Shown here: positions 1 through 32,000 of the stretch, piece after piece
Layout of the letters: each line of letters starts with the position of its first letter
Numbering within the stretch: the first letter of the stretch is position 1
Origin: Candidatus Nanopusillus sp.
GTDB taxonomy: Archaea; Nanobdellota; Nanobdellia; Nanobdellales; Nanobdellaceae
Direction: 5' to 3'
Length of the DNA stretch: 32,000 bases
NCBI GenBank assembly: GCA_049414405.1
Contig: JBMSAQ010000015.1
Span: 60,001 to 92,000, forward strand
Program-made: the position numbers and the translations under genes
Notes under the pieces: model-generated
Database searches by the model: none
What the model was told of the DNA's origin: nothing
Seen by the model: only the letters and a program-made list of their open reading frames with translations

Positions 1-37
1 CCTGTCTTTTAATCATTGGGATAATTTATTTATTGGA

Positions 38-904
38 TTGAGTAATTTATTTTTCTCAATAATCTATACAATAATTTCATATTTTATATTTTTATTTGTA
101 TTTAATTTAGTTTCATCATTTTATGGTTTATATATTTATCTAGATAATGTAATTGCAGAATTAAAAATATCATTTTATAAAAAGGAATCTTATACATTTT
201 TTTATTATCTGCTAATTATTTTGGAAATAATTTTGTTTTTTATATTTAGACATAACTTATTTTTATACGTCATTATATCTATTTTTGTAATATTGTTCTT
301 TTATAATTATATAAAACAACTAAAAATAAAGAGTTCAAAGAGTGAACAACTAAATTTTACATATATAAAGAGACATAATCTAAGTTATATAATTACAATT
401 ATAGTATCAATACTTACACTGGGATTGTTTGTTCCAGTAGTATTTTCCATGAAACCAATAGTAATAGAATATAAAAGACTTGGAAGAAGTAAAAATATAG
501 AAGTAAGAAATGATGAATTATTAAGGATATTTCTACTTTCTATATTATTATTATGGATAATATATTCATCAATAAAATATATATCACATTATTCAACACT
601 ATTATATGGTTTTGTTTATTATTTCTTTAATTTCTTATTCTTCTTTACATATATATCAATAATACCAATAGGAATATTATTGTCCCCATATTTATCAATT
701 AGAAGGGGATATGTATATTCCAATAAATTTATTGGAGATATATTAATATTATCAAATACACCATTTTATATTGCATCTATTGTAACTATTGCTCTATTAC
801 CAATGTTTTCAATAATATTTACTCCATTAGAAGTAATACTATTTTCTCTAGCTATATTCTCTATAATATGGATAAGGAAGCAATTTGATGTCCTAACAAA
901 ATGA
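38..904 (+). CDS. Polytopic integral membrane protein, no family assigned (possibly 5'-truncated by the window edge)
   Basis: 288-aa ORF made of repeated 18-25 residue I/L/F-rich hydrophobic segments. The listed start is TTG and the frame stays open back to base 2, so the real start may lie upstream of the window. Confidence 0.45.
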   Translation: MSNLFFSIIYTIISYFIFLFVFNLVSSFYGLYIYLDNVIAELKISFYKKESYTFFYYLLIILEIILFFIFRHNLFLYVIISIFVILFFYNYIKQLKIKSSKSEQLNFTYIKRHNLSYIITIIVSILTLGLFVPVVFSMKPIVIEYKRLGRSKNIEVRNDELLRIFLLSILLLWIIYSSIKYISHYSTLLYGFVYYFFNFLFFFTYISIIPIGILLSPYLSIRRGYVYSNKFIGDILILSNTPFYIASIVTIALLPMFSIIFTPLEVILFSLAIFSIIWIRKQFDVLTK

Positions 905-974
905 TATAAAAATTATTTTAAGGATTATATTCATTGATCAATAGTAAAAAATTGATAATGCTTAAAAGGTTAAC

Positions 975-982
975 TTTATAAA
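975..982 (+). promoter_or_regulatory. Candidate TATA box for tfb (leaderless arrangement)
   Basis: TTTATAAA is centred about 25-26 nt upstream of the ATG at 1004, and there is no Shine-Dalgarno sequence. TATA-like strings are frequent in this AT-rich DNA, so this is weak on its own. Confidence 0.35.
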
Positions 983-1003
983 CATAATATTTAAAAGTTT
1001 ATT

Positions 1004-1930
1004 ATGGTCCAAAAGCTCATAAAAAATCCAGAATTAAAATGTCTAGCATGTGGAAGTACAGAATTTATATACAATGAAAAGACAGCAGAGTTAGTATGTG
1101 CAAAATGTGGTTATGTAATTGAAGAAGTTCCATATCTGGGAAAGGAATATAGGACAATAAATTCAGAAGATGCAGAAAAATTATCAAGAACTGGTAGTGC
1201 AATGAGATATGCCAACATACCAAGTATGATATCAACAGAAATCGGAAAGGTAGAATCTGAAGACGAAGATATCTCATTATCTAAAAAGCTGAAAAAATGG
1301 CAACAGAGGTCTACAAGTTCTTATGAAAGAAATTTAAAGTTAGCACAACAAGAGTTAAGAAGAATTTCTTCATTCTTACAATTGCCAAAACAGGTAGAAG
1401 AAACAGCATTAAAATTATATTTAGATGCCGTTGAGAGAGGATTAATTAGAGGAAGATCTGTAGAAACAGTTATTGCTGCTTGTACCTATATATCATGTAG
1501 ATTACATGATGTTGCAAGAACAATAGATGAAATAGTTAAAGCATCAAACATACATAAAAAGGAATTGGGAAGAACATATAAACATTTATTACAGGCATTA
1601 AAGATAAAAATACAACCAATAGATGTTACAGAATATGTACATAGATTTTCATCATTATTAAGCTTACCACCAGAAGTTGTATCTACAGCAATAGAAATAG
1701 TTAATAAAGCAAAAGAATCTGATATAACCGCAGGTAGAGGTCCGGCGGGGGTTGCTGCGGCTGCAATATATTTAGCGTGTGTAAAGCATGGAATACAAAA
1801 GACACAAAAGGATATAGCAGAAGTTGCTGGAATAACTGAAGTTACAATAAGAAACAGATATAAAGAGATGTTAGAAAAATTAAGTCTTAAAGATATTGAA
1901 GCAAAAATGAATAGTATTGAAGAATGGTAA
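1004..1930 (+). CDS. tfb: Transcription initiation factor IIB (TFB)
   Basis: N-terminal zinc ribbon CLACGS...CAKCGYV, followed by two cyclin-fold repeats (RGRSVETVIAACTYISCR; AGRGPAGVAAAAIYLAC...TQKDIAEVAGITEVTIRNRYKE). The 308-aa length is typical. Confidence 0.95.
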   Translation: MVQKLIKNPELKCLACGSTEFIYNEKTAELVCAKCGYVIEEVPYLGKEYRTINSEDAEKLSRTGSAMRYANIPSMISTEIGKVESEDEDISLSKKLKKWQQRSTSSYERNLKLAQQELRRISSFLQLPKQVEETALKLYLDAVERGLIRGRSVETVIAACTYISCRLHDVARTIDEIVKASNIHKKELGRTYKHLLQALKIKIQPIDVTEYVHRFSSLLSLPPEVVSTAIEIVNKAKESDITAGRGPAGVAAAAIYLACVKHGIQKTQKDIAEVAGITEVTIRNRYKEMLEKLSLKDIEAKMNSIEEW

Positions 1931-2202
1931 TGCTACCAAAGGCACTAAAAGTCAAAAATAGATATATTTTGATAGATTTTTTTGATGAAAATAAATTAAA
2001 AAATGATTTTATTAAATATTTTGGATATATAAATTATTATGATTTACACTTAAATAAAATAGAAATAAATAAAAAAATAATTATATCTGTGAACAAAAAA
2101 CATTTGTACAAAATAATTTTTTTATTATATCTACAAAATATAAAAAATTTCAAAATATTTAAAACATTAAAAGGTGCAAAATCTTTTTTAAATATATCTT
2201 AA
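1924..2202 (+). CDS. rnp2: RNase P protein component 2 (Pop5-like), unusually short
   Basis: N-terminal LPKALKVKNRYILIDFF resembles the Pop5 LPPTLR-KKRYIAF motif, and C-terminal KIFKTLKGAKSF resembles Pop5 IFRTLGVSGTIK. It holds the conserved position upstream of psmA and SBDS, as in the archaeal exosome/proteasome superoperon. Its start overlaps the tfb stop. At 92 aa it is shorter than the roughly 120 aa typical of the family. Confidence 0.55.
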   Translation: MVMLPKALKVKNRYILIDFFDENKLKNDFIKYFGYINYYDLHLNKIEINKKIIISVNKKHLYKIIFLLYLQNIKNFKIFKTLKGAKSFLNIS

Positions 2203-2213
2203 ACCTTATCTTT

Positions 2214-2930
2214 ATGGAAACTGATATTGGACATTTTGGACCAATGGACAGAGGATGGGCAATATTTTCACCAGAAGGAAAATTGATATTAGTAGAATAT
2301 GCAAAACAGGCTGCAAAGGCTGGATCAACAGCAATTGGAATATGTACAAAAGATGGTGTATTGATACTTGCAGATAAAAAAATTCCAAGCAAATTAATTA
2401 TAACAGATTCTATTGAAAAAATTATGGAGATAGATGATCACATAATTGGAACATTTTCCGGATTCATACCAGATGGTAGAGTACTAATAGATTATGCAAG
2501 AGAAATTGCTCAACAACATAAACTACAATATGGAAAACAAATAGATATAGAATTATTAGTAAGGGAAATAAGTGATATAATGCAATCTTATACAAGATTT
2601 GGTGGTATAAGACCTTTTGCTGTATCATTAATAGTTGGTGGAATAGATAAAAATGGTGAACCAAAATTGTTTTCATTAGATCCTTCAGGAATATTCTATA
2701 GATATAAAGCTGTTGTAATTGGAGAGGGTGAAGATAAGATTACGCCAATATTGGAAGAAAGATATAAAGAAATGAATTTAGATGAAGCAATCAAATTTGG
2801 AATAGATGTATTAAAAGAATATTTAGGAAATAATTTTGCATATGAGAGATTAATATTGTCCTATGTAAAGAAAGATGAAAAAGTTAGAACATTTGAAAAT
2901 CATAAAATAAAAGAACTATATGAAGAATAA
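2214..2930 (+). CDS. psmA: Proteasome subunit alpha
   Basis: DRGWAIFSPEGKLILVEYAKQAAKAGSTAIGI matches the alpha-subunit signature (YDR-ITVFSPEGRLYQVEYA). 238 aa. Confidence 0.93.
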   Translation: METDIGHFGPMDRGWAIFSPEGKLILVEYAKQAAKAGSTAIGICTKDGVLILADKKIPSKLIITDSIEKIMEIDDHIIGTFSGFIPDGRVLIDYAREIAQQHKLQYGKQIDIELLVREISDIMQSYTRFGGIRPFAVSLIVGGIDKNGEPKLFSLDPSGIFYRYKAVVIGEGEDKITPILEERYKEMNLDEAIKFGIDVLKEYLGNNFAYERLILSYVKKDEKVRTFENHKIKELYEE

Positions 2931-3609
2931 AGATACAGAAATAAGTATAAAATATAAGAAAGAAGGTTATAATTTTGAGATAATTGTATATCTAAGAAAG
3001 GCTTTTGAATATAAAGAAGGGAAAATAAAAGATATAAGAGAAGTATTGGCTGTAAAAGAAATTTTTAAAGATTCCAAAAAGGGAGAAAGGATATCAAGCG
3101 AATCTTTAAAGAAAGCTTTCGGAACTACAGATATTCTTGAAGTTGCTAAAGAAATATTAGAAAATTCTGAAATTCCATTACCAACAGAATATAAGAGAGA
3201 GTTGATTGAAGAAAAGAAAAAACAAATTATCGAATATATAAGAAAAATAGCATATGATAGCAAAAATAATATGCCATTAACATATGAAAGAGCAAAGGAA
3301 CTATTTGAAATGGTAAAATATAATGTAGATATAAATAAACCAATAGAAAAACAAGCTGAAGAAGTTTTAAAAGAAATAAGAAAGAAATATCCATTAAAAA
3401 TAGAATATAAAAATATAAAACTCATAGTATATCCAAACAGATCCAAAATAATAGGAATAATAAAAAATAAATATAAAATTATAAAAGAAAATTGGGGTGA
3501 AACTTATGAAGCAATATTAGAAATCCCAATTGGATTATTATCAGAATTTTATTCAGATATAGGAAAATTGTGTGGAGATGATTGCATAGTTGAAGAAATA
3601 AAAAAATAA
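2920..3609 (+). CDS. SBDS-family ribosome maturation protein (Sdo1 homolog)
   Basis: The N-terminal FYSH-like region (YKKEGYNFEIIV...GKIKDIREVLAVKEIFKDSKKGERISSESLKKAFGTTD) and the 229-aa length fit the family. It sits immediately after psmA with an 11-nt overlap. Confidence 0.85.
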   Translation: MKNKDTEISIKYKKEGYNFEIIVYLRKAFEYKEGKIKDIREVLAVKEIFKDSKKGERISSESLKKAFGTTDILEVAKEILENSEIPLPTEYKRELIEEKKKQIIEYIRKIAYDSKNNMPLTYERAKELFEMVKYNVDINKPIEKQAEEVLKEIRKKYPLKIEYKNIKLIVYPNRSKIIGIIKNKYKIIKENWGETYEAILEIPIGLLSEFYSDIGKLCGDDCIVEEIKK

Positions 3610-4248
3610 TTATTGGGATTTTCCTTTATCTTCACCTCCTTTTCCACCTTCAGAACTAAAACCAGTACTAGAGAATATCAAAAATATTCCTATTAAAATA
3701 AAAAATATCATTGCAAATAATATATAAGGATTAAAAGTTATTGTATAAATTTGTGCTTGTGGAGACGTACCAAAAGTTATTGATAAAAAATAATCTTGAT
3801 ATGCATAATACATTGATAATAAAGCAAATATGATAATAAATATTAATAGCATTATTGGTGGTACAAGTCTGGCGCTACTTCGTTTTCCTTCACCCGAAGA
3901 TGTTCTTTTTTCTATTGATTCAAATACTTTACCACTCGTTAAGAAAGCTGCCATGAGTATAAAGAAAAATAATACTAGAATCATCGAAACTATAAAAGAT
4001 ATAAAATATTGTGTATATAACACAAAGCCAGTAAATGTTGTTAATAAGAACGATGCAGAAGTTGATATAATAAATGCTAATATATTATTTATATCTTTTT
4101 TCCCCTCTTTTTCATCTTTTCCCCCAATGCTATCTAGCAAAAATTTTATTAAAAAATACAATATTCCAAAATAGAATAGAAAAACAAATATTAAGTTTAT
4201 CCCCAACATATTTACTAGGTTTATTATAAAATCTGCAAATGATGCCAT
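3610..4248 (-). CDS. Integral membrane protein, unknown function
   Basis: 212 aa with about 5 hydrophobic helices, a charged loop (GGKDEKEGKKD) and a G/K/E-rich tail. Its stop abuts the SBDS stop with a 0-nt gap. Confidence 0.5.
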   Translation of the reverse strand: MASFADFIINLVNMLGINLIFVFLFYFGILYFLIKFLLDSIGGKDEKEGKKDINNILAFIISTSASFLLTTFTGFVLYTQYFISFIVSMILVLFFFILMAAFLTSGKVFESIEKRTSSGEGKRSSARLVPPIMLLIFIIIFALLSMYYAYQDYFLSITFGTSPQAQIYTITFNPYILFAMIFFILIGIFLIFSSTGFSSEGGKGGEDKGKSQ

Positions 4249-4281
4249 ATATCAAAATTGATTTTTATTACTTTTAAATTA

Positions 4282-5901
4282 TTACATAGAGTCGTAAATA
4301 TTTATATATTCATTTATATTATTTTTCCAATCAAATTTCTTAGATATATCATACATTTGCTTTTTTATTTCCATTTTTTCATATAAATCTAAATTATAAT
4401 ATTGTAAAAATTTATTATATATGAATTCTTTATCCAAACTATGTGGATCTATACTAATTATATATTCATGATTTATATTTTTACTTATTAAATTTCTATA
4501 AAATCCTGTTTTATTGGATAAAACAATCGGAATAAAATTATTCAATGCTTCTAAAGGTGTGTATCCATAAGGTTCATACCTTGATAAAAATATGCCAAAA
4601 TCAAATACTGGTAATATATATTCCAGATCCAAACTAAATAATACATCATTTCCAAGATAAACTGGAACATATATAACTTTTACATAATTATTTCTATCAT
4701 TATTTAAATTATTTTCTCTTAATTTCTCAATTATGATATTACTTTCCACATCATGAGTATATATTGGTGGATTCTTATTCTTCATTCTGCCTAATTTATC
4801 TAATATGTTTTTTCCATTATATAAAGATCTTATGATTAAATGTATGTTTTCTTCTATATTTTCCTTCAATTTAATATACTCTTTGTAAGATCTAATTATA
4901 TCGCTATTTTGTCCTTTAATATTGTAAGGGACAAAAATAAATGCAATAGTATTTAATCTATTTTCGTCCAAGTATTTTAATAAATCAATAAATAGATCTA
5001 GACCCTTATTATATGGCTCATATCTACCAATTGTATATATCAATAAATATTTTTCTGGTAGATCATAATATGGATAAAAATACCAGGTCAAGAATTCATC
5101 CATCCATTTCTTTGAAACTTTATAATAATTAAATAACTCTTTTTCCTTTACGTTTATATAATTATATGTTATATAATCTGATTTTCTCCTATATATTTTA
5201 TATGCTTCTTCCCCCAAATTATCAGATACTACTGTAAATATATCAGAATTTAATATTGCTTGCTTTTCCAATTGATATTTTGAATTTATTCCTAATCTAT
5301 ATGAATCTTTATCTGGATCTATAATATCCAATGCCTTCCCCACATTTACATTTTTTTCAGATAAAGTTCTTCCAATAACTGTTCCATGAATCGTTAATAT
5401 TGTCTTATAATTTAAATTATTTTTCTTTATATATAATATTGTACCTCCAGACAGCCATTCATGCGCATGTAATATTTTTTTCTCATTAAAATATTTATCT
5501 AACTTTTCTAAAAATATACCAACGGCAACAGACCATAACAATGGTTCATCAAAAGTAAAGTCCGAATTTAAAGAATCTATTTTATACCATTCCCAATATT
5601 TATATTTCCATAAATTTCTTTCTTTATTGAAAAATTCATCAAATTCTATTAGGAATACATTTGGTTTTGATTCAATATTCCAATATCCATAATGTACTTT
5701 AATCCCATCTAATTGATAGTTTATTTCTTTTATATAACTTGGAGGATATAATTCAATAAATTCTGAACTATTTTTATATGGACCTATCAGAAAATATTTA
5801 TCATTATACTTTTCTTTTATATACTTTGCCTTAGTATACAATACTGTATATATTCCTCCCACTTTATTGCATACTTCCCAAGATTGTTCAAATAACATCA
5901 T
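4282..5901 (-). CDS. Glycogen (starch) synthase, eukaryote-type GT3 family
   Basis: LFEQSWEVCNKVGGIYTVLYTKAKYI..YFLIGPY matches the GT3 N-terminus (FE-A-EVANKVGGIYTV...IGP). Further collinear motifs are HAHEWLSGG, TIHGTVIGR, IGRYEPYNKGLDLFI, PPIYTHDV and SRYEPYGYTPLEA. Confidence 0.88.
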   Translation of the reverse strand: MMLFEQSWEVCNKVGGIYTVLYTKAKYIKEKYNDKYFLIGPYKNSSEFIELYPPSYIKEINYQLDGIKVHYGYWNIESKPNVFLIEFDEFFNKERNLWKYKYWEWYKIDSLNSDFTFDEPLLWSVAVGIFLEKLDKYFNEKKILHAHEWLSGGTILYIKKNNLNYKTILTIHGTVIGRTLSEKNVNVGKALDIIDPDKDSYRLGINSKYQLEKQAILNSDIFTVVSDNLGEEAYKIYRRKSDYITYNYINVKEKELFNYYKVSKKWMDEFLTWYFYPYYDLPEKYLLIYTIGRYEPYNKGLDLFIDLLKYLDENRLNTIAFIFVPYNIKGQNSDIIRSYKEYIKLKENIEENIHLIIRSLYNGKNILDKLGRMKNKNPPIYTHDVESNIIIEKLRENNLNNDRNNYVKVIYVPVYLGNDVLFSLDLEYILPVFDFGIFLSRYEPYGYTPLEALNNFIPIVLSNKTGFYRNLISKNINHEYIISIDPHSLDKEFIYNKFLQYYNLDLYEKMEIKKQMYDISKKFDWKNNINEYINIYDSM

Positions 5902-6560
5902 CTAAATATAATATCAAATATACTTCTCTTCCTTTTATCACCAGTTATACAATATGCTAGCTCATCTATATATTTTAATGCTTTTGATCTTTCATTATAA
6001 AATACAATAGGTTGATATTGAAATTGATAATTAATAAAGTCTTTAATTATTGGAATAACTGTATATATTTCTTTCTTAAATACATCTTCTATAAAGTCTA
6101 TTTCAATACTCTTATCATATTTATTTAATACTATTTTAACCTTATTTTTATCTAAAAGATCGTGTAATTTTTTATTTACATATAAAGAATAGAAATCTGG
6201 ATTTATTACTAAGAAGTTTATATCTGATATTTTTTCAATACTTAGTATATAATTTATGTTTGGAAGTGCATCAAAGATAATTACATCATAATATCTTTTC
6301 AAATAATTTAAATCATTAATACTAAAATCTAAATTATCTATAATTTTTAAATGAAAATATGGTAATACCTTTATTCCTTGATATACCTTATTTCCAAACA
6401 ATTTTTCATTATTTAAAAATATTAAATTTGAAGAATATATTCCGTTTGTATCTATTATTAATGCTTTATAGTTATATTCCTTCTTTAAATATGCTGCAAG
6501 ATTGTTTGCCAATGTTGTTTTTCCAACTCCCCCCTTTAATGATAGAAAAGATATTATCAT
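5898..6560 (-). CDS. ParA/MinD-family P-loop ATPase (deviant Walker A)
   Basis: SLKGGVGKTTLANNLAAYL is a deviant Walker A with the signature lysine, LIIDTN is an A' box, and VIIFDALP is a Walker B. There is no CxxC pair, which argues against Mrp/NBP35. The basic/hydrophobic C-tail is KRKRSIFDIIFR. ATGA overlaps occur on both sides. Confidence 0.85.
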   Translation of the reverse strand: MIISFLSLKGGVGKTTLANNLAAYLKKEYNYKALIIDTNGIYSSNLIFLNNEKLFGNKVYQGIKVLPYFHLKIIDNLDFSINDLNYLKRYYDVIIFDALPNINYILSIEKISDINFLVINPDFYSLYVNKKLHDLLDKNKVKIVLNKYDKSIEIDFIEDVFKKEIYTVIPIIKDFINYQFQYQPIVFYNERSKALKYIDELAYCITGDKRKRSIFDIIFR

Positions 6561-6871
6561 AATCCTAATAATTTTGAAAATTTTATTTCAGCTTCTTCTT
6601 TTGAAAGTTTTTTCTTTACATGTACTTCATGAGCTTTTAAGAAATTTCCTATAATTTTTATATATTCATCTTTATCTTTTGTTTCCATTATCTTTTCATA
6701 TAAAACTTCCTCTTTTAATGCATTTTTTATCCATTCTGGAAAGTGATCCTTATGATAATTAAATTTGTCATAATCCGCATTATATAACCAAATTAATAGA
6801 TCTTGAAGACTATATAGTTTTTGTCCATCAATAGTAATAAATGCTTCTTTTTCATTATCAACTTCAATCAT
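6557..6871 (-). CDS. Small soluble protein of unknown function, first gene of the ParA-GT3 operon
   Basis: 104-aa ORF with a charged, K/E-rich helical C-terminus and no hydrophobic segment. Its stop overlaps the ParA-like start (ATGA). I could not assign a family. Confidence 0.5.
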   Translation of the reverse strand: MIEVDNEKEAFITIDGQKLYSLQDLLIWLYNADYDKFNYHKDHFPEWIKNALKEEVLYEKIMETKDKDEYIKIIGNFLKAHEVHVKKKLSKEEAEIKFSKLLGL

Positions 6872-6907
6872 ATTAAATTTTATATTTTATATCTTTAAAA
6901 AATATTT

Positions 6908-8083
6908 ATGACTGGTATTGTATTTTATTTCCATGCGCATCAGCCAAGAAGAATAAGATATTATTCTTTTTTTGATATAGGATCAAAAAATTATTTCAAC
7001 GATGATCTAAATAAAAGGATATTAGATAGAGTTGTATATAAATGTTATAAACCAGCATTAGAAATGATATACGATAATATCATAAAGTACGATATAAAAG
7101 TATCATTTTCAATTTCTGGAACATTAGTTGAACAATTAGAATTATATCATCCAGAAATTCTAGAACTATGGAAAAAATTAATAGATACAGGAAATGTAGA
7201 AATTGTATCAGAAACATATTATCATTCATTAGCATATTTAATTGATAAAGATGAATTTATTAATCAAATAAAATTACATAGAAAAAAAATAAAGGAAATA
7301 TTTAATTATAAATCTAGAAGCTTTAGGAATTTTGAACTTGTATTTAATAACGAAATTGGAGAAATTGTATATTCTTTAGGATATAAAGTAACATTGACTG
7401 AAGGAACTGAAAAAATTTTAGGAAATAGGAGTCCAAATTATGTATATAAATTAAAAATAAATAATTTAAGGCTATTATTAAGAAATTATAGATTATCTGA
7501 TGATATAGGATTTAGGTTTACAAATAAGAACTGGTTAGAATATCCATTAACTGCAGATAAATACTATTTATGGTTAAAGAACACTCCTGGGGATATAATA
7601 AATATATTTATGGATTTTGAAACAATAGGGGAACATATATGGAAAGAATCTGGAATATTTGAATTTTGGAACAAGCTATTTGAATATATTGGAAAAGAAA
7701 AATATTTTGAAACATATAATATAACTGAAGCTGTTGAAGAATTTAATTATAAAGATGAATTGGATATACCTGAACTAATATCATGGGCAGATATTGAAAG
7801 AGATCTATCTGCATGGATTGGAGATAGTATACAAAGAGAAGCTTTAGATTATTTAAGAGAACTATATAAAAAGTTTAAAAATGACGAAAAAACATTAAAT
7901 ATATTGAGATATTTATCAACTTCCGATAATTTCTATTATATGAGTCTAAAATATAATAGCGATGGTGATGTACATAAATATTTTAGGGAAGAGGCTTTTG
8001 CAACCCCTTATGATTCTTTTATATCGTATATGAACATTTTAAGAGATATAGAATTAGACCAAACTATTGAAAATAGAAATTAA
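6908..8083 (+). CDS. Glycoside hydrolase family 57 enzyme (alpha-amylase-like)
   Basis: The N-terminal FYFHAHQPRR (GH57 HQP region), GNVEIVSETYYH and MDFETIGEH resemble conserved GH57 regions. 391 aa. Confidence 0.8.
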   Translation: MTGIVFYFHAHQPRRIRYYSFFDIGSKNYFNDDLNKRILDRVVYKCYKPALEMIYDNIIKYDIKVSFSISGTLVEQLELYHPEILELWKKLIDTGNVEIVSETYYHSLAYLIDKDEFINQIKLHRKKIKEIFNYKSRSFRNFELVFNNEIGEIVYSLGYKVTLTEGTEKILGNRSPNYVYKLKINNLRLLLRNYRLSDDIGFRFTNKNWLEYPLTADKYYLWLKNTPGDIINIFMDFETIGEHIWKESGIFEFWNKLFEYIGKEKYFETYNITEAVEEFNYKDELDIPELISWADIERDLSAWIGDSIQREALDYLRELYKKFKNDEKTLNILRYLSTSDNFYYMSLKYNSDGDVHKYFREEAFATPYDSFISYMNILRDIELDQTIENRN

Positions 8084-9250
8084 TTTCTCTACAGAATTTT
8101 TCCAAGATAAATTTTTTATATCATCCAAACATAACTTTATCTCATATTCTCCCAATTTTGGGTAATATAATAACGCCAATATATAATCTGCCATTTTATT
8201 TATATCCCAAAAGTCAACTGCTAATGCATTCTTCAATACTTCATATACTCCTGTTTGTTTTGATATTATAATAAAATCTTTATATTTTAAAGCTTCGAAT
8301 GGAGTTAAACCAAAAGGTTCTGATACAGATGGTAAAACAAATATATCTGCTATTGAGTATAAATATTCCGCTAAATCATCATCAACCCATCCAGTAAATA
8401 TTACATTTTTTGATATATTTAAATCTGCAGCCATTTTTATCAACTGTTCTAACATTTCTCCAGTTCCTGCAAATATAAATAGTACATCTTTTCTTTTTTC
8501 TAAAACTTTTTTTGCTGCTTTTAATAAATAATCTGGACCTTTATGCATTGTCATCCTTCCAAGATATAATACTATTTTATATTTTTCTTTTATTTTACTA
8601 TTTACTTTTTCTCTTATATTAAAATCATCATCCTGAGCATTATATATCACATCAATTTTCTTCTCGTCACAATTATAATATTTTATCAGTATATCCTTCT
8701 CTCTCTTACTTACTACTATAATTTTATCCGCATATTTACAAACTTCCAATTCTATTCCATAGTCATAATCATATAAGTATTTTAATACATCCGGATTTCC
8801 TCCAACTCTATCATATACTAGAGAATGGAAATGAACAACCAGTGGCTTTTTGTATATTTTCTTTATTTCTATTCCTGCTAAAGCAGTCAACCAGTCATAT
8901 GCATATATTATATCAAAATCTAATTTCATTTTTTTCAATAAATCTATTAATTTATCTTTATATTCAATTACTGCCTTCTTATAGTCTATAATTTTCCTCT
9001 CATGTAAAGTAAAAGATTCATATTTAAAATAATCTACATACGATTGATATACTTTCATATTTAATCCAAAAATTTTTGAGTTCTTTAACCTATTATTCCA
9101 GAAAGATTTTACATCATCAGTCAGATTTAAAATGAATAAATAAACATTATTATTAAAATAATCAAGATATTTCAAATAATAATATGTTACTTTTTCTAAT
9201 CCGCCACCTTTCTGAGGAAATACTCTCCAAGATAAAAATAATATTTTCAT
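8054..9250 (-). CDS. GT-B glycosyltransferase, GT4/GT5 glycogen-synthase-like
   Basis: MKILFLSWRVFPQKGGGLEKV is a GlgA-like N-terminus, and PSVSEPFGLTPFEALKY is an E-x7-E type motif. 398 aa. Confidence 0.8.
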   Translation of the reverse strand: MKILFLSWRVFPQKGGGLEKVTYYYLKYLDYFNNNVYLFILNLTDDVKSFWNNRLKNSKIFGLNMKVYQSYVDYFKYESFTLHERKIIDYKKAVIEYKDKLIDLLKKMKLDFDIIYAYDWLTALAGIEIKKIYKKPLVVHFHSLVYDRVGGNPDVLKYLYDYDYGIELEVCKYADKIIVVSKREKDILIKYYNCDEKKIDVIYNAQDDDFNIREKVNSKIKEKYKIVLYLGRMTMHKGPDYLLKAAKKVLEKRKDVLFIFAGTGEMLEQLIKMAADLNISKNVIFTGWVDDDLAEYLYSIADIFVLPSVSEPFGLTPFEALKYKDFIIISKQTGVYEVLKNALAVDFWDINKMADYILALLYYPKLGEYEIKLCLDDIKNLSWKNSVEKLISIFNSLV

Positions 9251-9272
9251 AATTAAAAAATAAGAAAAATAA

Positions 9273-9280
9273 TTATAAAT
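9273..9280. promoter_or_regulatory. Candidate shared TATA element for divergent leaderless genes
   Basis: TTATAAAT lies in a 50-nt divergent spacer, about 25 nt from the ATG at 9301 (+) and about 26 nt from the start at 9250 (-). Confidence 0.3.
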
Positions 9281-9300
9281 CTTTTAATAAAAATATTTGT

Positions 9301-10905
9301 ATGGAAAAAGAAATTGAATTAGAAAATTTTGATTATGCTATTATATATAACAAAGGTTCTTTTTTGTTTTTGCCTTTACTATATAACAGTAGATATTTTG
9401 GTTTATTACAATATTATAACAACAATTTTATCAAAATATTAGAAAAAATAGAAAATAAAGATATAAATTATAATGAAATTGAAAAGATAATACTAAGGGA
9501 TTATAATAATATAAAGATAATATATAAAGATGGATGGGAAGAATATAAATTAATAGATAATAAATTAATATATAAAACAAATAAATATTCTACATTAAAT
9601 GTTTATTTTGATACAAGATATTTGTATGATATAGATGAATGGGAGAGAATATACAATATTGAAAAAAATAATGATTATGTGAAAATAAAATTTAATAGAA
9701 GGGATTTAAACTATGAAGCAATAATAAAAAGATTTGAAGTATATCAAGAATTAAATAAATGGATAAAAGTAAATTATAATTATGACTTATATAGAAAATC
9801 TCCACCATTTGAAAGATATATATATTTACCATTTTCTTTTTACGCAAAAGAATTAGAAATAATATATAAAAATGATAAAGATAATTTAAATGGAAAAAAT
9901 CTAATTGAAAATGGATTATTATCTTTTATTTATGATAATAACATTTCTGCAGGTCTTCCATGGTATTTCCAAGAATGGAGCAGAGATGTATTGGTTTCAT
10001 TAGGTGGATTATACTACATTAATAAAGACATTGTGAAAAATAAATTAATTGAATATTCAAATTATTTTTTGCCAGATGGGAGATTAAAAAATATAAAAAA
10101 TGAAAATATTGGAAATTCTGATGGAGTAGGATTATATATTTTCAGATTATTTCAATTTAAAGATTTATTTGAAAAAGAAATATTTGATAAATTAGTAAAT
10201 AATATTATTGGAAAGTTAAATATGTTTGAAGAAAATTATTTAGATGAAAAATTATTTTTGTTTAAAGCATATCCAAATGAAACATGGATGGACACATTAA
10301 ATAGAATTTATCCGATAGAAATACAATTTTTAATGGCAAATGCGTATGATAATTTATATAATTATACAAAAAAAGATGAATATAAAGAAAAACTAGAAAA
10401 AATAAAGAATTCAATTAGAAAGAATTACTTATCAGATTCTTCATTATATGATGATATAAAAAATAAAAAGATAAGATGCAACGTATTTTTATCTTATTAC
10501 TTTTATCCAAAGATTTTTTCAAATTATGAATGGGAAAATATATTTGATTATTCATTAACACATCTATATCTAAAATGGGGAGGAATTAGTAGTTTATCTA
10601 TATTTGATAAAGAATTTATTCCATATAGCAATGAAGATAATTATTTTAGAAATGAAGGAAAATCAATGCATAATGGAGATTCATGGATTTTTATAAATAA
10701 CATTGCTGCTACGGATTTACATAATTTAAATAAGGAAAAATACTGGAATATAATAAGTAGTATTTTGAAATCTAATGAAAGATTAATAAAAATGATAGGA
10801 ACATTGCCTGAAAGATCTAGTGCATATGAATTAAAACCGGCAGGGGCCTTACATCAACTGTGGTCAATATCAACTTATATAGAATTATTAAATAATATAA
10901 GATAA
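9301..10905 (+). CDS. Glycogen debranching enzyme homolog (amylo-alpha-1,6-glucosidase, GDE C-terminal type)
   Basis: SAGLPWYFQEWSRDVLVSLGG matches the GYPWF..WGRDT.ISL motif of (alpha/alpha)6 GDE domains. GDSWIFINNIAA occurs near the C-terminus. Confidence 0.75.
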   Translation: MEKEIELENFDYAIIYNKGSFLFLPLLYNSRYFGLLQYYNNNFIKILEKIENKDINYNEIEKIILRDYNNIKIIYKDGWEEYKLIDNKLIYKTNKYSTLNVYFDTRYLYDIDEWERIYNIEKNNDYVKIKFNRRDLNYEAIIKRFEVYQELNKWIKVNYNYDLYRKSPPFERYIYLPFSFYAKELEIIYKNDKDNLNGKNLIENGLLSFIYDNNISAGLPWYFQEWSRDVLVSLGGLYYINKDIVKNKLIEYSNYFLPDGRLKNIKNENIGNSDGVGLYIFRLFQFKDLFEKEIFDKLVNNIIGKLNMFEENYLDEKLFLFKAYPNETWMDTLNRIYPIEIQFLMANAYDNLYNYTKKDEYKEKLEKIKNSIRKNYLSDSSLYDDIKNKKIRCNVFLSYYFYPKIFSNYEWENIFDYSLTHLYLKWGGISSLSIFDKEFIPYSNEDNYFRNEGKSMHNGDSWIFINNIAATDLHNLNKEKYWNIISSILKSNERLIKMIGTLPERSSAYELKPAGALHQLWSISTYIELLNNIR

Positions 10906-10906
10906 G

Positions 10907-11821
10907 ATGTGGTGGAAAAAATACGGTTTCTCTAAAAATCCTTTAGATATAAGACCAAATGAAGATTTGGTTGGGGTAGATGATATAATAAAAAAAGTAA
11001 AAGATTCTATAATAAATGGCGAAATATTTCTATTATATGGACCAATCGGTTCTGGAAAAACTTCTTTAGCATTTAAAATTAAGAGAGATCTATCTGATAG
11101 ATATAATGTAATATATGTAAATGGAGAATATGAAAGGAATAAAGATTTGGAAGAAACAATCGAAAAAAATAGATATAATAAGTTTTTATTCTTTAAATTT
11201 GAAAATAAACTACCTATAGTATTGATATTGGATGAATATTATAATTTTCCAGAGGATGTATCTAAAAAACTAAAATATTTATATGATAATAGGATTGTTC
11301 ATTCAATAATGTTAATCCAACCGTCTCCGCAAATAATGAATGCTACCCTGTCTTTCTTAAATAGGTTATATAAAAAGATAGAAATGAAATTTCCTCCAGA
11401 AGATGAAATATTAAAATTGATAAATAAAAAATTAAAAGGAAGGGTAAATTTAGATGAAAGAATGTTAAGAAATTTAATAAGAAAAAGCAATAATAATATT
11501 AGGCAAATATTTATTGAATTAAATAACCTCTTAGAAGGGGGAATAGATAACATAAATAAAGGTTTAGGAGAAATAAAGAATTTAGAAAATGAAATAAAAT
11601 TGTCTAACACACAAAAAATGATCTTAGAGATATTATATAAAAACAAAATGTCTTCAAAGGATATATCAAGAATATTAAATCTTCCAAGAAATACTGTGTC
11701 AAAATATTTGAATAAAATGTATAAACAAGGTATATTAATAAGAGAAGTAGATAACAACGAATATATTTATAGTATAAATCCGCAATATATAAATATCATA
11801 TCAAAAAAGATAGGAAAATAG
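10907..11821 (+). CDS. AAA+/P-loop ATPase fused to a C-terminal winged helix-turn-helix
   Basis: Walker A is LLYGPIGSGKTSLA and Walker B is VLILDEY. The C-terminal wHTH is QKMILEILYKNKMSSKDISRILNLPRNTVSKYLNKMYKQGILIRE. The N-terminal YGFSKNPLDIRPNED resembles the (F/Y)G-x-x-x-NPF lead-in of ExeA-like or Orc1/Cdc6-like ATPases. At 304 aa it is short for Orc1/Cdc6. Confidence 0.7.
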   Translation: MWWKKYGFSKNPLDIRPNEDLVGVDDIIKKVKDSIINGEIFLLYGPIGSGKTSLAFKIKRDLSDRYNVIYVNGEYERNKDLEETIEKNRYNKFLFFKFENKLPIVLILDEYYNFPEDVSKKLKYLYDNRIVHSIMLIQPSPQIMNATLSFLNRLYKKIEMKFPPEDEILKLINKKLKGRVNLDERMLRNLIRKSNNNIRQIFIELNNLLEGGIDNINKGLGEIKNLENEIKLSNTQKMILEILYKNKMSSKDISRILNLPRNTVSKYLNKMYKQGILIREVDNNEYIYSINPQYINIISKKIGK

Positions 11822-11892
11822 CCACCGTAGCTCAGCGGTAGAGCGCTACCCTGGTAAGGTAGAGGTCCCGGGTTCAAGTCCCGGCGGTGGCA
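11821..11892 (+). tRNA. tRNA-Thr (anticodon GGU)
   Basis: Manual cloverleaf: acceptor GCCACCG/CGGUGGC, D arm GCUC-AGCGGUA-GAGC, anticodon arm CUACC-CUGGUAA-GGUAG, T arm CCGGG-UUCAAGU-CCCGG, discriminator A. No encoded CCA and no intron. The first base is shared with the TAG stop of the upstream CDS. Confidence 0.9.
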
Positions 11893-12015
11893 TAGTTTTA
11901 TATAAACTCTTTAATTAAGTTATTTTTATCATAGCAGCTTTCGTATTTACAAAAAATATCAACCTAAATTGCGTGACAGGATAAATTTATATTTTAAAAA
12001 TACTAAAATATTAAA

Positions 12016-12606
12016 ATGATAATAAACTATGGTGTACAAGAATATTTATTTCTTTTCATAGTAACAGAAATAATAGTTGGATTGATATTGCCATTCATAT
12101 TAATAAAAGGGGAAAAAGGAAAAATAATAGAGCTAAAATTATATTCTCTGGTAGGTTTTATATTACATGTACTTGTTGGAATGACGTTTATAATGATATT
12201 AGCATCAATAGACTATTATTATAACTTTTCACTGTTTGATTATAATTTAGGTTATAGTATTGGATTCATATTGTTTATACTAGGGTTGATAATACAAGGA
12301 GTTGCTGAAGCAACCCTTGGAAAATATTATTTACCATCTATTGGGACTGTTGAGGGTCAGAAGATAATTAAAAACGGAATATATAAATATATAAGACATC
12401 CAGGATATTTGGGGGAAATATTAATATTCTTTGGACTTGGTTTTGTAACATATAGTTTATTGGGAATATTGGGAGCTTTCATCGTATCATTAATGGTGTA
12501 TTTTGGAAAAGTGATTCCGGAAGAAAAATATATGTTAGAAAAGTTTGGAAAGGAATATGAAGAATATATGAAAGAAACTTTTAGATTTATTCCTTATATA
12601 TTTTAA
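12016..12606 (+). CDS. Isoprenylcysteine carboxyl methyltransferase (ICMT/PEMT) family membrane methyltransferase
   Basis: A multi-TM protein carrying the family signature GIYKYIRHPGYLGEILIFFG. Confidence 0.75.
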   Translation: MIINYGVQEYLFLFIVTEIIVGLILPFILIKGEKGKIIELKLYSLVGFILHVLVGMTFIMILASIDYYYNFSLFDYNLGYSIGFILFILGLIIQGVAEATLGKYYLPSIGTVEGQKIIKNGIYKYIRHPGYLGEILIFFGLGFVTYSLLGILGAFIVSLMVYFGKVIPEEKYMLEKFGKEYEEYMKETFRFIPYIF

Positions 12607-12628
12607 TTTTTTTATATATCTTATTTAG
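12586..12628. repeat. Direct repeat copy A (spans the ICMT-family gene stop)
   Basis: Manual alignment to 12730-12771 gives 38 of 43 aligned positions identical, including a perfect 19-nt core TTTATTCCTTATATATTTT. Confidence 0.75.
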
Positions 12629-12729
12629 AATAATACTTAAAAAAATTAAATATTGGTATCATTTTAATATGGAATCGACTAAAATATACCTAATTGGTTT
12701 GATATTCCCGAATTCATAAGATTCGATAT

Positions 12730-12771
12730 TTTATTCCTTATATATTTTGATTTTCTATATATTTTATTTGG
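12730..12771. repeat. Direct repeat copy B (immediately upstream of and touching tRNA-Pro)
   Basis: See copy A. It contains the TATA-like TTATATAT at -32 to -25 relative to the tRNA-Pro 5' end. Confidence 0.75.
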
Positions 12772-12843
12772 GACCGTAGTCCAGCCTGGAAGGATGTCGG
12801 TTTGGGGTACCGGTGGTCCCGGGTTCAAGTCCCGGCGGTCCCA
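12770..12843 (+). tRNA. tRNA-Pro (anticodon GGG)
   Basis: Acceptor GGGACCG/CGGUCCC, D arm GUCC-AGCCUGGAA-GGAU, anticodon arm UCGGU-UUGGGGU-ACCGG, T arm CCGGG-UUCAAGU-CCCGG, discriminator A. The 3' end abuts the stop codon of the convergent gene. Confidence 0.9.
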
Positions 12844-15132
12844 TCAGTATAAAATAAATATTATTATTCCAACTATTACACCAATCAACAACCCAATATT
12901 TAAATAATTATATTGAACTTTCTTATTGAATTGTACAGTAATATTTAATGGTTGATTCACAATAAAATTATATCCATCCTCATAATAAATTGTATCATAA
13001 AAGAATCCAGATTCAATATACTTGGCTGGTAAAATATTTATTACAGTTCCTTTATTTAAAAAAATAGAAGTATTTCCATAAGTATTTACAGAATTATTTA
13101 TGGAAATATTTACTAAAAATGGTGTATTAATATTTACTAAATATTGATATACACAATAGCTAGATAGATCAATATTTGTTGGAGAGGACATATTTATTGT
13201 TACGTTGTTCTGATTGCAATAAAATCTTTCATAATTATTTATATAACTAATTGTATTTATTAATATAGTTACATTATTATTTGCATTTATATAAAAACTC
13301 GTATTTCCATAATATGTATTATTGTTTATTGTATAATTAAACGGTGAGGATATATTTAATTGATACTGCAAATAACAATAATCAGATATATCAACAACTT
13401 TTGAAGTATTTATATTTAATGTTATGTTATTTTGACAATAATATCGATAATTTTCAAAATTATATATTTGATTTAAGTATATATTCAACAGATCTTTTGC
13501 ATAAAGATAATATATATTATTATAATGTGTTTCATTTAAATAATTTCCAGAAATTGTAAAATTTATTCCAATACTGTTATTTATAATAACTAAATAATAT
13601 TTAATATAGTTTGTAGAGATATTATAATCCTTATTTACTAGCAGACTTATATTTACATACTGATGGGAATAATCTATACTATAATATACCCCGTTTATTG
13701 TTAAATTACTTAATACATATAATGTATTGTTTTGATAAACATATATTGGAATTTTCACATTAAAGATTAGCCCAAGTGGATATTGATAATTTATGTATGA
13801 GTTGTTGTAAGAATAATAAACAGATATATTATAGTTTGTGATATTTGCATTTCCTAAATACTTTGGATAAAAAGGTCCTACAGATAAATTTACAAATCCT
13901 TGCGATATTATATTCGCACTAATATTTGAAGAATATTCTGCAGTATTAGCACCATAATTAAATATTGAAGGACTTGGGGTAAGATAATAACTTCCATTAT
14001 TTTTATAAGAATAATATAAACCCAAAAATCCACTAATATTTTTTACATCTATACAAGCCCCATTTCCTGGTCCACCAATAACCAATTCTAAATTCTTAAT
14101 ATTTCTAGAACTTGTAAAATTGGGAAAAATAACTATACTACCATTTGACGGAATTAATAATGTAACATTATCGTACCAATTTATATTTTGTCCATCTAGA
14201 CTATAACCAAATTGTATTACTGGATGGGAATTATTTTGAGTAATATTTATTATTAAATATACATTTAATGGATATTGTAAAGAAAAATGATTTGTTGCAT
14301 ATACATAAAAATATTTATCATCATATTTACTTATTATTCCATTACCTTTAATTAAATTATTCGATGATAGATTATGATTAAAAGAGGTAAAATTCCATAT
14401 ATTATTAGCAAAAATAAAATATCTACCGGTATTGTTTATTAATAAAACATTCTGTAACCAATAATGTTGGCCATTACTTAATTCTAGAATCGCATTTAAT
14501 TGTATTGAGCCCGAATCCTCACCTAAAAAAGTATTAGAACATAAAGAACTAACATATGAACTAAAATTATCTAAATAAATTTTTCCAATAACTTTATTTG
14601 TCTTAACATTATATCCATAAACGATTCTATTGTTAATATATATACCATAATCAGAAATTCCTATTGGAAAATAAATATTTTTTTCAGATTGATTTGTCAA
14701 ACTATATATAAAAAAATAAGATGCATTTTGTGTATTGTTATTATAAATTATTATGTAATAATTTTCTGAAGATAGATTTATACTTTGATTTATATAATTT
14801 GTATATCTTTGATAGATTGATGTAAAATTTTCGCTGTTTTTAAAATTTTGATAATTTTGTTGATCCATTATATAAAAATTTAAAGGAATTGATGAACTAA
14901 AATATATGTTTAAATACTGGTTTGATGAATTTATCAAATAATAATAATAATATTCTGGATATAAAATATAAAAATAACCATAAGAACCTTGTTCCAAATT
15001 ATATAAATTTAGATGACTTATATTTATTGGATTTATTGGAACATTAAATAATGTTGATGAATAATTTTGTGAATATATATTAAAAAAATTAGATATCAAA
15101 GTTAATAATGCAAATAGTTTTATTTTTTTCAT
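12844..15132 (-). CDS. Thermopsin-family (peptidase A5) secreted protein with a duplicated Cys-containing C-terminal module and a C-terminal membrane anchor
   Basis: Signal peptide MKKIKLFALLTLISNFFNIYSQ. Thermopsin-like blocks are FPIGISDYGIY, GSIQLNAILE...HYWLQNVLL...FANNIWNFTS and LVIGGPGNGA...LGLYYSY...PSPSIFNYGANTAEY (compare Sulfolobus thermopsin AGIASFGLY, LQFNIVL..YWLQDV..DNVWNLT, VWGGGGNGA..LGLYY..FGADTAEA). I counted more than 40 N-x-S/T sequons by eye. The C-terminal helix is IGLLIGVIVGIIIFILY. Confidence 0.8.
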   Translation of the reverse strand: MKKIKLFALLTLISNFFNIYSQNYSSTLFNVPINPINISHLNLYNLEQGSYGYFYILYPEYYYYYLINSSNQYLNIYFSSSIPLNFYIMDQQNYQNFKNSENFTSIYQRYTNYINQSINLSSENYYIIIYNNNTQNASYFFIYSLTNQSEKNIYFPIGISDYGIYINNRIVYGYNVKTNKVIGKIYLDNFSSYVSSLCSNTFLGEDSGSIQLNAILELSNGQHYWLQNVLLINNTGRYFIFANNIWNFTSFNHNLSSNNLIKGNGIISKYDDKYFYVYATNHFSLQYPLNVYLIINITQNNSHPVIQFGYSLDGQNINWYDNVTLLIPSNGSIVIFPNFTSSRNIKNLELVIGGPGNGACIDVKNISGFLGLYYSYKNNGSYYLTPSPSIFNYGANTAEYSSNISANIISQGFVNLSVGPFYPKYLGNANITNYNISVYYSYNNSYINYQYPLGLIFNVKIPIYVYQNNTLYVLSNLTINGVYYSIDYSHQYVNISLLVNKDYNISTNYIKYYLVIINNSIGINFTISGNYLNETHYNNIYYLYAKDLLNIYLNQIYNFENYRYYCQNNITLNINTSKVVDISDYCYLQYQLNISSPFNYTINNNTYYGNTSFYINANNNVTILINTISYINNYERFYCNQNNVTINMSSPTNIDLSSYCVYQYLVNINTPFLVNISINNSVNTYGNTSIFLNKGTVINILPAKYIESGFFYDTIYYEDGYNFIVNQPLNITVQFNKKVQYNYLNIGLLIGVIVGIIIFILY
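13018..13458 (-). repeat. Tandem duplication of a roughly 73-aa Cys-pair module inside the thermopsin-like gene (aa 559-705)
   Basis: FENYRYYCQNNITLNINTSKVVDISDYCYLQYQLNISSPFNYTINNNTYYGNTSFYINANNNVTILIN aligns with NNYERFYCNQNNVTINMSSPTNIDLSSYCVYQYLVNINTPFLVNISINNSVNTYGNTSIFLNKGTVINILP. Both Cys positions and the YGNTS motif are conserved. Confidence 0.75.
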
Positions 15133-15184
15133 AAAAGTTTATTATTATCTAATTTTTTATAAAGTTTTATTTAAATATTTGATT

Positions 15185-15802
15185 ATGAGAATATTTATTT
15201 TTTATTCAAATACTATAAGAACTGATGGAAATTTTAAAAACATATATTATTCTGGGAGATTGGATATAGCAATTAATTCAATTATACATGCTTTTTTTGT
15301 ATCAAATGGATTGAGAAAAAATACTAGATTTGATTTATATTTAACTGGAAAACCAGTTCCTCCTAGATTAATAAGGATAGAGTCCGACATAAATACACCA
15401 TGGTCAAAAAAGGATATATCTACATTATTATCAATATCATTGAAAAAATATAATAAAAAGAATATTAAAAGTCCATTTTCAGGTATATATGTAGATAAAG
15501 TTGATTTTTTTGATTTATTAAGCGAATATAAAAATAATGGAAAAAATATATATTTATTGGATAAAGATGGTGAATTTATTGAAAATATAAAAATTGAAAA
15601 TCCTGTATTTATTATTGGAGATTTCTTAGGAATACCGAAAGATATTAAGAAAAAGATAGAAAAAGATGTAATAAAAATTTCTTTGGGAGATATTAATTAT
15701 TTTTCATCACAGGTTATTGTAATATTAAACTACTATTTGGATAAAATGAATTTTGAAAAAGATATATATGATACATCATATAAATTTGTTTGTAGAGAAT
15801 GA
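15185..15802 (+). CDS. trmY: tRNA (pseudouridine54-N1)-methyltransferase TrmY (SPOUT, DUF358)
   Basis: GRLDIAINSIIHAFFVSNGLRKNT, GKPVPPRLIRI, GIYV, GKNIYLLDKDGE and IENPVFIIGDFLGIP are collinear with the Methanocaldococcus TrmY motifs GRLDLLCR..AFFLSH, PPV.I, GIYV, GKNIYYL..NGE and IENPVFIIGDHIGI. I prefer the ATG at 15185 over the TTG at 15179, because TTTTTATAAA (15154-15163) then sits about 26 nt upstream. Confidence 0.85.
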   Translation: MRIFIFYSNTIRTDGNFKNIYYSGRLDIAINSIIHAFFVSNGLRKNTRFDLYLTGKPVPPRLIRIESDINTPWSKKDISTLLSISLKKYNKKNIKSPFSGIYVDKVDFFDLLSEYKNNGKNIYLLDKDGEFIENIKIENPVFIIGDFLGIPKDIKKKIEKDVIKISLGDINYFSSQVIVILNYYLDKMNFEKDIYDTSYKFVCRE

Positions 15803-16284
15803 TACTTGGTTTAGATCTATCTGCAAAAGAAAATAATAGAACTGGATATTTTTATTTTAATAATAAACCAATATTTGGAATATTATATAAAAATGAGGAA
15901 ATATTGAATTTAATAGAAAAAGAAAAATTTAAATATATATTTATTGATGCACCTCTAAGTTATGAATATCCATATAGAATAGAAGAAAAATTATTATATA
16001 AATATGGATTTAAACCATTACCATTATCTTTAAAATCAATGAAATTTTTATATGAAAGGGCTAACTTATTAAAAAATAAAATAATGGGGATTAATAATGA
16101 TATAGAAATATATGAAACATTTCCAAGAGCGGTGGAAAAAATACTAAAATTAAAATACCAATATTTTTCAAAAGTATTTGAATATAAAGATATTTATGAT
16201 GCATATTTATCATATTTAGCCGGTCTATTCTTCAAATTAAATAAATATGAAAAATTTGGAAATTTAATACTACCAAAAATATAA
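15799..16284 (+). CDS. Hypothetical protein, possibly an RNase H-fold nuclease (DUF429/COG2410-like)
   Basis: The N-terminal ILGLDLSAKENNRTGYFYF resembles the G-x-D-L-S...TG-x-A beta-hairpin start of RNase H-fold proteins, and FIDAPLS is a second acidic motif. It has an ATGA overlap with trmY. The assignment is weak. Confidence 0.35.
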   Translation: MILGLDLSAKENNRTGYFYFNNKPIFGILYKNEEILNLIEKEKFKYIFIDAPLSYEYPYRIEEKLLYKYGFKPLPLSLKSMKFLYERANLLKNKIMGINNDIEIYETFPRAVEKILKLKYQYFSKVFEYKDIYDAYLSYLAGLFFKLNKYEKFGNLILPKI

Positions 16285-16292
16285 TATATATA

Positions 16293-16367
16293 GGACCCGT
16301 AGTTCAGCATGGATAGAATTCTCGGTTGCGGTCCGAGAGGTCCGGGGTTCGAATCCCCGCGGGTCCA
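16293..16367 (+). tRNA. tRNA-Arg (anticodon GCG)
   Basis: Acceptor GGACCCG/CGGGUCC, D arm GUUC-AGCAUGGAUA-GAAU, anticodon arm CUCGG-UUGCGGU-CCGAG, T arm CGGGG-UUCGAAU-CCCCG, discriminator A. Confidence 0.9.
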
Positions 16368-16432
16368 TGTCTATAAAAATCTTTGTTACTAAAAGATAAC
16401 AATAAAGGTGTTTTTCCAATATTATAATAATA

Positions 16433-17071
16433 ATGTTTAAAATGCCCGGTCTATATCTCAATACAAGAGTCTATGCAATAAGAAGAAGAAAAAGCAATCT
16501 AGATGAAATACTTGCATATCGAGTACATCAAGAAAAAGGATTTATATCTTATACTTTTCAAACAAGAAGAGAAATACCAGATGTATTAGAAATTTATAAG
16601 AAATTAGATTTGGATGATGATAATGAATATTATCCTGCAGCATTTATATCACCTCCGCCATCACCTGAAATGCATAGACAACCCATTCCTTTTGATGGTC
16701 ACTTTGCCTTAGTTATAGGATATGCAAAAGAAATACCACCTTATGTGCCACTAAATAATCTAATCTATGCACTCGGTATAGAAATTATGGGAGAAAAAAA
16801 TAAACTATCAGAGATACATGTAAACGGTATTAGTGGACTTGATTTTCTACAAGATCATAAAAAGCCAAAAAAATATATTTTATATTTAGAAAATGTTACT
16901 AATTCGGCAGATTTGATTAGTTTTATTATATACAATAACATGTATTCTACAAGTAGTGGAAAGAATAGAATGATGAAAGCTGGTTTGTTCATCATTATTG
17001 ATGATGATGATACTTCTGAAAATCATACATTTACTCCTACCGATATTAAGATACTTGAAATATTCATATAG
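16433..17071 (+). CDS. Hypothetical soluble protein (orphan)
   Basis: 212-aa ORF with no recognisable motif and no TM segment. It has a Pro-rich stretch (ISPPPSPEMHRQPIPF) and an acidic run (IIIDDDDTSE), and its composition is less AT-skewed than its neighbours. Confidence 0.45.
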   Translation: MFKMPGLYLNTRVYAIRRRKSNLDEILAYRVHQEKGFISYTFQTRREIPDVLEIYKKLDLDDDNEYYPAAFISPPPSPEMHRQPIPFDGHFALVIGYAKEIPPYVPLNNLIYALGIEIMGEKNKLSEIHVNGISGLDFLQDHKKPKKYILYLENVTNSADLISFIIYNNMYSTSSGKNRMMKAGLFIIIDDDDTSENHTFTPTDIKILEIFI

Positions 17072-17212
17072 CATAAGAATGGGGGTTAGAATTCTATATT
17101 TAATTACTCCGAAATTATCATATCACATATACCTTTTTGATGTTAAACAAATATTTATTACCGAATAAATTAATTCTTTTGTCTCTTTTGTTATTAACCA
17201 ATATCAAAAAAT

Positions 17213-18739
17213 TTAATCAATATAAATTCTAGGCATTACACCATTTGGAGGCATAAATCTCACTCTAGCCCAGTACCAGGTACTTATCATTGTACCTTCC
17301 ACTGAATAAGCACCTATCACATAATAATTATATTTCTTTATACGACCTTGAGACCCTATAGAATTAATTTTATAGTTTAATCCTACTCCTCTATTATTTG
17401 CATAATCCCAATATACTGAAACTATAGAATCTGCCATAGGATACTCATTATATGAATAACCATAACTCGATGTAAGTGATCCTACAGCAATACCACCATG
17501 ATTATCTCCAACATACCTGACTGGTTGATATCCAAAGCCATCTTTTTCATATGGGGTATTATTAATGTATACACCAATACCATGACCACCACGGGAACCT
17601 CGTACTGTATAAGAGGCTAAATAAGCATCGAAGATTGTATCTGGAGGGAAATCTGATAATGTAAACAATCCAGCCCATGATCTAGAAGTGGATGAATTGA
17701 TAGTTAATCCGTTATTTACTGTTATGGTTGCACCATATAAACTGGCTCTCCATTTACTCATATCAAATATTATTCCAGCGAAATTATCATAGAATAAAAA
17801 TACATATTCTCCATTATCATATTGTCCATATGTTGGGGATAAATGTGGTGCTTGTCCTACATAGGGGTAATATTGTTGGTAATAGTCTGTATCATTAGAT
17901 CCTATGTACATATGTGCTGTTACATAACCGTAAGGAGATATTCCATTTGGTAATTTTACCCACCATACATAACATGCAATTTCTCTATGACCCATTCGAC
18001 CTTCATACCATAATTGACCTTCATACCATGAATATAAGATATTACCATCACTATCTGTAAACATTACATTTTGTCCATTTGGATTTATTTGATTAAACAA
18101 TGTTGCATTATTTATGTAGGAGAAGCTATTAACTATATTTACACTTCCATTACATATTGCTATCTGTTGTTGGAATGGAGATTGTGTTGGAATAGATTGA
18201 ACATTGTATATTACTATTGGAATGTGCAATAAATTATCAGAACCATTAGAGCTAGTAGAACTTTCATTATAAACTACATTATTAGAATTATCAAAATTAG
18301 AAACATATACAAAATTAAACCTATTGTCATCTGATACTGCATAATTATAAATAACCCCGCCATATATAAAACTTGTATTTATAATATACGCAGTAGAATT
18401 ATAATGACAAGTCTTATCTATTATATGACACAAACTGTTTCTTCCCGAAGGAATCACATTTCCTGCATCACATGCGACACTACTTCCGTTTATAAGTACA
18501 ACATTTCCATTATTATCTATGAAGATTATTTGATAATCACTTACATTTATTTGTGTGCTTCCATTATTGTAGATATCAAAATATATGGTATTATTTAAAC
18601 AATATACACTATTTATTACAAATGATGTATGCTGGGGTTGTTGCATAATTATGTTAGTATACACATAATATGTTCCTGCAGCCGCAGCTGCTATACCAAC
18701 TATTATTATAATTAGAACTATTGGGGCAATTGTTCTCAT
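17213..18739 (-). CDS. Surface protein with a DUF2341-like plus LamG/concanavalin-like region and a pilin-like N-terminal helix
   Basis: N-terminus MRTIAPIVLIIIIVGIAAAAAGTYYVY. MFTDSDGNILYSWYEG...IACYVWWVKLPNGISPYGYVTAHMYIGSN resembles the DUF2341 pattern (F.D.DG..L.YW.E...A.vWVK.P...iY.YYGN). FYDNFAGIIFDMSKWRA resembles the LamG-type FDDF.g..ld..kW pattern. The C-terminal block is WYWARVRFMPPNGVMP. Confidence 0.6.
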   Translation of the reverse strand: MRTIAPIVLIIIIVGIAAAAAGTYYVYTNIIMQQPQHTSFVINSVYCLNNTIYFDIYNNGSTQINVSDYQIIFIDNNGNVVLINGSSVACDAGNVIPSGRNSLCHIIDKTCHYNSTAYIINTSFIYGGVIYNYAVSDDNRFNFVYVSNFDNSNNVVYNESSTSSNGSDNLLHIPIVIYNVQSIPTQSPFQQQIAICNGSVNIVNSFSYINNATLFNQINPNGQNVMFTDSDGNILYSWYEGQLWYEGRMGHREIACYVWWVKLPNGISPYGYVTAHMYIGSNDTDYYQQYYPYVGQAPHLSPTYGQYDNGEYVFLFYDNFAGIIFDMSKWRASLYGATITVNNGLTINSSTSRSWAGLFTLSDFPPDTIFDAYLASYTVRGSRGGHGIGVYINNTPYEKDGFGYQPVRYVGDNHGGIAVGSLTSSYGYSYNEYPMADSIVSVYWDYANNRGVGLNYKINSIGSQGRIKKYNYYVIGAYSVEGTMISTWYWARVRFMPPNGVMPRIYID

Positions 18740-18787
18740 AAAAACCCGTTATAAAATTAAATTTAAAAATTTTATTAAATTCTTAAA

Positions 18788-18871
18788 TGCGGCGGAGGGG
18801 ATTTGAACCCCTGGCGGATCTTATCCAATCGGACCTAAACCGACCCCCTTTGACCTCTCGGGCACCGCCGC
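18788..18871 (-). tRNA. tRNA-Leu (anticodon UAG), class II with long variable arm
   Basis: The reverse complement folds as acceptor GCGGCGG/CCGCCGC, anticodon arm GUCGG-UUUAGGU-CCGAU, a 15-nt variable arm UGGAUAAGAUCCGCC, T arm AGGGG-UUCAAAU-CCCCU and discriminator A. 84 nt. Confidence 0.9.
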
Positions 18872-18880
18872 TTATAAAAA

Positions 18881-21487
18881 TTAATTGACTTTCTTTATAT
18901 AAAACTTATCAACTTTCTTTTCACCTTCTTTTAAGTTAATTATTCCATCCTTACACTTTAAATTTATATCATTTATTAAATCTTTATATTTTAAAACATA
19001 TTTTATTATATCAGATATATATAAACTAGTTTCTAAGTATAATTTTCCATCCTTTATATTGTTTTTAATATATTCCTCCAATACTATATTTAACTTTTTA
19101 TTATATTCCTCCCTTTCCTTATTTATTTTCTCAATATAGTTATTTAAATTATTTATATCAACATTATACTTACTTTTTATATCTAAAATTTTTTCCTCAT
19201 AATTTTCAAATTCTTCTATAACCCTATCACCAGCAACAAATCTAAACCTTATCAACCCATCTGCAATTTTTTCTACACTCTTTATTTTTACTAATCCAAT
19301 TTCTAATGTATTATCTAAATGTGTTCCAGAACATGCTTCAACATCTGTATTTTCTATTTCAACAATTCTTAATTTTGTTTCTGGTATAAATCCTCCCTGA
19401 TATATTATAAATCCATATTTTTCTTCAGCTTCGTTTCTTAATAAATAAAATTTATTTATTTTTCTTCCTTCTAATATTGTTTTATTTAATTCTCTTTCAA
19501 TTAACTTTATTTCATTATATGAAGGTACTTTATAATGTGTAACATCCAATTTTCCTTCATATTCATTTTTCTCAGCACCTGCCTGCCATATATGGTTTCC
19601 ATATATTTTTCTTAATACAAATGTCAATAAATGGGTTGCAGTATGATGTTTCGATATTCTATATCTTCTATCTTTATCAATAATTTGTAAAATATTTGAA
19701 TTTTTATCCCAATTAATTTTTCTATCTATTTTATGTAATATTATTTTTTCATATTCAATTACATCAATAACCTTTGCATAATAACTTTCAAATCCTTCAA
19801 CTTTGTTACCACTTAAATAATCCTTTAATATTTCTTTTACATAATATGGAAAATCATAATTATTCAAAATTTCTCTCGAATAATTTTTTATTTCATCTAA
19901 GTTAAATACATATCCTATATCATTTACCTGTCCACCTTTTGTTGGATAAAATACGGTTCTATCAAATATTAAATATTCATTTTCTATACCCATTAATTTT
20001 CCAATATCATAATATTTTTTCCATGATTCATAGAATAACTTATATGTTTCAGAATAATTTATATTTAAATTTAATTTTTCTTCTTTTCTTATTTTTTTAG
20101 ATTTTTCTTTATGTTCCTCGATTAATTTATTTAATTCTTCTCTATTTATTTTTATATTTGGGTTTATATCTTCTATAATTTCTAAAGAAATTCCATATGA
20201 TGTATATAATTCGAATATTTTCTTTGTATCAACATTCTTTAAATTATTTAAAATTTTTTGAGCATTTTTCTTTACTTCTACATATTTTTCATACTCATAT
20301 TTTAATATATCAACAATTTCATTTATATTTTCCTTTAATTTTTCTTCATACCAATCCTCAGAAATTTTTATCAATAATTTTCTTAAGAAATCTTCTATAT
20401 CATTTATTTCAAAATGTTTATCGATAAAATAAAACATTCTCCTTGCAACCAATCTTAAATTATAATTTCCACCAATATTTGAAGGTAATGCTCCATCAGA
20501 TATTGCAATGTATAATGATCTAATATGATCTGAAATTGAATATATTGCCCTCATTATTTCAATATTGTTTTTAGGATCTATTCCTTTTTCTTTTAAAAAT
20601 TCTTCAAAAGATCTTATATCATTTTTTTCAAAATCAAATAATGAAGAATACATTGAAATCTTTGATAATAAATCTATATCAATTTCATATTTTATATTAT
20701 CTAATAAGAATTTCATTGTATTTGGAAACACAATATCATATGATGTGCTTGTACCATTTGTAATCCATGCAACTCTTTCTTGTCCCATTCCCATATCCAA
20801 AACTTTTAATTTATCCAACTCTATCCATTCATTATTAATAATTTTATATTGCATATATACTTGATTTGCAACCTCTAAACCCTTTATAAAAAATTCGATT
20901 GATGTTCCACCATTTCCCCCACCTTCCCATTTATCTTCATGAAATAAAAATTCATCCATTGGAAAATTATTATCTTCAAACCAATAATATAGATCTAAAA
21001 AATATTGATTTATATCATATTCTTCAGGTTTTACAAATGCGTGTTGTCCAATCATTACAAAACCGGTATAATGTCTTCCTGTTAACCCAACGTTTCTAAC
21101 ATCATTAAATCTCAAACAAAATTGAGGAACGGTTAATTTTTTTGAAGGTGGTTCTGCATATCCTTCAACAACCCATGGTTGAAAATCTGCAATTGATGCA
21201 ATTACAAAATCTATATCATTCCTCCACCTTGCTACGACAGGATATCTATTTATTGTTGCATAATCTCTTTTGTTTAAATATTTTGAAAAATTTTCCCATA
21301 CTTCTCTATATGATAATTTTTTTCCAACAGGGTTATTTATAAAACCATAATTTTCATGATCCCCACATACTTCTCTATTTTTATCGGATGTCCAAAAATA
21401 CTTTCCACAAATTCCACATTTTTTTCTAGTTAAATCTAAACTTTCTAAAGCTTTTTTTGGATATAATTTTTCATAATTAGATTGCAC
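18881..21487 (-). CDS. alaS: Alanine--tRNA ligase (archaeal type, single full-length polypeptide)
   Basis: 868 aa. The N-terminal FTRKKCGICGKYFWT-like motif, the catalytic core (FCLRFNDVRNVGLTGRHYTGFVMIGQHAF) and the editing-domain motifs HHTATHLL and CSGTHL are all present. Confidence 0.95.
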   Translation of the reverse strand: MQSNYEKLYPKKALESLDLTRKKCGICGKYFWTSDKNREVCGDHENYGFINNPVGKKLSYREVWENFSKYLNKRDYATINRYPVVARWRNDIDFVIASIADFQPWVVEGYAEPPSKKLTVPQFCLRFNDVRNVGLTGRHYTGFVMIGQHAFVKPEEYDINQYFLDLYYWFEDNNFPMDEFLFHEDKWEGGGNGGTSIEFFIKGLEVANQVYMQYKIINNEWIELDKLKVLDMGMGQERVAWITNGTSTSYDIVFPNTMKFLLDNIKYEIDIDLLSKISMYSSLFDFEKNDIRSFEEFLKEKGIDPKNNIEIMRAIYSISDHIRSLYIAISDGALPSNIGGNYNLRLVARRMFYFIDKHFEINDIEDFLRKLLIKISEDWYEEKLKENINEIVDILKYEYEKYVEVKKNAQKILNNLKNVDTKKIFELYTSYGISLEIIEDINPNIKINREELNKLIEEHKEKSKKIRKEEKLNLNINYSETYKLFYESWKKYYDIGKLMGIENEYLIFDRTVFYPTKGGQVNDIGYVFNLDEIKNYSREILNNYDFPYYVKEILKDYLSGNKVEGFESYYAKVIDVIEYEKIILHKIDRKINWDKNSNILQIIDKDRRYRISKHHTATHLLTFVLRKIYGNHIWQAGAEKNEYEGKLDVTHYKVPSYNEIKLIERELNKTILEGRKINKFYLLRNEAEEKYGFIIYQGGFIPETKLRIVEIENTDVEACSGTHLDNTLEIGLVKIKSVEKIADGLIRFRFVAGDRVIEEFENYEEKILDIKSKYNVDINNLNNYIEKINKEREEYNKKLNIVLEEYIKNNIKDGKLYLETSLYISDIIKYVLKYKDLINDINLKCKDGIINLKEGEKKVDKFYIKKVN

Positions 21488-22337
21488 CCTTTTTCTTTAA
21501 TAATTCATATTTCTGCATTACTAATATTTCATCCATTGATAGTTCAGAACCTTTCATAATTTTTTGTTGTATCTTTGAATATTCTTCGATTATTTTGTTC
21601 CTTTCTTCTTCTGATATTTCAACAGTCTGTTTTTGTAATCTTTGACTTATGTATCTTTGTAAATCTTCATTTAATTTATCTTCAAGTTCTCTTATTCTAT
21701 CTTTTATCTGTTTTATTTGTTCCTTAATTTTGTTATATTCATCCATTATTTGTGTTAATCTTTCCTTTATCTGTTTTATTTGTTCTTTTATAACCTTTCT
21801 TCCATCAATATTTCTTCTAATATTTTGGCCTATTATTGATAATTTGGATCTATAAGCATTATATTCTTCTCTCAATTTATCGATTTCTTGTAAAATAGAA
21901 GATATTTCTTCGTATTTACCTAAAAGTTTTCTCAAGTATTTTATTCTATTCCAAATTTTCTTTTCCTGAGAATATGATAAAACCTCGGTCTGTAAAACAT
22001 ATTCTAATGTTTCCAATTCTTTTTTATATTTATTTATATCTTTTATTATATCTTTGTTCTTGAATACATCTTTTCTTGTTTGCTTTATTTCATCCAATTT
22101 TTTCTTTAATTCTTCCAGTTTTTCTAATGTTTTTTCCCTTTCATTCATTAAATTATCCAATATTTTACTATACTCTTCCTTTTTACTTCTCAATCCCTTT
22201 AATTTTTCTAATAATTTTTTTCTTTCTTTATATAAAACTCGCTTTCTGGAGTATAAATTTTCCTTTTCTTCTCCTAACTTAATTAATTCTTTTTTTGTTA
22301 AGATAATGCCCCTATAAATCTTATCTGAATCTGTCAC
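21477..22337 (-). CDS. Archaeal coiled-coil protein (COG1340-like)
   Basis: 286 aa that is almost entirely K/E/L heptad-type sequence, with an internal duplication EQIKQIKERL / EQIKQIKDRI. It overlaps the alaS start by 11 nt. Confidence 0.55.
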   Translation of the reverse strand: MTDSDKIYRGIILTKKELIKLGEEKENLYSRKRVLYKERKKLLEKLKGLRSKKEEYSKILDNLMNEREKTLEKLEELKKKLDEIKQTRKDVFKNKDIIKDINKYKKELETLEYVLQTEVLSYSQEKKIWNRIKYLRKLLGKYEEISSILQEIDKLREEYNAYRSKLSIIGQNIRRNIDGRKVIKEQIKQIKERLTQIMDEYNKIKEQIKQIKDRIRELEDKLNEDLQRYISQRLQKQTVEISEEERNKIIEEYSKIQQKIMKGSELSMDEILVMQKYELLKKKGAI

Positions 22338-22372
22338 CTTAAAATAAAATTGTATATAAAAATTTATAAATT

Positions 22373-22681
22373 TTAGAAACCAAATAAAGATGCTAAACCC
22401 TCTAATGCTTGTTCTTCCTTCTTTTCTTCTACCTTCTTCTCTTGCTTTTCTTCCTTCTTTTGTTCTACTTGCTGTGGACTAACCTGTACTGGAGCAGAAG
22501 ATAACGATTCTTCCTTTATTTTATCCAAATCAACTCCTTGTAAGCTTGCTAATACGGCATTTATCATTGCATCATTTGGTTCTATTCCTACTGATGTCAA
22601 TACCTTCTTTATATTATCTGCATTTATTTCTTTTTTAGCTTCATGTAATAACCATACTGCATATATATATTCAAGACCCAT
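22373..22681 (-). CDS. rpl12: Large-subunit ribosomal stalk protein P1 (L12e)
   Basis: The N-terminal EYIYAVWLLHEAKKEINADNIKKVL, the K/E-rich hinge and the C-terminal EEQALEGLASLFGF are diagnostic of archaeal P1. Confidence 0.9.
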   Translation of the reverse strand: MGLEYIYAVWLLHEAKKEINADNIKKVLTSVGIEPNDAMINAVLASLQGVDLDKIKEESLSSAPVQVSPQQVEQKKEEKQEKKVEEKKEEQALEGLASLFGF

Positions 22682-22722
22682 TCTATTATTGTTAAAAAAA
22701 ATATATTTAAAAATGATATCCT

Positions 22723-23841
22723 TTATTTTATATCCTCAAACCTTTGAATTAATTTATCCAATATGGGTTTTGCTGTAGTTGTTAATAAATCTTCATAAGA
22801 TACTCTATGCGGTTCAAACGGACCATGTCTTCTAATATAATCTGCAATTTCTAATGCTTTATTTCTTACATAATCAAATGCTGGATCGTCAAACATATCT
22901 TCAGGCCCATATAACCTATCTCTTTTTACCTGAAATCCCAATGCAATTACTCTTGGAGGTCCATCAAACCTTGTTGCCCTTGCATTCTTTAAACTTACAG
23001 GTAATAAAGGACCCCAATATGACCCTCTCATCCACCCATTTACCATATATGGAAATGAAAAAGCTTCTAATATTTCCCCAACAGATGGAAATCCTTTTTG
23101 TGCTCTAACAATCATTACTGGATCGTCTTTTCCAGCATATCTACCAGCTTCTTCATATAATCTTTCTGTAGAAGAAACCGCTACAGGTTCATTATTTGGA
23201 TATTTATCAGACCTTGGATATACTCTTTTTATGGCAAATCTTTCGGATGTTCCAACTAGTAATAATAAGTCATAAATTTCTTCTGGAGAATTTAAATATA
23301 TTCTTTTATGATTATACAAATCCCACACTTCAAATCTAAATCCAGGTCTCGTATCAGGATCGATTACTAAACCAGGTGTATTAAATGGGTTTGCAAACAT
23401 TTGAAATAAAGGATAATTAAATGCCCCAGATTCTGTTTTATCTGCAGCAAATACAATTATTGGTTCTGAAGATCTTAATGTAAATTCCATTTCCGCAACT
23501 CCAGGTCCCATTCCAATTAATGAACCGGTAAATTCGTTTTTTAATAAATCTCCACCAGCACCATATAAATGCATCTCTTTTGCAATTTCAGAATTTTTCT
23601 TAAATATTTCAAATGCTATTTGATGTATTTCCCTATTATTTTCCCCTTTATTGTGTAATATTATCAAATTCAAATCATCTCCTACATGAAATACAAAATA
23701 ATCAAATATTTTTTCTCCCTTATATCTATCTAATATATCTGAAGCTATTTCTTCAAATATTTCTGGAATATTTGAATTTCCAACCAAACTTCCTATATCT
23801 GCTTTTAAAACACTTATTGTTATTTTTTCTGATGGGGTCAT
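22723..23841 (-). CDS. fbp: Bifunctional fructose-1,6-bisphosphate aldolase/phosphatase (class V FBPase)
   Basis: ITISVLKADIGSLVG, HVGDDLNLIILH, GPGVAEMEF, FANPFNTPGLVIDP, GKDDPVMIVR, GWMRGSYWGPLLPV, ATRFDGPPRVIALGF and FDDPAFD are collinear with the crenarchaeal enzyme. Confidence 0.94.
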   Translation of the reverse strand: MTPSEKITISVLKADIGSLVGNSNIPEIFEEIASDILDRYKGEKIFDYFVFHVGDDLNLIILHNKGENNREIHQIAFEIFKKNSEIAKEMHLYGAGGDLLKNEFTGSLIGMGPGVAEMEFTLRSSEPIIVFAADKTESGAFNYPLFQMFANPFNTPGLVIDPDTRPGFRFEVWDLYNHKRIYLNSPEEIYDLLLLVGTSERFAIKRVYPRSDKYPNNEPVAVSSTERLYEEAGRYAGKDDPVMIVRAQKGFPSVGEILEAFSFPYMVNGWMRGSYWGPLLPVSLKNARATRFDGPPRVIALGFQVKRDRLYGPEDMFDDPAFDYVRNKALEIADYIRRHGPFEPHRVSYEDLLTTTAKPILDKLIQRFEDIK

Positions 23842-23876
23842 ATAATATTTTTTAATTTCATTTTTTATAGTATTAT

Positions 23877-23895
23877 TATACCACCCAAAGGTATA
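23877..23895. promoter_or_regulatory. Perfect palindrome TATACC-N7-GGTATA in the fbp/dnaG divergent spacer (candidate operator)
   Basis: TATACC (23877-23882) and GGTATA (23890-23895) are exact reverse complements. A third arm, ATACCTTT (23913-23920), is complementary to AAAGGTAT (23887-23894). The palindrome lies just upstream of the fbp TATA-like CTATAAAAAA (complement of 23861-23870). Confidence 0.35.
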
Positions 23896-23937
23896 AAAGT
23901 TTCAATGATTAAATACCTTTCCTAAAAATATTTAATA

Positions 23938-25125
23938 ATGGCGAAGAGTTCACCACCTTACATAAAATATATGATATATGCGTCAGTATATATTGATGGG
24001 GTAGTTGAGAAACCAGATGTAATAGGAGCAATATTTGGACAAACAGAAGGATTATTGGGATCAGAAATGGATTTAAGAGAATTACAAAGATCTGGAAAAG
24101 TTGGAAGAATAGATGTAAATCTTAGAGTAGAAAATGATAAAACAATAGGAGAAATTAGGATACCAACAAGTTTAAATAGATTTGAGACTACATTAATTGC
24201 TGCAACATTAGAAACTGTAACAAGAATTGGACCAACACACGCAACAATAAAAGTACAAAAAATAGAAGATATAAGAAAAACAAAAGTACAACAAATATTA
24301 GAAAGAGCTAGAGAATTATTAACAAAATTAGTAAATGAAGAATTACCAGATCCAAAAGAATTACTATTATATTTAGAATATTCACATAATATGAAATCAC
24401 TAATTGAATATGGACCGGAAAAATTACCTGCAGGACCAGATGTAGATAAATCAGAAGAAATAATATTGGTAGAAGGAAGAGCAGATGTTTTAAATTTATT
24501 AAGATACGGGATTACAAATGTAATAGCATTAAACGGATTAAATGTACCAAAAACATTAGTTGATTTATCAAAGAAAAAGATTGTAATAACATTCTTTGAT
24601 GGGGATAGGGGCGGAGATTTATTAGTAAAAGAATGTATGTTAAGTGGTGTTGATATTGATTTTGTAGCAAAACCAGAACCTGGTAGAGAAGTTGAAGAAT
24701 TATCTGGAAAAGAAATATTAAAAGCTCTAAAGAATAAAATATCATTTGATCAGATTAGAGCATATTATGAAAAATTAGAAGGAAATATTGAAGATGTAAG
24801 AAATGTTAGGAATGAAAAAAAAATAAAAGATCCAATATTACAAAAACTAAAGTCGTATATCAATGATATATTTAAAACTGATCAGGCTTTATTATTGGAT
24901 GAACACTTCAATATATTAAATAAAGTACAAGTAGATAAATTGGGGGAAATAATATTAAAATATAATAATTTATCTTATTTAGTAATGGATGGTATATTAA
25001 CAAGAGAATTATTGGAATTAATAGAAAAGAGTACAAATATAAAATATATAGTATGTATAGATAGTATACAGAAAAGTAGTAATAAAGTAAAGATATATAC
25101 AATAAGCGATCTTGATAAAGTCTAG
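23938..25125 (+). CDS. dnaG: Archaeal DnaG (TOPRIM primase-like, exosome-associated)
   Basis: The N-terminal YASVYIDGVVEKPDVIGAIFGQTEGLLG..DLRELQRSGKVGRI and the TOPRIM motifs ILVEGRADVLNLLRYGITNVIALNG and FFDGDRGGDLL are present. Confidence 0.93.
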   Translation: MAKSSPPYIKYMIYASVYIDGVVEKPDVIGAIFGQTEGLLGSEMDLRELQRSGKVGRIDVNLRVENDKTIGEIRIPTSLNRFETTLIAATLETVTRIGPTHATIKVQKIEDIRKTKVQQILERARELLTKLVNEELPDPKELLLYLEYSHNMKSLIEYGPEKLPAGPDVDKSEEIILVEGRADVLNLLRYGITNVIALNGLNVPKTLVDLSKKKIVITFFDGDRGGDLLVKECMLSGVDIDFVAKPEPGREVEELSGKEILKALKNKISFDQIRAYYEKLEGNIEDVRNVRNEKKIKDPILQKLKSYINDIFKTDQALLLDEHFNILNKVQVDKLGEIILKYNNLSYLVMDGILTRELLELIEKSTNIKYIVCIDSIQKSSNKVKIYTISDLDKV

Positions 25126-25595
25126 CTTTTTTCTATCTGATAATTTATTATTCCACTGATAGAATTATTTCCTACAGATGAATAATATAATGTTAAATAT
25201 AAAACCCCTCCAAGTCTTTCCCATTGGGTAATTGTCAGTCTTGTTTGTTCATCCAATTCAAAATTATATTGTATAGTAATATAGCTATTTGGTTGTATTA
25301 TATATATGTTCTGTAAAAAATTTCCAGAGGTTACTATTGAAGATGTCTGGTATGAATTCTTTAATCCTAAAAGTGAGAAATAAATTTCAACAGAATAATT
25401 GTTCGGGTTATTTACATTAAAAGAAAAATAATTCTCACTCACTGTAAAATTTGATATATATAGATCATATATATTTTTAGGATTTACCATCTTATTCCCA
25501 CTAAAATATGTTGAATATGAATAATATATTAGGTAAATTACTGGTATAGAAAATGCTAAGAATAATAAATTTAATATTATCTTTTCTTTATCCAT
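25122..25595 (-). CDS. N-terminally anchored small protein with a predicted beta-rich ectodomain, unknown function
   Basis: 157 aa with one N-terminal hydrophobic helix (ILNLLFLAFSIPVIYLIYY), then alternating polar/hydrophobic beta-like sequence carrying N-x-S/T sites. Its stop overlaps the dnaG stop by 4 nt. Confidence 0.5.
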   Translation of the reverse strand: MDKEKIILNLLFLAFSIPVIYLIYYSYSTYFSGNKMVNPKNIYDLYISNFTVSENYFSFNVNNPNNYSVEIYFSLLGLKNSYQTSSIVTSGNFLQNIYIIQPNSYITIQYNFELDEQTRLTITQWERLGGVLYLTLYYSSVGNNSISGIINYQIEKS

Positions 25596-25600
25596 AATAT

Positions 25601-26197
25601 ATGGATGAATTTAATAAATTAAAAATATATCATATAAAAAAATACAAAGAAGCAAAAGAAAAATATTTAGTAGACCAACCAATATATTATATTTTAGATT
25701 TTATTAACTCATTAGACTTCTTTTTTACAACATCTTCATGTGCTGGTAGGATAATTTTACTAAAAATACCAAAAAGTGGAAAAAAATTTGAAGCAGAATT
25801 TTTATTTAAATCTCATTATTATGTAAACTTTTATTATATATGGAATAAATTATTAGATGTATATAAAAATTATGATGAGAAAATATATTTCAAACAAGAA
25901 CCATTTATTCTACATGTATCTTCAAAAAACATAGAAAAAGCATATGAACTATTAAATATTGCAAGAAAATCTGGGTTTAAACATTCCGGAATATTCTTAA
26001 TAGATGATAAAAGAGTGATGGTTGAAATTGTGGGAAATGAAAAAATTGAAACGATTGTATCAAAAAATAAAAAACTATTAGTAAGTAAAGAATATTTTTA
26101 TAATTTAGTAAGAGAAGCAAATGAAAAATTAAAGAATGTAAGAAAAAGAATAGATATATTTTATAAAAATCTTTTATCCTATTATATAACAGTATGA
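25601..26197 (+). CDS. taw3: tRNA wyosine-derivative methyltransferase Taw3 (TYW3 family)
   Basis: FFTTSSCAGRIILL (the TYW3 SSC-x-GR motif), KQEPFILHVSSKNIEKAYELLNIARKSGFKHSGI and VMVEIVGNEKIETIV are collinear with the TYW3 domain. Confidence 0.85.
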   Translation: MDEFNKLKIYHIKKYKEAKEKYLVDQPIYYILDFINSLDFFFTTSSCAGRIILLKIPKSGKKFEAEFLFKSHYYVNFYYIWNKLLDVYKNYDEKIYFKQEPFILHVSSKNIEKAYELLNIARKSGFKHSGIFLIDDKRVMVEIVGNEKIETIVSKNKKLLVSKEYFYNLVREANEKLKNVRKRIDIFYKNLLSYYITV

Positions 26198-27676
26198 GTC
26201 ATCACAATAATTGTCTATTGTTTCATTATTTATTTTTACAAATTTATATAAATAATAATTGTACATAAATTGATTATTTATATATGATTCTACAACATAA
26301 CATTTAGCATTAAAATAATAATTTCCATTATCATTATAACATCCAAATTCGCTTATTGTACATATATTTGGCAAAAGGATTTTCAACAAGTTTTGTGATG
26401 ATAAACAGTTAAAATCATTATCATATGGTCCAAATTTTATTGTTTGATTATTTATAGAACAACTGACATTACTATAATTTATTTGAATATTTAAAGGTAC
26501 TAAAGCTGGATAATATCCACCAGTATAATATGTATATCTTTCTAAAACATTTTCTACAAAGCTTCTACTAACTTTTACATTTTTTTCAGTACTAATACTT
26601 GCATTAGTTATATTATACCAATATCCATTGAATATATTTACCTCATCTAATACTTGATAATTAAAAATAGATAAAATTTGACTTGTATTTAAATATGAGC
26701 ACGCATACATGTATTCAAAATATTCATCATCTATTATGCATTGATTATTAACAATTTGTCCTACTGATTCACATGGTATTACAATTGTCACATTTGTAAT
26801 ATTTGGATATTGTACTGGTAAAAGTTGAGATGTATATAAATCTAAAACATAGTAATATGTATTATTAAATGATAAGTTTAAGTATAAATTATCACCAATT
26901 GTTTTTTTAGAATATGAACTATTATATAAATGTATGTAATTTGATTGGTTTGTTAAATTATAATATATAAATTGAAATGTTCTATTATACAAATAACCGA
27001 TTAATTTATTATAGTACAGTAAATATGGATATATTGGATATTCTATCATATAATTTAGCTGTGGAAAAGCCACATTTCTTTCATATTTATTTAATACAAA
27101 GAATGTATATTGTGGGTTTGATAGTATAAAACTATTTTTAGAAATATCATAATAGAAAGTTTGATATGAAAAATTTGCATATTTAAAATTTAAATTTGCA
27201 TTTAAATATTTGATTTCTTCCCTTAGGTCTTGATTTACAATATTCCCAATATTACCAAGTAAATTTATTATATTTTGGTAATTATTTACATTATCTAAAG
27301 GAATCATTGGAACGCATAATGAATAATTTATATTATAATTATTTTCATTACTTTCTACACTTTTTAAATTAAATAAAAGAGGTACTTGACATTGTGAATA
27401 ATAATTAGGGATATTATTTCCAAATACATAATTTATATTATATGTAGATCCTAAAAAAATATTTGTTAAAAGGTTATTTAATAAATTATATCTAATATCA
27501 AACGGTATATAAACGAATAATAAATATAAAAATCCTTGATATGCAATATAGTCTTCACTTAAATATTTTAAAGATTCTGTCGCAATTTGAATTTGAGAAT
27601 TTAAATAATATATACCAAAGACAGTTAAAATTATTACGCCCATAAACAATGCAATTGGTGCTAAAGATGTTTTCAT
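26174..27676 (-). CDS. Large N-terminally anchored, Cys- and sequon-rich surface protein (orphan), last gene of the operon
   Basis: 500 aa. The N-terminus MKTSLAPIALFMGVIILTVFGIYY is pilin-like (basic residue, A-P-I, long helix). It has many N-x-S/T sites and a C-terminal third with at least 10 Cys (NVSCSINN...FNCLS...NICTISEFGCYND...AKCYVV...NYCDDSYCY). It overlaps the taw3 3' end by 24 nt. Confidence 0.6.
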   Translation of the reverse strand: MKTSLAPIALFMGVIILTVFGIYYLNSQIQIATESLKYLSEDYIAYQGFLYLLFVYIPFDIRYNLLNNLLTNIFLGSTYNINYVFGNNIPNYYSQCQVPLLFNLKSVESNENNYNINYSLCVPMIPLDNVNNYQNIINLLGNIGNIVNQDLREEIKYLNANLNFKYANFSYQTFYYDISKNSFILSNPQYTFFVLNKYERNVAFPQLNYMIEYPIYPYLLYYNKLIGYLYNRTFQFIYYNLTNQSNYIHLYNSSYSKKTIGDNLYLNLSFNNTYYYVLDLYTSQLLPVQYPNITNVTIVIPCESVGQIVNNQCIIDDEYFEYMYACSYLNTSQILSIFNYQVLDEVNIFNGYWYNITNASISTEKNVKVSRSFVENVLERYTYYTGGYYPALVPLNIQINYSNVSCSINNQTIKFGPYDNDFNCLSSQNLLKILLPNICTISEFGCYNDNGNYYFNAKCYVVESYINNQFMYNYYLYKFVKINNETIDNYCDDSYCYIIG

Positions 27677-27708
27677 ATAAATTCAATTATGTTTCAATAT
27701 TATTAATT

Positions 27709-28197
27709 TTAAGGATGAATATAACGAACATAAAAGCTATAATTTACATAAAAGTTGTATAATACTGTTGGTGGACAAACATAAAATGTATGGGGTTTAC
27801 CATTCAAATAAACTATATACTCTATATATCCTCTATTTGGACATGCTCCAATTATTGTACTATTATCTAAATAAAATGTTATAATTGTAGCAGAATTATT
27901 TAGATAGTATAATACATTATTTGTTAATTCATTTATTATATGATCATTCAACGCTTTATTATTACTAAATCCTGCATAAATATCTATTACAGGTACTGTT
28001 ACATTATTAAAATAAATTAGAGAACTTAAAAAACCATTTGCAGATTTATATTCAATACCAACAGCATTTAAACTAGCTATATTATTTAATACTGGATTTC
28101 CGAATGAAAATATACTAAAGATAAATATAAAGAATAACGCTATAATAATTATTATAGCAATAACAAATGATAAAAAGAAACCTATCTGTATCTTCAT
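27709..28197 (-). CDS. N-terminally anchored small protein (orphan), operon member
   Basis: 162 aa. The N-terminal helix is IGFFLSFVIAIIIIIALFFIFIFSIF, followed by a beta-like ectodomain with N-x-S/T sites and 2 Cys (GACPNRG...YVCPP). It has an ATGA overlap with the upstream gene. Confidence 0.55.
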   Translation of the reverse strand: MKIQIGFFLSFVIAIIIIIALFFIFIFSIFSFGNPVLNNIASLNAVGIEYKSANGFLSSLIYFNNVTVPVIDIYAGFSNNKALNDHIINELTNNVLYYLNNSATIITFYLDNSTIIGACPNRGYIEYIVYLNGKPHTFYVCPPTVLYNFYVNYSFYVRYIHP

Positions 28198-29042
28198 TGT
28201 ATTTTAGTGGCTTTACATGAAGATATATTTATCTGGCCTCCAGCAATCATATCACATATCATATTATATATACCATTCATGTAAAGATATCCTACCCCAT
28301 ATAAAGATACTATTACAGGTTCTCCACTATTATATTCGGGTAAAACAATATAATATGACACTAATGGGTGAATATACACTTCATCATAATAAAAACCCCC
28401 ATATCCTACAGAACTAATTATTATTTCATTATTTATGATTTCGTAGTTTCGGTATATATTTCTTGTCTCATTATATATGTATAAACTATAATTATGGAAA
28501 TAGTTGATCAAAAATTGGTTTAAGGCTGGTAAATTTCCATCATATGTATAATTAATGTTATAAATATTATATGCAACCTTGTATGGAACTACACTTATGT
28601 TATACTTAAAACTAAGATTATATGGGTCATAAGAATATGACTTATTTATATTGTTAATATTATAGAAAAAGAAATATATATAACTATTATAAGAAAAGTT
28701 TAGATATGTATATTTAAGTTTGTTTGATTCATTTGATTGATTAATAAAATAATGGAATGTTCCGGACATATTCATAAAGCATTTTTGATATGTATCATTA
28801 TATTTATTTATAATATTTGTATTTGGTGCATAAAACAATAAAAAAGGATTTTTTGTACTTTCATATAAACAATAATTTAACCTATCTATTAATAAACTAT
28901 TTGTAAATTGCTGAAACATATATTGTGAATATGATTCTATATTAAAAAATGCATATAATAGTGCTATAACAAAAAATACGAATATTATAACAACTGCGGC
29001 AGCTATATATTCTATTATATCCTTTAAAGATAAAGCCCTCAT
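28194..29042 (-). CDS. N-terminally anchored N/Y-rich protein (orphan), operon member
   Basis: 282 aa. The N-terminus is MRALSLKDIIEYIAAAVVIIFVFFVIALLYAFF, where the IIEY followed by a long helix is reminiscent of the Flp/TadE-type AIEY motif. It carries many sequons and 4 Cys, and has an ATGA overlap with the upstream gene. Confidence 0.55.
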   Translation of the reverse strand: MRALSLKDIIEYIAAAVVIIFVFFVIALLYAFFNIESYSQYMFQQFTNSLLIDRLNYCLYESTKNPFLLFYAPNTNIINKYNDTYQKCFMNMSGTFHYFINQSNESNKLKYTYLNFSYNSYIYFFFYNINNINKSYSYDPYNLSFKYNISVVPYKVAYNIYNINYTYDGNLPALNQFLINYFHNYSLYIYNETRNIYRNYEIINNEIIISSVGYGGFYYDEVYIHPLVSYYIVLPEYNSGEPVIVSLYGVGYLYMNGIYNMICDMIAGGQINISSCKATKIQ

Positions 29043-30148
29043 GATTTAGAAGATAATATTGATACATTTAAATATGGGCCTCCGTATTCTGAACCAACTT
29101 TTGATAAAATAATGAACTGTGGATATACTTCACGACCTTTATCATTTATATTTCCTAAAATTACTTTAAATATATTGTTTTGTGTTTTATCATTTGGATT
29201 ATAAATATACCTAAAGCTTAGATCACATAAATAAGGATCCTTACATTCATTATAAAATGTAAAATTTGGATTATAATATATTGGTAACGTTAAATACGGG
29301 TGGTATACTGTATATTTTGCACTTGGAAGTATGGAATTTTTATTATCCTCATTTATAAATTTATTATAATAACAACCTACATGTGGGTTAGATGTAAACT
29401 GAAGATATTTAATTATTGTGATTGCTGAAGTAAATGCTAAATTAAACGCAACAGCAGCAAAAAAACCTGCTGGAAATGGCATAATTTGCATCAATATCAT
29501 ATCTACAACTTGCATTTTGGTAAATATAGCGGTAAACCATATGGTAGGTCCCACTGATGATTGTAATGCATTGAAAATATTACCCCAAATATTTTGATTC
29601 CCATATGAATATTGTAAATATGCGGATTGTGCTGTATAAAATGCATACGTACCAGCAAAGTTCATTACTGTTTGTTTAGCAATTGCTGGTGTAGATTTAT
29701 ATACATTATTTAAAGCTGATAAAACTTTCGATAAAGCATTAGTACCACCAGCCTTTAATCCTGGCACATATGCAGATACTGCAACTATAAAAGATTCTAT
29801 TGCATTATATGCAAGCTCATGCCATAGATCATATACATAACATACCCCAATACTAATAAGAAAATTGTTATTATCATATAATGGGTTTGGTGGTGAATAA
29901 GAAGGTGTTGGCGGCGTTATTCTAAATTCATAGAAAAAGACTGGCTCGTTAGTTAATAAAAATGCAGCATTTATATTTCCAGGCTCAGATGTAGAATATA
30001 CAATAAAACTAGCAACTTCTAATACTAAATGTGGATTGTGTGTACCAAATATTCTTGCAACAATATATGGAAAATATATTCCTATTAATGATACAATTAT
30101 TAAAAATATTGATGCTATTATTGCATCTAATAATTCATCTAGATCCAT
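29039..30148 (-). CDS. Polytopic membrane protein with a C-terminal Cys-containing ectodomain (orphan), operon member
   Basis: 369 aa. The N-terminal MDLDELLDAIIASIFLIIVSLIGIYF places the D-A-I-I-A-S hexamer ahead of a helix. There are about 4 further hydrophobic segments (for example MQIMPFPAGFFAAVAFNLAFTSAITII), a Pro-rich linker TPPTPSYSPPNP, and a tail containing GCYY..NECKDPYLCD. Confidence 0.55.
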   Translation of the reverse strand: MDLDELLDAIIASIFLIIVSLIGIYFPYIVARIFGTHNPHLVLEVASFIVYSTSEPGNINAAFLLTNEPVFFYEFRITPPTPSYSPPNPLYDNNNFLISIGVCYVYDLWHELAYNAIESFIVAVSAYVPGLKAGGTNALSKVLSALNNVYKSTPAIAKQTVMNFAGTYAFYTAQSAYLQYSYGNQNIWGNIFNALQSSVGPTIWFTAIFTKMQVVDMILMQIMPFPAGFFAAVAFNLAFTSAITIIKYLQFTSNPHVGCYYNKFINEDNKNSILPSAKYTVYHPYLTLPIYYNPNFTFYNECKDPYLCDLSFRYIYNPNDKTQNNIFKVILGNINDKGREVYPQFIILSKVGSEYGGPYLNVSILSSKS

Positions 30149-30149
30149 A

Positions 30150-31079
30150 TTATTTTGGAATAGTTGCTCCTATATATATGTTAATATCTGCTGTTTTTTT
30201 ATCTTTATTACTATATATATCCATATATATTGCTGTTGGTGGTAAAGAGCCTGCAAAATACAATATTGGGAAATCTATCCCAAATATATTTTCAAAAATA
30301 TTACCAAACGTGGCAGCTTTTATAATCTCACCTACAAGATTACTATAAGATATTTGAGAGTTTCTTGGAAATCCTGATAATATCACACATTTTGATGGAT
30401 TATATGGTAAATTTTGACTTTCATAATCTATATTTTGGTTTGGAGCACAATATATTTTATCACCTCCGACATTTGGAGACGTAAATTTACATCCATTATT
30501 ATTACATGTTATTGTAGTATCATTTACTATAGTAAGAACCATTGAAGATGTTGAAAAGAAAAGATCTGTTATACTTATAAAAATTTGAAATTTATTAGAT
30601 AAATCTTTATTGGAAGAGTATGCTAGCAAACCAGCATCAACATTTAATCCTTGTATTTTTATATTTATTTCATCTACATTTAAAGATCTTTGCTTTATTA
30701 ATTTACAATATTCTAATGCTGGCGCAAATATGACAGTCTTTCCATTATCTACGGTAGAAACATTCCAATAGGCTATTTTAACAGATAATGCACCTACAAC
30801 TTGATTTGGAGGTAAACAACGATATAATTGTAAGTACCACCCATCTTTATTTGTCAATACAAAAACATAATTGTAATCATAATTATTTATAAATACTCTT
30901 CCATAATTTTTGTTATTTTTGTCATTTATACTATCAGCAATTGAATTTAAATATCCAACGTATCTTGCCTCATCTCCCATTGCTATTCCAATAAACACCA
31001 TAATAATATAAAATATTAAAACTGCCAGTACAATTAATATTATTATATCAAAAATTATTCTAAGAAAATTATTCTTCAT
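30150..31079 (-). CDS. N-terminally anchored Cys-containing protein (orphan), operon member
   Basis: 309 aa. The N-terminal helix is LRIIFDIIILIVLAVLIFYIIMVFIGIAMG, and the ectodomain has 6 Cys (RCLPP, EYCKL, ITCNNNGCKF, IYCAPN, SKCVIL). There is a 1-nt gap to the genes on each side. Confidence 0.55.
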   Translation of the reverse strand: MKNNFLRIIFDIIILIVLAVLIFYIIMVFIGIAMGDEARYVGYLNSIADSINDKNNKNYGRVFINNYDYNYVFVLTNKDGWYLQLYRCLPPNQVVGALSVKIAYWNVSTVDNGKTVIFAPALEYCKLIKQRSLNVDEINIKIQGLNVDAGLLAYSSNKDLSNKFQIFISITDLFFSTSSMVLTIVNDTTITCNNNGCKFTSPNVGGDKIYCAPNQNIDYESQNLPYNPSKCVILSGFPRNSQISYSNLVGEIIKAATFGNIFENIFGIDFPILYFAGSLPPTAIYMDIYSNKDKKTADINIYIGATIPK

Positions 31080-31080
31080 A

Positions 31081-31242
31081 TTATCCCAATCCTGATCGAT
31101 TTAGTAAATCGTATCCAACGTTAGTCGCATTCACTTGCATAGAGTTATTTACTATATTATAATAAAATAATATTGCTAAAACAATTATTACCAATGCTAT
31201 TATTAAAAATATTAAAAAGTTTATTGAATTATTAGCCTCCAT
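31081..31242 (-). CDS. 53-aa single-helix protein (not in the supplied ORF track)
   Basis: Hand translation of the minus strand gives MEANNSINFLIFLIIALVIIVLAILFYYNIVNNSMQVNATNVGYDLLNRSGLG*. The ATG (31242-31240) overlaps the end of the 61-aa ORF by 11 nt. The TAA stop (31083-31081) lies 1 nt before the next ATG. Confidence 0.45.
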   Translation of the reverse strand: MEANNSINFLIFLIIALVIIVLAILFYYNIVNNSMQVNATNVGYDLLNRSGLG

Positions 31243-31417
31243 AGTTATTTGTATTTATACTATTTACAATATTTGTGCCATTTGTTTGGGGTATACTATT
31301 GAATAAATTTACTCCACCTTTGAAATAAAAGTACATAAACATTACTAATAATACTAAAGCAACTATAAATAATATTACTGCTATTAAAAAGGTATTTACC
31401 TCTGTTTTTTTATCCAT
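31232..31417 (-). CDS. 61-aa single-helix protein, operon member
   Basis: MDKKTEVNTFLIAVILFIVALVLLVMFMYFYFKGG... A strong Shine-Dalgarno sequence (TAGGAGGAA) ends 2 nt before the ATG. Confidence 0.55.
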   Translation of the reverse strand: MDKKTEVNTFLIAVILFIVALVLLVMFMYFYFKGGVNLFNSIPQTNGTNIVNSINTNNYGG

Positions 31418-31556
31418 TTCCTCCTATTAATTGATATTTAGCAAATATATTTATATTTAGCCCTATTTTTGGCCCTATTATAATAAAAACAAATATTAAT
31501 ATTAATACAATAAATACTAATGCCAAAATTATCTTTAAAAGCTCCCCTGTTTCCAT
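31410..31556 (-). CDS. 48-aa single-helix protein (not in the supplied ORF track), first gene after the candidate promoter
   Basis: Hand translation of the minus strand gives METGELLKIILALVFIVLILIFVFIIIGPKIGLNINIFAKYQLIGGNG*. Its stop overlaps the start of the next ORF by 8 nt (ATGGATAA). Confidence 0.45.
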   Translation of the reverse strand: METGELLKIILALVFIVLILIFVFIIIGPKIGLNINIFAKYQLIGGNG

Positions 31557-31576
31557 TATAAATCTAAAAACTTTGT

Positions 31577-31586
31577 AATTTATAAA
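31577..31586 (-). promoter_or_regulatory. Candidate TATA box for the small-protein/surface-protein operon
   Basis: The minus-strand TTTATAAATT starts immediately after the TAG stop of the upstream ORF. It is centred about 25-26 nt upstream of the ATG at 31556, which is a leaderless geometry. Confidence 0.3.
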
Positions 31587-32000
31587 CTAACTTTCGCCTG
31601 AAATTGCTGTTAATACAATTACCCTATTTCCTCCTTCATACGTATATTGTATTATCATACCATTTGGTAATCTCATATTACCTGGAATAATCATAACCCG
31701 ATCTGGTGAAGGATTACCTTCAGTTGAACTTAGTTGTTTAACATTATCACCTTGACCTTGACCTTGATATACTCTAAATGAATTTACCAATAGTTTATTA
31801 TATACATTTGATGTTTGTGGATTTGATAACATTATTTTACTATTTACATTACTTAATACCCGACATGGAATATTGTCATTACTATTCTTTATTACATTGT
31901 TTCCATACATAACTTCCAATGGGATATAATCATAATATCTCATCATTCCCAACATACACAAAACGTCATTTAATGTAACATTATATTTACTATTATAATC
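31587..32000 (-). CDS. C-terminal part of an unknown protein (5' end beyond the window)
   Basis: The listed start at 31961 is a TTG, and the frame remains open to base 32000 (...DYNSKYNVTLNDVLCMLGMM...). No motif was recognised, and the sequence is soluble and N/G/Q-rich. Confidence 0.45.
   Translation of the reverse strand, partial: DYNSKYNVTLNDVLCMLGMMRYYDYIPLEVMYGNNVIKNSNDNIPCRVLSNVNSKIMLSNPQTSNVYNKLLVNSFRVYQGQGQGDNVKQLSSTEGNPSPDRVMIIPGNMRLPNGMIIQYTYEGGNRVIVLTAISGES

Follow-up and report, generated by a model that had tools for sequence, protein, structure and literature searches.

A close known analogue of the gene pair described here is BcsR-BcsQ of enterobacterial cellulose synthesis and secretion (PDB 6yay, 6yb5; PMC7840130), which the first-pass annotation of the locus had not named. 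There, as here, a small-protein gene lies directly upstream of the gene for an ATPase of the MinD/ParA fold within a glucan-synthase operon. BcsQ forms an ATP-locked dimer with little hydrolysis, and the C-terminal helix of BcsR binds at the MinE site (PMC7840130). BcsRQ serves a secreted beta-glucan in Gram-negative bacteria, whereas the archaeal cluster is devoted to a cytoplasmic alpha-glucan and the BcsE/F and c-di-GMP components are missing from it. BcsR is not known to be homologous to the DUF5752 domain, which is found in the small archaeal protein. MinD is a second reference. It shares with the archaeal ATPase the deviant Walker A motif with its signature Lys and a C-terminal basic and amphipathic helix of the membrane-targeting type, but the archaeal protein is about 40 residues shorter, has Asn for the catalytic Asp and is found without MinC or MinE, its partner being the DUF5752 protein. 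In McdA-McdB, which positions carboxysomes, and in other ParA-adaptor systems, the cargo genes likewise lie next to those for a ParA/MinD-family ATPase and its small partner. The matrix of these systems is the nucleoid, and they depend on partner-stimulated turnover, whereas the features of the archaeal ATPase point to membrane binding and slow hydrolysis.

The locus lies in a stretch of 32,000 nucleotides from Candidatus Nanopusillus sp., called the window, and its features are collected in Table 1. The sequence confirmed that ATGA overlaps join the three minus-strand genes of the triad; at 6557-6560 and again at 5898-5901, the stop codon of the upstream gene shares bases with the start codon of the following one. 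The window is 94% coding and 8 of its 20 same-strand neighbour pairs overlap, 5 of them by exactly 4 bases. Since such overlaps are the local norm, the coupling, which had been pointed out for the triad, proves little. The third gene had rightly been called a GT3 glycogen synthase, as its 539-aa product matched Pfam PF05693 (Glycogen_syn) over residues 5-491 with 242 bits against a cut-off of 27 (E 1.4e-71).

Table 1. Features of the glycogen cluster in the window (positions counted from the first letter of the window)
Feature	Position	Strand	Basis or remark
104-aa single-repeat DUF5752/OrfY-like protein	6557..6871	(-)	ORF list
Conserved core of the 104-aa protein, residues 9-62	6686-6847	(-)	
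Degenerate signature motif FNYHKDHFPEWIKN of the 104-aa protein	6722-6763	(-)	
C-terminal helix EVHVKKKLSKEEAEIKFSKLLGL of the 104-aa protein, proposed ATPase-binding segment	6560-6628	(-)	
220-aa divergent MinD/ParA-fold (SIMIBI) ATPase	5898..6560	(-)	ORF list
Deviant Walker A LKGGVGKTT, signature Lys9, residues 8-16	6513..6539	(-)	invariant in alignment A2
Switch I LIIDTNGI, Asn39 in place of the water-activating Asp (MinD D40)	6438..6461	(-)	invariant in A2
C-terminal basic cluster and amphipathic helix GDKRKRSIFDIIFR, candidate membrane-targeting sequence	5901..5942	(-)	
GT3-family glycogen synthase, 539 aa	4282..5901	(-)	ORF list; PF05693
212-aa multi-pass membrane protein	3610..4248	(-)	ORF list
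GH57 glycoside hydrolase, divergent from the triad	6908..8083	(+)	PF03065 E 1.7e-73
GT4/GT5-like alpha-glucosyltransferase, 398 aa	8054..9250	(-)	Glycos_transf_1, Glyco_transf_4, Glyco_transf_5 matches
GDE_C (GH133-type amylo-alpha-1,6-glucosidase), 534 aa	9301..10905	(+)	PF06202 E 1e-18

The GT4/5-like gene was kept in the glycogen cluster across all lineages examined. On the other side of the triad, 33 bp downstream of the GT3 gene and on the same strand, the 212-aa membrane protein may be a fourth member of the operon. It had no match in Pfam, PADLOC or PHROG. An ORF of 185-206 aa occupied the equivalent place in four further loci (L001, L003, L005, L010), and for the counterpart in N. acidilobi, Nps_00390, the annotation gives a membrane protein of 5 TM helices. 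A gene for an AAA plus winged-helix regulator is also present in the cluster. A defence or phage origin was unsupported, with no match in PADLOC and only generic ParA in PHROG.

The 104-aa protein had been labelled an orphan, which was wrong: it is a single-repeat DUF5752/OrfY-like domain and belongs to a large DUF5752-like family. The ORF is real, since it is conserved across Nanopusillaceae (identity 42-99%) and gave a confident AF2 model (pLDDT 87). Pfam PF19027 (DUF5752) was matched by 9 of 11 family members with a best E of 1.2e-5, the window protein itself being unmatched; the explicit scores were weak (19.6-22.8 bits vs a cut-off of 23), and remote relatives carry precomputed PF19027 assignments. 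When the family was compared by hhalign with the family of the KNDFYNW motif, a probability of 99.4% was obtained (E 9e-22). The best Foldseek match of the model was OrfY, 4cso_D, with a probability of 0.84, a TM of 0.50 and an rmsd of 2.0 A over 79 columns. Against 4cso the profile of the 104-aa family alignment (A1) was weak (E 0.75) and the A3 profile did not reach it in the PDB. OrfY of Thermoproteus tenax (PDB 4CSO) and PF19027 have the motif 'H..(N/K)DF..W(I/V)...L....LA' in common with the 104-aa protein, but comprise two repeats (about 210 aa) instead of the single repeat of the window protein.

Among MinD-type (SIMIBI) ATPases, the 220-aa protein is highly divergent. Its Walker A motif with the signature Lys was as the first-pass annotation had given it, and DVIIFD forms Walker B. 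The models AAA_31, CbiA and ParA matched, with all Pfam and NCBIfam matches far below the family cut-offs. The AF2 model (pLDDT 89.4) was matched by Foldseek to MinD (4v02/4v03 and 1hyq) at a TM of 0.76-0.77 and an E of about 2e-10, and archaeal MinD structures (1g3q, 1ion, 1hyq) were the best matches in sequence and structure; on BcsQ the model superposed at a TM of 0.62-0.71. The subfamily is isolated, with only 7 representatives at E<=1e-30 among 1.84 billion. Several named families were rejected, namely MinD proper (TIGR01969 46 bits vs a cut-off of 201.75; TIGR01968 26.7 vs 212.9), the ParA of chromosome or plasmid ParABS (NF041546 44 bits vs 180), BcsQ proper (TIGR03371 35 bits vs 158; Pfam CBP_BcsQ covers residues 3-49 only) and BY-kinase (TIGR01007 17 bits vs 108; no Tyr in the tail GDKRKRSIFDIIFR). 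An Fe-S carrier of the Mrp/NBP35 type was ruled out, since the protein has a single Cys and lacks the CxxC, as had been noticed before.

Asn39 aligned with 'IDAD' and 'VDGD' of MinD and with the residue that is mutated in 4v02, a D40A structure. It takes the place of the water-activating Asp of switch I (D40 in MinD, D44 in Soj). D-x-N was also found in 83 of the 143 next-best relatives. BcsQ is alike in that this Asp is substituted (Cys/Ser39), but it is without the cis Walker A Lys (Thr15), whereas the window ATPase keeps KGGVGKT. Because Asn replaces the water-activating Asp, ATP hydrolysis should be slow or triggered by a partner; Asn at this position might still allow it. The tail of the protein had been proposed as a MinD-like amphipathic helix, and this held in silico. 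The segment RSIFDIIFR, preceded by KRKR, had the top helical hydrophobic moment (0.82) among all 212 nine-residue windows of the ATPase, and the tail was conserved both within the subfamily and among related MinD-like proteins of archaea. At low pLDDT, AF2 modelled residues 214-218 as a short helix.

These features bear on the idea of ParA-type positioning, in which dynamic ATP-dependent patterns on the nucleoid or membrane and a small McdB- or ParB-like adaptor would space granules or synthase foci or partition them to daughter cells. A ParA/MinD fold with a small charged partner beside the cargo genes is what such a system would have, and the pairing of DUF5752 with an ATPase recurs (see below). 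However, gradient and oscillator systems need partner-stimulated turnover and the Asn was present in every family member, the MinD-like tail suggests binding to the membrane instead of DNA, and no ParB-like gene or centromere-like element was seen near the ATPase. Family-model and profile searches found no McdB or ParB homology for the 104-aa partner, and the TM-anchored DUF5752 paralogs that appear to replace the ATPase suggest static anchoring. With the MinD-type helix, the exchange of Asp for Asn and cells just 100-300 nm across (PMC4935971), a membrane-binding slow switch fits better, and we regard positioning as very unlikely. The proposal of a two-component system for the glycogen synthase or its granule thus stood as far as the pair is linked to glycogen genes, but nothing supported nucleoid-based positioning of a cargo.

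The genomic neighbourhoods of DUF5752 were analysed in a census of 71 non-redundant metagenome loci. Glycogen genes (GH57, GT4/5, GT3, GH133) were present within 2.5 kb in 30 of them. Within 1.5 kb, GH57 was found in 27 loci and GT3 in 10, each against 0.21 expected, and GH57 was the most constant neighbour. More than half of the loci had no glycogen neighbours, and these had no recurrent neighbour in common. The Altiarchaeales have the order GT4/5-GH57-DUF5752-GT3-GDE and the Woesearchaeota GT4/5-GH57-DUF5752-DUF5752 with GT3 nearby, in both cases without the ATPase. In Altiarchaeales and other loci the DUF5752 gene directly overlaps GT3, two or three tandem DUF5752 paralogs per cluster occur, and one locus (L058) encodes a GH57-DUF5752 fusion protein. 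As a companion of the GT4/5, GH57, GT3 and GH133 genes, the domain is a hallmark of the DPANN-type alpha-glucan cluster. A bacterial DUF5752-like match in Sporocytophaga lay among GH10 and GH16 genes and not among glycogen genes.

A regulatory role of the module was also weighed, in which DUF5752 would be a sugar-responsive regulator modulated by the ATPase and controlling the expression of the glycogen genes, not the enzymes. The depositors of 4CSO named OrfY a transcription factor (PDB molecule name), PAS-domain genes precede the DUF5752-ATPase pair in several metagenome loci, and the AAA plus winged-helix gene of the window cluster would agree with such a role. For a DNA-binding regulator, however, the fusion to GH57 and the tail-anchored paralogs are unexpected. 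The tandem paralogs also argue against it, no HTH family was found in the 104-aa protein by family-model search, and we give this explanation little credence.

A MinD-like ATPase gene followed directly downstream of DUF5752 in 12 of the 71 loci (13 observed vs 0.62 expected, P about 2e-13). Low-GC metagenome contigs from unrelated archaea had the order GT4/5-GH57-DUF5752-(DUF5752)-MinD-like ATPase. Types of ATPase other than that of the window were among the adjacent ones, including a roughly 272-aa archaeal one with a 14-nt overlap with its partner and a different 315-aa bacterial one. GH57 or GT4/5 was also present in six of the 12 ATPase-bearing loci, and none of the ATPase-bearing metagenome loci had GT3 within 8 kb. 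The neighbourhood survey thus bore out the expectation that small protein and ATPase co-occur with glycogen genes elsewhere, while their general partner is the GT4/5-GH57-DUF5752 core and not GT3 specifically, as had been assumed. Long DUF5752 paralogs ending in a TM helix were encoded at 11 loci, none with an ATPase. Where the paralog ended in the conserved peptide K[IL]KEVY[GK]F without a TM helix, the ATPase followed it in 8 of 8 cases. The two endings are complementary in their distribution (Fisher P = 1.3e-5).

Within the Nanopusillaceae, the triad was found at 15 of 15 GTDB species-level loci and retained its overlaps down to 45% ATPase identity. With the unrelated archaeal contigs, this shows that the linkage is not confined to one genome. 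The conservation within the family is in itself weak evidence, because the whole region is syntenic and the unrelated genes for TFB, proteasome alpha and SBDS keep their order too. The scan of genome contigs with the 104-aa family returned Nanopusillaceae only, with patterns too specific to show absence elsewhere (e.g. Nanoarchaeum equitans). The ATPase could not be placed reliably in a phylogeny, because three candidate sister groups, the DUF5752-adjacent archaeal ATPases, the RecJ-adjacent group and bacterial ParA, scored alike (all HMM scores 40-73 bits). BLAST slightly favoured the RecJ-adjacent 264-aa group, which has no DUF5752 link, and the nearest sequence relatives (P0089, P0096) are not beside DUF5752 but adjoin a RecJ/Cdc45-like gene.

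The ATPase could be a coincidental neighbour, with a general role in division, segregation, the archaellum or elsewhere, that sits between two glycogen genes in a compact genome of frozen gene order. The synteny, the frequent overlaps and the RecJ-adjacent relatives are in line with this, as is the proteome of N. acidilobi, in which the GT3 orthologue Nps_00385 was detected but Nps_00375 and Nps_00380 were not. Against this, DUF5752 and an ATPase have come to lie side by side independently in other lineages, where the ATPase is of two other types, and in the window the ATPase is inserted exactly between DUF5752 and GT3, two genes that are direct neighbours elsewhere. N. acidilobi also has a second arCOG00589 ATPase, Nps_03280, so the window type is not the sole MinD/ParA of the cell and the second one is free for general roles. 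Coincidence is hardly probable, and the small protein and the ATPase appear to form a functional pair that is linked to glycogen genes.

We propose, with a probability of about 0.45, that the pair is a two-component accessory module of the Nanopusillaceae glycogen cluster, a BcsRQ-like ATP switch that tethers or assembles the glycogen machinery at the membrane. On ATP binding the ATPase would dimerise, and the dimer would sit on the membrane by its C-terminal amphipathic helix and hold the DUF5752 protein, whose C-terminal helix would occupy the site at which MinE and BcsR bind. The aromatic-rich DUF5752 domain would then bind a glycogen enzyme or the glucan itself. Slow or partner-triggered hydrolysis would make this a nucleotide-gated tether or assembly switch, not an oscillator or a gradient-forming partitioner. 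The proposed likeness to BcsRQ concerns synthase assembly and localisation and not the partitioning of a cargo. In clusters that lack the ATPase, the TM tail of the long DUF5752 paralog may be the permanent version of the same anchoring.

Alternatively, the pair could be a soluble factor for assembly or stability. As a 'one-shot' chaperone like BcsRQ, it would stabilise or activate GT3 or GT4/5 or aid glucan priming, and its membrane attachment would be incidental. Besides the BcsRQ precedent and the overlap of DUF5752 with GT3, such a factor would suit the place of the OrfY gene of Thermoproteus tenax, presumably beside the gene for TreT, a GT4 enzyme. How archaeal GT3 enzymes obtain their primer is also an open question (PMC11046441). 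The conserved amphipathic tail of the ATPase and the TM tails of the alternative DUF5752 paralogs argue, however, that the membrane location matters, and neither the ATPase nor the small protein was detected in the proteome in which GT3 was. We consider a soluble factor unlikely. A wider form of the tethering proposal, that DUF5752 and the clade of MinD-like ATPases with Asn for Asp are a two-component system, overlooked so far and common across DPANN archaea, which organises alpha-glucan (glycogen) synthesis at the membrane with the ATPase as a nucleotide-gated stand-in for the TM anchor, is tentative and rather doubtful.

We found no description of such a system in the literature on DUF5752/OrfY or on MinD/ParA with glycogen, in agreement with the earlier statement that no ParA/MinD case was known for glycogen granules. 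Glycogen metabolism in archaea has hardly been explored; none of the archaeal GT3 synthases has been characterised, and their priming, regulation and localisation are unknown (PMC11046441). Our results give a function-linked context to DUF5752/OrfY, a domain of unknown function, and to a large unstudied clade of MinD-like ATPases without the catalytic Asp. They suggest that the logic of BcsRQ, in which a glucan synthase is controlled by a small protein and a MinD-like ATPase that hydrolyses poorly, may extend to the cytoplasmic storage glucan of archaea. If the wider form of the proposal is true, no earlier system of the ParA/MinD family would have been devoted to a storage polysaccharide, and the DUF5752/OrfY domain would be an adaptor that binds an enzyme or the glucan. 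The prediction rests on three small soluble proteins and is therefore testable. For these ultra-small ectosymbionts, stored glycogen may be the sole energy reserve when they are detached from the host (PMC4935971). The recurrence of the pair in archaeal glycogen clusters points to a putative ATP-controlled accessory module for glycogen synthesis that has not been described before.

Inspection of the ORFs and the sequence confirmed the three minus-strand genes of the triad with both ATGA overlaps, exactly as claimed in the first-pass annotation. The claimed GT3 glycogen synthase, the 539-aa protein, matched PF05693 with an E-value of 1.4e-71, and with the genes around it the triad makes up a glycogen cluster. 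The overlaps had been taken as evidence of translational coupling. In the window, which has about 24% G+C and is 94% coding, 8 of the 20 same-strand neighbour pairs overlap by any length and 5 by exactly 4 bases. Since overlaps are the local norm, they carry little weight as a sign of coupling. The GH57 and GT4/5 genes are convergent and share a 30-base overlap at 8054-8083. The AAA_14/winged-helix gene starts 1 bp past the debranching-enzyme (GDE) gene and is kept after GDE in the related loci L001, L003 and L026; its product is a candidate for a regulator that controls the cluster in response to sugar. The 762-aa protein is probably a glycosylated surface or S-layer-type protein.

Coordinates of the features in the window and in the compared loci (L numbers: loci from other genomes and metagenomes)
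Feature	Position	Strand	Remarks
104-aa small protein	6557-6871	-	triad
220-aa ATPase	5898-6560	-	triad
539-aa GT3	4282-5901	-	triad
212-aa multi-pass membrane protein	3610-4248	-	33 bp downstream of GT3, same strand
GH57	6908-8083	+	glycogen cluster
GT4/GT5-like glucosyltransferase	8054-9250	-	glycogen cluster
GDE_C/GH133 debranching enzyme	9301-10905	+	glycogen cluster
AAA_14-type ATPase, C-terminal winged helix	10907-11821	+	TrmB, HTH_5 and MarR matches
762-aa protein, very Asn/Tyr/Ile-rich	12844-15132	-	N-terminal hydrophobic segment, C-terminal TM helix
GH57-DUF5752 fusion	L058 6759-8264		501 aa; GH57 residues 20-305, C-terminal DUF5752 425-486
DUF5752 (75-77 aa), 315-aa ATPase, DnaJ-domain protein	L076 7989-9384; L086 901-2416; L108 1980-3496		in this order
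PAS-domain protein, ~215 aa	L082 3013-3663; L094 348-992; L101 6598-7245		
Nearest ATPase relatives, 263-265 aa	L030 6001-6798; L112 2637-3428		D-(G/A)-N switch I, conserved C-terminal tail

The 104-aa protein had been called an orphan and on its own gave no match to Pfam or NCBIfam. When 11 orthologues were searched, 9 showed sub-threshold matches to PF19027 (DUF5752; best E-value 1.2e-5). A profile search reached distant relatives in Altiarchaeales, Woesearchaeota and other groups; their H-x4-KNDFYNWI motif is invariant, and for several of them a PF19027 assignment had been precomputed. Profile-profile comparison of the two groups gave a probability of 99.4% (E 9e-22). The AF2 model, with a pLDDT above 94 over residues 1-80, had its best PDB match in Thermoproteus tenax OrfY (4cso; probability 0.84, TM-score 0.50, rmsd 2.0 A), which was also touched weakly by the sequence profile (E 0.75). 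OrfY and PF19027 comprise two repeats, whereas the window protein has one. In the T. tenax genome, orfY adjoins treT. The orphan label is thus replaced, as the 104-aa protein is a single-repeat DUF5752/OrfY-like domain.

Nanopusillaceae genomes are about 0.6 Mb in size. The triad with 1- or 4-base overlaps was found for all members of the ATPase subfamily that could be placed on a contig, down to 45% identity, and proteins of Candidatus Nanopusillus and Nanobsidianus are 90-97% identical to the 220-aa protein, which assigns the window to a Nanopusillus-like member of this family. Searching with the small protein yielded 15 loci in GTDB species representatives, and GDE, GT4/5, GH57, the small protein, the ATPase and GT3 occurred together in all 15, as well as in one hot-spring metagenome locus. 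The order of TFB, proteasome alpha and SBDS is likewise kept across the family, showing that gene order is generally frozen there, and the conservation of the triad within Nanopusillaceae is therefore weaker evidence than it appears. A 3-kb contig labelled Aenigmatarchaeota (L008, GCA_038997915.1) has the same triad as the Nanopusillaceae loci L005-L007; its label may be a mis-binning.

The association with glycogen genes was followed in other lineages. One Altiarchaeales contig is arranged GT4/5, GH57, DUF5752, GT3 and GDE; its DUF5752 gene overlaps the genes on either side, and an ATPase is absent. In Woesearchaeota, a contig encodes GT4/5 and GH57 together with two DUF5752 proteins, and GT3 is close by. 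When metagenomes were scanned for the KNDFYNW pattern, 80 loci came up, 71 of them non-redundant. GH57, GT4/5, GT3 or GDE lay within 2.5 kb in 30 of these 71; the remainder had no recurrent neighbour in common. Within 1.5 kb of DUF5752, GH57 was observed 27 times and GT3 10 times, where 0.21 was expected for each from the remainder of the same contigs. Tandem paralogs, two or three per cluster, are frequent, and in one locus DUF5752 is fused to GH57; a GH15 glucoamylase-like gene follows this fusion gene. DUF5752 is a component of the glycogen cluster in different phyla.

A MinD/ParA-like gene directly followed DUF5752 in 12 of the 71 loci, and 13 such genes were observed beside DUF5752 against 0.62 expected (P ~2e-13). 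Nine of the 12 pairings have an ATPase of about 272 aa whose gene overlaps that of its partner by 14 nt; their contigs are low in GC and carry archaeal genes (archaeal-type ProRS, cupin-type PGI, translin). GH57 or GT4/5 precede the pair in six of these nine metagenome loci. In the other three pairings the ATPase is a different, bacterial MinD-like type of 315 aa with a canonical D-x-D switch I. This third way of pairing DUF5752 with an ATPase is independent of the others; it occurs on bacterial-looking contigs (40-45% GC), with no glycogen genes nearby. The gene for a PAS-domain protein lies ahead of the pair, or of GT4/5-GH57, in several metagenome loci of archaea, and L094, L098, L101 and L106 have a translin gene after it on the other strand. 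Long DUF5752 paralogs with a C-terminal TM helix (11 loci) were never accompanied by an ATPase, whereas those without it, ending K[IL]KEVY[GK]F, were followed by the ATPase in 8 of 8 cases. The two forms are mutually exclusive (Fisher P = 1.3e-5). The Nanopusillaceae 104-aa protein also has no TM helix and ends in a conserved helix (KEEAE.EFIK), followed by the ATPase gene.

The deviant Walker A motif of the 220-aa protein reads LKGGVGKTT and its Walker B DVIIFD; the protein has a single cysteine and, as previously noted, no CxxC. Structure and sequence placed it in the MinD/ParA fold (TM-score 0.76-0.77 to MinD, 0.75 to SegA, 0.62-0.71 to BcsQ). Scored by HMM against three candidate sister groups, the one adjacent to DUF5752, one adjacent to RecJ and bacterial ParA, it reached 40-73 bits with all of them, favouring none. 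It missed the cut-off of every curated family tested by a wide margin. When 1.84 billion representatives were searched exhaustively with a profile, no more than seven reached E<=1e-30, and scores then dropped to 103 bits. In switch I, Asn39 does not vary within the subfamily; in alignments it falls on the water-activating Asp of MinD and, for the D40A structure 4v02, on the mutated residue. D-x-N occurs in 83 of the 143 next relatives, many of which share the tail TGE..(K/R)..S(I/L)..(K/R)I..(I/L)F. Nowhere in the protein is the amphipathic moment higher than in its tail, RSIFDIIFR. The two nearest placeable relatives adjoin a RecJ/Cdc45-like gene, not DUF5752; they are divergent from a small ORF and this DHH/RecJ-Cdc45-like gene, look like a separate orthologous group and are possibly linked to replication or segregation.

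In N. acidilobi, a cultivated relative, Nps_00375 is annotated as uncharacterised, Nps_00380 as 'CobQ/CobB/MinD/ParA ATPase' (arCOG00589) and Nps_00385 as a glycosyltransferase (PMC4935971, supplementary file 2). In its proteome the glycosyltransferases and the debranching enzyme were detected, and the small protein and the ATPase were not (PMC4935971). Elsewhere in this genome Nps_03280 is a second arCOG00589 ATPase, preceded by the uncharacterised Nps_03275, with ProRS and DPH2 alongside. The glycogen-cluster ATPase is hence not the only MinD/ParA protein of this organism, which weakens its reading as a general housekeeping ATPase, and we regard a coincidental neighbour as quite improbable.

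The closest known system is BcsR-BcsQ, where genes for a 7-kDa protein and a MinD-like ATPase lie upstream of a glucan synthase (PMC7840130). BcsQ purifies as an ATP-bound dimer, BcsR uses its C-terminal helix to bind at the MinE site, and assembly and localisation of the synthase require the pair (PMC7840130). As in the window ATPase (Asn39), the catalytic Asp of BcsQ is replaced (Cys/Ser39; PMC7840130). Because of this analogy and the complementarity of TM tail and ATPase, we propose that the pair is a nucleotide-gated membrane tether or assembly switch. A slowly hydrolysing, ATP-bound dimer would sit on the membrane by its amphipathic tail and grip the DUF5752 protein by its C-terminal helix, and the aromatic-rich core of the latter may bind a glycogen enzyme or glucan. 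The associations between the genes, the states of the motifs, the folds and the complementarity are observed, while all physical contacts, attachment to the membrane, slow hydrolysis and the cargo are inferred. A soluble assembly or priming factor is unlikely, as the complementarity speaks for a membrane tether; a 2024 review calls archaeal GT3 synthases uncharacterised and priming an open question (PMC11046441). The interpretation in the first-pass annotation is supported in part: the connection of the pair with glycogen is genuine and general. The ParA-type positioning of granules suggested there was not supported and appears rather improbable despite the ParA-like fold. A regulator is as improbable as a coincidental neighbour.

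The operon may have a fourth member in the 212-aa membrane protein, which has no family match. Other Nanopusillaceae loci have a 185-206-aa ORF at the matching position 3' of GT3, and five TM helices are annotated for N. acidilobi Nps_00390 (PMC4935971). Such a protein would suit a membrane-linked role. In the literature searched, no paper links DUF5752, OrfY or MinD/ParA ATPases to glycogen. MinD/ParA two-component modules are already known as a kind; new here are the partner family and the client pathway.

Follow-up and report, generated by a model that had tools for sequence, protein, structure and literature searches.

The locus analysed here raises the question of whether a compact set of membrane-anchored orphan proteins provides a small archaeal symbiont with the machinery that contacts its host. 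The window, a stretch of 32,000 nucleotides of Candidatus Nanopusillus sp., comes from an organism of the Nanopusillus/Nanobsidianus type, as expected by an earlier note that had read a small-genome ectosymbiotic archaeon from the DNA alone. That note also held the host-contact machinery of such organisms to be molecularly undefined, which agrees with the attachment-organelle papers, where the proteins of the organelle are called unknown. The organelle and extra appendages have been imaged in the strains MJ1 and YN1. Several VirB11-type ATPases and TadC/T2SS-F proteins are encoded by N. acidilobi, in which no pilin or prepilin peptidase is annotated, and the cognate pilins of the nanoarchaeal ATPases could not be identified (Makarova et al. 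2016). The cluster is a credible candidate for a filament or host-contact machinery, its link to host contact being circumstantial. The reading preferred here, in which the products are pilin-like subunits of a filament or pseudopilus that serves host contact, is tentative and is given a probability of roughly 35%.

Organization of the gene cluster

The features of the cluster, all on the minus strand, are the following (p denotes a protein, with its length in residues):

31587..32000, minus strand, 3' end of p400, gene 1 of the cluster (last 137 codons plus stop)
31579..31586, minus strand, TATA-box-like element TTTATAAA, 23-30 nt 5' of the p48 ATG and right after the p400 stop
31410..31556, minus strand, p48, ORF of 48 aa
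31232..31417, minus strand, p61, ORF of 61 aa
31081..31242, minus strand, p53, ORF of 53 aa
30150..31079, minus strand, p309, ORF of 309 aa
29039..30148, minus strand, p369, ORF of 369 aa
28194..29042, minus strand, p282, ORF of 282 aa
27709..28197, minus strand, p162, ORF of 162 aa
26174..27676, minus strand, p500, ORF of 500 aa, the largest member
25122..25595, minus strand, p157, ORF with an N-terminal helix, possible tenth gene

The eight ORFs from p48 to p500 had been described before and are all present in the ORF list of the window. The count of eight needs correction to nine, as the reading frame of p400 is open to the window edge and has full-length orthologs in the relatives (395-423 aa; Nst1_039, Nps_00225, MJ1_0042 and YN1_3840). 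The operon-like spacing is as reported: the tiny ORFs overlap by 8 and 11 nt, p309 is bordered on both sides by 1-nt gaps (31080 and 30149), p282 shares an ATGA overlap with each of its neighbours (29039-29042 and 28194-28197), and the sole 32-nt gap (27677-27708) precedes p500. Judged from this arrangement, the cluster would be one transcription unit whose genes are translationally coupled via the overlaps and 1-nt gaps.

The element TTTATAAA is probably the promoter of the p48-to-p162/p500 transcription unit. It recurs at an equal distance before p48 in all Nanopusillus/Nanobsidianus loci, as well as in YN1, MJ1, L013 and L018, and its assignment stays at the level of probability because TATA-like motifs are frequent in DNA of 24% GC. 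A second TATA-like element, conserved in Nanopusillus and YN1, occupies the 32-nt gap before p500. At its 3' end, p500 shares 24 nt with the TYW3 gene, which is convergent.

Conservation, inheritance and rate of evolution

The whole cluster is syntenic in 12 related loci, and the operon occurs in Nanopusillus, Nanobsidianus, Nanobdella and YN1 as well as in deeper hot-spring lineages. A block of core genes (TYW3, DnaG, FBPase, AlaRS) surrounds it in every lineage, and the housekeeping context is unchanged in N. acidilobi, Nst1, Nanobdella aerobiophila MJ1, YN1 and every other relative examined. The operon is chromosomal and vertically inherited, and comprises nine proteins, perhaps ten. In the relatives, the 10 kb upstream begin with p400, followed by further orphan surface proteins, by VKOR and by genes for ribosomal proteins and RNA polymerase. 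The suggestion that the ATPase and platform genes of a type IV filament would follow just past base 32000 was not borne out, since these 10 kb hold no such ATPase, TadC/FlaJ protein, prepilin peptidase or integrase; the lack of adjacent machinery also weighs against the filament reading preferred here.

The same comparison bears on the proposal that the cluster is the structural module of an integrated or cryptic spindle-shaped or filamentous archaeal virus, for which the only support is the presence of very small hydrophobic proteins beside large glycosylated Cys-rich ones. This alternative is effectively refuted. Locus and flanks are identical in 12 of 12 related loci, although the identity of core proteins between these lineages is only 56-84%; no att-like repeats flank the cluster, its GC content is that of the rest of the window, and the PHROG, IMG/VR and BFVD searches returned no match. 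Because the housekeeping context is the same in every relative examined, a provirus is excluded and the system is cellular.

Within Nanopusillus/Nanobsidianus the operon proteins are 63-76% identical, versus 92-95% for core genes; towards MJ1 and YN1 the values are about 30-45% versus 68-84%. The operon proteins therefore diverge at several times the rate of the housekeeping genes on either side, in the manner of surface proteins. This rate weighs against a housekeeping envelope complex unrelated to the host, which might serve in S-layer anchoring or assembly, as an accessory of glycoprotein export, or as an envelope or division scaffold of bitopic proteins. Such a complex would account for the strict synteny inside the core-gene block and for the purifying selection on the genes, and the orphan glycoproteins and VKOR adjoining the cluster in the relatives suggest a general surface-biogenesis island. 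However, other archaea all have envelopes, yet no homolog was found among them, and the genes that the literature names as putative S-layer proteins in MJ1 and YN1 are not those of the cluster. An envelope role of this kind is considered rather unlikely.

Shared protein features and family searches

Each product is anchored by one N-terminal hydrophobic helix that follows a very short leader. The helix noticed earlier at the start of every product falls within residues 4-31, with a maximal Kyte-Doolittle 19-residue mean of 2.4-3.9. The high Cys content of the large proteins is likewise confirmed (1.73% in the five large members vs 0.49% elsewhere in the window, taken over 23 ORFs), and the Cys positions are invariant in alignments across relatives. 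Sequons had been said to fill the larger proteins in general. This applies to p282, p500 and p162 (4.3, 3.4 and 2.5 per 100 aa, against a background of 1.0), and also to the small p53 (7.5), but not to p309 and p369 (0.6 and 0.5). The conserved N-glycosylation sequons and Cys pairs place the remainder of each protein outside the cell; VKOR, a disulfide-forming gene, lies close to the cluster in the relatives.

The lack of a recognizable family holds under sensitive searches, with no significant match in Pfam, NCBIfam, PHROGs, PDB sequence profiles or Foldseek (PDB, BFVD). For p400 this covers Pfam and PHROG, and for p157 Pfam and NCBIfam, and the informative Foldseek searches are those with p369; p369 and p162 have no sequence relative among the PDB profiles. 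Among 1.84 billion representative proteins, the p369 family has no member outside Nanobdellales. The cluster is specific to this order of tiny host-dependent archaea, outside which relatives were not detected.

The tiny helix proteins

The tiny ORFs are real genes, as indicated by dN/dS values of 0.25 (p48), 0.21 (p61) and 0.23 (p53), which reflect purifying selection, and by their presence in every lineage. The p48 protein is a single helix between an acidic N-terminus (METGELL...) and a tail of 21 aa; 7 genomes share it at 85-96% identity, and it is also found in MJ1, YN1, L013 and L018. Both p61, which has a basic leader, and p53 are single helices whose tails carry a conserved sequon (N-G-T/N-E-T and N-x-T, respectively). 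p53 is weakly paralogous to p61 and to a protein of 60-62 aa that the relatives encode upstream, and the p61-p53 comparison gives the only inter-family signal (hhalign probability 29%, E 1e-4). In L013 and L018, p61 is fused in frame to p53 (products of 114 and 108 aa), which implies that the two proteins physically interact.

The fused proteins place two hydrophobic helices around a strongly basic stretch, a VirB2-like topology under the positive-inside rule. They could therefore be taken as two-helix hairpin pilins of a lipid-containing tube of the VirB2/CedA1/TedC type, with p369 or p400 in a VirB5/VirB6-like role. Solved archaeal and bacterial conjugative pili measure 7.4-8.7 nm and the organelle tube 7-8 nm, but filament diameter does not discriminate such a tube from type IV pili; the Ced pilins appear from the literature to be unprocessed on export. 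On the other hand, a VirB4/HerA-type ATPase and a VirB6-like polytopic protein are both missing from the cluster and its neighbourhood, no solved pilin matches the p61-p53 profile, and the helices of p61 and p53 are separate proteins in most lineages. Where Foldseek pairs p369 with the VirB5/VirB6 stalk of R388, the hits are noise (E 0.8-3, probability no higher than 0.06). A conjugative-type tube is thus quite improbable. The same fusion also sits badly with type IV pilins, as the extraction of both helices of a hairpin is hard to reconcile with them.

N-terminal signals and the filament reading

The N-termini resemble class III (prepilin) signals; membership of a pilin family is not established. 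A prepilin-like architecture occurs in 7 of the 10 proteins, with a K/R-bearing leader of 2-8 residues, a small residue (S/G/A/T) and 20-25 hydrophobic residues. In p48 and p369 the helix is instead preceded by an acidic residue at positions 3-5 (METGELL, MDLDELL). Textbook class III motifs appear in some orthologs (slash at the cleavage site): MKKG/VSD in MJ1 p400, HKG/QIS in MJ1 p61, which begins MAYHKGQIST, MKG/QLS in L019 p162, RKRG/SLAP in YN1 p500 and MRKA/VST in a 54-aa paralog of L018. The [KR][GA] cleavage motif is conserved within no family and is canonical in some lineages only; at -1, Ser predominates, with T, N or Q in some cases. When 64 N-termini were scanned, generic single-TM noise families were the only ones recovered, with no Pilin_N, Class_IIIsignal or flagellin model. 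The only match to a pilin model is that of the MJ1 p309 ortholog to Pfam Pilin_N, which is sub-threshold (E 0.019, 16.3 bits, cutoff 25.2).

Single-helix architecture alone is weak evidence, since such proteins account for much of the N. acidilobi gene table. In favour of the filament reading, the helices are conserved in sequence, beyond hydrophobicity alone: the N-terminal 35 aa are better conserved than the remainder in p48, p369, p282 and p400. In the proposed mechanism, all products would be subunits of one extracellular assembly constructed on the plan of a type IV filament or of a pseudopilus. The helix-only proteins, three in number and 43-63 aa long, would pack via their N-terminal helices into a core fibre, and the five or six larger glycoproteins, p400, p309, p369, p282, p162 and p500, would be minor, initiating or tip subunits. 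Of these, p369 may contribute its helical insertion, in which a hydrophobic hairpin is buried, and p500 a large Cys-rich distal element. Assembly would be powered by a secretion ATPase and TadC-FlaJ pair encoded elsewhere in the genome. [quoted passage not shown] MJ1 and YN1, the strains with an imaged organelle, both encode the operon.

The larger members and the attachment organelle

The p369 protein (orthologs Nst1_044, Nps_00240, MJ1_0047 and YN1_3890; 55 homologs at 55-89% identity, with further distant homologs by profile search) has an acidic N-terminus, 4 invariant Cys and residues 1-80 nearly invariant across relatives. It had been called polytopic. Its second hydrophobic peaks are borderline (1.8-1.9), the published TMHMM prediction gives one TMD for Nps_00240 of N. 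acidilobi, and the AlphaFold2 model (pLDDT 75.6, pTM 0.70) has a single N-terminal TM helix, so p369 is better read as a single-pass protein. In the model, helix 3-34 is followed by a break, helix 41-52 and an ectodomain whose beta domain (59-107 and 278-368) is split by a helical insertion (108-269) ending in a conserved Gly/Ala-rich, moderately hydrophobic hairpin. No PDB or BFVD structure matched with E<=0.001 in Foldseek, pilins and pseudopilins included.

This confidently predicted fold without neighbours is also consistent with a non-filament part of the attachment organelle known from cryo-ET. The membrane-anchored proteins would then form a cone lattice, a portal or a barrier replacing the S-layer at the contact site, and the p369 hairpin would enter the host membrane like a fusion peptide or translocator, a role that is pure conjecture. 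The cited papers describe a cone with repeating densities on the outer face of the symbiont membrane, every subunit of the cluster is a membrane-anchored ectodomain protein, and both the clade restriction of p369 and the conservation of the operon in the organelle-bearing strains accord with such a part. However, the distribution may reflect phylogeny alone, and these genomes have many other orphan single-TM clusters. To cover ~8.5e4 nm2, a lattice would require a monomer in high abundance, whereas the published proteome of N. acidilobi contains no peptide of the cluster, a result that counts against the filament reading as well. Nor do the cluster genes figure among those that the MJ1 and YN4 studies name in their text as top-expressed. 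A lattice or portal of this kind is the main rival to the filament reading, though unlikely.

The remaining large members share the helix-anchored plan. p400 has a short basic leader, the N-terminal helix, then Gly/Ala-rich hydrophobic helices and a C-terminal domain with Cys. In p309 (Nst1_043, Nps_00235, MJ1_0046, YN1_3880) the helix precedes an ectodomain with 6 Cys. p282 (Nst1_045, Nps_00245, MJ1_0048, YN1_3900) starts with the leader MR[AS], followed by LSLKDIIEY, the hydrophobic helix and an ectodomain with 12 sequons and 4 Cys. The small p162 (Nst1_046, Nps_00250, MJ1_0049, YN1_3910) carries 4 sequons and the invariant Cys pair C119 and C141. p500 (Nst1_047, Nps_00255, MJ1_0050, YN1_3920) has the leader MKTS, then LAPIAL, with 17 sequons and 12 Cys, 5 of them invariant in all lineages; its AlphaFold2 model, with a low-confidence helix 6-74 at the start, is too poor (pLDDT 50.4, pTM 0.37) for a fold search to be informative.

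Finally, p157 possibly belongs with the cluster. It is encoded on the same strand, is cut off from the operon solely by the oppositely oriented TYW3, and is syntenic in every relative examined, where it is better conserved than the operon proteins.

Organization of the gene cluster

The window has a GC content of about 24% throughout. The genes of interest and their neighbours are listed below; the operon products are named by their length in amino acids.

26174-31556, minus strand: eight ORFs of 48, 61, 53, 309, 369, 282, 162 and 500 aa (p48, p61, p53, p309, p369, p282, p162 and p500)
25601-26197, plus strand: TYW3, convergent with p500 and overlapping its 3' end by 24 nt
25122-25595, minus strand: p157, a possible tenth gene, helix-anchored, beyond the oppositely oriented TYW3 and constant in synteny

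The ORF calls place all eight genes at exactly the coordinates of the earlier note, and the junctions likewise match: the tiny ORFs overlap by 8 and 11 nt, gaps of 1 nt occur at 31080 and 30149, ATGA overlaps are found at 29039-29042 and 28194-28197, and a single 32-nt gap precedes the 500-aa gene. The count of eight genes was nevertheless too low. The frame upstream of p48 stays open to the window edge, and in relatives the same frame is the end of p400, a protein of 395-423 aa that opens with a short leader followed by a hydrophobic helix, so the cluster consists of nine genes headed by p400. Every lineage has a TATA-like element at the same distance, 23-30 nt, ahead of the p48 start codon, which suggests that p48 is the head of a transcription unit. 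The three tiny ORFs are retained in all lineages with dN/dS values of 0.21-0.25 and are therefore real genes. The TYW3 start is only 5 nt from that of p157, so each promoter must sit in the coding region of the other gene; most of the lineages examined preserve this layout together with the 60 nt upstream of p157.

All products carry a hydrophobic N-terminal segment, with a Kyte-Doolittle 19-residue maximum of 2.4-3.9 within residues 4-31, in agreement with the N-terminal helix first described for each of them. The Cys frequency, reported as unusual, is indeed 1.73% in the large products versus 0.49% across the window's 23 other ORFs. The description of the larger proteins as packed with N-x-S/T sequons holds in part: the sequon counts show enrichment in p282, p500 and p162, as well as in the small p53, but not in p309 and p369.

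Distribution, synteny and divergence

The homologs found for p369, p500 and p400 are all from hot-spring metagenomes or from genomes of Candidatus Nanopusillus and Nanobsidianus. A scan of GTDB with one genome for each species yielded seven loci, in every case from Nanopusillus/Nanobsidianus, and profile searching among 1.84 billion representative proteins retrieved ten in total, some of them more distant. These distant matches led to Nanobdella aerobiophila MJ1 (AP019769.1), the related strain YN1 (AP031373.1, via p500) and three deeper uncultured lineages.

The gene order common to all loci is p400, three tiny genes and then genes for proteins of about 300, 370, 300, 160 and 500 aa. In all of them p500 is followed by TYW3 (opposite strand), p157, DnaG (opposite strand) and an FBP aldolase/phosphatase, after which the order continues with a ribosomal P protein, a coiled-coil protein and AlaRS. 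Synteny across related genomes, which the earlier note had proposed as a check, is thus complete, since gene order and flanks are the same in all loci, including MJ1 and YN1.

Locus tags of the operon in relatives
Nst1: Nst1_039-047
N. acidilobi: Nps_00225-00255
MJ1: MJ1_0042-0050
YN1: YN1_3840-3920

Within Nanopusillus/Nanobsidianus the operon proteins share 63-76% identity versus 92-95% for the flanking housekeeping proteins, and the corresponding values towards MJ1 and YN1 are about 30-45% versus 68-84%. The operon proteins diverge faster than the products of the neighbouring genes.

The surface-protein island extends past the operon, as indicated by a conserved module upstream. In the relatives, the 10 kb upstream contain p400, a pair of orphan surface proteins encoded on the opposite strand and, further on, a glycoprotein of 780-870 aa preceded by a 60-62-aa paralog of p53/p61, and then VKOR, ribosomal and RNA polymerase genes. 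The second module, outside the window, is found at L004 1419-4686, L015 3935-6486 and L016 599-3617 (loci of relatives) in the order VKOR, p53/p61 paralog (38-45% identity) and the heavily glycosylated protein, the N-terminus of which is similar to those of the operon proteins. VKOR is absent from the MJ1 stretch examined.

This content of the upstream 10 kb contradicts the suggestion that the ATPase and platform genes of a type IV filament locus lie just beyond base 32000: no gene for a secretion ATPase, a TadC/FlaJ platform or a prepilin peptidase is found in the 10-kb flanks of the cluster in Nst1, N. acidilobi, MJ1, YN1 or L013, one of the deep lineages. The other alternative raised at the outset, that the cluster is the structural module of a spindle-type or filamentous virus, is extremely improbable. 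An IMG/VR scan found no contig carrying the cluster, a direct-repeat search around the Nst1 locus found no att-like repeats, and the virus hypothesis was rejected on this basis. In addition, the housekeeping flanks are identical across lineages, no integrase occurs in the cluster surroundings, no PHROGs family matches the operon products and the p369 model has no structural neighbour in BFVD (Foldseek). An archaellum accessory set or a known S-layer was rejected as well. The archaellin/FlaF/FlaG and S-layer domain models of Pfam and NCBIfam gave no match, the archaellum genes of N. acidilobi are located elsewhere (Nps_00925-00940), and the proposed S-layer genes are also at other loci (MJ1_0160 and MJ1_0707 in MJ1; YN1_5000 and YN1_2560 in YN1).

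Orphan status and structural models

The earlier note recognised no known family in the proteins, and this is upheld. Searches of Pfam, NCBIfam and PHROGs with all products and their divergent orthologs gave nothing above threshold, PDB sequence-profile searches with p162, p369, p500 and the fused p61-p53 returned chance matches only, and the p369 model found no significant match in Foldseek. All-against-all hhalign comparison of the ten families revealed no paralogy apart from a weak p61/p53 signal, and the BLAST cross-matches among p282, p500, p162 and p157 are accordingly treated as compositional.

The AlphaFold2 model of p369, built on a 36-sequence alignment, is usable (mean pLDDT 75.6, pTM 0.70). 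It comprises an N-terminal helix (3-34), a second helix (41-52) and a beta domain formed by residues 59-107 and 278-368, which is split by a helical insertion (108-269). Foldseek gave no match for this model at E<=0.001 in PDB or BFVD; the R388 VirB5/VirB6 stalk chains appeared at noise level only, and neither GspK nor any pilin stood within the top 50. The p369 fold is confidently predicted and has no Foldseek neighbour in PDB or BFVD. The earlier description of p369 as polytopic is contradicted by the model, by the hydropathy profile and by published TMHMM data, which give its N. acidilobi ortholog Nps_00240 a single TMD. The AlphaFold model of p500 is poor (pLDDT 50.4, with a low-confidence predicted helix at 6-74), which makes a fold search meaningless.

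Residues 199-253 (approximately) of p369, where the helical insertion of the ectodomain ends, form a helical hairpin that is rich in Gly/Ala, moderately hydrophobic and also retained in distant homologs, for example SGGIGLAVAVAANFLINAV and TGIGIVVVFLANFAIGLA. By analogy, this hairpin is reminiscent of fusion peptides or of a hidden membrane-insertion hairpin.

Relation to pilins and other filament systems

A class III (prepilin)-type architecture, with 2-8 residues containing K/R, a small residue and 20-25 hydrophobic residues, is observed in 7 of the 10 families. Textbook motifs (slash at the cleavage position) appear in single orthologs: MKKG/VSD in MJ1 p400, HKG/QIS in MJ1 p61, MKG/QLS in L019 p162, RKRG/SLAP in YN1 p500 and MRKA/VST in a paralogous 54-aa protein of L018; a K/R-G/A pair also precedes the helix in YN1 p282 (MRA/L). 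The canonical [KR][GA] (FlaFind-type) pair is present in some orthologs only and is conserved within no family. The -1 residue is mostly S, and T, N or Q also occur, while p48 and p369 have acidic, leaderless N-termini. The Class_IIIsignal, Pilin_N, Arch_flagellin and Flp models (Pfam and NCBIfam equivalents) do not match the window proteins, nor do pilin/archaellin models match the N-termini of divergent orthologs at E<=1. When 64 ortholog N-termini were scanned individually, generic single-helix TM families alone were found; one match to Pilin_N, MJ1_0046 (E 0.019), is sub-threshold at 16.3 bits versus a cutoff of 25.2. Comparison of the N-terminus with the remainder of each protein favours conserved helices in four families, to which little weight is given because the I/L/V-rich composition inflates identity. 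Type IV pilin membership is therefore not assigned, considering the motif not conserved within families, the acidic p48 and p369 and the unmatched models, and the resemblance to type IV pilins is architectural.

Minor (pseudo)pilin operons, such as GspH-I-J-K of the T2SS, FimU-PilVWXE/PilY1 of the T4P and ComGC-GG of the Com system, consist of co-translated genes whose products each have a short leader and a 20-25-residue hydrophobic helix, and these genes can sit apart from those of the ATPase and platform. The operon shares with them this run of genes for proteins that start with a hydrophobic helix, as well as a size gradient from very small to large, with p500 as the large distal protein, and the beta domain of p369 carries a helical insertion, as is described for the beta domain of GspK. 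A GspK-like identity of p369 is nonetheless not borne out by the Foldseek top 50. In contrast to minor (pseudo)pilin systems, the operon proteins resemble no pilin or pseudopilin in sequence and the p369 model resembles none in Foldseek, the cleavage motif is degenerate or, in p48 and p369, replaced by a leaderless acidic N-terminus, three subunits are essentially helix-only and no recognisable prepilin peptidase is reported for nanoarchaea.

Archaeal adhesive type IV, Flp/Tad- and Epd-type pili (PMC4858521) likewise have tiny, helix-dominated, glycosylated subunits, and ATPase/TadC pairs are present in Nanobdellales genomes; unlike the genes of these pili, however, the operon adjoins no ATPase/TadC gene and its products match none of the Class_IIIsignal, Pilin_N and Flp models. 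The gene table of N. acidilobi contains at least three ATPase/TadC sets (Nps_01175; Nps_02245/02250; Nps_03250-03260) and no annotated pilin or prepilin peptidase. Makarova et al. 2016 (PMC4858521) state explicitly that the pilins belonging to the nanoarchaeal ATPases are unidentified, and note two nanoarchaea that lack the prepilin peptidase. This statement on the pilins, together with the N. acidilobi gene table, keeps the pilin idea alive. The leading reading, held tentatively at a probability of about 0.35, is that the operon encodes a filament-type, pilin-like assembly that serves host contact.

The p61 and p53 genes are fused in frame into a single ORF in two deep lineages (L013 5544-5888, 114 aa; L018 2596-2922, 108 aa), and the product has two hydrophobic helices connected by a basic linker; in most lineages, and in the window as well, they are separate genes. 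This natural fusion indicates that the two tiny proteins interact physically. By analogy, the hairpin with its basic stretch would be closer to VirB2/CedA1-type conjugative pilins than to type IV pilins. The pilins of the Ced/Ted systems, VirB2-related DNA-import pili (PMC9905601), are also small helical proteins, unprocessed or simply processed, and the two-helix hairpin form exists here as the fusion. Solved conjugative pili, archaeal and bacterial, are 7.4-8.7 nm wide (Beltran et al. 2023, PMC9905601), a width like that of the tube in the attachment organelle of the Nanobdellales (7-8 nm). A conjugative-pilus-like tube is still very unlikely, as neither an ATPase domain, VirB4-type or other, nor any polytopic protein of the VirB6 kind or another is present in the cluster or its 10-kb flanks, the fused p61-p53 profile matched no solved pilin in the PDB and the helices are mostly encoded by separate genes.

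Possible role in host contact

The Nanobdellales (former terrestrial Nanoarchaeota) tap their host archaeon through a large organelle whose tube enters the host cytoplasm. Cryo-ET of MJ1, YN1 and YN4 revealed archaella, in MJ1 also a second, unidentified appendage, and the attachment organelle, located on the outer face of the symbiont membrane. It is a cone of repeating protein units that replaces the S-layer, with a portal of about 20-25 nm, a barrier and a thin tube or filament of 7-8 nm reaching into the host. According to the authors of the three studies, published between 2024 and 2026, no organelle protein is known (PMC11104419, PMC11420986, bioRxiv 10.64898/2026.06.04.730037), in line with the earlier note, which had called the host-contact machinery molecularly undefined.

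An orphan, clade-specific surface operon fits this gap. The operon and the organelle belong to the same clade, and the operon is present in MJ1 and YN1, both with an imaged organelle; the tie is one of co-occurrence only, and other orphan surface-protein clusters of the same genomes are equally eligible. The operon might thus supply structural parts of the organelle, with the tiny proteins building the host-entering tube, the large ectodomain proteins forming portal, barrier or cone, and the p369 hairpin breaching or fusing the host membrane; this reading is conceivable and doubtful. It would mean that the two cells are bridged by a machine for which no relative is detectable among known secretion, pilus and fusion systems. 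That the operon provides a non-filament component of the organelle is a possibility of the same doubtful order. A housekeeping envelope complex is rather unlikely. These genomes encode many other orphan single-helix proteins. The whole-cell proteome table of N. acidilobi holds no peptides from any cluster product, and heavily glycosylated, K/R-poor membrane proteins would easily be missed by tryptic proteomics.

The observation is real and well above chance, and the operon is clade-specific, extracellular, multi-subunit and tightly co-expressed. The original proposal of an undescribed cell-surface apparatus of an ectosymbiotic archaeon is a sensible one with partial support, and the alternatives of a provirus and of machinery outside the window are refuted. 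The main value of the finding is a short, concrete and testable list of candidates with locus tags in the cultivated MJ1 and YN1. If any part belongs to the tube, the portal or an unrecognised pilus, the DPANN cell-host connection becomes directly testable; if the operon encodes no more than a housekeeping envelope complex, its nine proteins still make up an undescribed surface assembly, of local interest.

Other genes in the window

Further features of the window are as follows.

17213-18739, minus strand: 508-aa orphan starting MRTIAPIVLIIIIVGIAAAAAG, with 13 sequons, 6 Cys and no Pfam match
12844-15132, minus strand: thermopsin-domain protein (Pfam E 5e-53) with 45 N-x-S/T sequons
18788-18871, minus strand: tRNA-Leu(tag) called by ARAGORN
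4282-10905: glycogen-metabolism block with a debranching enzyme (GDE_C domain), glycosyltransferases and a ParA/MinD-like ATPase

The N-terminus of the 508-aa orphan resembles archaeal pilins, and the protein could be a further helix-anchored surface protein of the same class. For thermopsin-like proteins, the MJ1 study suggested a possible role in degrading the host S-layer. The tRNA-Leu(tag) is absent from Rfam at the gathering score, at which the other three tRNAs are reported. The glycogen-metabolism block is colinear with Nps_00360-00385 of N. acidilobi.
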